Below, in pieces: positions 1-48,053 of a stretch of 48,053 bases of DNA (the first letter of the stretch is position 1; each line of letters opens with the position of its first letter). Origin of the DNA: Candidatus Omnitrophota bacterium (lineage in GTDB: Bacteria > Omnitrophota > Gorgyraeia > 1-14-0-20-64-10); NCBI GenBank assembly GCA_023248155.1, contig JAHFFE010000009.1, positions 1 to 48,053 of the forward strand. Direction: 5' to 3'. The position numbers and the translations under genes are program-made. The notes beneath the pieces are model-generated. The model was not told the DNA's origin and ran no database searches. It was given only the letters and a program-made list of their open reading frames with translations.

Positions 1-721
1 TTTCAAATAAAACCAGAGCGGCAAACTGCTCGTCCGGAAAAGCTTCCACAGAAATCGACAGCGAGTCCACATCGTTAGCGACATCCCCGAGAGTCCGGAA
101 GAGTACTCCCAATAACTGGGTGAACTGATCCACATAACCACCTACTCTTACCGCCTTCGAAGGTTGTTCAAGTAAACTTTTCTGGATATAACTCAAAATG
201 GGTTCTCGATCAGCCGGTGGCCTCCAGTTTTTATTCCCATCATAAAGAACAATTTCAAGAATGGCATTCGCCCAGGAACTATTGGACAACACGACCCGAC
301 CAAATTCCGGATGGACCTCTCCGCGGTAAAAAAGGCCTTTGGCTTCAACTGCTTTTTTGCCTTCTTTCAGGGTGTCTCTCTCAAATTGACTGTAAGGACG
401 CTCCTTATTGGCCGCCGCTTTTTTGGCGATCAGCGCAGCCACAACAAGAGCATCATTGAAATTGTCAGTAGCGGTTTGAGGATCTGCGATTGCGTTAATA
501 CTCAATAGTAATGAATGCAGGAAATTTCGGCGATCAGGAGATCGTAAGTTGCCAATCTCCTCCTGCCCAGCAGCAGATTGAAGCCGTGATTTCAGGAGTT
601 GTTGGGTTGAAGCAGATTCCTCGGCGCCGGTGGCACGCAAAGCAAAAGAAGGCGACGGCGCTAAGCAAAGGATCAGCAAAGCGCTCAAAAAGCGTCGAAA
701 GAAAATGGGCTGGTTATTCAT
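1..721 (-). CDS. Secreted hypothetical protein, 5' part only (runs off the window edge; absent from the ORF track)
   Basis: Manual translation from ATG 721 is stop-free to position 2: MNNQPIFFRRFLSALLILCLAPSPSFA|LRATGAEESASTQQLLKSRLQSAAGQEE... It has a signal-peptide-like N-terminus and a promoter just upstream. Confidence 0.8.
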   Translation of the reverse strand, partial: MNNQPIFFRRFLSALLILCLAPSPSFALRATGAEESASTQQLLKSRLQSAAGQEEIGNLRSPDRRNFLHSLLLSINAIADPQTATDNFNDALVVAALIAKKAAANKERPYSQFERDTLKEGKKAVEAKGLFYRGEVHPEFGRVVLSNSSWANAILEIVLYDGNKNWRPPADREPILSYIQKSLLEQPSKAVRVGGYVDQFTQLLGVLFRTLGDVANDVDSLSISVEAFPDEQFAALVLFE

Positions 722-732
722 GTAATAAAGGA

Positions 733-761
733 AGTGTACTTGCTGGCAGCGCGTTTTACAA
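733..761 (-). promoter_or_regulatory. Sigma70-like promoter of the 721 gene
   Basis: Minus strand TTGTAA-N17-TACACT, 11 nt before the ATG. Confidence 0.5.
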
Positions 762-791
762 GAATGAATTTCAAAAACTTCTCACGATTAA

Positions 792-1097
792 CTATCCTGC
801 CATCCCCAATTTTTTCTTGGCGGCCTCGGACATCATTTCGGGGGTCCACTTCGGTTCCCAAACCACGGTCACCTTGGCGTCTTTCACGCCGGCCACCGAC
901 ATTGCCTTGGCTTTGGCGCCCATCGCAATCTGGTAGGCCATGCCGCACCCGGGCGTGGTCAGCGTCATCGTGATGACCGCTTCCTGCGTGGGAGTAATTT
1001 CCACATTGTAAATCAGACCCAGATCAACGATATTAACCGGGATCTCGGGATCAAAACATTCTTTGAGTGCTTCACGAACCTGTTCTGCGGTAGGCAT
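792..1097 (-). CDS. DUF59 / SufT-PaaD-like metal-sulfur cluster assembly factor
   Basis: DPEIPVNIVDLGLIY and MTLTTPGC motifs, WEPKWTPEMMS. Start moved to ATG 1097 (MPTAEQV). Confidence 0.88.
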   Translation of the reverse strand: MPTAEQVREALKECFDPEIPVNIVDLGLIYNVEITPTQEAVITMTLTTPGCGMAYQIAMGAKAKAMSVAGVKDAKVTVVWEPKWTPEMMSEAAKKKLGMAG

Positions 1098-1104
1098 TTT
1101 AAAA

Positions 1105-1956
1105 TTATTCCTCTTGATGGTGGACGAATAAACCCAGCGCCAGCGGGATATACACAAACAGAATCGCCGCCGGGAAATTTAAAATAAGCCCGAAGAAAAA
1201 CGCCGGCGCCCCCTTGGCAAACGGCGCAATACCCAGCATGGCGCGCAGACGGCCAACCAGCGGCGCCACGGCGTAATAATCAAACAGATAAATCAGCGCG
1301 CCAATCAGCGACACCAGAAAAACCACAATGATCGACGCCGTTTTATGCCGCCAGACAAACCGCGCCGACCGCTTGAACGCGGCCATAAGCCCGCTGCCCT
1401 TGAACACGATAAACCCCGGCGAATATAAAAAGAGATAGCCCACAAGCAGCAGTGCGATATAAAAAACAAATTCGGCCAGCGCCTGCATCCCCTGCGCGCG
1501 GCCGGTCACCGCCCAGAAAAAACCCACCGGGAAAACCGCCAGGACCGCCAATCCAATAGTTAAGAAACCGAACGCTAAACCCCACGCGCCCATTTTAAAA
1601 AGCCATTTGCGAACCGACGCCCAAAACCGGGCAACCGCATCGGCCTGCCCCGATAAAATCTGCCGCAGCGATTCTAAAACACCGCCCAGTAGTCCGGTCG
1701 CTAAAAAGAACATCATGAAAAAAAGCGTCAGCCCGATAATTCCATGGCCGACCGCCTCGCTGGCATTTTTGGGAGGAACCGCCACCGCCTGCTGGCCGTT
1801 GATGATCGTGTACGGAAGCAGCACCGATGACAGCGCGCCGATAAACGAATAGCCGATCAGATAGACAAACATCGGCATCCAGAATTTCGGCAGCAGCCGC
1901 AGCGCGCCCAGCACCGACTTCCAGACCGGCCCTTCCCCTTGAATTTTTTTCACCAT
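1105..1956 (-). CDS. Polytopic membrane protein of unknown function
   Basis: 283 aa, about six hydrophobic segments, GLMAAFKRSARFV motif, co-oriented with its neighbours. Confidence 0.75.
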   Translation of the reverse strand: MVKKIQGEGPVWKSVLGALRLLPKFWMPMFVYLIGYSFIGALSSVLLPYTIINGQQAVAVPPKNASEAVGHGIIGLTLFFMMFFLATGLLGGVLESLRQILSGQADAVARFWASVRKWLFKMGAWGLAFGFLTIGLAVLAVFPVGFFWAVTGRAQGMQALAEFVFYIALLLVGYLFLYSPGFIVFKGSGLMAAFKRSARFVWRHKTASIIVVFLVSLIGALIYLFDYYAVAPLVGRLRAMLGIAPFAKGAPAFFFGLILNFPAAILFVYIPLALGLFVHHQEE

Positions 1957-1966
1957 GATGGTTCTC

Positions 1967-3823
1967 CTAGTCCCCGATGATTCCGTCTTCCAGCCAGAGG
2001 TACTGATCCTTCAAAAGATCCTGCGATACGCGCCAGTTGTCGGCATCTTCCGGCAAATGCAGATTCTCAAACGAGATCTTGATCCGCGTGCGCGCCTGCT
2101 CGCAAAACAGGTCGGCCAACTCCGCCGCGTTGGCGGTTTTTGTATCGGCGGCTAACCGCGCCGCGTTCGAAAGCGTTGCCGACATCGCGAACAGTTCCAC
2201 GCCCACATCAACCAAACGGAATAACAGCATCTGCCGTTTCTGCAATTTCTCCTGATTCAAAATCATCTGATGAAACAGCGTGCGCGCCAAGCGCCGGCTG
2301 GTCCGCCCGATATACCGCCAGTGCTTGTGCAACTTTGGCGGAAGACCGGCTGGAATTCCAAAAAACGGCCGCGGAACCCACAGCAATGGATACCAGACCG
2401 CGTACGAAAGCCCCGCTTTCACAGCCGCTTTCATGCGGGCCGGCAACGGATTGCGCGGACTTAACACCGCCAGTACTTTCTGCAGATGCGGGTCAATCGC
2501 CTCGCGCGCCAAAAACAGCCGCATGATTTCGCTGGTTCCTTCAATAATCAAATTGATCCGCGCGTCGCGGAACATTCGCTCGACCGGCCAGTTCGGCTCG
2601 CCGCGCCCTGCCAGCGACGGCCCAGTTTCATACCCGCGCCCGCCGCGGATCTGCACCGTTTCATCCACAAGCTTCCATGCGCCCTCGGTACAAAATAGTT
2701 TCGCCATTGCCGCTTCGATCCGGATATCCTGCCCGCCTTTGTCAGCCCACGCCGACGCCAGCCAAGTGATCGATTCCATCGCGAACAGATGCGCGCTCAT
2801 CCAGCCCAGCTTCGACGCCACCGCCTCATGCTGACCCACCGGCTGGCCCCACTGCACGCGCTCGCGCGACCATTTTTTGGCGATCTGCAAACAGCGCTTC
2901 GACCCGCCCAGCGATCCGGCCGGCAGCGTTAACCGCCCCGTATTCAGCGTGGCCAGCGCCAGCTTCAACCCTTTACCTTCCCCTAAAATAATATTTTCTT
3001 TCGGGACGCGCACATTCTTAAACCGCAGCAGCCCGTTCTGAATTCCTTTCAGGCCCATGAAATCGCAGCGGTGCTCAACCTCAAACCCTTCCATACCCTT
3101 TTCAACGATAAACGCCGTAATCCGTTTGCGCGGCTTGCCCCGCACCACCTGATCGGGCGTGCGCGCCATCACCACCAGCACATCGGCTACCGGCCCGTTG
3201 GTGCACCACAATTTTTTGCCGTTGATCAAAAAGAAATCGCCGCCCTCCACCGGGGTGGCGGTCGTCGCCATGTTCGCCGGGTCCGAGCCAACATCCGGCT
3301 CCGTCAACGCAAACGCCGAAATCGCCCCCTTCGAAAACCGCGGCAGATATTTCTTCTTCTGTTCCTCGGTGCCGAACATCTTCAGCGGCTGCGGCACACC
3401 AATTGACTGGTGCGCCGAAAGCCATACTGCCGTTGACCCGCAATGGCTGGCAATCAGCTCAATTGCGCGGTTGTAATTAATCTGCGAGAAACCAAGGCCG
3501 CCATACTCCTTCGGAATTTTCATGCCGAAACAACCCAGCGCGGCCAGCCCCTGAATAACCGATGCCGGAACCTCACCCGTTTTGTCCACCTGATCGGCAT
3601 CCAGGTTAGTTTTCAGGAACGATGCCAGCTGGGCCAAGAACGCATCGCCGATCTTCTTATCGGCTTCGGATTGGGCTAAAAAGGGGAATATTAAGGAAGA
3701 GACTACCTTGCCGTGGTAAAGCCCCAAACCAAAACTGGGGTGTTCCCAGGCATCTTGCCGTGCTGATTCGACGATCTCCAACGCTTCCAGACTGCCTAAA
3801 ATACCGCCGTCTTTGTTATTCAT
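1967..3823 (-). CDS. Acyl-CoA dehydrogenase, long ACAD9/VLCAD-like form
   Basis: AFALTEPDVGSD, GKKLWCTNG, VQIRGGRGY, RINLIIEGTSEI motifs plus a C-terminal extension. Confidence 0.93.
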   Translation of the reverse strand: MNNKDGGILGSLEALEIVESARQDAWEHPSFGLGLYHGKVVSSLIFPFLAQSEADKKIGDAFLAQLASFLKTNLDADQVDKTGEVPASVIQGLAALGCFGMKIPKEYGGLGFSQINYNRAIELIASHCGSTAVWLSAHQSIGVPQPLKMFGTEEQKKKYLPRFSKGAISAFALTEPDVGSDPANMATTATPVEGGDFFLINGKKLWCTNGPVADVLVVMARTPDQVVRGKPRKRITAFIVEKGMEGFEVEHRCDFMGLKGIQNGLLRFKNVRVPKENIILGEGKGLKLALATLNTGRLTLPAGSLGGSKRCLQIAKKWSRERVQWGQPVGQHEAVASKLGWMSAHLFAMESITWLASAWADKGGQDIRIEAAMAKLFCTEGAWKLVDETVQIRGGRGYETGPSLAGRGEPNWPVERMFRDARINLIIEGTSEIMRLFLAREAIDPHLQKVLAVLSPRNPLPARMKAAVKAGLSYAVWYPLLWVPRPFFGIPAGLPPKLHKHWRYIGRTSRRLARTLFHQMILNQEKLQKRQMLLFRLVDVGVELFAMSATLSNAARLAADTKTANAAELADLFCEQARTRIKISFENLHLPEDADNWRVSQDLLKDQYLWLEDGIIGD

Positions 3824-3830
3824 CGAATTA

Positions 3831-3860
3831 ATTGTAGCATATCCGCTATTCTGCTGTCAT
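3831..3860 (-). promoter_or_regulatory. Likely leaderless promoter of the acyl-CoA dehydrogenase operon
   Basis: Minus strand ATGACA-N18-TACAAT with a TGn extended -10, 7 nt before ATG 3823; no Shine-Dalgarno. Confidence 0.5.
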
Positions 3861-3876
3861 TTCCAACATTTCTTCC

Positions 3877-3942
3877 GTCATTTCGAACACAGTGAGAACT
3901 CCCATTTTAAAGCAAGCTTTCTCGGCTTCGTCTCGAAATGAC
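3877..3942. repeat. REP-like palindromic element (GTCATT...AATGAC type)
   Basis: Perfect 10-bp inverted ends GTCATTTCGA (3877-3886) and TCGAAATGAC (3933-3942), inner GAGAA/TTCTC pair. Confidence 0.75.
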
Positions 3943-3963
3943 CTTTATTTTCTAGTGGAAATC

Positions 3964-3985
3964 TATTTTTCATATGTGAAAAATA
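3964..3985. promoter_or_regulatory. Palindromic operator-like site upstream of the giant gene
   Basis: TATTTTTCA-tatg-TGAAAAATA, a perfect 9-bp inverted repeat ending 5 nt before the -35. Confidence 0.55.
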
Positions 3986-3990
3986 ATATC

Positions 3991-4019
3991 TTGACATATT
4001 TCCATTTATAATATATATT
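3991..4019 (+). promoter_or_regulatory. Sigma70-like promoter of the giant gene
   Basis: TTGACA-N17-TATATT; AGGAG Shine-Dalgarno at 4060-4064 before ATG 4071. Confidence 0.65.
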
Positions 4020-4070
4020 TCCACTTGTAAGTCATATTTAGAAGGAATAATTGCAAATTAGGAGTAGAAA

Positions 4071-7000
4071 ATGAAAAAAGAGGTTCTCCCCGATCCTCGA
4101 CGAAAGCATGGCCGCTGGCGATTTTCTTTTCGGTTCATTTCTGCTTTTACTCTCTTTGCCTTTGTTCTTCTTCAGTTAGGATTCATTCCTGCGCAAGCGG
4201 CTAACAACAACCTGCCCGACTGGCTGGCCGACGAACAGGACGCCTGGCTGAATATAAATCAGATGGATCAGCTGCAAAAAGCCGATGCCGCGCTGATCAC
4301 CCGCCTCAACGCGCTCAATGCCGCGCAACAGCAATTGACCACGCAATCGGCCGACGGCGTTAAAGCGCTGCATTTGGATGGCGCCGTAGCAGTAGCCAAA
4401 GACGCGCAGGGTAACGCGCTGCTCCTGCCCGAATTCAATGATCAACAGCAACTGCAAAACGGAACCCTTTTATTGGAAGACGGCACACTGCAAACCATCA
4501 CCAACGGCAAGGTCGCCCGGCAAAAAGACCTGTTCGGCAATGAAACAATCTTTTTAGAAGACGGCCGCGTCAATTATGAAATCGCCGCCGACGGGACCCG
4601 CTCTGATTATTCCTATCAGGAAGGGATCACCCGCACCACGCATTCGGTGACCGGCGACATTGTTCAGCAGTACGACACCCAAGGCAACCTGACGCGCGTT
4701 AGTTATCCGGACAACCGCGTTCTCAATTATGTTTCCAATTATCTTGCTTCCGAACGGACCGCCGACGGCTGGACCTATTCCTATACGCCCGCGCCGCAAA
4801 CGGACGGCACGGTGGTCGTCGATTTAACGCAGGCGGTTTCTCCGGCGGGGCTTACCTGCACGCTCTCCAACGGACAGATCACCGCGGCCCGCCTGCCCGA
4901 CGGCACACAACTGAGCAATGTTACTCTGACGGATTCCGGCACGGTGTTTGCGGCTAATCTCTTAATGCCGGATGGCACGCGGCAGACAATCACCGCCGGC
5001 TCGGTGAATTCGGTGACGCTGCCGGATGGACGGCTGCTCAATTACTCCAACGGATTTCTGAGCAGTATCGTGCAGAACGGGCAACCGACGGCCCTTTCCT
5101 ATACAACCGCCGCCGGCGGCGCTCTGGCGACGATCACCGCGCAAGATTCCACCGGCACGCGCAAAACATACGACTCCGCCGGCAAATTAATTTCGATCAC
5201 GCGCGCGGATGGAACGACCGAGATTTTTACCGGAACGAATTACTCCCGCTGGCGCTACAACGATCCGTTTAATGTCACCGTGGCGCGCGACTGGACAGTT
5301 TCGACAAAAGTCGCCGTTGCCGGCGGCAGCCTAACGCTCACCGGCACCGGGAGCAACCTCAACACCAACGCGCTCTACAACAAATCGATTGCCCGTACAA
5401 CCGCCGGAGAAATCAGCTTCACGGTTCCCTTTAAAGTCAGCATTTCCAACAGCCAGAGCACGCTGGCCGTCGAAAACGGACTGGCCGGAACCAGTTACCG
5501 CCGGCTGGAACTACTGCATAACGGTTCACAACTGGTCATCCGCATCTGGGAAGGCACGCGCGTCACGCAAAAAGTGGTGGCCGTTTCCAGCACAACTGTC
5601 AATGCCTGGTACAATGTCAAATTTTCTGCCACCACCGCCGGAACTTCGGTCACCGTCTGGAAAGAGGGGGCCGCCGTTCCAGCCAAACCCAATTTTACCT
5701 GGACATGGAACACCGGCACTGTGCGGTTCCATGCCTGGGTAAAAACCGGATCGCTTCAGCTGAATTCCCTCTCGCTCGAAACCCCCGCGCCGGCACGGGA
5801 AACGCTGGATCTGTTTGCGCGGTTGCGAACACCGGCCAACAATTACGCCGTGACCGCTCCGGCCCGCAAAAAAGAACAGTCGATTTACAACGCCGACGGA
5901 ACTCTCAAAGAAACCACGCGCACCGACGGAACGCGAACCCGGTTCGACCATGGAATGCCGGTTGAAATCACCGATCCCGACGGCAAAGTCACGCAGATCA
6001 CCGCTGAAATGTCCGGCACAGACCTGGAAGGTTTTTCAATCGCCCGCGACGGAATCACCCGACTCTACTCAACCCATGGAGAACTCTCCGGATTAACGCT
6101 GGCCGACAAATCCGAACTGGCATTTGACGGCAGTTCTATCAGCGGCGTTACACTCGCCGACGACACTCAGGTGATCAACGGTGTTTACGAAAACAACGCG
6201 CTGGTCAGCGGAACCGTACTCTACGCCGACGGTAAAAAGGTCCGCTACGCCGGCAAACAAATCGCCGAGGCCACTCTGCCCGACGGAACCATTATTGCTT
6301 ATACCAACGACAAACCGGTCCACCTCACACTGACCTCCGGAGAAAATTACCGGCTCCGGCAAAATGCCAACTCCACCTGGAGCGCCGAACTGGAAGATTC
6401 ACCTGCTCTTTCCCAAAACGATATTTTAATCACCCTCAATTATTCTTCAGACTGGCAGCTGCTCTCGGCCGATCGCGTAGATAACGCGCATCTTGTTTAT
6501 TCCAATGGAAAACTTTCTACGCTCACGCAAGCCGACGGGCTGGTCATCTCGTACGCGTATGATTCCGCCGGACGGCTCTTAAGCACCGTCGCCGTCAGCC
6601 CGGACGCTTCGCAACCCTCTATCCGCAGCGAATACGCCTACGACAAAATCCGAAAAGTCTATCAGGTGCCAGGCACCAACGAAGTTTTGGTGTATTCCTA
6701 TTCGTATGAATTCACCGGTTCCGGCGACGAGATCACCGCCATTCGCGAAGAAACAACCGGCCTGATTAAACGCTACCTCGCCGGCCAGTTGATTTCGCAG
6801 ACCGACGCCGACGGCGCCGTCACCGCGTACGAATATACCGATAACGCGTCCGGATGGAATGACCCGCTGGCCGATATTTCGCTGGCTTACCAAACACTGC
6901 CCGACGGCGCCAAAGCGGTCTATCAGAAAATCGGCGCCAACCCCGTCCGGCAATGGAAACTGACCAAATTTATTTTGAGCGACGGAACAGAAATCTCCGA

Positions 7001-10000
7001 CCCGAACCAGTCCGGTTATCAATCGCGGGCAGATCAAGCCGCCATTCCAACCGACCGCCGCTCCATCCTGCGCCTGGAACGAACCGGGGTACTGAAAAGG
7101 GTGCCAGGTTTAAACCTGGCACCCAACACAGAATTGTCATCCTCGAATTTTTCTATCGAGGATCCTCCCGCTTCGCGCATCGCCCGTTCCACGCTCACCT
7201 ATCAGGGGCAGCAGCGCGGCGAGTTCACATTCCAATACGAAGGCGATTTAACCAAAATCACCGATGACGGCGGAACCACGCGCGTCTACAACGCGGCCAA
7301 TGAACTGCTGTCCGTGCAAACGCCCGACGGGCAAACCTGGAACTACCTCACCGTCACCGACATTGACGGTTCTACGGTCCGCGTCGCCGATTTAACCGCC
7401 GTCGATCATCCCGACGGCGCGCGCGCCGAATATTCCGGCAGTTCGCTGACGCGCGTCTACCTTCCCGACGGAACCTCGTTTAAAAACCTGGTCTGGAATG
7501 ACGACGGCCGGCTGGTTTCCGCCGTTCAGGTTTCCATTGATGGAATTGAAACGGCACTTCCCAATCCGAACGGATCGGCCGCGCAGTCATGGACCATCGG
7601 CGCCGATAAAACCGGCTCGTTCGTCACCGTCGGACATGACGGCGGCGATATCGTAAAACATGCGCAGTCGTTCGTTCTGCCCGGCTACGGCCAGCGCCAA
7701 ACCAACAGCATCAATCTATTCGTCCGCGCCGATACGCTCGGCAGTCCGGCCGGCGGCCTGCGCGTAAAATTATTCGCCGATTCGCAAGAGAGCCCATCGG
7801 GCGACGCGCTCGCCGAGAGTGTCATCACCAACCCAACGCTGGGAGCGTGGAACCAATTTCAGTTTGGGTCCAACATTCAACTGACCGCCGGACAACGGTA
7901 CTGGATCACCGTCGAATATCTCGGACCGACCGAACTCTCCACCGCCTACCGGCTGGGCGCTTCATTCGAGAATTCTTACGCCGACGGTTCTGAACTCAAC
8001 CGCTATGTCTCGTCTCAGCGGTGGCTGGCCGGTTCGCGCGCGCTCGACCTAGCATTTCAATTAACCGCTTCCGGGCAAGCGCTTTCGCTGGAAGGAATTG
8101 AAACGCAATTAGCTCCCTACCGGATGAACGGCGACACCTTGACCGAGCAGGAATTCGACGGATCGGGCATTTTGCTCACGCAGAGCCGCTCCGACGGACA
8201 GGTTACCTTCTTTAACGCGCGCGGCCAGATTGAAACAATCACCGACGCCGAAGGCCGCCTGCAAACCGAATATATTTATACCGGCGCCGGTGATTTAGCC
8301 GAAGTGCGGATGCCCGGCGTACTCACGCAAATCGCCGAAGAAGCCGCGCTCGCCCGAGCTGATCTCGAGTCGCGATCCGCGCAGGCGCTTCAACTGCTGG
8401 CCGAACAGCGCGGAGTCGCCGCCGGGCAGATCAACCAGCAGATCGGTTCGGCGCGCGCCCAGTTGGCCGTGCAGGAATCAGAATTGATCGGGCAGTTAAA
8501 CGCGCTCGACAACACCAAAGCCAGCGGAAAAGCCGGCCGCAGACAGAAAAACAACGGCATGGACCAACTGCGCGGCGGCATCCAGCAGGTGCAAAGCGCT
8601 CAGCAAACACTCGACCAGCAGTACGCGCAGATGCTCGGCGAACTTGACAGCCAGATCAATCAGATCCGCCTGCAGATTGACACCGAAACCGAAAAAGCGT
8701 TTACGCAAATTCAACAAAGCCAGACCGACGCCGCTAAAGCGATGCTCAAACAGATCATCACGCCGGTGGTCTACACCGAGTTCCGCCGCGGCCTGGGCCG
8801 GGACCCCGACGCCGCCGAGTGGAGCCGCATCGTCGATCCGATCTACGACCAAATGAAAGATCAGCCGGCCGCGCATCTCGATTTACCGGCCATCCGCGCG
8901 TTGATCGAACAAAGCGCCGACCGGCAAGCCCGCGTCGAAGAAGTTTTGCAAATTCGCGCGCAGGTCCGCGACTGGTTCACCAACTATTTGCCATCGGGAA
9001 TAGACCCGAATTCCCTGTCATTGCGAGCGAACGAAGCAATCTCATCTCTCGACCTCACCCCCGACGACATCGTTGCCCTTTCCGCCGACGAGGTCGAACA
9101 GATTCTCACCTACCTTGACAACAGTTCATTGCATTTTGGGCAATCGGCTTATTTAGCGCTTAAAGAACTGTTGTCGCATTACACAACAGAAATCCCCGCG
9201 CACCAGCTGGCGACCGAGGCGATCGTCATCGACATCCTTGGCGGCGTCATTACGCCAAAAACCGAAGGTGATCTGGAACTTTCGCTTTACGCGCTCGGCA
9301 AAGTGGGCACTCTGCACAACTTGCCGCTGATCGCTTCCAAAATTTCATTTGAAGAACTGCGCGGCATGACCACTCTGCCCGGAGTGAAATCCACCATCGC
9401 CTTTGCCAATCCCAACGGAATGGCCTATAACGCAGCCGGCAATACCGCCTATGTTACCCATTTCGGCAATGGCACCTACCGCGCGCTCTCTGAAGTTGAT
9501 CTAGCTACCAATGCCATTCTGCGCACCGTTGTTCTGCCCGGCCAGCCCGAGGCGTACACCGGCCCGATCGCCGCCAGCGCCGATGGGCAATGGCTGGCCG
9601 TCGGAACCGTTTCCTACGCCGGCAAGCCGGACCAAACTGTGTTTTTAATCAACGCGCATACTTTTGAGGTCGCGGCTTCCTTCAACGGGTTCGGCGCCGT
9701 GGCTACCGTCGCTTTCTCACCCGACAACTCAACACTCTACGCCGCCGACAGTTTCACGCGCGCGTTAACCCGCGTGAACCTGGCCACACAAACAAAAATC
9801 GGTTCATTGCCACTGCCGAATGATTTCGCGAACCCAATGCTGGTCTTCTCGCCCAACGGACAAACGCTTTATGTCGGTTCCGAATCGACCGGACGGCTGG
9901 CCGTCGTTAATCTGGCGAATCCTTCCGCGCCCATTCAATTCATCAGCACCGGCGTAGCCCCGCGCGCGATGGCGCTGCATGCCAACGGAACCGACCTTTA

Positions 10001-13000
10001 TCTGGTCAGCCATAACACCGGAATGCTCACCCGGTTCAACACCACTACCTGGCAAAAAACCGGCGAGGTCTATGTCGGCTGGGGACCCCAGCGCGTTTCA
10101 TTCTCATCCGACGGCTCCAAAGCGCTGGTCACCACCTACTACAACGGAGAACTGGCCGTCGTCGATATCGCCTCATTCACCCGCACGCAGATTGTTACCG
10201 TCGGCGGAGGCGCCACGGAGATACTGGTCGACCACAACGGCCGCGAAATTTTGGTGACTGGCGGCGGAGGGGTCAGCGTGGTCGTGCTCGACGCCCCCGG
10301 CCCGGCCATCGCCCATGTCAACGGCAACCATTACATTCTTATTCTATCGATCGCGCCCGACGGGACCATCACCTACCGCGAACCCAACCAGGGCCCCAAC
10401 GGAACGACGCTCACCATGTCTGAAGCGCAATTCCGCAACATTTGGGACGGCGCCATTCTTTCAGCGCGCGCACCGCCCAAACCGTCGTCGGTCCTCTCCG
10501 TTCAAGAAGCCAAATCAATCACCGGCTCCTTCTTCCCGCTTCTCTTCCTCGCGTTCGCGGCCATCGCCTCCAGCATCGGCACCGCCATCGGAGCCGTGAT
10601 CGCAACAATCGCCGGCGTCTTATCAGCCGTTGCCGGAGTAATCGGCGCCGTCTTCAGCGCTATCGGCGGGTTCATCAGCGGCCTCGGAACATTCTTCTCA
10701 GGTTTCGGGTCGTTCTTCTCCGGATTTGGATTTCTTGGTCAAGGACTTGGCGCCATTTTCTCAGGACATATTCTCGCCGGGCTCTCAACCATCGGCGGCG
10801 CGCTGATGAGCACGATTATCCCCGGCGGACTGCTTCAACTTGGCATCAGCGTGGGAGTCAGCAAGGGACTGGAAGCGCTGGGTGTCAGTCCGATGATCTC
10901 CTCGCTGGCAGGCGCGTTTGTATCCGGCGGCATCGGAGGTATGCTTAATCCTGCACAAGGAATCAGCATGTTTACCAGCGCAGTCAGCGGAGCGCTTACT
11001 TCAACCGCTATTGCCGGTACGCAAATTGGCCTGACTTCCATCGGATTAGATCCTGCTCTGGCCTCCATCGCTTCCATTGGCGTAGGAGCAATCACGAGTA
11101 GTTTTACGGCTGGTGTTGCACAAATCAACAGTGCCGGAAATGTTGTCAACGATGCCGTTGGCAATCCAATTATTCTTCACGGTACACAGGCGCTGAGCCA
11201 AACTTTCAGAACATCACTGGCTCCTACCCTGGCCGGAGAACTTGGGTTTTATGGCATCCAGAAACTCGGTGAATCAATTGGGCTCGATCCGCGCATTTCC
11301 CAATTAGCCGGTATGCCAATTAAATCGGCCATCACAAATACTTTTAGTGCCGGATCAACTTCTCAATCAATCACACACGCTTTTGGGCAAGGACTAATCA
11401 ACGGAGCCGTTTCTATCGGACTGCAAACCGGCATTGACGCGGTTGGGTTAGACCCACTGGCCGGGGCACTCGCCAGCCGCGCGATCACCGGCGCGTTAGC
11501 CGGAGCGATTAATCCGAATAGAAATATTTTCGAAGGTATCGGCCGCGCGTACCAGGAAAGCGTCGGCAACTTCTCTCTGTTTCCAACACCGCCGGACCCC
11601 AAAGATCCACGGTTTACCACCACGCTAACCAACGGTCAGCGGGTTTGGAACCAGCAGGCATATAATCAAGCAATTGGCCAGTACGAGGCCTCCCGCCCGG
11701 TCTGGATGGCGCAATCAATCGCCAAAACCAACGACTTCGCGCAAGAAATCAGAACCAACGGATTCAGCACGGCTCTTGAGAATTACGCCACTTCCATCTT
11801 CCATCGCGATTCCGTCGAATCGCTCGTGCAATCGTTCGGGTCCATTAAAGCGGCCATTGAAGAAAAACTTCGCCCGGAAAATATCCACAATGTCACGCTC
11901 TCCGACGGAACCATCGCTAAAGAACTACTGCTTTCCGAGGAAGATATGCGCATCGCGCTTCTACTGGCAGGAGACCCCACCGCCGGCTATTCCCTTCTGG
12001 GTGTGACCGAAGATGATTTAGAGCAGCGCTACACCGATTACCGGGTCAATCGCCAAACGCATGAGGCCGGCATGGTCAGCGGCACCATCCGGAGAACCTA
12101 TCGCTCCACAGCCCCTGATGGAACTACCGTCACTGCACAGTTCCTGGAAGAAATCTCCGCCGGAGGGGTCACCAAGGTCACGGTCTACGGACAAGACGGC
12201 CAGCTTTACACCATCACCCCCAACAATTTTCAGGATGTGCGCCTCAACGCCGATGGAACAATTCGAGATGGATTAGTCACAACCATATCTGGAGACACAC
12301 TTAAGTTTAAGAACAATTTGCTCGCAGAAAGCCATTCCCGACAAAAAATCGATTTCCCAATAAATTCAACTGATCAGCTTATTCCAGAAACTGGACTTCT
12401 TACTTCCGACTTGCAAGATCTGTGGATCGAAATCAAAACTGCCACAGGACAGTTATCAACCATTTCTCTGGTGGAAGACAACCCTTCCTCAAACAGTTGG
12501 TCGAAAGTTCTTCTTAAGGATCTTCCAGGGGCAGAACAATACAGTAATGTATCAATGGCACTAAGGAATTCCACGCTCCGACAAAGAATCGAAGACCGCT
12601 TCGAACAATTGACGAACCTGCTGGGAGGCGTGGGCTGGTATACGGAGGAACAGTTACAAACCAGAAAAGAAAATTACCTAAGAATACTCTCTGAACTTGC
12701 ACAACAAGGTAGCCTTGATGGCTTAATTATTGCCTTTTCCGACCTATCTGATATTGGGCTTGCAGTTAAAGCAGGCGAGTTTATTACAGATCAAAATGAT
12801 ATAGACACAGTCATTGATCTATTGGGGAAATCTCCCGTTGGTGCAGTAACACAGGGAGTCATAGACAGAATATCCACCGGGAAACCATTTGAAATGTATC
12901 AACATATAGGATTAATCAAAGAACTAGAACTGTCTGATGGAACACGGCGCCTTTATGTCCTCGAAATTAATCCAGATGGCCTGGGGATACCACGCTTAAC

Positions 13001-13400
13001 GCCTTTAGAGCAGAAATTATATCCTTCTCCCTTGGCTAATTCCTATCAGAACATTGTGATCCTTCAAGCAAATGAAAGCGAGAAAGCAGCCAAAGCCGCA
13101 AGAAGTTTGGTTAACACTTATTTTATCAAGCACGATCTCGATAGTGCCCAAGCAGGCGAAGTAATATGGTCTATTCCAACAGCACCAAAATACGATTGGC
13201 TCCAAATAGCGGGTCTACCCAGAATACCCGGCGCAAACCGAGAAACTTGTGCCAGTTTTATTTTTCATGGGTTTGAGTTAGCAGGGTTAGTGCCACATAA
13301 TTTTCCTACAGATCTCTTATCCAGAGTTTCACCACAAGAAATTGTTGATAGTGGTAACAATTGGGGAAAAGACATTGCCAACTCAGACGGAAGCTGGTAG
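4071..13400 (+). CDS. Giant secreted multidomain protein, 3109 aa: YD/RHS-like repeats, lectin-like inserts, coiled coil, split C39-like domain, YVTN beta-propeller, glycine-zipper region, C-terminal permuted papain-like (YiiX/NlpC-P60) domain
   Basis: Signal peptide ending AQA; many YDxxGxL/xDG hairpin repeats; AFSPD/FSPNG/FSSDG propeller blades; AHVNGNHYILI...REPN...FRNIWDG C39-like half; YQHIGLI...YDW...ETCASF...VSPQEI C-terminal motif order. Confidence 0.9.
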   Translation: MKKEVLPDPRRKHGRWRFSFRFISAFTLFAFVLLQLGFIPAQAANNNLPDWLADEQDAWLNINQMDQLQKADAALITRLNALNAAQQQLTTQSADGVKALHLDGAVAVAKDAQGNALLLPEFNDQQQLQNGTLLLEDGTLQTITNGKVARQKDLFGNETIFLEDGRVNYEIAADGTRSDYSYQEGITRTTHSVTGDIVQQYDTQGNLTRVSYPDNRVLNYVSNYLASERTADGWTYSYTPAPQTDGTVVVDLTQAVSPAGLTCTLSNGQITAARLPDGTQLSNVTLTDSGTVFAANLLMPDGTRQTITAGSVNSVTLPDGRLLNYSNGFLSSIVQNGQPTALSYTTAAGGALATITAQDSTGTRKTYDSAGKLISITRADGTTEIFTGTNYSRWRYNDPFNVTVARDWTVSTKVAVAGGSLTLTGTGSNLNTNALYNKSIARTTAGEISFTVPFKVSISNSQSTLAVENGLAGTSYRRLELLHNGSQLVIRIWEGTRVTQKVVAVSSTTVNAWYNVKFSATTAGTSVTVWKEGAAVPAKPNFTWTWNTGTVRFHAWVKTGSLQLNSLSLETPAPARETLDLFARLRTPANNYAVTAPARKKEQSIYNADGTLKETTRTDGTRTRFDHGMPVEITDPDGKVTQITAEMSGTDLEGFSIARDGITRLYSTHGELSGLTLADKSELAFDGSSISGVTLADDTQVINGVYENNALVSGTVLYADGKKVRYAGKQIAEATLPDGTIIAYTNDKPVHLTLTSGENYRLRQNANSTWSAELEDSPALSQNDILITLNYSSDWQLLSADRVDNAHLVYSNGKLSTLTQADGLVISYAYDSAGRLLSTVAVSPDASQPSIRSEYAYDKIRKVYQVPGTNEVLVYSYSYEFTGSGDEITAIREETTGLIKRYLAGQLISQTDADGAVTAYEYTDNASGWNDPLADISLAYQTLPDGAKAVYQKIGANPVRQWKLTKFILSDGTEISDPNQSGYQSRADQAAIPTDRRSILRLERTGVLKRVPGLNLAPNTELSSSNFSIEDPPASRIARSTLTYQGQQRGEFTFQYEGDLTKITDDGGTTRVYNAANELLSVQTPDGQTWNYLTVTDIDGSTVRVADLTAVDHPDGARAEYSGSSLTRVYLPDGTSFKNLVWNDDGRLVSAVQVSIDGIETALPNPNGSAAQSWTIGADKTGSFVTVGHDGGDIVKHAQSFVLPGYGQRQTNSINLFVRADTLGSPAGGLRVKLFADSQESPSGDALAESVITNPTLGAWNQFQFGSNIQLTAGQRYWITVEYLGPTELSTAYRLGASFENSYADGSELNRYVSSQRWLAGSRALDLAFQLTASGQALSLEGIETQLAPYRMNGDTLTEQEFDGSGILLTQSRSDGQVTFFNARGQIETITDAEGRLQTEYIYTGAGDLAEVRMPGVLTQIAEEAALARADLESRSAQALQLLAEQRGVAAGQINQQIGSARAQLAVQESELIGQLNALDNTKASGKAGRRQKNNGMDQLRGGIQQVQSAQQTLDQQYAQMLGELDSQINQIRLQIDTETEKAFTQIQQSQTDAAKAMLKQIITPVVYTEFRRGLGRDPDAAEWSRIVDPIYDQMKDQPAAHLDLPAIRALIEQSADRQARVEEVLQIRAQVRDWFTNYLPSGIDPNSLSLRANEAISSLDLTPDDIVALSADEVEQILTYLDNSSLHFGQSAYLALKELLSHYTTEIPAHQLATEAIVIDILGGVITPKTEGDLELSLYALGKVGTLHNLPLIASKISFEELRGMTTLPGVKSTIAFANPNGMAYNAAGNTAYVTHFGNGTYRALSEVDLATNAILRTVVLPGQPEAYTGPIAASADGQWLAVGTVSYAGKPDQTVFLINAHTFEVAASFNGFGAVATVAFSPDNSTLYAADSFTRALTRVNLATQTKIGSLPLPNDFANPMLVFSPNGQTLYVGSESTGRLAVVNLANPSAPIQFISTGVAPRAMALHANGTDLYLVSHNTGMLTRFNTTTWQKTGEVYVGWGPQRVSFSSDGSKALVTTYYNGELAVVDIASFTRTQIVTVGGGATEILVDHNGREILVTGGGGVSVVVLDAPGPAIAHVNGNHYILILSIAPDGTITYREPNQGPNGTTLTMSEAQFRNIWDGAILSARAPPKPSSVLSVQEAKSITGSFFPLLFLAFAAIASSIGTAIGAVIATIAGVLSAVAGVIGAVFSAIGGFISGLGTFFSGFGSFFSGFGFLGQGLGAIFSGHILAGLSTIGGALMSTIIPGGLLQLGISVGVSKGLEALGVSPMISSLAGAFVSGGIGGMLNPAQGISMFTSAVSGALTSTAIAGTQIGLTSIGLDPALASIASIGVGAITSSFTAGVAQINSAGNVVNDAVGNPIILHGTQALSQTFRTSLAPTLAGELGFYGIQKLGESIGLDPRISQLAGMPIKSAITNTFSAGSTSQSITHAFGQGLINGAVSIGLQTGIDAVGLDPLAGALASRAITGALAGAINPNRNIFEGIGRAYQESVGNFSLFPTPPDPKDPRFTTTLTNGQRVWNQQAYNQAIGQYEASRPVWMAQSIAKTNDFAQEIRTNGFSTALENYATSIFHRDSVESLVQSFGSIKAAIEEKLRPENIHNVTLSDGTIAKELLLSEEDMRIALLLAGDPTAGYSLLGVTEDDLEQRYTDYRVNRQTHEAGMVSGTIRRTYRSTAPDGTTVTAQFLEEISAGGVTKVTVYGQDGQLYTITPNNFQDVRLNADGTIRDGLVTTISGDTLKFKNNLLAESHSRQKIDFPINSTDQLIPETGLLTSDLQDLWIEIKTATGQLSTISLVEDNPSSNSWSKVLLKDLPGAEQYSNVSMALRNSTLRQRIEDRFEQLTNLLGGVGWYTEEQLQTRKENYLRILSELAQQGSLDGLIIAFSDLSDIGLAVKAGEFITDQNDIDTVIDLLGKSPVGAVTQGVIDRISTGKPFEMYQHIGLIKELELSDGTRRLYVLEINPDGLGIPRLTPLEQKLYPSPLANSYQNIVILQANESEKAAKAARSLVNTYFIKHDLDSAQAGEVIWSIPTAPKYDWLQIAGLPRIPGANRETCASFIFHGFELAGLVPHNFPTDLLSRVSPQEIVDSGNNWGKDIANSDGSW
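6665..6677. repeat. Short palindrome GGTGCCAGGCACC inside the giant gene (encodes VPGT)
   Basis: 6-bp arms with a 1-nt centre; same arms as the 7099-7124 palindrome. Confidence 0.45.
7099..7124. repeat. Perfect 26-bp palindrome inside the giant gene
   Basis: GGGTGCCAGGTTTAAACCTGGCACCC equals its own reverse complement. Confidence 0.8.
7132..7164. repeat. REP-like hairpin inside the giant gene, paralog of 20476-20508
   Basis: AATTGTCAT-CCTCGA-N9-TCGAGG-ATC versus the intergenic AATTGTCAT-CCCCGA-N9-TCGGGG-ATC. Confidence 0.75.
9017..9043. repeat. REP/RPE-like element inside the giant gene
   Basis: GTCATTGCGAGCGAACGAAGCAATCTC, 27 nt, ATTGC/GCAAT stem, read in frame as SLRANEAI. Confidence 0.65.
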
Positions 13401-13410
13401 CGTAAAATAT

Positions 13411-14448
13411 ATGCTCAAATGGCTTTATAGAATTTTCTTGCTTGGGATTCTCGCCGGATCTTGCGGACTCTTTCTTTATAACGCCCTTGCGCAAACTCCA
13501 GATCAACCTCCAGACTCATTTACTATAGAAACCAATATCCAGGGAACTCTTGTTTTCAGTGCTTTCCGGAAACCTCATGGGCATACCATGAGGTTATGGG
13601 TCATAAAAGACCAAAACCTCTATGAGTTAGGACTCAATGGGGTACAACCAATCATATCTCGAGATAGTAAGACTCTGGTTTTTCAAAGTAACGGAGAATT
13701 ACAGCGATTCAGTTTTAAGTTGAGGAAAGGCGAAATTTTACCTATCTCAAAAATTACAACGCTATTTGATTATGATGTGTCACCTGACGGGAAAGAGATT
13801 TGTTTTGTCACTAGTGAAATCAGTCAATCCAAGGGTCTCTATGGATGCAATTTGCACATCGGAAATCTAAATGGCACAAATATTCGTTGTTTAACCCAAT
13901 TTTCTCCGACTGATACCGTTGGGGGTGTTAATAATCCAAAGTGGTCTCCAGCCGGAGATTCTATTTTATTTACTGCGTTTGATCCTACCGAGACTAAGGG
14001 GAAAAGGAACGTTCGATTATGGGTTATTAAGAAAGATGGAACGGGATTACGGAAGATTCATAATGAAATATCAAATTACAGTGTTAATGAGCCGGCCTGG
14101 TCTCCTGACGGAAAGAAAGTAGCTTTTGTAGAAAGGCCATCAAATCCACAGCAGGAAGGATACGACTATGAAGTTTATGTCTGTGATGCTGATGGTTCGA
14201 ATGTTAAACGCCTAACTAATAACGACTGGAATGAGCGCGAACCTGTTTTCTCTCCGGATGGAAAACAAATTTGCTTCGTATCCTACCGCCATCAAAAAGT
14301 CGGTATGGCTGGCTTTGGTTCAGAACTCTACCTGATTAATGCAGACGGAACCAACGAGCAGCGGCTTACTCCTCCAGAAAAAGTACCCGGTGCTTTAGGT
14401 GGCTGGGCGGAAGATCATAGTCCAACTTGGGGACCTTCAAGTGATTAG
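13411..14448 (+). CDS. Secreted TolB-like (PD40/WD40) beta-propeller protein
   Basis: Repeats VSPDGK, PKWSPAG, PAWSPDGKK, PVFSPDGKQ, PTWGP; signal peptide from ATG 13411. Confidence 0.85.
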   Translation: MLKWLYRIFLLGILAGSCGLFLYNALAQTPDQPPDSFTIETNIQGTLVFSAFRKPHGHTMRLWVIKDQNLYELGLNGVQPIISRDSKTLVFQSNGELQRFSFKLRKGEILPISKITTLFDYDVSPDGKEICFVTSEISQSKGLYGCNLHIGNLNGTNIRCLTQFSPTDTVGGVNNPKWSPAGDSILFTAFDPTETKGKRNVRLWVIKKDGTGLRKIHNEISNYSVNEPAWSPDGKKVAFVERPSNPQQEGYDYEVYVCDADGSNVKRLTNNDWNEREPVFSPDGKQICFVSYRHQKVGMAGFGSELYLINADGTNEQRLTPPEKVPGALGGWAEDHSPTWGPSSD

Positions 14449-15589
14449 ACCGCCAACGGTACCGGTTTACCGTTTTTTAATGGCTCTCTTTTTCCTGCTG
14501 GCTTCCATTCAAAATACGGTGTATGCCTTGGAGGATACGGCCGTTGCTGATACATATGATGCCCAATACACTGCTGGATTGGCTTACCTCAAACAGGATA
14601 GCGATGAGGACTTGGACAAAGCTATTATCCATTTTAAAAAAGCAGCAAATCTATCACCTGGCGATAGTGGCGCTTATATAAATCTCGGCGTGGCATACGG
14701 TCGTAAAGGACGAATTGAAGATGCGGTCATCGCTTTGCAACGATCACTCGAAATAGAATCAAACAATCCCAACGCTCTTTTAAACCTTGGGACAGTGTAT
14801 GAACAAGATGGCTGGTATAAGGCAGCGGAAGTTTGCTTCCGAGACGCGCAGACATTGGCTCCTAATGCACCTATTGTAAAAGATTTTTTTTCCAGGAAAA
14901 CGCTTGGGTCAGCCTCAAAAGAAGACACCAGCGTTAAAGCAGATACCTTGATTGAGCGGGGCACTAAATTCTTTATGGCCGGAAACTTTGAAAAAGCTCT
15001 CGGATTCTATAAAGAAGCTGCTGAAGTGAATCGTTCTTCGCCCGCTCCTCGCATCAACATTGGTAATACATACCTGAAAATGGATAGGCTTGACGAAGCT
15101 GGTCAAACCTATGAACTTGCGGTAAAACTCGCTCCGCGAAACGCACGTGTCCGATACTGTCTAGGCAACTACTATGTAGCAAAGAAACTCTGGAAAGAGG
15201 CGATTCGTGAGTTGGAGCGATCTGAAGTATTGGGATCCAGCCATGTTAGCCTTTACTCTGGTCTTGGAAGGGCCTATTTGCTTGAAAAAGAATTCCCGAA
15301 GGCGGAAGTAGCCTTAAACAAACTTCTTAAACTCGACCCTACCAATACTCAGGGATGGTACATGTTGGGTATTACTTATATTCAACTCAAAAATGGGTGG
15401 AAAGCGCGCGAGGCTTTTAAGAAATGCATAGAAAATGATCCGAAGTTCATCGCGGCCCATTATGAACTAGGATGGCTCTATGCAGGGTATGATCCATCCT
15501 ATGCCCGTAAAGAATTTGAAACGGTACTTCAATTGGATCCATCTCATGTGGAAGCTCGCAAGGAATTAGAAAAACTCAATCGGCGATAA
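14441..15589 (+). CDS. Secreted tetratricopeptide-repeat protein
   Basis: About ten TPR units (AYINLGVAY, ALLNLGTVY, GWYMLGITY, AHYELGWLY). Start GTG 14441 or ATG 14480. Confidence 0.85.
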   Translation: MIRPPTVPVYRFLMALFFLLASIQNTVYALEDTAVADTYDAQYTAGLAYLKQDSDEDLDKAIIHFKKAANLSPGDSGAYINLGVAYGRKGRIEDAVIALQRSLEIESNNPNALLNLGTVYEQDGWYKAAEVCFRDAQTLAPNAPIVKDFFSRKTLGSASKEDTSVKADTLIERGTKFFMAGNFEKALGFYKEAAEVNRSSPAPRINIGNTYLKMDRLDEAGQTYELAVKLAPRNARVRYCLGNYYVAKKLWKEAIRELERSEVLGSSHVSLYSGLGRAYLLEKEFPKAEVALNKLLKLDPTNTQGWYMLGITYIQLKNGWKAREAFKKCIENDPKFIAAHYELGWLYAGYDPSYARKEFETVLQLDPSHVEARKELEKLNRR

Positions 15590-15647
15590 TCTTATGCACA
15601 CCAACGGTACCAGGTTCCAAGAGTATAGGCAAAAAGGAGGATAGTTC

Positions 15648-17234
15648 TTGAAAATCCAGATTGCTTCCCTTCTACTAATAACTACTCTTCTCGCTGGCTG
15701 TGCCACGGTCAATTCAGTACGACCGGATGGTTCTGCTAATTTTGTAAAGCGGTCTGGTTTGTCCGATGATGTTAAAAATTTGTGGCTTACAGCAAAGATT
15801 ATTGATGCCAAAAGTGCTTTCAGCACAAAAGATCAGAAAGTTACCTGGTGGGCTGAGTTCCAGCCCATGTCTTTCGTTACACCACAGCAATTTTCAGCTC
15901 GGTGGTATGCTCCCGATGGCTCTCTCTTTACCGAAACCCAAGGCAGAACTTTCGATACCAACGCCATGTACGGCACCTGCTCTCTGCCTATTAGCGGTAG
16001 CCAAGCCGCGCACTACTCAGGGATATGGCGTGTGGATGTGTTTTGGCGTAACGCTAAGATCGATTCGCAGTCATTCTCCATCTCGGACCCAACACTCCAG
16101 AGCGATTCCTTGCCGGCTCCTTCGTCTGACTCACCAAAAGAAGAAGGACCATGGACAACCTATCTCGAATCCAATCAGGGATTACAAGTACGCTACCCAT
16201 CTTCCTGGTTCAGAAAAGAGCACTCCAACCCTCCTGTATATCAACTATTCTTATCAAGAGAGAAGGTTACCAAGCCGGGGGATATATTCCAGGTTGGGAT
16301 ATCTATCCTGCAGATTCAAAACGCCTCCGCACAACTTAACCTAAAAACAAGTGACCCTGTCACTGCAGCTTCACTTCTACTAGAGTCCTACATCAAAAAT
16401 TGCCCGGGTCTCATGAAAAAACACGCGGTCAACACACCAGTCCGCATTGGAAACTCCGAGGGTTATCTTTCTGATCTTGAAACACGAGATGCTCTCGGAA
16501 AAAATGTCCGCCTCTGGCTCGTTTACTTGCTGCAAGATGATGTTCTTACAAATCTAATTTTTGAGTGTCCGAGAGAAGAGTTTTCAAAATACGAACCTAT
16601 TTTTCGTCAATTTCTAGAGGAATCAAACATACCCGGCTCTACACAACATGCGTCTCTGGTTCAAGAGCCATTTCATTTAACACGAGAGGTGTCGGATGAA
16701 GATGTGCTCATCAAGGAACTCGATCTTTCCGTGAGTCGTCCTGCCAACTGGATCGTGCTTCAATTTGATGATCCTCACCATTTGGTGTCATTCTGCAAGC
16801 AAAATCCCCCAAGTCCAACAGAACCGGTGATCACAGCATCGCTTCTTGCTCGCATTAACAAATCTATACCTGACCTCGCCCGTGCAGTTATTATGGAAAA
16901 AGCTCGCCTTCTCAAGGGAAGCACACTCATACAGATAGGAAATACCAGACCTGAGAAAATTGGCGACTGGAAGGGCTTTAAGGAAACCTATGTTTTCTCC
17001 ATTGAGGGAACTTCTGTGGGGTTTGTGTATTTCTTCATCCCGACAAGAGATTTTCTCTATGTATTCACTTACTCAAATAAATTCGAATCCCTGAGTGAGT
17101 ATCTGGAGGTTTTCAATGCTGTTATTGAAAAATCTCGATTCGAAAACGAGAGAACTAAGCTTCCAGAAGGTTTGGTCAAAAGCATTACCGAAGCACAACT
17201 TCGGATTGCAACGGAGAAAAAGACCAGCGACTAA
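15648..17234 (+). CDS. Lipoprotein with an Ig-like N-terminal domain and two probable PsbP/Mog1p-like domains
   Basis: AGGAGG Shine-Dalgarno, TTG start, LLAG|C lipobox; WTTY...VRYPSSW and LSVSRPANW repeats. Confidence 0.75.
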   Translation: MKIQIASLLLITTLLAGCATVNSVRPDGSANFVKRSGLSDDVKNLWLTAKIIDAKSAFSTKDQKVTWWAEFQPMSFVTPQQFSARWYAPDGSLFTETQGRTFDTNAMYGTCSLPISGSQAAHYSGIWRVDVFWRNAKIDSQSFSISDPTLQSDSLPAPSSDSPKEEGPWTTYLESNQGLQVRYPSSWFRKEHSNPPVYQLFLSREKVTKPGDIFQVGISILQIQNASAQLNLKTSDPVTAASLLLESYIKNCPGLMKKHAVNTPVRIGNSEGYLSDLETRDALGKNVRLWLVYLLQDDVLTNLIFECPREEFSKYEPIFRQFLEESNIPGSTQHASLVQEPFHLTREVSDEDVLIKELDLSVSRPANWIVLQFDDPHHLVSFCKQNPPSPTEPVITASLLARINKSIPDLARAVIMEKARLLKGSTLIQIGNTRPEKIGDWKGFKETYVFSIEGTSVGFVYFFIPTRDFLYVFTYSNKFESLSEYLEVFNAVIEKSRFENERTKLPEGLVKSITEAQLRIATEKKTSD

Positions 17235-17326
17235 CGATGCCAAAGTACCAAAAAACGGTACCCTGCATTCGATACAGATCGAAATTTAAGCAGGCAAAAG
17301 AATACAATTCAAAAGAGGAGATCGTT

Positions 17327-18034
17327 ATGAAAGCTTGGCTGAAATTGACAGCAATGTTTTTTGGCATTGCGTTGTTATCCGGATGTTCAACGGGCTTAAC
17401 CCTGCCCCACGGTCCGGACATCTATTCCCTCTCCATGAAACCAAACGCCCCGAAGGTAGTGGTCGCCCGAGTAGCAGATAACCGTCAAGATAAACAGCAC
17501 CTTGGTTCCATCAGCGCGCTACAGGTACAAATGAAAGCGGACCCTACTGAATTAGTCGCCAAAGAAATGGTCGCGGCGCTGTACGATCAGGATGTGAATG
17601 GCGTATTGGGACGGGTTTCCGCGACCGATTCGCCAGACACACTGGCTGCAGCCGCGGCGGAAAACAATGCGGACGGTGTGTTGGTCGTTTCTATTCAAGC
17701 ACTCGCAATTGCCTCGTTCGACGCGCTGATGGACCCTCCGACAGCCACCGCAACGCTGACCGCTACTCTCTACGACAGCGCCGGCCAGAAACTCGACAGC
17801 GATTCCGCCATGGGACAGGTACAGCGACGAATTAATACTTTTGTGGCTGAGAAATCAACCGGTGAACTGCTCAATGAGGCAATCCGCGCGGCAACTCAAA
17901 AACTGGCCGCCAGCAGTATTATTAGCACCCTTAAAAATAAGGCGGCCGCACCAGAAACAGAGCCGGAAGCCGCTACTACAGAAACGCAAACGACAACCAC
18001 AACCGAAACAACCACGGAGGCCCCTGCTCAATGA
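17327..18034 (+). CDS. Lipoprotein (possibly YajG-like) with a Thr/Glu-rich tail
   Basis: GAGGAG Shine-Dalgarno before ATG 17327, LLSG|C lipobox, VVARVADNR motif. Confidence 0.75.
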   Translation: MKAWLKLTAMFFGIALLSGCSTGLTLPHGPDIYSLSMKPNAPKVVVARVADNRQDKQHLGSISALQVQMKADPTELVAKEMVAALYDQDVNGVLGRVSATDSPDTLAAAAAENNADGVLVVSIQALAIASFDALMDPPTATATLTATLYDSAGQKLDSDSAMGQVQRRINTFVAEKSTGELLNEAIRAATQKLAASSIISTLKNKAAAPETEPEAATTETQTTTTTETTTEAPAQ

Positions 18035-18438
18035 ATACTTTCTCGCGCTTCACGGCTTTTGCGCTTATTGCCGTAATGCTGTCCGGTTGTTCGGTGTTTA
18101 TGGCCGCCAAACAACCGCCTAAAAAAGATCTGTCCGTGCTCGAGATTGGCACGCCGCGCAGCCGGGTGATATCAGAATTAGGCCAGCCGGCCGCCAGCGA
18201 TACCAAAGACGGCAAGCGGGTGGATATGTTCGTGTTTCAGCAGGGCTACAGCAAGGGAGCAAAAACAGGCCGGGCCCTTTTTCATGGAGCGGCCGATGTG
18301 ATGACGCTGGGTCTGTGGGAAGTTGTCGGCACCCCAACCGAAATGGTTTTCGACGGAGCGCATATGTCTTATGAAGTAACCTACGACGCGGATGACCGAA
18401 TCGAAAATGTCGCTAACCTTTCCCGGCAGGAACAATAA
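18031..18438 (+). CDS. Small lipoprotein (SmpA/OmlA-like IGxxRxxVxxxLGxP motif)
   Basis: MLSG|C lipobox, IGTPRSRVISELGQP, ATGA overlap with the previous gene. Confidence 0.78.
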   Translation: MNTFSRFTAFALIAVMLSGCSVFMAAKQPPKKDLSVLEIGTPRSRVISELGQPAASDTKDGKRVDMFVFQQGYSKGAKTGRALFHGAADVMTLGLWEVVGTPTEMVFDGAHMSYEVTYDADDRIENVANLSRQEQ

Positions 18439-18930
18439 ATGAGGATGCTTCTGCCCAAAAAATCCATCGGTTTGCTTTTAATCATCGTGGTGTTGTTGAC
18501 CGGCTGCGCCAGCATTATCCATGGGTCGCGGCAGGATATCCGCGTAGTCTCAAACCCGTCGGGCGCGGTGGTACGGGTTAACCTGAATAACCAGGCCACC
18601 ACTACCCCCGGCATGCTCACCTTGAGCCGCAAAGAGATTGCTTATGCGCTGACTTTCGAGAAAGAGGGTTATAAACCGGTCGAGGTTTCATTGCGGCGCA
18701 CGGTGGACGGCTGGCTGTTCGGGAATATCATTTTCGGAGGCATCATCGGCATCGTGATTGACTTCGCATCGGGGTCGGCTTATAAATTAACGCCGGGAGA
18801 AGTCGAAATCGCTTTGGGTGAGATGTCGGCATCGGCTAAAAAATCGGGCGGCCTGGTTGTGTTTGCCGATTTACAGCAGCTGCCGAGCTCGCTCAAAAAC
18901 AAAATCTCCGAGAAGGACCGGCTTGTCTAG
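18439..18930 (+). CDS. PEGA-domain lipoprotein
   Basis: LLTG|C lipobox, VVSNPSGAVV, TTP, EKEGY and a glycine-rich GNIIFGGIIGIVID segment. Confidence 0.8.
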   Translation: MRMLLPKKSIGLLLIIVVLLTGCASIIHGSRQDIRVVSNPSGAVVRVNLNNQATTTPGMLTLSRKEIAYALTFEKEGYKPVEVSLRRTVDGWLFGNIIFGGIIGIVIDFASGSAYKLTPGEVEIALGEMSASAKKSGGLVVFADLQQLPSSLKNKISEKDRLV

Positions 18931-19819
18931 GCAAAAAATCAAGCGGCTATGGGCGGGGTTGCTGGCTGTTGTTATTTGTTTAGCGCCGGCCCCCGCTTTT
19001 TCCGCAGAAAAAACGATTGAACGGGGCCGCCCCGTTTTTCTGCTGGACGCGCTGGGCAACATTTTAAGCATCCCCAAAAAAATTCTTCTGCTCAACTGGA
19101 AGATCGATAACCACAAAGTCTCTCCCCAAACAGAAGCGGAACTCCAAAAATTTCTGGACGCACACCCGGAGACCGAAAAAAATCTGAAAGTGCGCATCAA
19201 CCAGTGGACGCCGGTCGGTGAATTCCGTCGGCTCGCGCAAAACAAGCGAATCCCCTGGTATTTCAGGGTATTCCCCGGCATTCCAACCACCGCCTTTTCA
19301 TCGCTGACCGGCCGCGTGCTGGGCGGCGATCATTACAACCCCTATACCAACACCATCCATTTGTTTTCCGATGACGCGGCCGTGGCGCTTCACGAGGCCG
19401 GGCACGCGGTCGACTTCGCCCATCAAAAATCGCCGGGCCTCTACGCGGTGGGACGCATCCTGCCGCCCATCGAACTCAATCAGGAACAAATCGCTTCCGA
19501 CACCGCCATCGCTTACCTCAAAGAACAAAAAGACCGCCCGGGCGAACTGCACGCTTACAAAACGCTCTACCCCGCTTTCGGAACCTACGCGGGCGAACAA
19601 TCCGGCCTGGGCTACGGCAATTACATCGGCGCCGGCGCGGGCCACGCGCTGGGTTTTCTGGAAAGCCGCAACCAGCGCCTGGGTTACGAAGCGATCGATA
19701 ACGCGCGCGTCGGCGACCACGTGATTACCCAGCAAAGCCCCCTCTCAAAAAGCCTGCTGACCCACCAGGCAGACTCCCGAAAGGCTCTCTTAAGCTCCCT
19801 TGACAAAACAGCAGAATAG
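18923..19819 (+). CDS. Secreted putative zinc metallopeptidase (HExxH)
   Basis: Signal peptide ending AFS, DHYNPYTNTIHL, ALHEAGHAVD and a downstream QEQIAS Glu. Start probably TTG 18923. Confidence 0.7.
   Translation: MSRQKIKRLWAGLLAVVICLAPAPAFSAEKTIERGRPVFLLDALGNILSIPKKILLLNWKIDNHKVSPQTEAELQKFLDAHPETEKNLKVRINQWTPVGEFRRLAQNKRIPWYFRVFPGIPTTAFSSLTGRVLGGDHYNPYTNTIHLFSDDAAVALHEAGHAVDFAHQKSPGLYAVGRILPPIELNQEQIASDTAIAYLKEQKDRPGELHAYKTLYPAFGTYAGEQSGLGYGNYIGAGAGHALGFLESRNQRLGYEAIDNARVGDHVITQQSPLSKSLLTHQADSRKALLSSLDKTAE
19791..19806 (+). repeat. 16-bp direct repeat, left copy
   Basis: TAAGCTCCCTTGACAA, identical to 20413-20428. Confidence 0.85.
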
Positions 19820-19839
19820 CGTATATACTTGATATATAC
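19800..19839 (+). promoter_or_regulatory. TA operon promoter with an overlapping operator
   Basis: TTGACA-N18-TATACT; inverted repeat GTATATA-cttga-TATATAC (19821-19839) covers the -10. Confidence 0.65.
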
Positions 19840-19844
19840 AACTA

Positions 19845-20144
19845 ATGACTGATCTTCCGGATTTATCTGGGGTAGAAGGTTTCGACTGGGACCGTGGGAA
19901 TGTTCAAAAGAACTGGGCGCGGCATCGGGTGGCTTTTCATGAATGCGAAGAGGTCTTTTTCCATGAGCCCGTTCTGGTTCCCGACCCGGATCATTCCGGT
20001 TCGGAACAGCGCTGGTTCGCGTTCGGACGCACGGCTAAAGGACGCTTGCTTACTATTGTATTTACCATCAGAAAGAACACCCTCCGGGTGATATCTGCCC
20101 GGGACATGAGCCGGAAGGAGCGAGGAAAATATGATCAACTTTAA
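19845..20144 (+). CDS. brnT: BrnT-family (DUF497) type II toxin
   Basis: FDWDRGNVQKNWARH, HSGSEQRW, RVISARDMSRKER...Y. Confidence 0.9.
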   Translation: MTDLPDLSGVEGFDWDRGNVQKNWARHRVAFHECEEVFFHEPVLVPDPDHSGSEQRWFAFGRTAKGRLLTIVFTIRKNTLRVISARDMSRKERGKYDQL

Positions 20145-20415
20145 GAAGATACCGGCATTCAAGAACGAAGACGCCGAACGAAAGTTCTGGGCTACCCACG
20201 ACGCAACCGATTATGTCGATTGGAGAAAAGCGCAGCGGGTTCGATTTCCAAACTTAAAACCGACGCTGAGAACCATCTCCATCCGGCTTCCTGAGCATTT
20301 GATCGGCGATCTCAAGGCGCTGGCGAATGAGCGGGATATCCCCTACCAAGCGCTCCTGAAACAATTCCTCGCTGAGCGCGTAGAACGGGAGTGGCGCCAC
20401 CACAGAGCCGCCTAA
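20131..20415 (+). CDS. BrnA/CopG-like ribbon-helix-helix antitoxin
   Basis: KIPAFKNEDAERKFWATHD, TISIRL, IPYQALLK; overlaps the toxin gene. Confidence 0.88.
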   Translation: MINFKKIPAFKNEDAERKFWATHDATDYVDWRKAQRVRFPNLKPTLRTISIRLPEHLIGDLKALANERDIPYQALLKQFLAERVEREWRHHRAA

Positions 20416-20428
20416 GCTCCCTTGACAA
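20413..20428 (+). repeat. 16-bp direct repeat, right copy
   Basis: TAAGCTCCCTTGACAA, beginning at the antitoxin stop codon. Confidence 0.85.
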
Positions 20429-20437
20429 CTAGCCGCC

Positions 20438-20463
20438 CTGGATTCCCGCCTTCGCGGGAATGA
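20438..20463. repeat. REP-like hairpin (ATTCCC-N8-GGGAAT, dRS3-like architecture)
   Basis: CTGGATTCCCGCCTTCGCGGGAATGA. Confidence 0.75.
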
Positions 20464-20475
20464 AATCTTAAGAGT

Positions 20476-20508
20476 AATTGTCATCCCCGAAATTACTTGT
20501 CGGGGATC
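20476..20508. repeat. REP-like hairpin, paralog of 7132-7164
   Basis: AATTGTCATCCCCGA-N9-TCGGGGATC. Confidence 0.75.
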
Positions 20509-20525
20509 TATTTTCGCCCTCCCCC

Positions 20526-20554
20526 TTGTTTTTACCCTCTCCATTGGGTAAGCT
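20526..20554 (+). promoter_or_regulatory. Possible promoter of the kinase array
   Basis: TTGTTT-N17-TAAGCT, 9 nt before ATG 20564; no clear Shine-Dalgarno. Confidence 0.4.
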
Positions 20555-20563
20555 TCAAAGAGC

Positions 20564-22180
20564 ATGCCAGCTACTCCCTTTTCACCCTCAGTTTTATACG
20601 CATTTACCTGCGGCCTAACCTGTGTTCTGGCCGCTTCATTAGCCCTGCTTGTCCTCTGGAAAAACGCGCGATCGCCGGTAGCCCGCCGATGGGCCACGAT
20701 GTGCTTTTTGGTCGCGGCCTGGGCGTTCTGGAATACGATTTCCCTGCTTGATCAAACTGCGGCCGGATCTTTAAAATACCTGCGCCTGGCCGACGCGTTC
20801 GCGCTATTCATCCCGGTTACTTTTCTGCATTTTGCCATGCGTTTTGCGAACCGGTTCAAGGCCGGCCTGCTCAAAATAAGCTACCTGATAACCGGCGCGC
20901 TCGCGCTGACCGTGGGCACCCCGTTGTTCGTGGCGGAAGGCCAGAAAAAATTCGGCATCTGGTTTGAAGTGGGCGGCCCCACTTTTTTAGCGTTTGCCAT
21001 CCTGTTCGTGCTGCTGCCGGCGTATGGCATTTATCTGATTTACCAAACAGCCCGCGCGGCCTCGGATAAAACGAAACAGGCTCAATTTTTCAGCTTATTT
21101 TTCGCCTGCGCGCTGGGTTTTGGCGGCGGGTTCATGTGGTTTCTTCCGGCGTTTAACATTAATATCCCGCCCATCGGCGGCCATTTAATCGCGCTCTACT
21201 GCGTGATTGTGCTGTATGCCATTGTCCGGTACCGGTTTCTGGATATCCAGCTGGTCATCCGGCGCAGTCTGGTTTATTCCATCTTGATCACGCTGTTGAC
21301 CACTTCTTATTTCGGGCTGGTTTATTTGATCGAGCGGATTTTTCAAAACTCCATCGGTTATAAATCGGCGTGGATTTCCATTCTGTCGTTCGGATTGATG
21401 GCGCTGGTGTTCCAGCCGCTTAAATCGGCCATCCAAAAACTGGTCGACTGGTTAGTTTTCCGCTCAACGCAGGAAGAACTGGGGAAACGGATGGAACTGC
21501 TCGAACAGCAGGCGTTGCTAAATGAGAAACTCAAAGCGGTTTCTACACTGGCCGCCGGCATGGCGCATGAAATTAAAAATCCGCTGACGATATTGCAGAC
21601 CTACGCGCAGTTCATCCCCGAGAAACGCCACGACGACGCTTTCATTACCACACTGCAAGAGACGCTCTCAAGCGAAACCCGCAGAATTCAGCAGATCGTT
21701 CAGGATTTATTAGACTTCGCCAAACCAAAACCCCCGCGAATGCAGCCGGTTGATTTAGCGGGGCTTATTCAATCGACGACGAATTTATTTTCGGGCGAGT
21801 TTATTAAGCGCAAGGTCAACTGCGAGGTTCATTGTGATTTGAACGGCGCCCTTCTGCAAGCCGACCGGGACCAGTTGCGCCAGGTTCTTATTAATCTGGT
21901 TCAGAATGCCCTGGACGCCATGCCGGCCGGCGGCAAGTTATCCATTCAGGGCACGGTTATACCCGACGAAGCAGTCGTTCTGAAAATCTCCGATACCGGC
22001 GAAGGAATCCCGAAACATCTCCTGCCCAAAATCTTTGACCCATTCGTAACCGGCAAAGAAACCGGCAACGGCTTAGGGCTAACGATGGTCTACTCCATTG
22101 TTCAGGCACACCGGGGTACCATTCAGGTAGATAGCACGCCCGAGCAAGGCACCACATTTACTCTCAGGTTCCCGCTATGA
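20564..22180 (+). CDS. Sensor histidine kinase HK1 (HisKA_7TM-like membrane sensor, HisKA, HATPase)
   Basis: Multi-TM N-terminus; AAGMAHEIKNPL, INLVQNALDAM, DTGEGI, FDPF, GNGLGL. Confidence 0.92.
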   Translation: MPATPFSPSVLYAFTCGLTCVLAASLALLVLWKNARSPVARRWATMCFLVAAWAFWNTISLLDQTAAGSLKYLRLADAFALFIPVTFLHFAMRFANRFKAGLLKISYLITGALALTVGTPLFVAEGQKKFGIWFEVGGPTFLAFAILFVLLPAYGIYLIYQTARAASDKTKQAQFFSLFFACALGFGGGFMWFLPAFNINIPPIGGHLIALYCVIVLYAIVRYRFLDIQLVIRRSLVYSILITLLTTSYFGLVYLIERIFQNSIGYKSAWISILSFGLMALVFQPLKSAIQKLVDWLVFRSTQEELGKRMELLEQQALLNEKLKAVSTLAAGMAHEIKNPLTILQTYAQFIPEKRHDDAFITTLQETLSSETRRIQQIVQDLLDFAKPKPPRMQPVDLAGLIQSTTNLFSGEFIKRKVNCEVHCDLNGALLQADRDQLRQVLINLVQNALDAMPAGGKLSIQGTVIPDEAVVLKISDTGEGIPKHLLPKIFDPFVTGKETGNGLGLTMVYSIVQAHRGTIQVDSTPEQGTTFTLRFPL

Positions 22181-23808
22181 CACTCTTTCAATATCACTTG
22201 ATTGGGCTTGCTCTGACATCGACATCCCTGGTGGGATTTGGAATTTTCCTGCTGCTGAAAAATCCGGAGCGCCCATTAAATCGTTCCATGTCGCTCTATT
22301 GCTTCAGCGTTGCTTGGTGGAGTGGCTGGGAATTTTTTGCGCTTCAAATGCCTACCCGAGAATTAGCGTTTCTACTTATGCGAATAGAATACTTCGGGGT
22401 AGCATACATCCCTACTTTGTTTTGCACTACAGCATCCTATCTTCTAAATCAATCTGCCCGAACTCGAAAGAAGGTACTTATTCCTCTTTATGTAATGAGC
22501 ACCCTTACATTAATTCCCGCTGTATTTTTCCCTACGAAACAATTCCTCTGGGTGAGCAGCGGCCCCGTTTTTTACCTGCCGATCTGGGGGCAAGCCGGCA
22601 TGTATTACTGGATGTTTATGGTCTTTTTCTTTTCAGCCATCCTCACCGCCCATTTCCTGATGATTCCTCCCTGGCTTAAAGCAAGCGGCACAGAAAAAAC
22701 TCGGCTTACCTTATTTATTTTTGGATCCATTTTGGCTTACATGGGTGGCTGTCCCGAATTTGCCATGAATTATGGGGTTCGGATCGGCTGGCTGAATCCT
22801 TTTGGTTTGTACGCTTTTCCTATTTATATCGGCATACTTACCTATGCTGTTGTACAACACCAATTTTTCGACATTCACATTGTGATCCGCAAAAGCGTTG
22901 TTTATTCCCTTCTCGTTACCCTATTGACTGCTGGATACTTTGGCATAGTTTATTTCATTGAGCACGCCTTCCAATCAACGCTTGGATATCATTCTATCTG
23001 GATCTCGCTGGCCGCGTTCGCTCTAATGACTTTGAGTTTTCAATCTCTTAAAACCATAATTCAGAATGCAGTGGATCACCTAGTGTTTGGGGTTTCTCAG
23101 GAAGAACTTGCCAAGAGAATGGAACGGCTTGAAGCTCAGGCCATGCAGGCCGAGAAATTCAAAGCCGTTTCTACGCTAGCCGCCGGCATGGCACACGAAA
23201 TCAAAAACCCGCTAACGATTTTAAAAACCTACAACGAATTTCTTCCCAAAAAGCATGCGGACAAACAGTTCATTGCCGAAATGCACGAAGCGCTGGCCGC
23301 CGAAACGAGCCGGATGCAGCAAATCATTCAGGACTTGCTGGAATTCTCAAAACCAAAATTATCCAAACAGCGCCCTGTTCATCTGGAAGAAATCATTCAT
23401 TCCACAACCAACTTGTTCTCGGCTGAATTCATCAAGCGCAAGATTAATTGCCAAACCAACTGCTCGCTCAATGGCGCTGCCATTCAAGCCGATCCGGACC
23501 AAATCCGGCAGATATTGATCAATCTCGTCCAAAACGCCCTAGACGCAATGCCTGAAGGCGGGTCTTTGTCGGTGTCGGCAGAAACAACCCCGGACAACCA
23601 TGTCGAGTTAAAAATTACCGATACCGGCTGCGGCATTCCAAAAGAACTGCTGCCAAAAATATTCGACCCATTCGTAACCGGCAAAGAGACCGGCAACGGA
23701 CTGGGCTTAACGATGGTCTACTCCATCGTGCAGGCGCACCGCGGCACCATTCAGGCGGATAGTGCTCCCGGCCAAGGCACCACATTCACTCTCCGGTTCC
23801 CGCTATGA
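22177..23808 (+). CDS. Sensor histidine kinase HK2 (7TM-like sensor)
   Basis: Same H/N/G1/F/G2 boxes; ATGA overlap with HK1. Confidence 0.92.
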   Translation: MTLFQYHLIGLALTSTSLVGFGIFLLLKNPERPLNRSMSLYCFSVAWWSGWEFFALQMPTRELAFLLMRIEYFGVAYIPTLFCTTASYLLNQSARTRKKVLIPLYVMSTLTLIPAVFFPTKQFLWVSSGPVFYLPIWGQAGMYYWMFMVFFFSAILTAHFLMIPPWLKASGTEKTRLTLFIFGSILAYMGGCPEFAMNYGVRIGWLNPFGLYAFPIYIGILTYAVVQHQFFDIHIVIRKSVVYSLLVTLLTAGYFGIVYFIEHAFQSTLGYHSIWISLAAFALMTLSFQSLKTIIQNAVDHLVFGVSQEELAKRMERLEAQAMQAEKFKAVSTLAAGMAHEIKNPLTILKTYNEFLPKKHADKQFIAEMHEALAAETSRMQQIIQDLLEFSKPKLSKQRPVHLEEIIHSTTNLFSAEFIKRKINCQTNCSLNGAAIQADPDQIRQILINLVQNALDAMPEGGSLSVSAETTPDNHVELKITDTGCGIPKELLPKIFDPFVTGKETGNGLGLTMVYSIVQAHRGTIQADSAPGQGTTFTLRFPL

Positions 23809-25424
23809 CACTCCTCCAACATCATGTTTTGTCGCTTAGCTTAACGGCCGTAACCACATTTGCCTTGGGGTTGTTGGTGTTTTTAGCGGAACCCAAAAAA
23901 CGACTGAACCAGGTTTTTGGGTTTTATTCACTGGTGATTTCGTGGTGGGCATTTACTGAGGTTTTTATCGTAAGTGCCCATAATTTCCAAACTGCCAATT
24001 TGTTTGCCTACTTATCATGGCCAGCTATTATTTTTATCGCGCCGGCCTTTTTCCACACAACACTGCTACTGACTTCAGATAAAAACCTTTTGTCAGCAAA
24101 AATCCTTCGAACCGTTTATGTTTTTGGTTTCGTGTTTTTGATCCTGCTTTTCTGCGGACTGGTAATTGATGCTCCGAGGCCTATCGGACATACTCGGTAT
24201 TTCAGCAAACTTACTCCCATAGGCATATCATTGCCGGTTTTATTTGTGATTCTTGTAAATATCAGCATATGGAAACTCTGGAAAGCATATCGGAAAGAAT
24301 CTGGTTCTCGAAAAATTGAATTAAAATATCTGCTCTGGGGATCCGTTATCGGCTATATTGGCGGCACTCCAGACTGGTTACATTCGCTAGACATCTACAT
24401 ACCACCACTGACACCCCTTGGAATCTACGGAGTGCCACTTTATTCCATCGCCATGACTTACGCGGTACTTCACCACCAGCTTTTCGATTTCAACTTAGTG
24501 ATCAGAAAAAGTCTCGCCTACTCAATTTTAATTACAATACTAACCATCAGTTATTTCGGTTGTGTTTACTTTGCGGAACAATTCTTCAGAATTACTTTGG
24601 GTTATTCATCTGTCTGGGTCTCATTAATCGCTTTTGCGGTAATGGCCTTACTATTTCAGCCGCTTAAATCTGCTATTCAAAGATTGGTCGACTACCTAGT
24701 CTTCGGGGTTTCTCAGGAAGAACTCGCCAAACGGATGGAACGGCTGGAAGCCCAGGCCATGCAAACCGAGAAATTTAAGGCCGTCTCTACGCTGGCCGCC
24801 GGCATGGCGCATGAAATCAAGAACCCGCTCACCATCATACAAACTTACGCGCAGTACCTAACCGAACGGCACGACGACCCAACCTTCATCAAAGAATGCC
24901 AGGAATCCATCTTGTCCGAAACTAAACGGATGAAAAACATCACGAAAGATTTAATGAGTTTCGCCAAGCCGAGCGATACCAAGCGCATTCCTGTAGAACT
25001 GGAAGAGTTGGTGCGGTCTACTGTTTTATTGCTGGCTCAAAACTTGTCGCAACAGAAGATCGGTTGGAATGTAGCTTGCGAACCGGAAACCACCACCGTT
25101 ATTCAGGCCGATCCGGACCAAATCCGGCAAATTCTAATTAACCTTATCCAAAACGCGGCCGATGCCATGCCCAACGGCGGAACGGTTTCTGTTTCGACCA
25201 AAAGCACCGATGAACACGCCTACATTGTAATTACCGATACCGGCTGTGGCATTCCGCCAGAAATACTACCTAAAATCTTCGACCCATTTGTAACCACTAA
25301 GCCTGATGGTAACGGCCTGGGGCTAACAATGGTTTATTCAATGGTGCAGGCCAACTGTGGAACCATTCAGGTGGATAGCGCTCCCGGACAAGGCACGACC
25401 TTCACCATTAGGTTTGCACGATGA
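23805..25424 (+). CDS. Sensor histidine kinase HK3 (7TM-like sensor)
   Basis: Same boxes; ATGA overlap with HK2. Confidence 0.92.
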   Translation: MTLLQHHVLSLSLTAVTTFALGLLVFLAEPKKRLNQVFGFYSLVISWWAFTEVFIVSAHNFQTANLFAYLSWPAIIFIAPAFFHTTLLLTSDKNLLSAKILRTVYVFGFVFLILLFCGLVIDAPRPIGHTRYFSKLTPIGISLPVLFVILVNISIWKLWKAYRKESGSRKIELKYLLWGSVIGYIGGTPDWLHSLDIYIPPLTPLGIYGVPLYSIAMTYAVLHHQLFDFNLVIRKSLAYSILITILTISYFGCVYFAEQFFRITLGYSSVWVSLIAFAVMALLFQPLKSAIQRLVDYLVFGVSQEELAKRMERLEAQAMQTEKFKAVSTLAAGMAHEIKNPLTIIQTYAQYLTERHDDPTFIKECQESILSETKRMKNITKDLMSFAKPSDTKRIPVELEELVRSTVLLLAQNLSQQKIGWNVACEPETTTVIQADPDQIRQILINLIQNAADAMPNGGTVSVSTKSTDEHAYIVITDTGCGIPPEILPKIFDPFVTTKPDGNGLGLTMVYSMVQANCGTIQVDSAPGQGTTFTIRFAR

Positions 25425-27025
25425 CGCTACTACAGCTATATACATTCTCAAACACGCTTAACGCCTTTGTGAGTACTTCTCTTGGACTATTTGTCTTCCT
25501 AAAAAATCCTAACTCAAAAATAAACCGTCTTTGGGTATGGATGAGTTTGTGTATTGGAATCTGGTCTGGACTTCTTGCCCTTTCATTTGTTTCCCATGAC
25601 TACATCTTCATCTTGTGGATAATACGGGTGGCTAACACAAGCGCCCTATTTATTCCGCTTCTTTACCTCCATTTCATAGCCGCATATCTTAACAAATCAA
25701 TCAATCTTAGACCCCTCTATGTTATCAACATCTTATTGGCATGCACAGGATGGACTCCTCTTTTTGTAATAACAGTTGCCGCAAAAAGATGTTTCCCCTA
25801 TTACAACACAGCAGGTTCTGTTTATTTCTTGTTTCCACTTCTATATACAGTAGAAACATTTTGGGCATTTTATCTATTATCGAAATCAATCAAAGATTCA
25901 ACCGGAGTACGAAGAAAAACCTTCTCCCTTATACTCGCTTCCGGCGTTGTGGGATTTGTTTTCGGAGCGACTTCGTTCCCCTTATGCTACACCGACAGCT
26001 TTGAACCTTTTGGCCTTCATTTCGTTTGGCTCTATTGCTTATTTGTTACCTGGGCCATATTCCGATATCAATTATTTGATATTCATCTAATCATCCGTAA
26101 AAGCCTCATCTACTCATTGCTGATCACTCTGCTAACTATTGGATATTTTGGCGTTATTTATGGAGTTGAGCGCCTGTTCCAAAACAGTTTAGGTTATCGA
26201 TCACTAGGGATTTCGCTGACTGCTTTCGCCGTAATGGCGGTAGCTTTTCAGCCCCTTAAAACAAGCATTCAAAGATTAGTCGACTGGCTGGTGTTCCGCT
26301 CAACGCAGGAAGAGTTGGGGAAACGGATGGAATTACTCGAACAGCAGGCCCTGCAAAACGAGAAACTCAAAGCGGTTTCTACTATGGCCGCCGGCATGGC
26401 GCACGAAATTAAAAATCCGCTGACAATACTGCAAACCTACGCCCAGTTTGTTACCGAAAAGCATACCGATCCTGCCTTCGCCAAAGAGCTGCAAGAGACC
26501 CTCTCTACAGAAACCAGGCGGATTCAAGGAATTGTTCAAGACTTGTTGGACTTCGCCAAACCAAAAGCGCCGCATATGCAGCCAGTAGATTTGGCCCAGT
26601 TAATACAATCGACAGTAAATCTGTTCTCGGGAGAGTTTCTCAAGCATGAAATCAATTGCAGTGTGGACTGTAATTTTAATAGCGCCCTTCTTCAAGCCGA
26701 TCCCGACCAGATGCGCCAAATACTCATTAATCTTATCCAAAATGCTATTGATGCCACGCCAAGCGGGGGCAAAATCTCCATAGAAGGGTCTACGCATAAC
26801 AAAGAGGTTGTATTAAAAATTTCCGATACCGGTAAGGGGATCCCGAAACACCTCTTACCCAAAATCTTTGATCCATTCGTGACGGGCAAAGAGACCGGCA
26901 ACGGACTAGGACTTACAATGGTCTACTCCATTGTGCAGGCGCATCACGCCACCATTCAGGTGGATAGCGCTCCCGGACAAGGCACGACCTTTACTGTTAG
27001 ATTACCCACAATTGAAGCTGATTGA
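25421..27025 (+). CDS. Sensor histidine kinase HK4 (7TM-like sensor)
   Basis: Same boxes; ATGA overlap with HK3. Confidence 0.92.
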   Translation: MTLLQLYTFSNTLNAFVSTSLGLFVFLKNPNSKINRLWVWMSLCIGIWSGLLALSFVSHDYIFILWIIRVANTSALFIPLLYLHFIAAYLNKSINLRPLYVINILLACTGWTPLFVITVAAKRCFPYYNTAGSVYFLFPLLYTVETFWAFYLLSKSIKDSTGVRRKTFSLILASGVVGFVFGATSFPLCYTDSFEPFGLHFVWLYCLFVTWAIFRYQLFDIHLIIRKSLIYSLLITLLTIGYFGVIYGVERLFQNSLGYRSLGISLTAFAVMAVAFQPLKTSIQRLVDWLVFRSTQEELGKRMELLEQQALQNEKLKAVSTMAAGMAHEIKNPLTILQTYAQFVTEKHTDPAFAKELQETLSTETRRIQGIVQDLLDFAKPKAPHMQPVDLAQLIQSTVNLFSGEFLKHEINCSVDCNFNSALLQADPDQMRQILINLIQNAIDATPSGGKISIEGSTHNKEVVLKISDTGKGIPKHLLPKIFDPFVTGKETGNGLGLTMVYSIVQAHHATIQVDSAPGQGTTFTVRLPTIEAD

Positions 27026-27050
27026 CATGGTTTATTCTGCGACTTACACT
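27022..27050 (+). promoter_or_regulatory. Near-consensus sigma70 promoter of the ketosynthase-methyltransferase-HK5 unit
   Basis: TTGACA-N17-TACACT overlapping the HK4 stop codon. Confidence 0.7.
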
Positions 27051-27057
27051 GTATTTA

Positions 27058-27138
27058 ATGGTGTTTTTGTTTTTGAGTTATTATTTCATTAGGACTAACT
27101 ATTACGGGTGGACTGATAAAAAGGTATGCACAATATAA
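27058..27138 (+). CDS. Possible leaderless 26-aa peptide MVFLFLSYYFIRTNYYGWTDKKVCTI
   Basis: ATG lies 7 nt after the -10, the same spacing as other leaderless-looking genes here; no homology support. Confidence 0.3.
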   Translation: MVFLFLSYYFIRTNYYGWTDKKVCTI

Positions 27139-27239
27139 ATTAGAAATTTCTCAGTTGGTTATTTTCACGAGCTCATTTTAAGCAACGTCTACAATTTTAT
27201 CGTAGGCGTTTTTTATTTTTATCAAAAACTGAGGTAACT

Positions 27240-28511
27240 ATGACCCAGAACAAACTCCCCCATACAATGGATATAGTAATAACTGGGCTCGGCGTAGTAT
27301 CTCCAAATGGCATAGGCAAGGATGCTTTCTGGAAAGCACTCCATTCCGGTCATACTGGCATCAAAAGAATTCAGCGGTTTGATCCATCTCCTTTTCCAAC
27401 CCAAATTGCAGGAGAAGTCGCGGATTTTACTCCTGATCCTTTTATGGAACCAAAAGAATCGAAGAGAGCGGACCGATCTGTTCAATTTATTATTGCCTCA
27501 ACACAAATGGCCCTTCAAGATAGTTGCATTAATCTTAAGAAAATGGATAGCTCTAGGGTTGGCGTACTTGCTGGAACATCCGTAGGTGGGCAAGGATGGG
27601 CACTGGATCAATTTTATACATTTATGCAGCATGGATACAGGAAAATGAATCCGTTTACAACCGCCGCAACTTTTCCAAATGCATCATCGGCACAAATTTC
27701 TCTCAAATTTGGACTTCGTGGCCCCAGCGATACTATTTCTTCAGGATGCGCATCTAGTTCATCTGCAATCTGCTTTGCCACAGAACTAATCCGTACTGGG
27801 AAAGCTGACATAATGATCGTTGGTGGAACCGAAAGTTTACTATACCCTCCTATTTTTGCTGCATATTGTGCTTCTCGAATTATGTCCAAGAGAAACAATC
27901 TCCCGATTCAAGCACCATCACCTTTTGACAAAAATCGGGATGGCATTGTATTAGGTGAAGGATCCGCTGTCCTTATACTAGAAAATCTAGAACACGCAAA
28001 AAAAAGATCGGCGCCTATTTACGCCAAAATCTCCGGATGGGGAAGTAGCTGTGGGACAACAGAAAAACATCATGACGATAGCGGGAAAACTCCATCGGCA
28101 ACTGCTCTGGCTATGAAACTAGCCCTGGAAAATTCCATGTTATCTCCAAATAATATTTCTTATATAAAAGCACATGGTAGCGGTCAGGTAGATGTAGATT
28201 TAATGGAAACAATGGCTATTAAAGATGTATTCGGAGAATACGCATATAAAATCCCCATTAGCTCTATAAAATCTTCTATTGGCCATACGGTTGGGGCTTC
28301 AGGTGCAATTGAAACAGTCGCTGCAACTCTTGCCATGAATTATAACGAAGCTCCGCCTACATTAAACCTCCACACCCCAGATCCTCAATGTGACCTTGAC
28401 TATGTACCAAATCAAGCTCGCGGAGTTCCAATGACTTCAGCGTTAGTAAATATCATAGGGTTTGGAGGAAAAAACGTGTCCATTGTTTTAACGAAATATA
28501 CTAATCATTAG
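27240..28511 (+). CDS. Stand-alone FabF-like beta-ketoacyl synthase (KAS II fold)
   Basis: IVITGLGVVSPNG, SSGCASS (Cys), KAHGSG (His), KSSIGHTVGASG (His), GFGG; GAGG Shine-Dalgarno; no ACP gene adjacent. Confidence 0.9.
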   Translation: MTQNKLPHTMDIVITGLGVVSPNGIGKDAFWKALHSGHTGIKRIQRFDPSPFPTQIAGEVADFTPDPFMEPKESKRADRSVQFIIASTQMALQDSCINLKKMDSSRVGVLAGTSVGGQGWALDQFYTFMQHGYRKMNPFTTAATFPNASSAQISLKFGLRGPSDTISSGCASSSSAICFATELIRTGKADIMIVGGTESLLYPPIFAAYCASRIMSKRNNLPIQAPSPFDKNRDGIVLGEGSAVLILENLEHAKKRSAPIYAKISGWGSSCGTTEKHHDDSGKTPSATALAMKLALENSMLSPNNISYIKAHGSGQVDVDLMETMAIKDVFGEYAYKIPISSIKSSIGHTVGASGAIETVAATLAMNYNEAPPTLNLHTPDPQCDLDYVPNQARGVPMTSALVNIIGFGGKNVSIVLTKYTNH

Positions 28512-28517
28512 ATATTA

Positions 28518-29207
28518 ATGTTACGTTTCTTTATCATCCTTGGGAATTTGGGAGTGCCCGGACTCGCGTTACTACTAGGTATAATTCGGCCTAAAGGATG
28601 GCTGAGTTGGTTCTTTGTTCTCTTTGTTTTAATACATTCTGTTGCACGGGTATGGGAAACATTTTACACATCCAAAGAAAAACGTCGCCTGGAGTTTCAT
28701 GGGGATTGGCCATTAGTAGCCGTAACTTCTGCTTATATAATTTTGTGTTTTGTCATTATATTAGAGTTTTTTTTCATGAGCCGATCTCCGCGTTTTTTGA
28801 ATTTCCTTGTCGGATGCATTTTGTATGGATTAGCATTTCGACTACGCTGGTGGGGAATGGCCTCCCTTGGAAAACAGTGGGCAATTCATGCCATTGGCCC
28901 AAAAAAGATTCGCAAAATTCGCTTAATCCAGCTAGGTCCATATAAATTTATCCGCCACCCAATATATTTGGGCATAGCCATTGAGACCATTTCTATTTCT
29001 ATTATGCCTTCTTGTTATCTCTCCCTGATTTTTTCCATAACCGTTTGCATTCCGCTTATCATCCTAAGAGCCCTTTTAGAAGAAAGATCTTCTGCGAGAA
29101 GATTCGGACAACTGCACCAAAGATACACGGAAAAAATCCCGATGTTTCTCCCTGTAACTAAGAAAACCTTCCTTTCCTTTTTAAGATCGATTATCGCCAA
29201 TAAATGA
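28518..29207 (+). CDS. ICMT/PEMT-family integral membrane methyltransferase
   Basis: LRWWGMASLGKQW, GPYKFIRHPIYLG, RALLEER motifs. Confidence 0.88.
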   Translation: MLRFFIILGNLGVPGLALLLGIIRPKGWLSWFFVLFVLIHSVARVWETFYTSKEKRRLEFHGDWPLVAVTSAYIILCFVIILEFFFMSRSPRFLNFLVGCILYGLAFRLRWWGMASLGKQWAIHAIGPKKIRKIRLIQLGPYKFIRHPIYLGIAIETISISIMPSCYLSLIFSITVCIPLIILRALLEERSSARRFGQLHQRYTEKIPMFLPVTKKTFLSFLRSIIANK

Positions 29208-31456
29208 CACCCGCCTTTCATTATCAGCTCTCTGCATTTTTTACATTCGTTGTAAACGCATTTTTAGTCTGCTGGATATTGAAAAAGAATGGCTTGGCTT
29301 CTGGGCTTTCAAGACGATTCGTGTTTTATTGTTCGGCAATTGCTGCTTGGGCAATTTTTGTCTGGATATGTACTATTTCTAAAAATTATGCTGTGGCTTA
29401 TTTTTTTGGGCGATTGACTCACATTGCGGCAGCTTTAATTCCTGTTTTTTTCCTCCAGTTCGTATTACTGTTTCTCGGAACTCATCAGAAGCCCTTTGAA
29501 AAAAGATCCCTGCTAATAGCCTATGCGGTAGAGTTATTTTTTATTACCCTTCTTGTTATCAAGCCAAATTTAATACTAGGACAACTCAGTCATAAGCTAT
29601 CCTTCCCCTGGTTTCCAGACGCTGGTATTTTATACACCCCGTGGATGGCTTCATTTTTTATTGTGGTATCCTACACCCATCTTCTTATTTTATTAGCCCT
29701 ATTTAAGACACATGAACAACGCCGAAAACAACTGCGGTTCTTTTTTACTGGCAATCTTATCGGATACATAGGTGGGATTGGGTGTTTTCTACCGGTTTAT
29801 AGCCTGCCAATCTTCCCTTTTCCATACGGTGCATACGGTGTTGTATTATTTACTCTGGTAACAACATACGCCATTATTCAATATCGTTTCATGGATGTTA
29901 ATCTGGCCATTACCCGCACAGCGGTATTTATGGCCGTATATGCTGCTATTCTTGGACTTCCGCTCTTTGGAGCATTAACCTATCAAGACCTACTCGAGAA
30001 AAACCTGGGTCATCGATGGTGGGTTTATCTCCTAGTAGGATACGCTGGGTTAACAACAGCGGCACATTATATTAATCTTTACTTTCAACGCAGGGCGGAG
30101 GACCGCCTGCTGGTAGAGCAACGGCGATATCAAAGTGTGCTTCGGCAGGCATCTCAGGGCATGGTCTCGATTAAAGATCTGGATAAATTACTTCGCTTGA
30201 TTGTTCATCTACTCACACAAAAAGTGCGTATTAAACACGCGGCTGTTTATTTATGGGAACCACAGGTAAAAAAATTCGTATTGAGCGCTTCCCGGCAATG
30301 GCCCGTTAAAGAAGCAGCGCCTTCTTTTCCTGAGGATCATCCCCTGGTTGAGTATATCCACTGGAACCGAAAAGCGATTGTATCGGAAGAATTGCAAATG
30401 CAGGTACGTAGTGGCGAAAAAAATCTACAGTCAGTAGTTTCTTCCATGCGGGTTTTACAAGCGGCAGTATTGGTACCCAGCTTTACGGAAGACCGGTGCG
30501 AGGGGTTTTTACTGCTGGGCGATAAAATTTCAGACAAATTATTCACGCCGGATGACTTGCAGGTATTTGAAGTGCTGGCCTCACAGGCGGCGCTGGCTAT
30601 TCAGAACGCGCAGTTTTACGAGGAACTGAAGCGCACGCAAACCGACCTGTTCCAGACGGCAAAAATGGCTTCTTTGGGGCATATGGCCGGCGGCATGAGC
30701 CATCAGATTAATAACCGGTTCCATGTGCTGACGATTCTGGCGGGCACTTTAAAGTCGGTGATGAAAGATTCGGACCCGTCGCAATTGCCGGGCGAACGGC
30801 TGAAAGAACTGTGGGGCAAGGCGGTGGAAACGCTGGGCAAGCTGGAAGACAACGCGGTGCGCGGCGGCGACATTGTGAAAACGCTGCTGAGGTTCTCGCG
30901 GCCGGCCGGAGAATATAAAGCGGTGACGATGGCGCAGATTTTGGCGACGGCCAAGGAAGTGTCGCAGTTCCGTATCAACATCAGCCTGGTGGACATTATC
31001 GAGCAGGTGCCCGGCGATATTCCGCCGGTGCGCGGCGATTTAAACCAGTTGGCCGATTCGTGCTTTAACTTGCTGACCAACGCCTACGACGCGATCCAGA
31101 AAAAAGGAACGATGATTCAAAGCGGGCAGATCTCCCCTTCTCCAAATGATCCGGTGCCGTTCCGCGGGAAAATAGTGGTGCGCGTCTATATGGAAAAGAA
31201 AGACGATCAGCCAACCAAAGTGGTTCTGGAAATTCAGGACAACGGCACCGGCATGATGGCCTCGGAACTGGACAGTTTGTTTATTCCGTTTTTCACCACC
31301 AAAGCGACCGCGCAAAAAGGGACCGGGCTGGGGTTGTATGTAATCCAGCGGATCGTAGAGCAGCATGGCGGGTCGATTAAAGCGGCATCCAAATATGGCG
31401 CGGGAACCACTTTTATCATGCGCCTGCCTGTATTTGAAGGCGGCGTTCCAGCCTGA
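29204..31456 (+). CDS. Sensor histidine kinase HK5 (7TM-like sensor, GAF, HisKA, HATPase)
   Basis: Multi-TM N-terminus; GAF end FTPDDLQVFEVLASQAALAIQNA; atypical H-box GMSHQINNR; DNGTG, FFTTK, GTGLGL; ATGA overlap with the methyltransferase gene. Confidence 0.92.
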   Translation: MTPAFHYQLSAFFTFVVNAFLVCWILKKNGLASGLSRRFVFYCSAIAAWAIFVWICTISKNYAVAYFFGRLTHIAAALIPVFFLQFVLLFLGTHQKPFEKRSLLIAYAVELFFITLLVIKPNLILGQLSHKLSFPWFPDAGILYTPWMASFFIVVSYTHLLILLALFKTHEQRRKQLRFFFTGNLIGYIGGIGCFLPVYSLPIFPFPYGAYGVVLFTLVTTYAIIQYRFMDVNLAITRTAVFMAVYAAILGLPLFGALTYQDLLEKNLGHRWWVYLLVGYAGLTTAAHYINLYFQRRAEDRLLVEQRRYQSVLRQASQGMVSIKDLDKLLRLIVHLLTQKVRIKHAAVYLWEPQVKKFVLSASRQWPVKEAAPSFPEDHPLVEYIHWNRKAIVSEELQMQVRSGEKNLQSVVSSMRVLQAAVLVPSFTEDRCEGFLLLGDKISDKLFTPDDLQVFEVLASQAALAIQNAQFYEELKRTQTDLFQTAKMASLGHMAGGMSHQINNRFHVLTILAGTLKSVMKDSDPSQLPGERLKELWGKAVETLGKLEDNAVRGGDIVKTLLRFSRPAGEYKAVTMAQILATAKEVSQFRINISLVDIIEQVPGDIPPVRGDLNQLADSCFNLLTNAYDAIQKKGTMIQSGQISPSPNDPVPFRGKIVVRVYMEKKDDQPTKVVLEIQDNGTGMMASELDSLFIPFFTTKATAQKGTGLGLYVIQRIVEQHGGSIKAASKYGAGTTFIMRLPVFEGGVPA

Positions 31457-31474
31457 GCACCGCCAGTTTTATTT

Positions 31475-32776
31475 TTACCGCCGGCGGCGAAAAGAAAACT
31501 GCGTTTCCACTTTAACAAGATGGCCCCCCATGGCAAGAACCGGATAGGCCAAAAAATTGATGGGGCCGCCCTGAAAACTCTGATCAAACATCAGGTCGCG
31601 CCCGCGGCTGAATTCGATTCGATTGGCCGGATGATGCCCGAAATAATAGGTCGCCAGACTTGAGTATTTATCGGCCTCTGAAACATCGACGGGCCACCAC
31701 TTGCCTTCCGCGTAAAACTCAGCCCAGCAATGGTAACCGTCAATGCCCCCGTCATTCCGCTCAGACGGAATTGCCGCGCCGACGGCGAAACGGGCCGGAA
31801 TACCGGCCGCCCGGGCCAGCCCGATAAAGTAGGCGTGGAAATCGCTGCAGTTGCCTGTCCGTAAATTGCACGCGTAGACGGCGTCACCCTTGCCCCAGCC
31901 GCTGCCGTATTTCATGTAACGCATACGGTCAATCACATGATCGTACAGAGCCCGCGCCCGGACTAAATCCCCCGTTTTTCCGCGAACAACCCCCGCGGCA
32001 ATCGAATGGAACTCATCGCGATCAGGAACGAGGCATTCCGGCTTCAGGTATTTTTCAGTGCCGGCGGGCTCTGCCGCGTAGGCGGCTTTCTCGTGGCGAC
32101 GGACGCGATAGCGGATGTCGATGGACTTTCCGCTGTCTGGTTTGCCGATCTTAAAGAGAAAAGCTTTATTTCCGTACGCGCGTTCCTGCAAAACGCGGGG
32201 TTCTTTCGGGGATTCCATGCGGAGAAGCTCAACCGTTTGAAACGCGTCCGACGCCGGAAACGGCAGCCACAAGTAAGCACGATCGTTAACTTCAGGAATC
32301 CGGGTTTGGTATCGAAACTCAAATTCGTCCTCCCCCTCGACGACGCCGAGCAGTTTGGGCGGGGCCCCCTGAACAGGAACGCGCTTCCAGCTCTGATCGG
32401 CGTCCTGTTCCCAGGTGTAGAAAGGAATGCCGTTGAGTTTATGGAGGGTGGTTTCGGTAACAGTCATGGCGCCCGGCCTGCCCCGCATGAAAAAATCGAC
32501 ATCGTAGACATCGCCGGAGAGATCGACCAGATCCACGCAGGCAAAATGGCGGCCATGTCCGAGGGAAGCAAGGTATTCGGTGTGGACGCGAACGAGCTTG
32601 AAATCGTACGATTTCCCGCCGGAGGAGATCTTGAAATAGCCGGAGGAGCGCGAAGCTTCGGCGATGTAGCGCTCGATCCCGGCCTGGATCTGAGGAATGG
32701 TTGCCGGAGAGCCGGGCTGGAACTGAGGCGCTGCGCGCCATGCCAGCCCTCCGGTCATCACCACCGCGCAGGCCAA
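31475..32776 (-). CDS. Secreted transglutaminase-like domain protein
   Basis: GNCSDFH, YHCWAEF and PVD form the Cys-His-Asp triad; start codon uncertain. Confidence 0.85.
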   Translation of the reverse strand: MACAVVMTGGLAWRAAPQFQPGSPATIPQIQAGIERYIAEASRSSGYFKISSGGKSYDFKLVRVHTEYLASLGHGRHFACVDLVDLSGDVYDVDFFMRGRPGAMTVTETTLHKLNGIPFYTWEQDADQSWKRVPVQGAPPKLLGVVEGEDEFEFRYQTRIPEVNDRAYLWLPFPASDAFQTVELLRMESPKEPRVLQERAYGNKAFLFKIGKPDSGKSIDIRYRVRRHEKAAYAAEPAGTEKYLKPECLVPDRDEFHSIAAGVVRGKTGDLVRARALYDHVIDRMRYMKYGSGWGKGDAVYACNLRTGNCSDFHAYFIGLARAAGIPARFAVGAAIPSERNDGGIDGYHCWAEFYAEGKWWPVDVSEADKYSSLATYYFGHHPANRIEFSRGRDLMFDQSFQGGPINFLAYPVLAMGGHLVKVETQFSFRRRR

Positions 32777-32807
32777 CGCGCAGACAGCAACCCTCTTCAG
32801 ACAAAGA

Positions 32808-33068
32808 TTATTTTGGATGCTCGGTCGGATGCTCCGAATGCTTGGCTGCGGGCTGCTCCGAAGACTGCTCCGTTGCCAGCTGCTCTGAAGACTGTTCCAT
32901 TGCCAGCTGCTCTGAAGACTGCTCCGTTGCCGGCTGCTTGGTTACCTCGGCTGCGGGCTGCTCCGAAGACTTCGGCGCCGGTTTGGCTGAAGGATGTTCC
33001 GCCATGCCGGGGGTAGCGATCAAACAAACAACGGCCACGCCCAATAAAATAGTCGTTATTTTTCTCAT
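32808..33068 (-). CDS. Small secreted low-complexity protein with SSEQ and EHP repeats
   Basis: GGAG Shine-Dalgarno, signal peptide ending GMA, 9-aa repeats. Confidence 0.75.
   Translation of the reverse strand: MRKITTILLGVAVVCLIATPGMAEHPSAKPAPKSSEQPAAEVTKQPATEQSSEQLAMEQSSEQLATEQSSEQPAAKHSEHPTEHPK
32852..32938. repeat. 27-bp coding tandem repeat, three copies
   Basis: GCTGCTCYGAAGACTGYTCCRTTGCCR at 32852, 32879 and 32906. Confidence 0.9.
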
Positions 33069-33130
33069 CTTTTTCTCCCAGTTAAAAAACCGTTATCCGA
33101 TGAAACCTTCTCACGCATCAACCTGATGAT

Positions 33131-33159
33131 ACTCTACCGCAAGAACAATGCATGGTCAA
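33131..33159 (-). promoter_or_regulatory. Possible promoter of the small protein and transglutaminase genes
   Basis: Minus strand TTGACC-N17-TAGAGT. Confidence 0.45.
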
Positions 33160-33180
33160 TTTTAACGGCACCGGTCGCGC

Positions 33181-33209
33181 TGGACAAGCCGCGGGCGCGG
33201 GGGGATAAT
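33181..33209 (+). promoter_or_regulatory. Likely leaderless promoter of the receiver pair
   Basis: TGGACA-N17-GATAAT, 6 nt before GTG 33216. Confidence 0.5.
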
Positions 33210-33215
33210 AAGTCT

Positions 33216-33587
33216 GTGCCGAGTTTGCTGATTATCGACGATGAACCGGAAATTCTGGAAACGACCAAGTGGGCGTTTGAGCTGGCCGGTTTCGATGTCA
33301 GCACGGCCGCCAGCGGCGAGGAAGCCCTTCCCCGCGCAGAAGAATTCCATCCGGAAGTTCTTCTGATTGATTACAAACTGCCGCAGATGTCCGGGCTGGA
33401 TGTGCTGCGGGAGACCAAATTGAAAAACCCCGAAGTGATCGCGATCATGATTACCGGATTAACCCACCAAACCACGCAAATTGAAGAGGAATCGGCGCGG
33501 CTGGGCGCCAGCGGGTTCCTGCACAAGCCGCTGCAGATGGAAGTTGTGCTTCAGATCGTTCGAAGTCATTTGAAACGAGGTGGCTGA
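33216..33587 (+). CDS. Single-domain response regulator (receiver only)
   Basis: LIIDDE, LIDYKLP, ITG, LHKP. Start moved to GTG 33216. Confidence 0.9.
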   Translation: MPSLLIIDDEPEILETTKWAFELAGFDVSTAASGEEALPRAEEFHPEVLLIDYKLPQMSGLDVLRETKLKNPEVIAIMITGLTHQTTQIEEESARLGASGFLHKPLQMEVVLQIVRSHLKRGG

Positions 33588-33949
33588 TGGCGTCGCTGTT
33601 GATCGTCGAAGATGAGCTGGAAGTGGCTGATTCACTGAAAGATTATTTCAGCCTGCACGGGGTTGAAGTTTTTATCGCCAACACCGGCGAACAGGGCCTG
33701 GAAATTTTAGCTGAGAAGAAACCGTCCGTGGTTTTGCTCGATATGAAGCTGGGATCCGGCATCAGCGGATTGGAATTTTTGCGCAAGGCCAAGGCGGCCA
33801 AGAGCACCGCGCAGATTATCGTCGTGACGGCCGTGGACGACCAGAATGTTTCGACGATGGCCCGGGGATTTGGCGCCGCGGATTACATGACGAAGCCGCT
33901 GACGATTCCGGATGTGGAACGGGTCGTTCTTTCCCGCCTGAAGAAGTAA
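33587..33949 (+). CDS. Single-domain response regulator (receiver only)
   Basis: LIVEDE, LLDMKL, VTA, MTKP; GAGG Shine-Dalgarno, TGATG overlap. Confidence 0.9.
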   Translation: MASLLIVEDELEVADSLKDYFSLHGVEVFIANTGEQGLEILAEKKPSVVLLDMKLGSGISGLEFLRKAKAAKSTAQIIVVTAVDDQNVSTMARGFGAADYMTKPLTIPDVERVVLSRLKK

Positions 33950-33955
33950 CCTGCT

Positions 33956-35218
33956 TTAAAAGTATTCCTGCAGAAGTTTTTGAACGCGCTCAATCGGGCG
34001 CATCCAGGGTGAAATATGCGCTACTGAGGGAAGAATCGCTTTTTTGCGCATGCTGTAGCGCAGAAGGCCGATCGGCGTTAAATCCTGCATGCGCAGGGAC
34101 AAGCCGGGGTTGAGCTCAGCCTCTTTCAACGTGCCCAAGCGTACCGGCATATTCATTAAACTCTCGGCCATCTCCAAAAACCCGTCGAGGCGGGCCATCG
34201 AACCAACCACCACGATGCCCGACGATGAGTCGAGGAACAGCGGATTGGCGACTAAACGGCGCTGAATACGGGTCAGCAGTTCTTTGGCGCGCGCGCGAAC
34301 GACAGCAACCACTTCTTCCTGCGGAAACGAACGGGCGCCGGCCCCCTGGCCTGTTTTGAGCGGCTTTAATGCCCATTGGCCGGAGACTTCCTGCGCCAGC
34401 GGATCGTTGCCGATCGGCGACGGCTCTTCGAGACTGCGCACCTGATCGAGCAAAAACTCGGCTGAAACGCGCGGAATTTTAAAGGTACGGCTGATGCCGT
34501 CGAGCAAATCTTCCCACCCGCCCGGAATCAGGTAGGTGTCGCGGATTTGAGAATTGTCGAACAAAACGATTTCGGTATAGGAATCGCCGATCCGGATGAG
34601 CGTTACGCCCAGGTCGCGGTCGAGATCGGTTAAAACCGCTTCGGCAGTGCCGAGAGCGCCCAGCACAAAACCGTCGGTTTCAAGGCCGGCGCGGTGCAGA
34701 ACGCGCGAGAAATTCTGAACGGTCGAGTTAAGCGCCGTCACCAGATGAAGGTCGACCGAGAGTTTCTTGCCGGCCAGGCCGATCGGGTTGCGAACGCCGG
34801 ACTGCCCGTCGACGGAATAACCGCGCTCGAATGAATGCAATATCTGCCGGTCGTATTCGAGAGAAAGCGAGCGGCAAGTGGTCACGGCCCGCTCGACATC
34901 CTGGCGGGAGATGCCGACGGCCGGATCAATCGACGGAACAGTGGCGGAAGCGTTGAAGCTTTTTAAGTGGTTGGCGGGAAAAACAACGGTGGCGCGCGTC
35001 AGTTTTCCGGAAATGGTTTGTTCGGCCTGGCGCACCAGCCGCGCCAGCGCGTCGGCGCATTCAATCGGGTCGCTCAACCCTTCCCTTTCAAATCCCTGCG
35101 CCGGCACCGACTCAATCGCCTGCACGGAGAGCCGTCCGGAATCCTGCGCCTGGCCTGCCGCCAGCACGAATTGTTTGGGGCCCAGTTCAAGCCCGACAAT
35201 CCAGGGTGTTTTTTTCAT
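33956..35218 (-). CDS. ftsA: Cell division protein FtsA (divergent)
   Basis: Follows ftsQ; VDGQSGVRNPIGLAG, AEAVLT, PVRLG and a C-terminal amphipathic helix. Confidence 0.88.
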   Translation of the reverse strand: MKKTPWIVGLELGPKQFVLAAGQAQDSGRLSVQAIESVPAQGFEREGLSDPIECADALARLVRQAEQTISGKLTRATVVFPANHLKSFNASATVPSIDPAVGISRQDVERAVTTCRSLSLEYDRQILHSFERGYSVDGQSGVRNPIGLAGKKLSVDLHLVTALNSTVQNFSRVLHRAGLETDGFVLGALGTAEAVLTDLDRDLGVTLIRIGDSYTEIVLFDNSQIRDTYLIPGGWEDLLDGISRTFKIPRVSAEFLLDQVRSLEEPSPIGNDPLAQEVSGQWALKPLKTGQGAGARSFPQEEVVAVVRARAKELLTRIQRRLVANPLFLDSSSGIVVVGSMARLDGFLEMAESLMNMPVRLGTLKEAELNPGLSLRMQDLTPIGLLRYSMRKKAILPSVAHISPWMRPIERVQKLLQEYF

Positions 35219-36012
35219 GCCGCTTTTTTCTGAGCGATCGCTTTCTTTTTCTGCTTCAGCGTTTCAGGGTTCTCGCCGATCACGGGGTCTTCAAAACGCA
35301 AATCGAGGTATTTCGCTTCGGTTAACACATTGCGCCGCTGGCTTAACACGCCGGCCAACCGGTGCCAGCCGTCTTTCAGATGATCTTTGGAAAAACGGAC
35401 TTCTACCCCTGTATCTAAACTAACAAAAATATCGGTTCCTGTCAGCCGGATTCGTGTCACAGCATGATTGGCCAACCCTTCGCCGCGGCGCAGCGTTACC
35501 AGCAGTTCGGATGCTTTCCAGAAGTCGTCCATGCCCAGCGGATCGCCCGGCTGGAACGACGATGCGTTAAAACCATCCGACGAAAGAATCGTCAGCCGGT
35601 CATAGGGGGCGCGGCTGCCGCGCGCGACGATCAGCGCGTCATCGCTGACCGGATAATAAAGCCCGCCGCAGTAAACCTGTGCCACCACGCGCCGTTTGCG
35701 CATCGTCGCGACGATCTTGTCGGGGAACTGCCGCTCGACTTTGCGCACTTCGGAAATCGGATAGCGCTGCTGGAACGCTTTTTGCAGAGCGTTTAAATCA
35801 AGCAGAAAGATGGAGGTGGGCGGGCTTAAACGGAAACGGGCCGGGCCCGGATCTTGCTCGCCAACCCAATGGATTTCAATTTCACGGACCAGGAATTCCG
35901 GCCGCACTATGAATTTCTGAACGAGCGCCTGAAGACCGATGGCCACCAGCAGAATTCCAATCAAAGCAAGCCCAAAAAAAACGCCGCGGCCGTTCGATTT
36001 TTTAGAGGCCAT
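35215..36012 (-). CDS. ftsQ: Cell division protein FtsQ/DivIB
   Basis: Single N-terminal TM, VERQFPDKI (POTRA), YLDLRF. Start moved to ATG 36012. Confidence 0.85.
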   Translation of the reverse strand: MASKKSNGRGVFFGLALIGILLVAIGLQALVQKFIVRPEFLVREIEIHWVGEQDPGPARFRLSPPTSIFLLDLNALQKAFQQRYPISEVRKVERQFPDKIVATMRKRRVVAQVYCGGLYYPVSDDALIVARGSRAPYDRLTILSSDGFNASSFQPGDPLGMDDFWKASELLVTLRRGEGLANHAVTRIRLTGTDIFVSLDTGVEVRFSKDHLKDGWHRLAGVLSQRRNVLTEAKYLDLRFEDPVIGENPETLKQKKKAIAQKKAA

Positions 36013-36917
36013 CAGTAGGCCGATTCCAGCATCCGGCGGCAAAGCTCCGGAAAAGAAACCCCGGTCAGCGCGGCCGCTTTCGGAAGCAGGCTCGAGGCGG
36101 TCATGCCCGGAATCGCGTTAAGTTCCAACACAACCGGCCCCCGCCCTTCGGCCAGAATAAAATCGACGCGCGAGAACGATCGGCAGCCGAGCGCTTCATG
36201 CGCGCGGCGCGCAATCTCCTGAACCTGATGCGCGACCGGCTCAGGTAAAGGAGCAGGAACCAGATAGTCGGTCATGCCCGGCGTATATTTGGCGACAAAA
36301 TCGTAGAAGCGCCGCTTCGGCACCAGTTGAATGACCGGCAGCGGCTGATTATCAAGCATGCCGACGGTCAGTTCCGGACCCGGAAGATATTCTTCGAGAA
36401 GAATCGATCCCCCGCCGGGCGCGGCCAGCGCAACCGCTTCCGATAATTGATCGATTGAGTCGATGATGCTGATGCCGATGGAAGATCCCTCTGAAACCGG
36501 TTTGACCACCAGCGGAAATTTCATTTTCTCGGCGTGAGCTGCCGCGGAAAGCGGATCGGTTAATTTCCATTCGGGCACTGGAATGCCGGCGGCAGCCCAG
36601 CGGCGGCGGCTGTGGACTTTATCCATCGCGTAGCGGCAGGCCTCCGAGGAAGAACCGGTATACGGAATTTTCATCTGCTCGAGCAGCGCCTGAACGGTGC
36701 CGTCTTCACCGTAACGGCCGTGCAGCGCGATAAAAGCGGTATGCAGGCCCAACTGGCGGATCTCCTCGGGAATCTGCTCAATCTGCTCGGAGAGAACCAC
36801 GAGCGAGACCGGCAGACCCAGCGAGCGGAGCGCCTCATAAACGGCCTGGCCGCTGCGGATTGAAATATCCCGCTCGCGGGACGGGCCGCCGCATAAAACG
36901 CCGATGACCTTACTCAC
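36012..36917 (-). CDS. ddl: D-alanine--D-alanine ligase
   Basis: GGPSRERDISIRSG, ALHGRYGEDG, EGSS, ELNAIPGMT. Confidence 0.96.
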   Translation of the reverse strand: MSKVIGVLCGGPSRERDISIRSGQAVYEALRSLGLPVSLVVLSEQIEQIPEEIRQLGLHTAFIALHGRYGEDGTVQALLEQMKIPYTGSSSEACRYAMDKVHSRRRWAAAGIPVPEWKLTDPLSAAAHAEKMKFPLVVKPVSEGSSIGISIIDSIDQLSEAVALAAPGGGSILLEEYLPGPELTVGMLDNQPLPVIQLVPKRRFYDFVAKYTPGMTDYLVPAPLPEPVAHQVQEIARRAHEALGCRSFSRVDFILAEGRGPVVLELNAIPGMTASSLLPKAAALTGVSFPELCRRMLESAY

Positions 36918-37869
36918 CCCGCCCCTCCGACGGCAAAACCTGCACTTCTAATTCCAGATCGGCGCCAAATTGTTTTTTAACTTTTTCGCGCGCCATCGCA
37001 ATCAAAGCGAACACATCAGCCGCTTTGGCGTCGCCGAGGTTCATGATGAAATTGGCATGTTTATTGGAAATCATCGCGCCGCCGATACGCGTCCCTTTTA
37101 AACCGGCCTGGTCGATCATCCATCCGGCCCCTTTGGCCGGTTCGCCCGGGGCGTGGGGTTTCGGGTTTTTGAAAATACATCCCACGCTGGGCGAACTCCA
37201 GTCTTGTGTCTTCTTCTTGAACTCCCAAAGCCGTTTAACACGGTCGGCTACGATAGCGGGATCACCGGGAGAAAGATCCAGGTGGGCTTCCAAAACAATT
37301 TGATTTTTAAGCTCGGTGCCGCGGTAACGAAAACCAATCTGATCGGGGTTTAACGACCGGCCATTACCGGAATAGTCCATGACACGGATTGATTGAACGA
37401 TGTCGCCAAAATGATGGAACTTTCCTTCGTCGTCGTGCGTGCCGGCATTCATCCGGATGCCTCCGCCCACCTGCCCCGGCACTCCGGCCAAAAACTCCGC
37501 GCCGCTTAATCCGGCTTCCTGCGTGCGGCGGACCAGCCACTCCAGCGGAAGCGCGGCACCGGCAATAAAGATGGAACCTTCCCGCCGTGAATACTGAAAG
37601 CTGGAACCGGCCAAATGAACAACCATGCCCGGGATTCCTTCATCGCGCACCAGCAAATTCGCGCCGCCGCCGATCAACGTTATCGGAAGTGCCGCCGTTG
37701 AAGCGATCGACAAAACTTTTTGGAGCTGCTGTTCTCCGTTGGGCTCGGCCCAGATTTCGGCCGGGCCTCCCAGATGAAATGAGGTATGCAGCCGCATCGG
37801 TTCGTCGAAACGGACGCGGCCCGGCAGGGCGGCCAACAATTCTTTTTTTACGATGGATAAATCCCTCAC
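36910..37869 (-). CDS. murB: UDP-N-acetylenolpyruvoylglucosamine reductase
   Basis: HTSFHLGGPA, GGGANLL, MNAG, GCIFKNP, HANF, LELEV. Confidence 0.96.
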   Translation of the reverse strand: MRDLSIVKKELLAALPGRVRFDEPMRLHTSFHLGGPAEIWAEPNGEQQLQKVLSIASTAALPITLIGGGANLLVRDEGIPGMVVHLAGSSFQYSRREGSIFIAGAALPLEWLVRRTQEAGLSGAEFLAGVPGQVGGGIRMNAGTHDDEGKFHHFGDIVQSIRVMDYSGNGRSLNPDQIGFRYRGTELKNQIVLEAHLDLSPGDPAIVADRVKRLWEFKKKTQDWSSPSVGCIFKNPKPHAPGEPAKGAGWMIDQAGLKGTRIGGAMISNKHANFIMNLGDAKAADVFALIAMAREKVKKQFGADLELEVQVLPSEGRGE

Positions 37870-39260
37870 ACAGATCCTCGCTTTCGCGAGGATGACATAC
37901 CTAAAGAGCTGAAAAACTTCCTCGACAAAACACCCACGTCGCCCGCGCCGAGGAACAGGACCAGATCCCCCGGACGCGCGGTGGTTCGTAAATATTCTAA
38001 CGCGCCGGGCGCCGTTTTGAGCATCGCGCGGCGATGGCCGGCCGATTTAATTTTTCTCAGCAGCGCGCTGGAATTCACGCCCGGCAGAGGTTCTTCGGAT
38101 GCGGCATAGATCGGCAACAAGATCAATTCGTCCGCGGAGCGGAAACAGTTGGAAAACCGGTCCATTAAATAACGGGTGCGGCTGTACCGGTGCGGCTGAA
38201 AAACACAGCGAACGCGGCGCTTGCCCCATTCACACGCGGCTTTCAGCGTGGCATTAATCTCCGTCGGATGATGTCCATAATCTTCGACCACGCAAACTTC
38301 ATTCACCTGCCCGTGCACCTGAAAACGCCGGCCCGCGCCCTGATAAGCAGCCAATGTTTTTTGAATGACCTTGAACGAAACTCCGGCCGAGCGGGCAACT
38401 GCAACCGCGGCGAGACTGTTGAGAATATTGTGGCGGCCCGGAACTTTCAGCGTAATTGTTCCCAGTTCCTTGCCGGAATAAACCAGGCGGTAAACTGTCC
38501 GGCCCGGAGAAAATTGAGTTCGAATGGCACGAACCTGCGCGCCCCGTCCAAAACCATAGGTGATAACACGCGCTTTCACTTTTTTAAGAAGAACCCGAAC
38601 CGATGGATCATCGTAACAGCCGATCACCGATCCTCCGGCAGGCACCGCCCCGGCGAACCGCCGGTAAGCCTCTTCAATCTCGGCGCGATTGCGGAAATAA
38701 TCGAGATGTTCGTCGTCAATGTTGGTAATCACGGCCGCCCAGGGATCGAGCCAAAGAAACGACCCGTCCGATTCATCGGCCTCGACCACCGCGTATGAAC
38801 CGCGGCCGAAACGAGCATTGCCGTTTAATTTTTCGAGTTCGGCGCCGAGGACCACCGTCGGATCAAAACGGGCATCCATTAAAATCGAACCGATCATCGC
38901 GGTCGTGGTGCTTTTTCCATGCGCGCCGGCCACAGCGATTGTTTTTTTGGATTGGACCAGTTCCGCCAAAAATTGCCCGCGGTGATAAACAGGAATGCCC
39001 TTGTTGCGAGCCGCCATCAGTTCCGGGTTTGAAGGAATAATCGACGAGGAATAGACCACCATTCCGGCATCGGTTAAATGAGACGCCCGATGGCCGATAT
39101 GCACGCGCGCGCCGAGTTTTTTAATTTTTGTGAGCACCGGGTTTAACGCACTGTCAGAGCCGCTGACGCGCGCCCCTTTTGCCATCGCCAAACGAGCCAC
39201 CGCGCTCATGCCGATTCCACCCAGCCCGATAAAATGAATCCGTTCGTTCTTTATCCGCAC
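37866..39260 (-). CDS. murC: UDP-N-acetylmuramate--L-alanine ligase
   Basis: HFIGLGGIGMS, GAHGKSTTT, EADESD, DYGHHPTE, FQPHRYSRT. Confidence 0.97.
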   Translation of the reverse strand: MRIKNERIHFIGLGGIGMSAVARLAMAKGARVSGSDSALNPVLTKIKKLGARVHIGHRASHLTDAGMVVYSSSIIPSNPELMAARNKGIPVYHRGQFLAELVQSKKTIAVAGAHGKSTTTAMIGSILMDARFDPTVVLGAELEKLNGNARFGRGSYAVVEADESDGSFLWLDPWAAVITNIDDEHLDYFRNRAEIEEAYRRFAGAVPAGGSVIGCYDDPSVRVLLKKVKARVITYGFGRGAQVRAIRTQFSPGRTVYRLVYSGKELGTITLKVPGRHNILNSLAAVAVARSAGVSFKVIQKTLAAYQGAGRRFQVHGQVNEVCVVEDYGHHPTEINATLKAACEWGKRRVRCVFQPHRYSRTRYLMDRFSNCFRSADELILLPIYAASEEPLPGVNSSALLRKIKSAGHRRAMLKTAPGALEYLRTTARPGDLVLFLGAGDVGVLSRKFFSSLGMSSSRKRGSV

Positions 39261-40321
39261 CGGACAGCCTCGTTGATTAATTGCTCCAGCCGCCGTTGAG
39301 CGCCCGATAGAAAAACCGGTTGAACGGTTTTGTTCGTCGCCATTAATTCGATCGCCGTGCGCAATGCAACCGAAGAAAGATTTTCTTCGTCGATCATGAC
39401 CGCGCCGCCGGACGATTCCATCCGCGCGGCATTGGCACGCTGGTGCCCTCCCGCATGCGGATACGGAATAAGCACCGCAGGAATACCGAACGCGGCCATT
39501 TCAGCCAAACCGGTGGCCCCGGCGCGAGAAACCGCAGTCGTCGCGGCCTTCAACGCAAACGGCATCTCTTCAAGAAACGGATAGACTTTCGCGCGGATTC
39601 CAAGCCGGGTATACGCAGTCTGTACGCGGTTGAAATCAGACTGGCCGGTCAGATGAATCACCTGCCAGCCGGTCCGGAAACCGGGTGTCGCCTCTTCCCA
39701 GAAAGAGATCATCGCTTCATTAATGCGGCGAGCACCCTGGCTGCCGCCCATGATCAGCAGCACCGGGGTACGCGTATCAAAACCGAACCAGGCGCGGGCT
39801 TGTTCAAATGAAGTGACCTCCGGATCATGACGGACAGGATTTCCAGTGACGGTAACGCGGACCGGTTTTTTAAAATAGCGTTCCGTTTCCGGAAAACTTG
39901 CGGCCACCGCGAAAGCAAAGCGGGCGGCTAAACGGTTGCCCAGTCCCGGAACAAGATTCTGCTCATGCAAAATAACGGGAATCCCTTTCCGGCGCGCGCA
40001 GAAAGCGGCCCAGGCGCTTAAGTAGCCGCCAAACCCAACCAGACAGTCCGGTTTTTCAGAGGCCAGAACCGCGTTAACGCGGCGCAGCGCCGCCCATTGC
40101 CGCCGCGCGTACGACGGAGAGAGCCAGCGAAAAACAGGGGTCATTCTTTCAAGCGCAACGGTTTCCCAGGGAAGCCCGGTCATTTGAGAGATTTTTTTAT
40201 CCATCGGCCGCGCCGTCGTAAGCATTAAACAGGCGGTGCCGTTTTTTTGAAGATGTTCGGCTAAAGCCAGCGCCGGAATTAGATGTCCACCGCTGCCGCC
40301 GGAGACAAGAACCACTTTCAC
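39251..40321 (-). CDS. murG: Lipid II GlcNAc transferase
   Basis: GGSGGHLIP, GFGGY, HEQN, GNPVR, GGSQGA, HQRANA. Confidence 0.96.
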   Translation of the reverse strand: MKVVLVSGGSGGHLIPALALAEHLQKNGTACLMLTTARPMDKKISQMTGLPWETVALERMTPVFRWLSPSYARRQWAALRRVNAVLASEKPDCLVGFGGYLSAWAAFCARRKGIPVILHEQNLVPGLGNRLAARFAFAVAASFPETERYFKKPVRVTVTGNPVRHDPEVTSFEQARAWFGFDTRTPVLLIMGGSQGARRINEAMISFWEEATPGFRTGWQVIHLTGQSDFNRVQTAYTRLGIRAKVYPFLEEMPFALKAATTAVSRAGATGLAEMAAFGIPAVLIPYPHAGGHQRANAARMESSGGAVMIDEENLSSVALRTAIELMATNKTVQPVFLSGAQRRLEQLINEAVRCG

Positions 40322-41439
40322 GCGGCAATACTCTCCGAGGGAAGTTCGACGGCCGGCGTGACCGGACGCACCACATTCAGCAGCACGGCGACCGCCATCA
40401 AGTTGGCAATCAGCGAACTTCCTCCGTAACTGATAAACGGCAATGGAAGGCCTTTGGTCGGAATAGTGCCCGTCGTGACCGCCACATGCACAAGCGTCTC
40501 CAGCGCGAACAGCATAATAATGCCGGTCGCCGTCAGCATGCCGAATGAATCGGGCGCGGAAAGCGCCAACCGGATTCCGTACCAGAACATCAGGAAAAAC
40601 AAAATTAAAATAATCGTGAGGCCGATGAAGCCGAGTTCTTCACCCATCACGGAGAAAATAAAGTCGGTATGCGCGGCCGGCAGATAAAACAGTTTTTGGC
40701 GGGATTCGCCCAGCCCAGTGCCGAGCCACCCGCCCGACCCCAGCGCGACCAGCGACTGGATCAGCTGAAAACCGGCGCCTTCCGGATCGGCCCAGGGGTT
40801 CATGTAGGCCATCACGCGCCGCATCCGGTACGGTTTGATCGCGATCAGCATCACCAGTACCGGAATCGCAGCCAAAAATATCGGCGCGATAATTTTCCAA
40901 TCGACCTCGGCCAAAAACAGCATCAATATCGCCACGACAGCCGTCGCGACTGAAGTGCCCAGGTCCGGCTCAATCAAAATCAGGCCAAAGGTCATCCCCA
41001 ACACCAGCAACGCCGGCAGCACACCCTGAAAAAAATCTTTAAGCAACCCCCTCTTGCGCGTCAAAACATCCGCCATATATAAAATGACGGCCACCTGCGC
41101 AAACTCCGACGGCTGAAAACTGACCATACCGAACCGGAACCACCGGCGCGCGCCGGAAACCTTGGTTCCGATGCCGGGAATCAGCACCAATACCAGAGAG
41201 AGCAGGAGGATCAGCATCATCGGCTTGGACCATTGGCGCAGAATGCCCGGTTTCAAGCTTAAGATCCAGCCGAATCCGACAAGACCGATCGCCAGATAAA
41301 TTAAATGGCGTTTCAGAAAAAAAAGCGGGTCTTTATAAATTTCCTGCGCGTAAATGGCGCTGCTGGAATAGATCATCACGACGCCCAGCGCCACCAGCAA
41401 GGAGACCAGAATGATGAATGCTTGACGATCAGGACGCAT
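40318..41439 (-). CDS. ftsW: SEDS peptidoglycan polymerase FtsW
   Basis: GARRW, QPSE, EPDLGT, HTDFIF, GLPLPFISYGGSS; lies in the dcw cluster. Confidence 0.96.
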   Translation of the reverse strand: MRPDRQAFIILVSLLVALGVVMIYSSSAIYAQEIYKDPLFFLKRHLIYLAIGLVGFGWILSLKPGILRQWSKPMMLILLLSLVLVLIPGIGTKVSGARRWFRFGMVSFQPSEFAQVAVILYMADVLTRKRGLLKDFFQGVLPALLVLGMTFGLILIEPDLGTSVATAVVAILMLFLAEVDWKIIAPIFLAAIPVLVMLIAIKPYRMRRVMAYMNPWADPEGAGFQLIQSLVALGSGGWLGTGLGESRQKLFYLPAAHTDFIFSVMGEELGFIGLTIILILFFLMFWYGIRLALSAPDSFGMLTATGIIMLFALETLVHVAVTTGTIPTKGLPLPFISYGGSSLIANLMAVAVLLNVVRPVTPAVELPSESIAA

Positions 41440-41442
41440 GCT

Positions 41443-42807
41443 TTATCCGGTTACCGTTTTCACGGCCTCCACGAATTTTTCTCCGCGGTCTTCAAAATCG
41501 CGGAACATGTCGAAACTGGTGCACATCGGCGACAGCAGCACTGAACCGCCTGTGCGGGCCAGCTCAAACGCTTTTTTCACCGCTTCATTCATGCTGGCGG
41601 ATTGAACCAGCGGAATTTTTCCGTTCAGGCAGCGGGCGATCTTCGGGCCGTCCTCGCCGATCAGAACCGCCGCCTTCAACCGTTTGACCCAGGGCTGCAA
41701 TCGCGTAAAATCACTGCCCTTGTCGCGGCCGCCCGCGATTAAAATTACCGGACCCGCCGTCGCCTCGATCGCACAGATACCAGCCGCCACGGTGGTCGCT
41801 TTGGAATCGTTAATGAATGTCACGCCGCGGTAAACGGCAATTTTCTGCTGGCGATGCGGAAGTCCCACAAATGACCGCAATACCCGGCCGCACGCCTTCA
41901 CCGAAGCGCCCATCAGCGCCGCCGCACAGGAAGCCGCCAGCGCGTTCTCTTCATGATGAACGCCGCGTCCGTATAATTGATTTATTTTACAAACCGTGCC
42001 GTTCGTGGAACCGAGATTAAGAACGAGTTCCCCGTTTTTAAAATAGGCGCCCGCAACGGGCCGCTTGCGGCTGAACCAAACCAATTGTCCCTGCGCCAAT
42101 TTTTCAAGCGCCGATGACCCGGACTGATCGGCATTGAGCAGCGCCCATTCAGACGGCGTTTGATACGCGAACATCCGGCCTTTGGCCTGTTGATATTCGG
42201 CGAAAGAACCGTGCCGGTCCAGATGGTTATCGGTCAGATTCAAAACAACACCCACCTCGGGATGAAATGCCTTGTTCTGTTCCAGTTGAAACGAGCTGGT
42301 CTCGAGCACTACGCGGGTTTTTGGGCCCACGCGCGGAAGCACCGCTGAGAGCGGCGTTCCGATGTTGCCGCAGACAATCGCGTCGAGTCCCGATTCTGTC
42401 AGCATCTGGCCGATTAGAGTAACGACGGTTGATTTTCCGTTACTGCCGGTAACCGCCACAATGCGGCCTGAACAATACCAGCTGGCCATATCCAGTTCGT
42501 TAACGACCGGAATTCCGGATGAAAGCGCCCATCGGATCGGATCGGCCGAAGCCGGAACGCCAGGGCTGGCCACCACCAGCGATGATCCGTCGACGAAAGC
42601 ACGCGTATGGCCGCCGCATTCAACGATGGCGCCCATTTTTTGCAGCCGGCGCGCCTGCGCCCGCAGCGGCGCGCTGTCCGTTTTTTCGGTAACGCGGACG
42701 CGGCATCCGACCCGCAGCAGCCATTCGGCCGCGGCCAGACCGCTGCGCGCCATGCCCAGCACCGTTACGGCGGTGCCCGGTCCCGGCCGCGCGATTGGTC
42801 CCCTCAT
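41443..42807 (-). CDS. murD: UDP-MurNAc-L-Ala--D-Glu ligase
   Basis: TGSNGKST, GNIG, ETSSFQL, HLDRH, NDSKAT, SFDMF. Confidence 0.96.
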   Translation of the reverse strand: MRGPIARPGPGTAVTVLGMARSGLAAAEWLLRVGCRVRVTEKTDSAPLRAQARRLQKMGAIVECGGHTRAFVDGSSLVVASPGVPASADPIRWALSSGIPVVNELDMASWYCSGRIVAVTGSNGKSTVVTLIGQMLTESGLDAIVCGNIGTPLSAVLPRVGPKTRVVLETSSFQLEQNKAFHPEVGVVLNLTDNHLDRHGSFAEYQQAKGRMFAYQTPSEWALLNADQSGSSALEKLAQGQLVWFSRKRPVAGAYFKNGELVLNLGSTNGTVCKINQLYGRGVHHEENALAASCAAALMGASVKACGRVLRSFVGLPHRQQKIAVYRGVTFINDSKATTVAAGICAIEATAGPVILIAGGRDKGSDFTRLQPWVKRLKAAVLIGEDGPKIARCLNGKIPLVQSASMNEAVKKAFELARTGGSVLLSPMCTSFDMFRDFEDRGEKFVEAVKTVTG

Positions 42808-42819
42808 TATTTCCTCCTC

Positions 42820-43917
42820 CTACCGCAGTTTCAGAGAAGCCAGCGTCAACAGCGCCAGAATCGAGCCGATGATCCAGAACCGGATCGTCACTTTCGACTC
42901 GTCCCATCCCAGCAGTTGAAAATGATGATGGATCGGAGCCATTTTGAAAATCCGTTTTCCTCCGCGCAGCCGGAACGACCCCACTTGCAAAATGACCGAA
43001 ACCGCTTCCATCACAAAAATTCCGGCCAGTAAAAGCAGCAGCAGTTCTTTTTTAATCAGGATGGCGATCACGCCGATCGCTCCGCCCAGCGCCAGCGAAC
43101 CGGTATCGCCCATGAAAACCGCGGCCGGCTGACAGTTGTACCAGAGAAATCCCATGCCGGCCCCGACCAGCGCCGCGCAAAAAATAGTCAGCTCCGCGGC
43201 TTTCGGAATAAACGGAATCAACAGATACTCCGCCATTAACCGGTGCCCCGTGATGTAGCAGATCACCATTAAACAAAGCGCTACCAGCACCGTGCAGCCG
43301 ATCGCCAGTCCGTCGAGGCCATCGGTCAGGTTCACCGCATTCGTGGTGCCCACCAGCACCAGCGCAATAAACGGCAGCAGCCACAACCCCATAAAAATAT
43401 GCGGATGTTTTATAAACGGAATTTCCAGCAAGAGAGGATAAGAGGGATCGTTGATCAGCGCAAACCCGAGCGCCCCGGCAATCATGCCCTGCCAGAAAAG
43501 CCGCGTCGATTTAGCCAGGCCGCGCGACCCTTTCTGCTTCAGTTTGGTCCAGTCATCCATAAAACCGATGATGCCCAAACCCAGCGTAACACCGACGGCC
43601 AGCCAGACCATCGAATTGCCCCAATCGGCCCAGAGCAGCGTCGAGCCGAGCAGTGCGAATAAAATCAGAAGGCCGCCCATCGTCGGTGTGCCGCTCTTGT
43701 GCCGGTGCAGTTCAAACATATCCTTACCAACCTCATCGGTCGTGCGAATCTCCTGACCGATTTTCAGCGCGACCAGCCAGCGAATCATGCGCGGCGCGAT
43801 CAAGAGCGCCAGCAAAAATGCGGTCACCGTGGCCATGCCGGCACGGAATGTGATGTACCGGAAAACATTGAAACCGAACCAGTGTTCTTTTAAACCGTAG
43901 AAGAGATGGTACAACAC
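42820..43917 (-). CDS. mraY: Phospho-N-acetylmuramoyl-pentapeptide transferase
   Basis: KSGTPTMGG, NAVNLTDGLDGL, FMGDTGS, MAPIHHHF. Confidence 0.97.
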   Translation of the reverse strand: MLYHLFYGLKEHWFGFNVFRYITFRAGMATVTAFLLALLIAPRMIRWLVALKIGQEIRTTDEVGKDMFELHRHKSGTPTMGGLLILFALLGSTLLWADWGNSMVWLAVGVTLGLGIIGFMDDWTKLKQKGSRGLAKSTRLFWQGMIAGALGFALINDPSYPLLLEIPFIKHPHIFMGLWLLPFIALVLVGTTNAVNLTDGLDGLAIGCTVLVALCLMVICYITGHRLMAEYLLIPFIPKAAELTIFCAALVGAGMGFLWYNCQPAAVFMGDTGSLALGGAIGVIAILIKKELLLLLLAGIFVMEAVSVILQVGSFRLRGGKRIFKMAPIHHHFQLLGWDESKVTIRFWIIGSILALLTLASLKLR

Positions 43918-45275
43918 TCGAGGATGCTCTCCATTTTCATGCCGCGCGATCCTTTTATCAAAATCTGATCCCCCGCTTTGGCTTGCCGTGCCACAAAACG
44001 GCCCGCCTCCTGCGCCGATTCAAACCAAAATCCATTTTCTTTTGGCAAGCCCGCGTCCCACGCGGCCTCCAAAAGCCAGCGGCTGGCCTGACCGACACCA
44101 ACCAAAAAATCAGGTCCGCATGCGGCGATCTCACGGCCCATCTGCCGGTGCAGTAATTCCGATTGAGCGCCTAACTCCAGCATATCACCGACTACCACTC
44201 CGCGGCGGCCGCGTGTCTGCTGCTGAAATAAAACATCCAGCCCGGCTTTCAGCGAAGCGGGGTTGGCATTGTAGCTGTCGTCGAGAAAAAAGATCCCTTC
44301 TTTCTCAAGCCAGTTCAAACGGCCCGGCACCGCGGGAACAGTGGCCAGCCGTTCCACCGATTTATCCATCGGTTCTCCCAATTGCAGCGCAACCGCCAAC
44401 GCGGCCAGCGCGTTGGAAAGATTATGCCGTCCCGGCAACGGAAGACGCAGCGGCCATTGTCCGTTGATCAACGCCGCCGACTCTCTGGCTCCCAGCTCGA
44501 CCCGTTCGGCGCGAATCTGCGCATCGGGGCCAAACCCGTACCAGATTACCGGCCTCTTCAACGCGCGGCCGGCTTTCAGCAGCAGCGGATCATCGGCATT
44601 TAAAACTACCGGACAATCGGGATCCATCATTTGCCAAATCGCCGATTTTTCTTTCAATACACCTTCCAGATCACCAAAAGTTTCCAGATGCGATGGACCA
44701 ATCATCGTAACGACACCAATCGTCGGACGGCAAATTTCAGTCAGCGTTTTAATTTCGCCCCACAAGTTGGTCCCCAGCTCCAACACCACCGCCTGATGGC
44801 TCGCGTCGAGCCCGAACAATGTCAGCGGAACGCCGATCCGGTTGTTTTGCGTGCCGGGAGTAGCCAAGATTTTTTTGGACCCCGACAACAGATGCGCCAA
44901 AATCGTTTTGGTCGTACTTTTTCCGCATGAACCGGTAATCGCGATCACCGGAAATGAAAACCGGTCACGATGAAAACGGGCAATCGCTCCCAGGGCCGTA
45001 AGCGTGTCAGCCGTTTGAAAAACAGCGGCTCCGGCAGGAAGCGTTTCTTTAACCGGCCACTGTTCAACCACCGCCGCCGCGGCTCCCCGCTCGAATGCCT
45101 GGCCGAGAAACCGGTGTCCGTCAAACCGTTTTCCGGCAATGGCAACAAATAAACTTCCCGGCTTAATCGTTCGCGAATCAATCGAAATCCCATCGAATGA
45201 TTTCACCGGAGCGACATCATGAACCCATTCCCCTTTTACGGCCTTCTCAAGCTCCAATGAACTCAGTTGGATCAT
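43890..45275 (-). CDS. murF: UDP-MurNAc-tripeptide--D-Ala-D-Ala ligase
   Basis: TGSCGKSTTK, NNRIGVP, DDSYNANP, GDMLELG, KGSRG. Confidence 0.96.
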   Translation of the reverse strand: MIQLSSLELEKAVKGEWVHDVAPVKSFDGISIDSRTIKPGSLFVAIAGKRFDGHRFLGQAFERGAAAAVVEQWPVKETLPAGAAVFQTADTLTALGAIARFHRDRFSFPVIAITGSCGKSTTKTILAHLLSGSKKILATPGTQNNRIGVPLTLFGLDASHQAVVLELGTNLWGEIKTLTEICRPTIGVVTMIGPSHLETFGDLEGVLKEKSAIWQMMDPDCPVVLNADDPLLLKAGRALKRPVIWYGFGPDAQIRAERVELGARESAALINGQWPLRLPLPGRHNLSNALAALAVALQLGEPMDKSVERLATVPAVPGRLNWLEKEGIFFLDDSYNANPASLKAGLDVLFQQQTRGRRGVVVGDMLELGAQSELLHRQMGREIAACGPDFLVGVGQASRWLLEAAWDAGLPKENGFWFESAQEAGRFVARQAKAGDQILIKGSRGMKMESILECCTISSTV

Positions 45276-46762
45276 TAGGCCCTCTGCGTCCGCGCCGCCG
45301 ATAAAATTTCGCGCGCCACCTGCCGGTCATCAAACGGAACGGTAACCGACGCGAAAATCTGACCGCTCTCGTGCCCCTTGCCGGCAATCAAAACCAATGA
45401 TCGCTCGTCGGCTGAATCGATCGCTTTTTGAATCGCTCCGCGGCGATCCAAAATAATCCGGCAGGGCGTTGCCAAACCGCGCGCCCCTTCGGCCACCTCG
45501 CGCGCGATCTGTTCCGGTTCTTCGCGGCGCGGATTGTCGGAGGTAATGATGACCTCGTCGGATAATTCCGCGGCGGCCCGCCCCATGCGCGGCCGTTTCG
45601 TTTTATCGCGATTCCCGCCGCAGCCGAAAACGGTGATGATCCGGTATTTCCCGATCGCGCGCAGTTCTTCGAGCACGCGCCGCAGAGAACCTTCGGTATG
45701 CGCGTAGTCGACGAAAACCGGAAATGGCTGTCCCGCATTGACCCGCTCAAGACGTCCCGGCACTCCGGGAAACTTCAACGCACCCTGTGCCGAAGCTTCC
45801 AGCGGAACGCCCAAACTGAACAGAATCGCGGCGGCCGCCATCCAATTTTCCATGTTGTGGGAACCGATCAACGGAGTTTGAACAGAAACAATTCCCTGAG
45901 GCGTCTCCCATTCGCAGCGCGTTCCGGCCAGCGATGATTCAAACCGTTTTAAATGGAACAGGGCCGGCGCTTTCAACGCGTAGGTCCAGACAACGCCTGC
46001 GCCGGCAGCAGCCCGCACCGCCTGATCCGAAACCGGATCGTCGGCGTTAATGATGGCTGTGGCGGATTTCGTCAGCGATTGCATCAGCTTTAATTTCGCC
46101 TGCAGATAATTCTCAAGCGTGCCGTGATAATCGAGGTGTTCGCCGTCGAGATTCGTAAAAACACCGGCGTGCCATTCAACGCCCCGCACGCGATCCTGAT
46201 CGAGCGCGTGCGAAGAAACCTCCATCACGCAGGCCTGCACGCCGTTATCAACCATACGCGCCAGCAGCGCGGCCAGTTCGATCGCGCCGGGCGTCGTATT
46301 CTGCGATGGAAATTCTTCGCTGCGGATTTTATTGCAAATGGTGCCGATCAGTCCGGCGGGAACGCCCGCTGCTTCCAGTAAATAATGAGCCAGCCAGGTC
46401 ACCGTTGTTTTGCCCTTAGTGCCGGTCACCCCGGCCACTTTTAAACGGCGCGATGGAAATTCGTAATAGGCCTGTGCCAGCGGACCCACTATCTGGCGCG
46501 TAGAAATGGTTTCGATACGAACCATGTCGGAAGGAACCTGTTCTCCCGGCTCAACGACCGCCGCGCAAGCGCCCTGCTGCGCCGCCTGCTTTAAATACCG
46601 GTGCCCATCCTGGCTGGTTCCGCGAACCGCTACAAACAGCGTGCCGGGACCCGCCGCGCGCGAATCATCGGTCAAATGGGTTATAACAGGATTGGGATTA
46701 TTTTCCGGAACTAAAATTCCAGCGGCGCGCAGCAACTCGTTCAAGCGCCAGGACCTATCCAT
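45275..46762 (-). CDS. murE: UDP-MurNAc-L-Ala-D-Glu--meso-DAP ligase
   Basis: GKTT, MEVSSH, DYAHT, FGCGG, DNPR (DAP specificity), AGKGHE. Start probably ATG 46762. Confidence 0.96.
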   Translation of the reverse strand: MDRSWRLNELLRAAGILVPENNPNPVITHLTDDSRAAGPGTLFVAVRGTSQDGHRYLKQAAQQGACAAVVEPGEQVPSDMVRIETISTRQIVGPLAQAYYEFPSRRLKVAGVTGTKGKTTVTWLAHYLLEAAGVPAGLIGTICNKIRSEEFPSQNTTPGAIELAALLARMVDNGVQACVMEVSSHALDQDRVRGVEWHAGVFTNLDGEHLDYHGTLENYLQAKLKLMQSLTKSATAIINADDPVSDQAVRAAAGAGVVWTYALKAPALFHLKRFESSLAGTRCEWETPQGIVSVQTPLIGSHNMENWMAAAAILFSLGVPLEASAQGALKFPGVPGRLERVNAGQPFPVFVDYAHTEGSLRRVLEELRAIGKYRIITVFGCGGNRDKTKRPRMGRAAAELSDEVIITSDNPRREEPEQIAREVAEGARGLATPCRIILDRRGAIQKAIDSADERSLVLIAGKGHESGQIFASVTVPFDDRQVAREILSAARTQRA

Positions 46763-48053
46763 GCTTCTGATCTCCCGAATCGGCCGGCGGAGCGATTTCA
46801 CCGCGGGTCAGATAAGGCATTGCGGCCGTCGCGACTTCTTTAAAAGCAGGCGCTGATACGATTCCGCCGTAATAGGGAAATCGCGGTTCATCCAACACCA
46901 CCACGATCGCCAGGCGCGGTTGTTCTACCGGAACAAATCCAACAAACGATGCGGTAAATTTTGAATGGGAATATTGTCCGGTAGCATCGACTTTCTGCGC
47001 GGTGCCTGTTTTTCCCCCGGCCCGGTAGCCGGGAACCGCCGCGTTTTTTCCGGTTCCCCGTTCCACCACGCCGGATAAAATCTGCTGCATCTGCGCGGCT
47101 ACCTGCTTTGAAATCACGCGCCGCACCGATTTTGGGCCAAACTGAGTGATGGTTACTCCCGAGGAATCCCTGATCTCACGAACCACCCACGGCCGGACCA
47201 GCGTGCCGCCGTTGGCGATCACGCAGATCATCTGCGCCATCTGCAAGCCGTTGACCGCCACTCCCTGTCCCATCGGAACGCTGGTGATTGCCACTTTGGA
47301 CCAATCTTTTAACGGACGGACAACTCCGGGAATCTCGCCGGGGATTTCAAACCCGGTCTTTTCGCCGAATCCGAACGCGCGAATTCCATTATAAAGAGGA
47401 CCGGCCCCGACTTTCATCGCCGCTTTTGCCACGCCGATGTTGCTGGAGTTCTCAATCACTTCACGAAATGTCAGCACGCCATATTTTTCATGGTCGTGCA
47501 GCACGCGGCCATAAATCGGGTATTCTCCGTTCTCGCAGTTAAATTGATCTTCGGCACGAACGATGCCTGTTCCCAGCGCGACGGAAGCCGTGACCACTTT
47601 AAATGCCGATCCCGGCTCAAAGGTGTCCGTCACCGCCCGGTTGCGCTGGCTGTCCGGCGTCGATTTTCCAAACTGATTGGGATCATACGTCGGCCGGTTC
47701 ACCATCGCCAGCACCTCACCGGTCATTGGGTTTAACACAATCATGAACGCGCCCTTGGCGCGGTATTTCTCATACATCCGGTCCAGCGCTTTTTCAGCCA
47801 TATACTGAATTTTTGTATCGATCGTCAGGATCAATTCAAGTCCGTCGCGCGGATCCGCCGAAGCCATTTCCCAAGCGCCCACCGCGCGGCTGCGCGCGTC
47901 GCGGGAGAGCCACCGCCAGCCCGGCTCTCCGCTTAAAATCCGGTTGTAAGCCAGCTCCAAACCGGCAAGCCCCTGCATGTCCATGCCGGCGAACCCGACC
48001 CGCTGACTTGCACTGGTTCCCTGCGGATAAAACCGGCGCGGTTCCATAATCAG
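46755..48053 (-). CDS. ftsI: Class B penicillin-binding protein FtsI (3' part; 5' end lies outside the window)
   Basis: EPGSAFK (SxxK), SSN (SxN), GKTGTAQK; directly upstream of murE. Confidence 0.93.
   Translation of the reverse strand: MIMEPRRFYPQGTSASQRVGFAGMDMQGLAGLELAYNRILSGEPGWRWLSRDARSRAVGAWEMASADPRDGLELILTIDTKIQYMAEKALDRMYEKYRAKGAFMIVLNPMTGEVLAMVNRPTYDPNQFGKSTPDSQRNRAVTDTFEPGSAFKVVTASVALGTGIVRAEDQFNCENGEYPIYGRVLHDHEKYGVLTFREVIENSSNIGVAKAAMKVGAGPLYNGIRAFGFGEKTGFEIPGEIPGVVRPLKDWSKVAITSVPMGQGVAVNGLQMAQMICVIANGGTLVRPWVVREIRDSSGVTITQFGPKSVRRVISKQVAAQMQQILSGVVERGTGKNAAVPGYRAGGKTGTAQKVDATGQYSHSKFTASFVGFVPVEQPRLAIVVVLDEPRFPYYGGIVSAPAFKEVATAAMPYLTRGEIAPPADSGDQKHG

Follow-up and report, generated by a model that had tools for sequence, protein, structure and literature searches.

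The closest described counterparts of the domain analyzed here are the C39 peptidases of PCAT/AMS exporters (PCAT1, ComA and LahT), which have the same fold and whose His and acid strands align with it by sequence. Their substrates also carry the same type of motif, L(-12)..E(-8)..[IV](-4).G(-2)[A/S](-1), which in our models forms a short helix followed by extended P3-P1 residues. In the accessible text of the LahT150 study (PMC6363468), cysteine C39 enzymes cut the classical double-glycine consensus, the substrate helix comprises two turns (-4 to -11) before extended P3-P1, and classical leaders are hydrophobic at -7; cleavage by LahT150 was severely reduced when Leu-7 was exchanged for Lys or Asp. 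By contrast, the present domain has Ser instead of Cys, lacks the oxyanion Gln, often bears Glu for Asp, holds a beta-propeller in a loop, is not fused to an ABC transporter and is probably extracytoplasmic. Moreover, its putative substrate lies downstream in the same chain (residue 2142 of 3109), unlike a leader at the N-terminus of a small peptide, and has a -7 position that is not hydrophobic.

The best structural match was StbD-CT (8ssk, E 6.3e-6), a CdiA-like C39 toxin of Citrobacter rodentium. According to the accessible part of its description, the StbD-CT C39 domain is itself the toxin, bears Cys, is redox-controlled and cleaves in cis, behind Gly-Gly in its own linker, at a site upstream of the domain (10.64898/2026.05.07.723447). 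Both systems place a C39 domain within a polymorphic toxin together with a double-glycine-type site, self-cutting being proposed in our case; here, however, the domain bears Ser, the site is downstream of it and the tip beyond the site is the variable part.

Several peptidases (HINT, ZU5, PrsW, caspase and PVC-metallopeptidase) have been assigned a releasing role in polymorphic toxins (Zhang et al., 2012; PMC3482391, consulted as an excerpt). In the same excerpt C39 is listed as a toxin domain (Tox-PL-C39) and not as a releasing peptidase, and neither a serine form nor a leader motif in cis is described. As in those toxins, a peptidase-like domain stands here between a repeat-rich N-terminal part, with RHS/YD repeats, and a C-terminal, toxin-like part that can be exchanged; the composition of this variable tip sets it apart. 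C39 peptidase-like domains have been noted on giant Omnitrophota proteins, including a 24-protein PF03412 architecture group, with autocatalytic cutting proposed as a possibility (10.1101/2023.11.21.568195; 10.64898/2026.06.07.730766); the accessible portions of these preprints name no cut site, Cys-to-Ser change or link to Gly-rich segments and polymorphic tips, in contrast to what is reported below.

Finally, the CLD of HlyB type (3zua) has a C39 fold without the catalytic Cys, as is the case here. This domain is fused to an ABC exporter whose substrates are not known to have a double-glycine leader; in the present family, by contrast, Cys alone is replaced, and almost every member keeps the His, the acid and the G-[AS] site.

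Organization of the giant open reading frame

The window, i.e., the whole stretch of DNA that was analyzed (48,053 nucleotides from a Candidatus Omnitrophota bacterium), contains an uninterrupted ORF that encodes a protein of 3109 aa, referred to as P0001, with the following features:

4071..13400, + strand: giant ORF, P0001, 3109 aa; RHS_repeat (E 1.1e-25, 7 stretches) and YD repeat
4071..4199, + strand: probable Sec signal peptide or anchor, residues 1-43 (hydropathy and by-eye reading)
9018..9380, + strand: N-terminal half of the C39-like domain, residues about 1650-1770, with invariant H-F-G-x-S-A and Ser1692
9381..10292, + strand: 7-bladed YVTN-type beta-propeller inserted in a loop, residues about 1771-2074 (1l0q_A, E 8.5e-19)
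10293..10478, + strand: C-terminal half of the C39-like domain, residues 2075-2136, with His2087 and Glu2104, aligned with PCAT1 strands
10494..10529, + strand: leader-like motif LSVQEAKSITGS, residues 2142-2153, with L(-12), E(-8), I(-4), G(-2) and S(-1) (alignments, conservation and models)
10530..11570, + strand: Gly/Ala/Ser-rich hydrophobic region, residues 2154-2500, without Pfam family (composition and hydropathy)
11571..12305, + strand: post-membrane core, residues about 2501-2745, common to most family members
12306..13397, + strand: variable low-GC C-terminal tip, residues about 2746-3109 (comparison of the last 250 aa, and GC)

Judged from these features, P0001 is best explained as a Sec-exported, YD/RHS-repeat, polymorphic-toxin-like giant protein. 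Its N-terminus has a basic start and a hydrophobic stretch (residues 18-44) followed by AQA|A, as read from hydropathy and by eye. The initial annotation had described a protease-like domain, a leader and a cargo fused in one polypeptide, and the single 3109-aa ORF agrees with this. Despite the YD/RHS repeats, the canonical Rhs Asp-protease motif DPxG[LWFI] had 0 matches in P0001; canonical Rhs self-cleavage at the end of the YD shell was therefore rejected, in keeping with the earlier suggestion of a non-RHS route of release. The whole of P0001 has only two Cys residues, at 263 and 3060.

Fold of the C39-like domain

By hmmscan, only the C-terminal half of the domain in P0001 (residues 2074-2132) matched Pfam C39, with an E-value of 1.1e-3 and 19.2 bits at a cut-off of 22; the same domain scored 22.1 bits in a genome-wide PF03412 search, and a precomputed PF03412 match was present in 7 of 15 module-bearing homologues. 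The beta-propeller, of about 305 aa, splits the domain into two halves. Nineteen family proteins were matched in more than one stretch and, by our own reading, about 10 (P0001 included) have an insert of 260-440 aa at the propeller loop. Since this insert dominates, a fold search with the model of P0001 itself returned beta-propellers only, and a propeller-free relative was modelled instead (pLDDT 85.4, pTM 0.84).

The top PDB matches of this relative were mainly C39 or C39-like domains (E from 6e-6 to 2e-3 for the C39 set). Following StbD-CT, they comprised 9l5u (9.9e-6), deposited under the title of a papain-like cysteine protease toxin, PCAT1 (7n87, 3.1e-5), LahT150 (6mpz, 2.9e-4) and ComA (5xe8, 6.1e-4), with 4ry2 and 3k8u also among them; the HlyB CLD (3zua, E 5e-3) and 8dck were found as well. 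At the sequence level, the family profile matched PCAT1 with an E-value of 1.1e-4, the N-H and [DE]-P of the family falling on the His and Asp strands of PCAT1. The top PDB sequence match of the profile, the chloroplast PsbY polyprotein (E 2.2e-6 overall), was regarded as spurious; it consists of three repeats, each with an i-Evalue of 4.4-14, that cover profile positions 7-55 only. As modelled, the domain of this family is of papain-like C39 fold. A C39 fold was what the initial annotation had posited, and the model of the propeller-free relative upholds it; the catalytic Cys, however, is missing and a serine takes its place.

Serine at the nucleophile position

In P0001 the nucleophile position is occupied by Ser1692 (nt 9144-9146, TCG), and the corresponding column of the family alignment holds S in 144, C in 8 and V in 1 of 153 sequences. 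Codons at this position were TCC (34), TCG (34), TCA (5), TCT (5) and AGT (1) for Ser, and TGC (2) for Cys. Among the Cys-bearing relatives, P0099 has the sequence DFGQCAF and a motif terminating in G-G. In the model of the propeller-free relative the serine (Ser50) lies at the N-end of a helix (49-61). The catalytic His (His2087 in P0001, nt 10329-10331) is kept in 154 of 155 aligned modules, and the acid position is D in 83 and E in 69 of them (152/155), with Glu2104 (nt 10380-10382) replacing the C39 Asp in P0001. At the position six residues ahead of the nucleophile, Ser stands in place of the usual oxyanion Gln. A canonical C39 lipoprotein of the same genome aligned weakly in a profile-profile comparison (probability 16%, E 0.0016), with a 4-residue gap at the nucleophile.

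The equivalence of Ser to Cys thus draws on the column shared with Cys-bearing relatives, the position at the helix and the spacing, and by these comparisons Ser1692, His2087 and Glu2104 would stand for Cys, His and Asp; we infer that catalysis is by serine. If so, a papain-like C39 peptidase would have switched naturally from Cys to Ser, and our literature search, of limited scope, found no description of a serine nucleophile in a C39 or papain-like fold. A plausible reason for the switch would be use outside the reducing cytoplasm, because the StbD-CT C39 domain is active only when reduced.

A double-glycine-type motif downstream of the domain

The C39-like domain of P0001 ends with FRNIWDGAILSARAPP (residues 2121-2136), and the internal double-glycine-type site that had been noticed after its C-terminal half was located at residues 2142-2158, where the leader-like motif is followed by FFPLL (2154-2158, to nt 10544). 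The putative scissile bond would be S2153|F2154, between nt 10529 and 10530; the earlier figure of a 956-aa remainder agrees with the length of P0001 after residue 2153, the cleavage itself being putative. P0001 contains a single match to the strict pattern L-x3-E-x3-[IVL]-x-G-[GAS], compared to 0.08 matches per shuffled copy and 0.0026 per given 100-aa stretch.

Conservation of the motif after C39 domains of homologues, proposed at the outset as a check, was found throughout the family. All 149 aligned relatives have Gly(-2), as do 75/75 among 80 loci from species-representative genomes. P1 is always small (A 95, S 50, G 3, T 1; n=149), position -4 is I/V/L in 148/149 and position -12 is L/I/M/V in 150/151, with position -7 being A (63), T (28), E (20), Q (15), S (12) or L (7) of 149. 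The distance from the His to Gly(-2) has a median of 70 residues (range 58-104), and in P0001 the leader-like helix (2142-2151) begins 55 residues past the catalytic histidine. A loose version of the motif follows 145 of 158 modules, as against 16.6% of random windows. By these sequence counts, the leader-like motif of the family is not a product of chance.

The sequence beyond the modules was hydrophobic in 110 cases, of G-W-W type in 19 and polar in about 10, the latter including two motif-bearing modules in a 45,037-aa ORF of the same genome. Since the motif is also kept before polar sequence, it belongs with the protease domain and not with the membrane segment. In two models, those of P0001 and the propeller-free relative, residues -12 to -2 had pLDDT of about 90-96, falling below 50 from P1 on, which agrees with the two-turn helix (-4 to -11) and extended P3-P1 of the leader bound by LahT150. 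An uncontrolled complex prediction of the domain with propeller (1650-2136) against the leader segment (2137-2175) gave a score of 0.30 at a mark of 0.32, a result that was given no weight in either direction.

Hydrophobic region, core and variable tip

Directly after the motif, residues 2154-2264 (111 residues) are free of charge and rich in GxxxG, with 11 such motifs in 2154-2500 compared to 0.8 expected from the rest of P0001, which bears out the long Gly-rich hydrophobic region of the initial annotation. Outside the N-terminal signal, 19-aa windows with a mean KD of at least 1.6 lie only within 2147-2209, and by our own reading the hydrophobic segment starts at F2154. Residues 2154-2209 probably form a helical hairpin, judged from the sequence, and are followed by four units ending in G-[LV]-[DS]-P. 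The Gly-rich region and the core matched no Pfam family, and their Atlas scores were only 0.83-0.84, to unnamed phage clusters.

The stretch from +100 to +400 after the site forms one cluster of 118 proteins, in contrast to the last 300 aa, which fall into 38 clusters among 121 proteins. The last 250 aa of P0001 have a counterpart only in P0007, out of 160 other stored proteins; none turned up in the 399 further genomes sampled from the phylum. A conserved body with exchangeable C-terminal tips, the hallmark of polymorphic toxins, was thus observed. Around nt 12,300 the GC content, until then 0.55, drops to 0.43, and it rises again near 17,400; the tip forms a low-GC island with three downstream genes, spanning 13411..17234 (+), all of which encode exported proteins:

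13411-14448, + strand: PD40 beta-propeller with signal sequence
14399-15589, + strand: TPR protein
15648-17234, + strand: 528-aa lipoprotein

By position and composition, these three genes are candidate immunity or accessory genes.

The terminal enzyme domain that had been announced was not confirmed by searches with the tip, which matched no Pfam family even at E 10 and had no meaningful PDB sequence match (the best, a ribosomal protein, at E 0.05); homologues of 137-438 aa did not turn up either. The remaining indications are a conserved His at about residue 3033, ahead of Cys3060, in the same His...Cys order in P0001, P0007 and P0004, and a weak Atlas lead to Peptidase_C92 (rank 10, score 0.92, the family being present on 23% of cluster members). 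These features suggest that the tip may be a permuted papain-like hydrolase. The cargo resembles the tip-exchanging C-terminal portion of polymorphic toxins; it has no small peptide with a leader at its N-terminus, the PF03412 search of the genome returned no ABC-fused C39 domain, and the earlier label of bacteriocin-like cargo does not fit in the usual sense.

Proposed self-processing and alternative explanations

With moderate confidence, we favour a reading in which a Ser-His-Glu variant of the double-glycine leader peptidases cuts its own chain. The leader-like helix (2142-2151) would fold back into the groove of its own domain, the chain would be cut in cis after Gly2152-Ser2153, and a 956-aa toxin fragment with the new N-terminus FFPLLFLAF... 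would be released. This N-terminus would open the Gly-zipper-rich hydrophobic hairpin, which would enter a membrane and bring with it the conserved core and, at the C-terminus, the exchangeable tip; this tip is a putative His/Cys hydrolase whose toxicity we presume. This reading builds on what was observed, namely the fold, the conservation of residues and motif, the fixed place of the motif, the polymorphism of the tip and the compositional island.

A possible, if doubtful, alternative is that the domain is non-catalytic, having lost Cys as in HlyB-type CLDs, and merely holds the leader-like helix of an uncut chain, as an intramolecular clamp or as a chaperone that keeps the Gly-rich segment folded back or soluble during export. 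Cys-less C39-like domains are known as non-catalytic binders, the domain of P0001 is without Cys, the HlyB CLD is among the fold matches of the propeller-free relative, the leader helix is modelled packed on the domain, and both the missing oxyanion Gln and the non-hydrophobic -7 fit this explanation. Pure binding, however, requires neither an invariant Gly(-2) nor a P1 that is small in all 149 relatives, and does not call for a near-invariant Ser/Cys, His and Asp/Glu. Natural exchange of Ser and Cys, with one of the 8 Cys beside a G-G site, typifies a nucleophile position, and modules placed before polar sequence have nothing hydrophobic to shield.

Cutting of the motif in trans by another enzyme, with the serine domain just presenting the site, appears improbable. 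Candidates for such an enzyme are a neighbouring copy of the giant protein or a 356-aa exported lipoprotein encoded on contig C15 of the same genome, which combines TPR with a Cys-bearing, canonical Q-C-G C39 domain, and the motif of P0001 fits the classical consensus cut by Cys C39 enzymes (PMC6363468, accessible text). Pairing in cis nevertheless fits the data, because the motif keeps its spacing from the serine domain and co-occurs with it. Very improbable, finally, is an ordinary junction of ectodomain and membrane anchor whose leader likeness reflects descent of a conserved linker without processing role: small residues are common ahead of transmembrane helices, but the motif persists where the hydrophobic segment is absent, exceeds the expectation for P0001 and is conserved at those positions (-12, -8, -4, -2 and -1) that define C39 substrates in the accessible text of PMC6363468.

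An extension of the favoured self-cutting, which we consider rather unlikely, is that the protease has a priming role: its cut would unmask a hydrophobic, Gly/Ala-rich N-terminus, FFPLLFLAFAAIASSIG..., and this end would drive the Gly-zipper region of ~350 aa into the membrane of a prey and deliver interchangeable enzyme tips, and modules of this kind would cut giant Omnitrophota ORFs as polyproteins, the 45,037-aa ORF with its two modules being cut into pieces. The unmasked N-terminus would presumably be comparable to a colicin-type hydrophobic hairpin or to a viral fusion peptide, the latter likeness being our assumption. The 2023 preprint on giant genes (10.1101/2023.11.21.568195) raised the question whether giant Omnitrophota proteins work as intact chains or as cut pieces; to this, a defined, conserved candidate site (after G-[A/S]) and a candidate enzyme can now be added for roughly half of the genomes sampled from the phylum. 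Self-processing is directly testable, since the site and three candidate catalytic residues are named. If the favoured self-cutting holds, C39 would join the releasing peptidases of polymorphic toxins; the finding also indicates that a large number of toxin tips await exploration.

C39 domains in the genome and distribution of the module

PF03412 matches in the same genome (98.5% complete) comprised ORFs of 45,037, 356 and 3110 aa, and this search returned no ABC-fused C39 domain. A PCAT-exported bacteriocin precursor was rejected on this ground and on the internal position of the leader, at residue 2142. Within the phylum, the module was present in 212 of 400 sampled genomes.

Layout of the giant protein

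The initial annotation placed a leader-type motif beside the C-terminal half of a C39-like domain in the giant protein (P0001), and this motif is present: FRNIWDGAILSARAPP ends six residues upstream of LSVQEAKSITGS, which is followed by FFPLL. The features concerned, in window positions, are:

4071..13400, + strand, giant ORF of 3109 aa, a single open frame
9381-10292, 7-bladed YVTN-type beta-propeller, an insert within a surface loop of the C39-like domain
10494-10529, + strand, leader-like motif LSVQEAKSITGS (residues 2142-2153), FFPLL immediately next

Pfam searches detected RHS repeats in 7 stretches (E 1.1e-25), beta-propeller families at residues ~1770-2065 and the C-terminal part alone of Peptidase_C39 (residues 2074-2132, E 1.1e-3, 19.2 bits vs a cut-off of 22); NCBIfam returned YD repeats and one propeller family. 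About 10 of 155 module-bearing proteins carry an insert of 260-440 aa at the propeller loop. Judged by eye, the N-terminus resembles a Sec signal (basic start, hydrophobic 18-44, then AQA|A), besides which strongly hydrophobic windows (19 aa, mean KD >= 1.6) are confined to residues 2147-2209. We take the hydrophobic segment to begin at F2154; residues 2154-2264 contain no charge, and GxxxG occurs 11 times in 2154-2500, where the rest of the protein would lead one to expect 0.8. Since the whole protein has only two cysteines, at positions 263 and 3060, its C39-like domain lacks Cys. The Rhs Asp-protease motif is absent from the giant protein, in keeping with the non-RHS route of release first suggested.

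C39 fold with a serine at the presumed nucleophile position

Modelled from a 24-row alignment (pLDDT 90.1, pTM 0.79), residues 1650-2200 form an alpha/beta domain in two halves, joined around the 7-bladed propeller. As a fold search with this model returned propellers only and no C39 (1l0q_A, E 8.5e-19), the propeller-free module of the relative P0004, listed at 57% identity to that of P0001, was modelled (pLDDT 85.4, pTM 0.84). Its best PDB matches were mostly C39 or C39-like domains: StbD-CT, a CdiA-like toxin of Citrobacter rodentium (8ssk, E 6.3e-6), the peptidases PCAT1 (7n87, 3.1e-5; also 4ry2), LahT150 (6mpz, 2.9e-4) and ComA (5xe8, 3k8u), and the HlyB CLD (3zua, 5e-3). Fourth in rank was 9l5u (9.9e-6), entered in the PDB as a papain-like cysteine protease toxin. 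TM-scores, normalised to isolated domains, were 0.66-0.72. The family profile also matches PCAT1 by sequence (E 1.1e-4), and in the profile alignment the family N-H and [DE]-P fall on the PCAT1 strands bearing His and Asp. The domain hence has the C39 fold, as the initial annotation had proposed.

Serine occupies the presumed nucleophile column in 144 of 153 stored proteins (C 8, V 1) and in 79 of 80 loci from species-representative genomes (C 1). Cysteine appears as DFGQCAF in P0099, whose site ends in G-G, as NFARCSV in P0157 and as V-I-N-C-A in multi-module proteins. In the P0004 model the serine opens a long helix, as its first or second residue (Ser50 of helix 49-61); the Cys of LahT lies on helix alpha1 (PMC6363468). 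In our reading, its spacing to the helix end equals that in Q-C-G-P-A-A-L-E... of a canonical C39 lipoprotein (356 aa) of the same genome; hhalign to that lipoprotein gave a probability of 16%, with a gap placed at the serine. Serine codons were TCC (34), TCG (34), TCA (5), TCT (5) and AGT (1), and since all four TCN codons are used, serine is held here by selection; cysteine was encoded by TGC, twice, and a single base separates Ser from Cys. The catalytic His is kept in 154/155 stored proteins and the acid in 152/155 (D 83, E 69; Glu2104 in P0001). Because of the Cys relatives, helix place, spacing, codons and conservation, the Ser column is taken as equivalent to the catalytic Cys column.

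For giant proteins of Omnitrophota, C39-like domains have been reported together with the possibility that these might cut the proteins that bear them (10.1101/2023.11.21.568195), as have a PF03412 group of 24 proteins (10.64898/2026.06.07.730766) and C39 as a toxin domain with the releasing-peptidase concept (Zhang et al., 2012; PMC3482391). A limited literature search found no description of a serine form of C39, of a downstream cis site, or of a link of such a site to a Gly-rich segment and polymorphic tips.

Conservation and modelled position of the leader-like motif

Searching for homologues of residues 1620-2200 gave 22 proteins, between 1.7 and 5.1 thousand residues long, 16 of which (P0001 counted) contain the module, the remaining six matching the propeller alone. 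Common to all 16 are H-F-G-[QH]-S-A, A-H-x-x-G-N-H, Y-x-[DE]-P and L-x3-E-x3-[IV]-x-G-[AS], with F as the next residue. When 1.84 billion proteins were searched with a profile built from 13 propeller-free modules, 907 cluster representatives matched at E <= 1e-3, 393 of them at <= 1e-10 and 190 at <= 1e-30. Columns were tallied over 155 stored module-bearing proteins, several modules per protein being merged: Gly(-2) is kept in 149/149; P1 is occupied by A (95), S (50), G (3) or T (1), position -4 by I (102), V (43), L (3) or T (1), and position -12 by L (116), I (26), M (5), V (3) or Y (1); position -8 is E in 81 and Q in 36 of 150. Across the 80 species-representative loci, Gly(-2) is kept in 75/75, with A (57) or S (18) at P1. 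The strict pattern occurs once in the giant protein vs 0.08 times per shuffled protein. A loose form lies 35-135 residues past the His in 145/158 modules, compared with 3311 of 20,000 windows of 100 aa drawn at random from these proteins, and the His-to-Gly(-2) spacing varies from 58 to 104 residues, the median being 70. The motif is therefore conserved after the C39 domains of homologues, which settles it as more than chance.

In the models of both P0001 and P0004, segment -12 to -2 has a pLDDT of ~90-96 and is helical for two turns, from -10 to -5, and pLDDT falls below 50 exactly from P1 onward. This predicted geometry matches that described for LahT150, whose bound leader is helical from -4 to -11 and extended over P3-P1 (PMC6363468). 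Groove contact and the Ser-to-P1 distance we infer from the models.

Segments beyond the site

A hydrophobic 20-mer follows 110/145 motifs, a Trp-rich G-W-W-type segment 19, polar sequence ~10 and moderately hydrophobic sequence the remaining half-dozen. At those 19 sites, in one subfamily (proteins P0089-P0158), a conserved, amphipathic segment of the type G-W-W-x-x-F-W-K-G-I-V-x-F-F-Q-K-I-I-A-P replaces the Gly-rich hydrophobic start. The post-site fragment has a median of 872 aa (n=149), with 800-1000 aa in 91 cases and 956 aa in P0001. Whereas the stretch +100 to +400 past the site forms one cluster (118/121), the final 300 aa divide into 38 clusters, of which the largest has 67 members; that of P0001 contains P0007 alone besides.

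Homology to most relatives stops at ~residue 2750. GC drops from 0.55 to 0.43 near nt 12,300 and recovers near 17,400, so the variable C-terminal tip shares one island with three downstream genes. These code for a PD40 propeller, a TPR protein and a lipoprotein of 528 aa, each of which has an export signal as judged by eye. For the proposed terminal enzyme domain, a His...Cys pair kept in P0001, P0007 and also the distant P0004 (blastp E 2e-5) and an Atlas lead to Peptidase_C92 stand in its favour; beyond these two, searches with the tip gave no identification. Just past the island (17237-18930) lie three small lipoprotein genes with lipoboxes LLSGC, MLSGC and LLTGC, the last carrying a PEGA domain.

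Proposed processing and alternatives

We propose that the giant protein is exported by Sec, which would leave its YD-repeat body and serine-C39 domain outside the cytoplasm. There the leader-like helix would fold back into the groove of the domain and the chain would be cut after G2152-S2153; the new N-terminus would start a Gly-zipper hairpin that enters a membrane, carrying the conserved core and the exchangeable tip. Cleavage in cis by the serine C39 domain is the reading we favour, by a modest degree. The related C39 domain of StbD-CT cuts itself in cis after Gly-Gly and is active only when reduced (10.64898/2026.05.07.723447). The Ser of P0001 would suit an oxidising compartment.

A clamp that binds the motif and does not cut is a less probable but serious alternative. 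The domain lacks the usual oxyanion Gln, and position -7 of the motif is seldom hydrophobic (L 7/149), although LahT150 requires Leu-7 (PMC6363468); the residue pattern nevertheless speaks, short of proof, for an active Ser-His-acid enzyme rather than a dead domain.

Cutting of the motif in trans by another enzyme seems improbable. A candidate exported cysteine C39 peptidase of the same cell is the 356-aa lipoprotein on contig C15 of the organism's own genome (locus L083, nt 1342-2409), which combines its canonical Q-C-G C39 domain with TPR-like repeats. That the motif has no role at all is very hard to credit.

In this genome (1.9 Mb, 98.5% complete) the PF03412 profile found no ABC-fused C39. 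A 45,037-aa open frame on contig C9 (L081, L082) has two serine-type modules (SLHFG[VI]SAF). After each come L-x-x-x-x-L-x-L-I-R-G-[AS] and then either acidic repeats or another polar stretch, an arrangement suggestive of a polyprotein with internal processing sites. Since the motif is kept also before polar sequence, the site belongs to the protease domain, like a cognate substrate. A third giant ORF (3069 aa, contig C23) gave a weaker, partial module match at 10269-10505 (E 3.4e-8, profile positions 111-192).

Distribution and neighbouring genes

Of 106 related stretches confirmed, 80 were kept. Nearly every related locus comes from an Omnitrophota MAG; some carry the label uncultured Planctomycetia, and the single locus labelled Clostridia bears Cys. 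Module matches at E <= 1e-10 occurred in 212/400 sampled genomes of the phylum, 188 of 340 of good quality, and in 143/282 genera.

Elsewhere in the window (20564-27025 and 29204-31456), four tandem paralogous histidine kinases of 534-543 aa with a 7TM N-terminal region occupy a low-GC stretch (0.40-0.47). Another kinase, the fifth, comes after them and has a GAF domain; genes for a ketoacyl synthase and an ICMT-like methyltransferase lie between the kinases. On the minus strand, a transglutaminase-like protein (31475-32776) is followed by an ORF run (33956-48053) starting with ftsA and ftsQ, the sole ORFs scanned, from which we suspect a cell-division/cell-wall cluster.

What the first reader, a model, noticed from the sequence alone, without database searches (positions are those of the whole stretch)
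20564..33949. Candidate undescribed lipid-signal communication locus: ketosynthase and ICMT-type methyltransferase embedded among five 7TM sensor kinases
Seen: a stand-alone FabF-like ketosynthase and an ICMT-family methyltransferase have their own TTGACA-N17-TACACT promoter, and the methyltransferase is translationally coupled (ATGA) to a 7TM-GAF kinase, HK5. Four further 7TM kinases with divergent sensors lie upstream and two receivers downstream. No ACP or other fab genes are adjacent. Known: condensing enzyme plus ICMT-family pairs (type III PKS BpsA-BpsB, SrsA-SrsB) make O-methylated alkylpyrones or alkylresorcinols, and ketosynthase-derived photopyrones and dialkylresorcinols are signals in Photorhabdus, sensed there by LuxR solos. 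Inference: the two enzymes make a methylated acyl-derived signal sensed by HK5, while HK1-4 detect other variants (kin, prey or host signals). I know of no described FabF-type plus ICMT plus 7TM-kinase system.
Basis: partly seen in the sequence, partly recalled or inferred. Interest (0 to 1): 0.86.

Follow-up and report, generated by a model that had tools for sequence, protein, structure and literature searches.

The report
Swappable lipid enzyme and sensor cassette
A tiny groundwater bacterium carries two lipid-making enzymes joined to the membrane-sensing half of a signalling kinase, and its relatives hold other enzyme-plus-sensor units at the same spot, which points to an undescribed family of home-made lipid signals.

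Summary
The genes are as described: four tandem 7TM kinases, a FabF-like ketosynthase (KS), an ICMT-family methyltransferase overlapping (ATGA) a 7TM-GAF kinase (HK5), and two receivers. A transglutaminase-like gene on the other strand lies between HK5 and the receivers. The KS is a second copy outside the housekeeping FabF clade, and the genome has one ACP. KS, ICMT and roughly the first 400 codons of HK5 are compositionally foreign (KS has the second-lowest GC3 of 1,249 genes). HK5 is a mosaic. Its 7TM sensor groups with kinases that follow ICMT genes in distant organisms. Its GAF-transmitter groups with syntenic kinases of its own family. AU tests reject congruent trees. At the same site, relatives carry other acyl-derived enzyme sets with other sensors. 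ICMT homologues are followed directly by a 7TM kinase in 15 of 19 loci. In the class, 31 of 40 HK5-type kinases have acyl enzymes upstream. Best reading (0.55): a make-and-sense module for a methylated acyl compound, working like Ralstonia PhcB-PhcS and built like agr/com specificity cassettes. The product, the ligand and any cell-to-cell role are untested. HK1-4 as eavesdroppers is speculation. Six literature searches found no description. This scan noted a similar cassette before in another genome.

The parts
20564..22180 (+). HK1, a 7TM sensor histidine kinase (538 aa) with host-like GC3 of 0.64
   Evidence: Pfam HisKA_7TM 60.8 bits, HisKA, HATPase_c; GC3
22177..23808 (+). HK2, a 7TM kinase (543 aa); ATGA overlap with HK1; its sensor is 59% identical to that of a G018 orthologue
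23805..25424 (+). HK3, a 7TM kinase (539 aa); its sensor is 48-51% identical to those of G018/G002 orthologues, yet its transmitter is closer to HK1/2/4 of its own genome
25421..27025 (+). HK4, a 7TM kinase (534 aa); its stop codon overlaps the -35-like hexamer
27022..27050 (+). sigma-70-like site TTGACA-N17-TACACT at the left edge of the low-GC3 block
   Evidence: consensus match only, and the number of such sites is not above shuffles
27026..30400 (.). compositionally foreign block: the gap, KS, ICMT and about the first 400 codons of HK5 (GC3 0.25-0.45; genome mean 0.627, sd 0.068)
   Evidence: the right edge is approximate, since GC3 rises between HK5 residues 351 and 451
27240..28511 (+). 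second-copy FabF-like ketosynthase (423 aa) with the Cys170-His312-His349 triad kept, lying in a separate clade from housekeeping FabF
28518..29207 (+). ICMT-family integral-membrane methyltransferase (229 aa) with the RHPxY...EE motif kept
29204..29803 (+). HK5 7TM sensor (residues 1-200), the part that travels with ICMT cassettes
   Evidence: 24-26% identical to syntenic family orthologues but 34-52% to kinases of distant ICMT cassettes; in a 100/100 clade with L015, L017, L020 and L097
29804..31456 (+). HK5 linker, GAF, DHp (His in an SHQINN box) and ATPase part, the chassis shared with the resident family
   Evidence: 50-90% identical to G018/G011 orthologues; in a 100/99 clade with them; sequence
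31475..32776 (-). transglutaminase-like gene between HK5 and the receivers; not present at this place in G011
33126..33587 (+). RR1, a single-domain receiver (true start probably near 33216)
   Evidence: the G011 orthologue (56% identical) directly follows the HK5 orthologue
33587..33949 (+). RR2, a single-domain receiver that overlaps RR1 by one base
   Evidence: orthologues in G011 (57%) and G006 (75%) lie beside ftsA

Best explanation
The stretch from about 27.0 to 30.4 kb is one imported make-and-sense unit set onto a resident kinase. Shown: a non-housekeeping FabF-type KS and an ICMT-family membrane methyltransferase lie directly upstream of HK5 and are translationally coupled to it. These two genes and HK5's sensor half are compositionally foreign. 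The 7TM sensor shares its history with ICMT cassettes of distant organisms, while the GAF-DHp-ATPase part shares its history with the kinase that sits at the same place, beside ftsA, in the same bacterial family. Inferred: the KS draws on the cell's only ACP pool to make a particular acyl chain, probably 3-oxo or 3-hydroxy. After release, the ICMT enzyme methylates that chain, most simply on the carboxyl, giving a fatty-acid-methyl-ester-like lipid. This lipid partitions into the membrane and is bound by the 7TM domain of HK5. HK5 then phosphorylates the single-domain receivers RR1 and RR2. Whether the compound acts between cells, as a quorum or kin signal, or only reports back to the producer cannot be told from sequence. 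HK1-4 are older paralogues with other sensor types and near-identical DHp parts, so they probably feed one shared pathway. What they sense is unknown.
For: (1) The KS is a second copy, 42% identical to the FabF in the fabD-acpP-fabF cluster. In a 65-row tree the genome's own FabF sits in a 100* clade of 15 family housekeeping enzymes. The window KS sits in a separate 99* clade of 12, together with the cassette KS of G011. That clade has nine fixed differences from 32 housekeeping FabFs, several next to the catalytic residues. (2) The ICMT protein belongs to a distinct family: 80 homologues at E <= 2e-29 with 33-59% identity, an invariant RHPxY...EE motif, and a full-length match to the solved ICMT 4a2n. 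(3) Of 21 loci with a true homologue, 2 end at the gene. Of the other 19, a 7TM kinase follows directly in 15, after one gene in 3, and not in 1 (L099). L096 and L104 are near-copies of L016 and L021. (4) The gene before ICMT is always an acyl-chain enzyme: KS, REC-KS fusion, two hotdog thioesterases, an acetoacetate-decarboxylase-like protein, or an SDR/thioester-reductase type. (5) KS GC3 is 0.307, second lowest of 1,249 genes, and ICMT is eighth lowest. HK5 GC3 is 0.35-0.45 up to about residue 400 and 0.57-0.76 after it. (6) The domain trees disagree. In the 7TM tree the window groups with L015, L017, L020 and L097 at 100/100, and the AU test rejects grouping it with the four syntenic family orthologues (p 6e-81). 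In the C-terminal tree all 9 family kinases form a clade (96/93) and the window groups with G018 and G011 (100/99). There the AU test rejects grouping it with L017, L020 and L097 (p 5e-8). (7) Relatives hold other cassettes at the syntenic site. G018 and G017 have a methyltransferase-oxoamine synthase fusion. G002 and G011 have a PigE-like acyl-ACP reductase, a class III aminotransferase and a START protein. Sensors follow cassette type, not genome. G002 and G017, of one genus, are 24-32% identical over residues 1-200 and 82-98% over residues 400-745. (8) ICMT similarity tracks 7TM similarity (Mantel r 0.48, p 0.002) better than it tracks the C-terminal part of the same kinase (r 0.16, p 0.10; 15 loci). 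(9) Of 40 HK5-type loci from 38 genomes of the class, 31 have an acyl-type enzyme among up to 5 same-strand upstream genes (29 by a stricter list). The background estimated from this genome is 8% (4%). (10) The gene order methyltransferase, membrane kinase, receivers without DNA-binding domain is that of the Ralstonia phc operon, whose product is a 3-hydroxy fatty-acid methyl ester (PMC8578825, abstract and passages).
Against: No thioesterase or other release enzyme lies in the window, and no homologue of the cassette thioesterases was a best hit anywhere in the genome. How a KS product would leave ACP is therefore open. ICMT-family enzymes methylate O, N or S on varied lipids (recalled), so a carboxyl methyl ester is a guess. 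Elsewhere the enzymes are fused to receiver or PilZ domains: REC-KS in L016, L096 and L098; PilZ-ICMT in L019; PilZ-KS in P0141 and P0152. That marks them as outputs of signalling and fits a regulated lipid pathway as well as a feedback loop. Enzymes and sensor could also travel together simply because they are neighbours and recombination ends in the conserved linker/GAF region. Physical linkage alone would give the same incongruent trees. L016 has a similar ICMT (0.45) but a dissimilar 7TM (0.15). The sensor clade nearest to the window has thioesterases, not a KS, before ICMT. There are no expression data. The reference set for the 40-locus survey was built from cassettes found beside such kinases, and the genomes are kin.
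Confidence: 0.55

Rival explanations
1. This is a regulated lipid-remodelling or lipid-homeostasis circuit. HK5 senses a membrane property or an incoming lipid, for example from a host or prey cell. The KS and ICMT are the effectors that adjust or modify lipids. The compound is not a signal.
For: Enzymes in related cassettes carry receiver or PilZ domains, which marks them as targets of signalling. Receivers lack DNA-binding outputs, so control may be post-translational. One HK5-type kinase is preceded by a FadL-type uptake channel instead of enzymes (L250). FabF-type enzymes set chain length in membrane lipids (established knowledge, recalled).
Against: A sensor of a general membrane property has no need to be exchanged together with the enzymes. 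Yet at one chromosomal site, sensor type follows enzyme type. The cassette chemistries (oxoamine synthase, acyl-ACP reductase plus aminotransferase, thioesterase plus methyltransferase, ADC-like) make small released molecules rather than bulk phospholipid changes.
Confidence: 0.2
2. The cassette makes a bioactive or structural lipid, such as an antimicrobial, an adhesion lipid or a predation lipid. The neighbouring kinase merely autoregulates or confers self-protection, as NisK does for nisin. Communication is not the purpose.
For: Named FtsA homologues are all Omnitrophota (6 of 6 named). That phylum is reported as ultra-small and predatory (bioRxiv 10.1101/2023.11.21.568195, passages). Many HK5-linked cassettes look like small type II FAS/PKS sets, with KS, a KS-like partner, ACP, a FabA-like dehydratase, CrtI-like oxidases and a thioester reductase.
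Against: The window's cassette holds only two enzymes and no export, immunity or tailoring genes. This rival still needs the kinase to sense the product, so it differs from the best explanation only in what the compound is for.
Confidence: 0.15
3. There is no functional link. A spare FabF and a generic membrane methyltransferase landed by chance in a kinase array.
For: The block is foreign DNA. No close ICMT orthologue was found in 40 relatives; the best was 34% identity over a part.
Against: ICMT-kinase adjacency holds in 15 of 19 loci, or 18 of 19 counting the three with one gene in between. The same KS-methyltransferase-kinase-receiver order occurs in G011. Acyl enzymes lie upstream of 31 of 40 HK5-type kinases against an 8% background. 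The genes overlap by ATGA.
Confidence: 0.05

Closest known systems
Ralstonia phc quorum sensing (phcB-phcS-phcR-phcQ)
   Same: The gene order matches: methyltransferase, then a membrane sensor kinase, then receiver proteins without a DNA-binding domain. The phc signal is a fatty-acid-derived methyl ester (methyl 3-hydroxymyristate or -palmitate). Synthase and sensor sequences divide strains by signal type (PMC8578825, abstract and passages; search listing).
   Different: The methyltransferase here belongs to the integral-membrane ICMT family. That PhcB belongs to a soluble methyltransferase class is recalled and was not compared. Here a dedicated KS supplies the chain, the sensor is a HisKA_7TM-GAF kinase, and no PhcA-type regulator is known. 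No product has been identified.
agr (Staphylococcus) and comQXPA (Bacillus) specificity ('pherotype') loci
   Same: The variable unit consists of the signal-making genes plus the sensor half of the kinase, set against a conserved transmitter. Different units occupy the same chromosomal site in close relatives. The features of agr and com are recalled, and the comparison was also made in earlier scan note e1-728198.
   Different: Those systems use ribosomal peptides. Here the enzymes are lipid enzymes and no peptide precursor gene is present.
CqsA-CqsS (Vibrio) and LqsA-LqsS (Legionella) alpha-hydroxyketone signalling
   Same: An acyl-derived signal is made by an enzyme encoded beside a polytopic membrane sensor kinase (recalled). 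The alternative cassette of G018/G017 at the syntenic site holds an alpha-oxoamine synthase of the same superfamily.
   Different: The window has no oxoamine synthase. The relatives' enzyme scores 209-212 bits on the CqsA model, under its cut-off of 428, and scores higher on the BioF and serine palmitoyltransferase models. It is also fused to a methyltransferase.
DSF signalling (RpfF-RpfC-RpfG, Xanthomonas)
   Same: A fatty-acid-derived signal taken from the fatty-acid synthesis pool is sensed by the membrane part of a kinase (recalled). Some related cassettes end in REC-HD domain regulators (L021/L104, L227, L255), and enzymes carry PilZ domains, which suggests a tie to c-di-GMP.
   Different: There is no crotonase-type synthase, and the window's receivers have no HD domain.
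Type III PKS with ICMT-family methyltransferase (BpsA-BpsB, SrsA-SrsB)
   Different: The condensing enzyme here is a FabF-type KAS II (PF00109/PF02801), not a type III PKS. It cannot by itself make a pyrone or resorcinol ring. No kinase is part of those systems.

Membership tests
FabF / KAS II (NCBIfam TIGR03150) | score at or above the equivalog cut-off | tested here: not met
   436.8 bits against a cut-off of 493.75; the looser subfamily model NF005589 is met (427.1 against 387)
FabF / KAS II (NCBIfam TIGR03150) | Cys-His-His catalytic triad | tested here: met
   C170, H312 and H349 align with those of the genome's FabF and of 1j3n
FabF / KAS II (NCBIfam TIGR03150) | housekeeping role: acpP/fab neighbourhood and placement with the lineage's FabF | tested here: not met
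   the other copy holds that place; the window KS lies in a separate 99* clade and has a GC3 of 0.307 against 0.675
ICMT family (Pfam PF04140) | Pfam gathering score and the RHPxY...EE cofactor motif | tested here: met
   42.4 bits against 24; R146, H147, P148, Y150, E188 and E189 are invariant in 30 sequences; full-length match to 4a2n, E 1e-18; the role of the motif is recalled
protein-S-isoprenylcysteine O-methyltransferase (NCBIfam NF040696) | equivalog cut-off, implying a prenylcysteine substrate | tested here: not met
   38.5 bits against a cut-off of 160
HisKA_7TM sensor kinases (Pfam PF16927) | 7TM domain over the gathering score, with a kinase core | tested here: met
   HK1 60.8, HK2 58.2, HK4 43.5 and HK5 54.4 bits against 28.6; HK3 scores 19.0 but 31.6
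Phc-type fatty-acid methyl ester quorum sensing | operon order: methyltransferase, membrane kinase, receivers without DNA-binding domain | tested here: met
   phc operon make-up from PMC8578825
Phc-type fatty-acid methyl ester quorum sensing | homology of synthase and sensor to PhcB and PhcS | not tested
   no PhcB or PhcS sequence was at hand; Pfam places the enzyme in ICMT/PEMT only
Phc-type fatty-acid methyl ester quorum sensing | a released methyl ester that activates the kinase | not testable with these tools
   needs chemistry and a kinase assay
CqsA/CqsS-type signalling | alpha-oxoamine synthase as signal synthase | tested here: not met
   none in the window; the relatives' alternative cassette scores 209-212 bits, under the cut-off of 428, on NF005526
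Type III PKS plus ICMT pairs (Bps/Srs) | type III polyketide synthase as condensing enzyme | tested here: not met
   the KS hits PF00109/PF02801 and FabF models only
agr/com-type specificity cassette | synthase genes and the sensor half vary as a unit against a conserved transmitter at one site | tested here: met
agr/com-type specificity cassette | ribosomal peptide pheromone and its processing enzyme | tested here: not met
   the only genes in the variable block are KS and ICMT

The most novel reading that the evidence does not exclude
Omnitrophota, and some Elusimicrobia and Thermodesulfobacteriota, carry a large and so far undescribed family of interchangeable lipid 'dialects'. Each dialect is a small acyl-derived signal synthase set plus a matching 7TM sensor, plugged by recombination onto a conserved GAF-kinase chassis beside the cell-division genes. 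Synthesis is gated after translation by receiver or PilZ domains. The orphan kinases HK1-4 listen to dialects made by other cells and feed one shared pathway. In ultra-small, host-dependent or predatory bacteria this would be a kin, prey or host recognition system.
Probability: 0.3. Interest if true: 0.9.

Novelty: new variant of a known kind. Interest (0 to 1): 0.74.

Why it matters
Cell-to-cell signalling is essentially unknown in the uncultured, ultra-small Omnitrophota. If the reading holds, it would give that phylum its first candidate signal systems. It would add a new chemistry (FabF-type KS plus ICMT-type methyltransferase) and a new receptor type (HisKA_7TM, a sensor domain with no known ligand) to the short list of lipid autoinducer systems. 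It would also show that the cassette logic of peptide pherotypes (agr, com) operates for lipid signals. The comparative pattern gives directly testable pairs of enzyme set and sensor. That makes the open question of what HisKA_7TM domains sense approachable.

Tried and rejected
- **Complex prediction (ICMT with the HK5 7TM part, both as alignments):** no verdict, score 0.00. This is not evidence either way.
- **The look-up of sequencing runs:** no RNA holder was listed. There were four DNA runs of one groundwater study.
- **Read laying on 18000-37000:** depth for the organism is about 5x and contigs are short. Joints had short sides and lay in paralogous kinase motifs, so no alternative cassette or deletion form could be read.
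- **The search of earlier findings:** the searches by place and by ICMT sequence returned nothing.
- **Promoter scan:** the named site exists, but such sites are not enriched.
- **Close ICMT orthologues in 40 relatives:** none was found. The cassette is therefore not a lineage trait. Only G011 and G017 of 19 other family genomes showed KS-plus-ICMT-like pairs.
- **Cassette-linked KSs as one clade:** rejected. REC-KS fusions and the KSs of L021, L106 and G017 fall elsewhere in the tree, so KSs were recruited more than once or are too diverged.
- **Other 7TM proteins of this genome:** the two on C27 and C20 have no acyl enzymes beside them.
- **Bps/Srs-type alkylresorcinol chemistry:** rejected for want of a type III PKS.
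- **Literature:** six searches found no paper describing an ICMT or FabF cassette linked to a 7TM kinase.
- an empty helper script.

Full report
**What is there.** The window is contig C34 of a 1.9-Mb genome in 37 contigs, 98.5% complete. All six FtsA homologues that carry an organism name are Candidatus Omnitrophota/Omnitrophica, at 44-59% identity. The DNA occurs in groundwater metagenomes of one study. Between a 3,109-aa RHS-repeat protein and the dcw cell-division cluster lies a plus-strand run of genes: HK1, HK2, HK3, HK4, a 214-bp gap, KS, ICMT and HK5. Then comes a transglutaminase-like gene on the minus strand, followed by RR1 and RR2. HK1/2, HK2/3, HK3/4 and ICMT/HK5 each overlap by ATGA. 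The corrections are given under the observation check.

**The ketosynthase is not the housekeeping enzyme.**
- The genome holds two KAS II-type genes. The other one lies in a fabD-acpP-fabF-SDR cluster and is 42% identical.
- That cluster also holds the genome's only PP-binding (ACP) gene.
- The window KS keeps the Cys-His-His triad. It falls short of the FabF equivalog cut-off (436.8 against 493.75).
- I built a tree of 65 KS sequences: 27 from relatives' genomes, 10 cassette-linked, 27 database hits and the genome's own FabF. The own FabF joins 14 family FabFs in a 100* clade. The window KS lies in a separate 99* clade of 12 with the cassette KS of G011 and database hits of 50-60% identity.
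- That clade differs from 32 housekeeping enzymes at nine fixed positions, among them the residue before the catalytic Cys and two after the first His.
- Among 40 relatives, 17 of 19 family genomes show a KS match. Only G011 has a second copy close to the window's, at 49%.

**The methyltransferase defines a family tied to kinases.**
- The ICMT protein has 80 homologues at E <= 2e-29 with 33-59% identity, nearly all from metagenomes. The few that are named are Omnitrophica.
- An alignment of 30 keeps the RHPxY...EE motif and matches the solved archaeal ICMT 4a2n over its full length.
- I fetched every true homologue that the two collection scans returned: 9 genome loci and 12 metagenome loci. 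Two end at the gene.
- In 15 of the other 19 the next gene is a 7TM kinase. In 3 one gene intervenes (an SDR in L021/L104, a second ICMT-methyltransferase fusion in L097). In 1 (L099) a glycosyltransferase-like gene follows. L096 and L104 are near-copies of L016 and L021.
- The gene before ICMT varies but always handles acyl chains. It is a KS (window, G011, L019, L021/L104, L022 with ACP and LuxE), a receiver-KS fusion (L016, L096, L098), or two hotdog thioesterases (L015, L017, L020, L095, L097). In other loci it is a 255-aa protein that the ESM Atlas places with acetoacetate decarboxylases (score 0.97, TM 0.88; L018, L100-L103), or an SDR/epimerase-type reductase.
- Downstream there is usually a single receiver and a double receiver.

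**HK5 is a mosaic, and the foreign part includes the enzymes.**
- Genome-wide GC3 of 1,249 genes of 150 aa or more averages 0.627 (sd 0.068). KS has 0.307, the second lowest. ICMT has 0.387, the eighth lowest. The housekeeping FabF has 0.675.
- Along HK5, GC3 is 0.35-0.45 up to about residue 400 and 0.57-0.76 beyond.
- The last 300 residues of HK5 have orthologues of 58-73% identity in 11 other genomes of the family. In all, 17 of 20 family genomes, the own one included, match at E <= 1e-20.
- In G018 and G011 the orthologue lies beside ftsA, as here. In G011 it is followed by orthologues of RR1 (56%) and RR2 (57%).
- Against these orthologues HK5 is 24-26% identical over residues 1-200 and 50-90% over the rest. 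Against the kinases of the distant thioesterase-ICMT cassettes L020 and L017 it is 34-52% over residues 1-250 and 12-46% over the rest.
- Trees confirm this. For the 7TM part, the window groups with L015, L017, L020 and L097 (100/100). Holding it with the four syntenic family orthologues costs 68 log-likelihood units (AU p 6e-81).
- For the C-terminal 300 residues, all nine family kinases form a clade (96/93) and the window joins G018 and G011 (100/99). Holding it with L017, L020 and L097 is rejected (AU p 5e-8).
- The assembly is not at fault. A 3,727-base contig of run X1 (possibly the source) spans 26962-30688. Contigs of a second sample, X2, match without a difference across 26387-27275 and 28129-29773.

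**The same site holds other cassettes in relatives.**
- Upstream of the HK5 orthologue, G018 and G017 have a fusion of a methyltransferase with an alpha-oxoamine synthase. It scores 373-383 bits on BioF, 368-370 on serine palmitoyltransferase and 209-212 on CqsA, all under their cut-offs.
- G002 and G011 have a START/polyketide-cyclase protein, a PigE-like acyl-ACP reductase and a class III aminotransferase.
- Other HK5-type kinases of the family follow a PilZ-thioesterase plus a stand-alone 7TM protein, a PilZ protein plus an ICMT-like enzyme, KS plus an ICMT-like enzyme (G011, with a receiver and a double receiver after it), or a set with a FabH-like KS.
- In the 7TM tree the sensors pair by cassette type across genera: G017 with G018, G002 with G011, and G018b with the G011 KS-ICMT-like locus, each at 100/99 or better. 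In the C-terminal tree, G002 and G017 of one genus are nearest neighbours.
- Their kinases are 24-32% identical over residues 1-200 and 82-98% over residues 400-745.
- Over 15 loci, ICMT similarity correlates with 7TM similarity (Mantel r 0.48, p 0.002) more than with the C-terminal part (r 0.16, p 0.10).

**How general it is.**
- The linker-GAF part of HK5 finds matches in 98 of 151 genomes of the class.
- Of the 57 best places, I left aside the self match and 7 in the window's family (studied above). One lay inside a stretch already taken. Eight were left out unexamined (partial frames, places at contig starts, second places in a sampled genome). I fetched the other 40.
- In 31 of the 40, at least one of up to five same-strand upstream genes is an acyl-type enzyme by BLAST to my reference set (29 if SDR and aminotransferase are not counted). 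A 5-gene window drawn from this genome's ORFs would contain one 8% (4%) of the time.
- Unlabelled neighbours that I scanned were CrtI-like amine oxidases, a thioester reductase, a FabA-like dehydratase, an aldehyde dehydrogenase and, in L250, a FadL-type channel.
- Two caveats apply. The reference set came from such cassettes, and the genomes are kin.

**HK1-4.**
- The genome has seven HisKA_7TM proteins, five of them here.
- HK1-4 have sensors only 21-28% identical to each other. Those sensors are 38-59% identical to orthologues at the syntenic locus of G018 and G002.
- Their transmitters are more alike within the genome (58-80%) than to those orthologues (41-59%).
- They are thus old sensor types whose transmitters have been homogenised or re-paired within the genome. 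That suggests a shared downstream partner.
- They have no synthase of their own.

**Mechanism and rivals.** The most economical reading is a make-and-sense unit. An acyl chain is built or released by the first enzyme and methylated in the membrane by the ICMT enzyme. It is then detected by the co-transferred 7TM domain, with output through single-domain receivers. The nearest working precedent is the Ralstonia phc operon, in which a methyltransferase makes methyl 3-hydroxymyristate. The next gene there encodes the sensing kinase, and two receiver proteins without DNA-binding domains follow (PMC8578825, abstract and passages). The cassette architecture is that of agr and com specificity loci (recalled; also proposed in earlier scan note e1-728198 for a KAS II, radical SAM and ICMT unit in another genome).

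Several points count against certainty. The window has no release enzyme. The methyl acceptor is unknown. Receiver- and PilZ-fused enzymes elsewhere mark the enzymes as signalling outputs. Joint transfer of neighbours can arise from linkage alone. I put the make-and-sense reading at 0.55, a regulated lipid-remodelling circuit at 0.20, a bioactive lipid with product-sensing control at 0.15, and no functional link at 0.05.

**Novelty.** Six full-text searches found no paper describing such a system. The two papers that name HisKA_7TM list it only as a sensor domain of unknown ligand (PMC5847659, passages; PMC6944256, listing only). The kind of system, a signal synthase beside its membrane kinase, is known. 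The parts and the lipid-cassette swapping are not.

Noticed in passing
window 33956-48053 and the whole genome G000: The dcw cluster ends at ftsA, but no FtsZ (Pfam PF00091) was found anywhere in the 98.5%-complete genome at E <= 1e-5, while the control found it in 13 of 14 reference genomes. The place after ftsA, where ftsZ usually lies, holds RR2-RR1-HK5. The same kinase or receiver genes lie beside ftsA in G011, G018 and G006.
   Followed up: partly
window 19845-20415: A BrnT/BrnA-type toxin-antitoxin pair lies directly upstream of HK1. In the four groundwater runs, summed contig depth over 19902-20535 is 64-140 against roughly 2-10 in most of the other bins, so close copies are common in that community.
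   Followed up: partly
window 4071-13400: A 3,109-aa protein carries RHS repeats and beta-propeller-like parts, in a phylum reported to be rich in giant genes (bioRxiv 10.1101/2023.11.21.568195, passages).
   Followed up: no
window 13342-17234: Three further genes have GC3 of 0.355, 0.406 and 0.435, among the 25 lowest of 1,249 in the genome: a PD40 beta-propeller protein, a TPR protein and a 528-aa protein with no family hit. This is a second foreign-looking block in the window.
   Followed up: no
window 22165-22185 and 23793-23813: The HK1/HK2 and HK2/HK3 junctions are identical over the 8 bases before ATGA, the ATGA itself and the next 5 bases. The last 200 bases of HK1, HK2 and HK4 are 78-86% identical at the DNA level. 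These could be sites for gene conversion or sensor exchange.
   Followed up: partly
L224 9320-10063 (G019) and L228 (G103): A stand-alone HisKA_7TM protein of 230-247 aa with no kinase part lies between a PilZ-thioesterase and an HK5-type kinase.
   Followed up: no
L250 3943-5226 (G142): A FadL/TodX-type outer-membrane channel for hydrophobic compounds lies upstream of an HK5-type kinase, with one 198-aa gene of unknown family between them, where other loci have biosynthetic enzymes.
   Followed up: no
G000 C27 215102-217198: A 698-aa protein aligns with HK5 over residues 31-478 (26% identical) and ends in an HD-type domain instead of a kinase core. It follows a double receiver.
   Followed up: no
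L018 9237-10004, also L100-L103, L230, L238: A 255-aa protein with no Pfam or NCBIfam hit precedes ICMT in several cassettes. Its Atlas features and model match acetoacetate decarboxylase family proteins. This would fit beta-keto acid chemistry.
   Followed up: partly
window 32006-33016: A 336-aa plus-strand ORF with no family hit overlaps the transglutaminase-like gene on the other strand. It is probably not a gene.
   Followed up: partly
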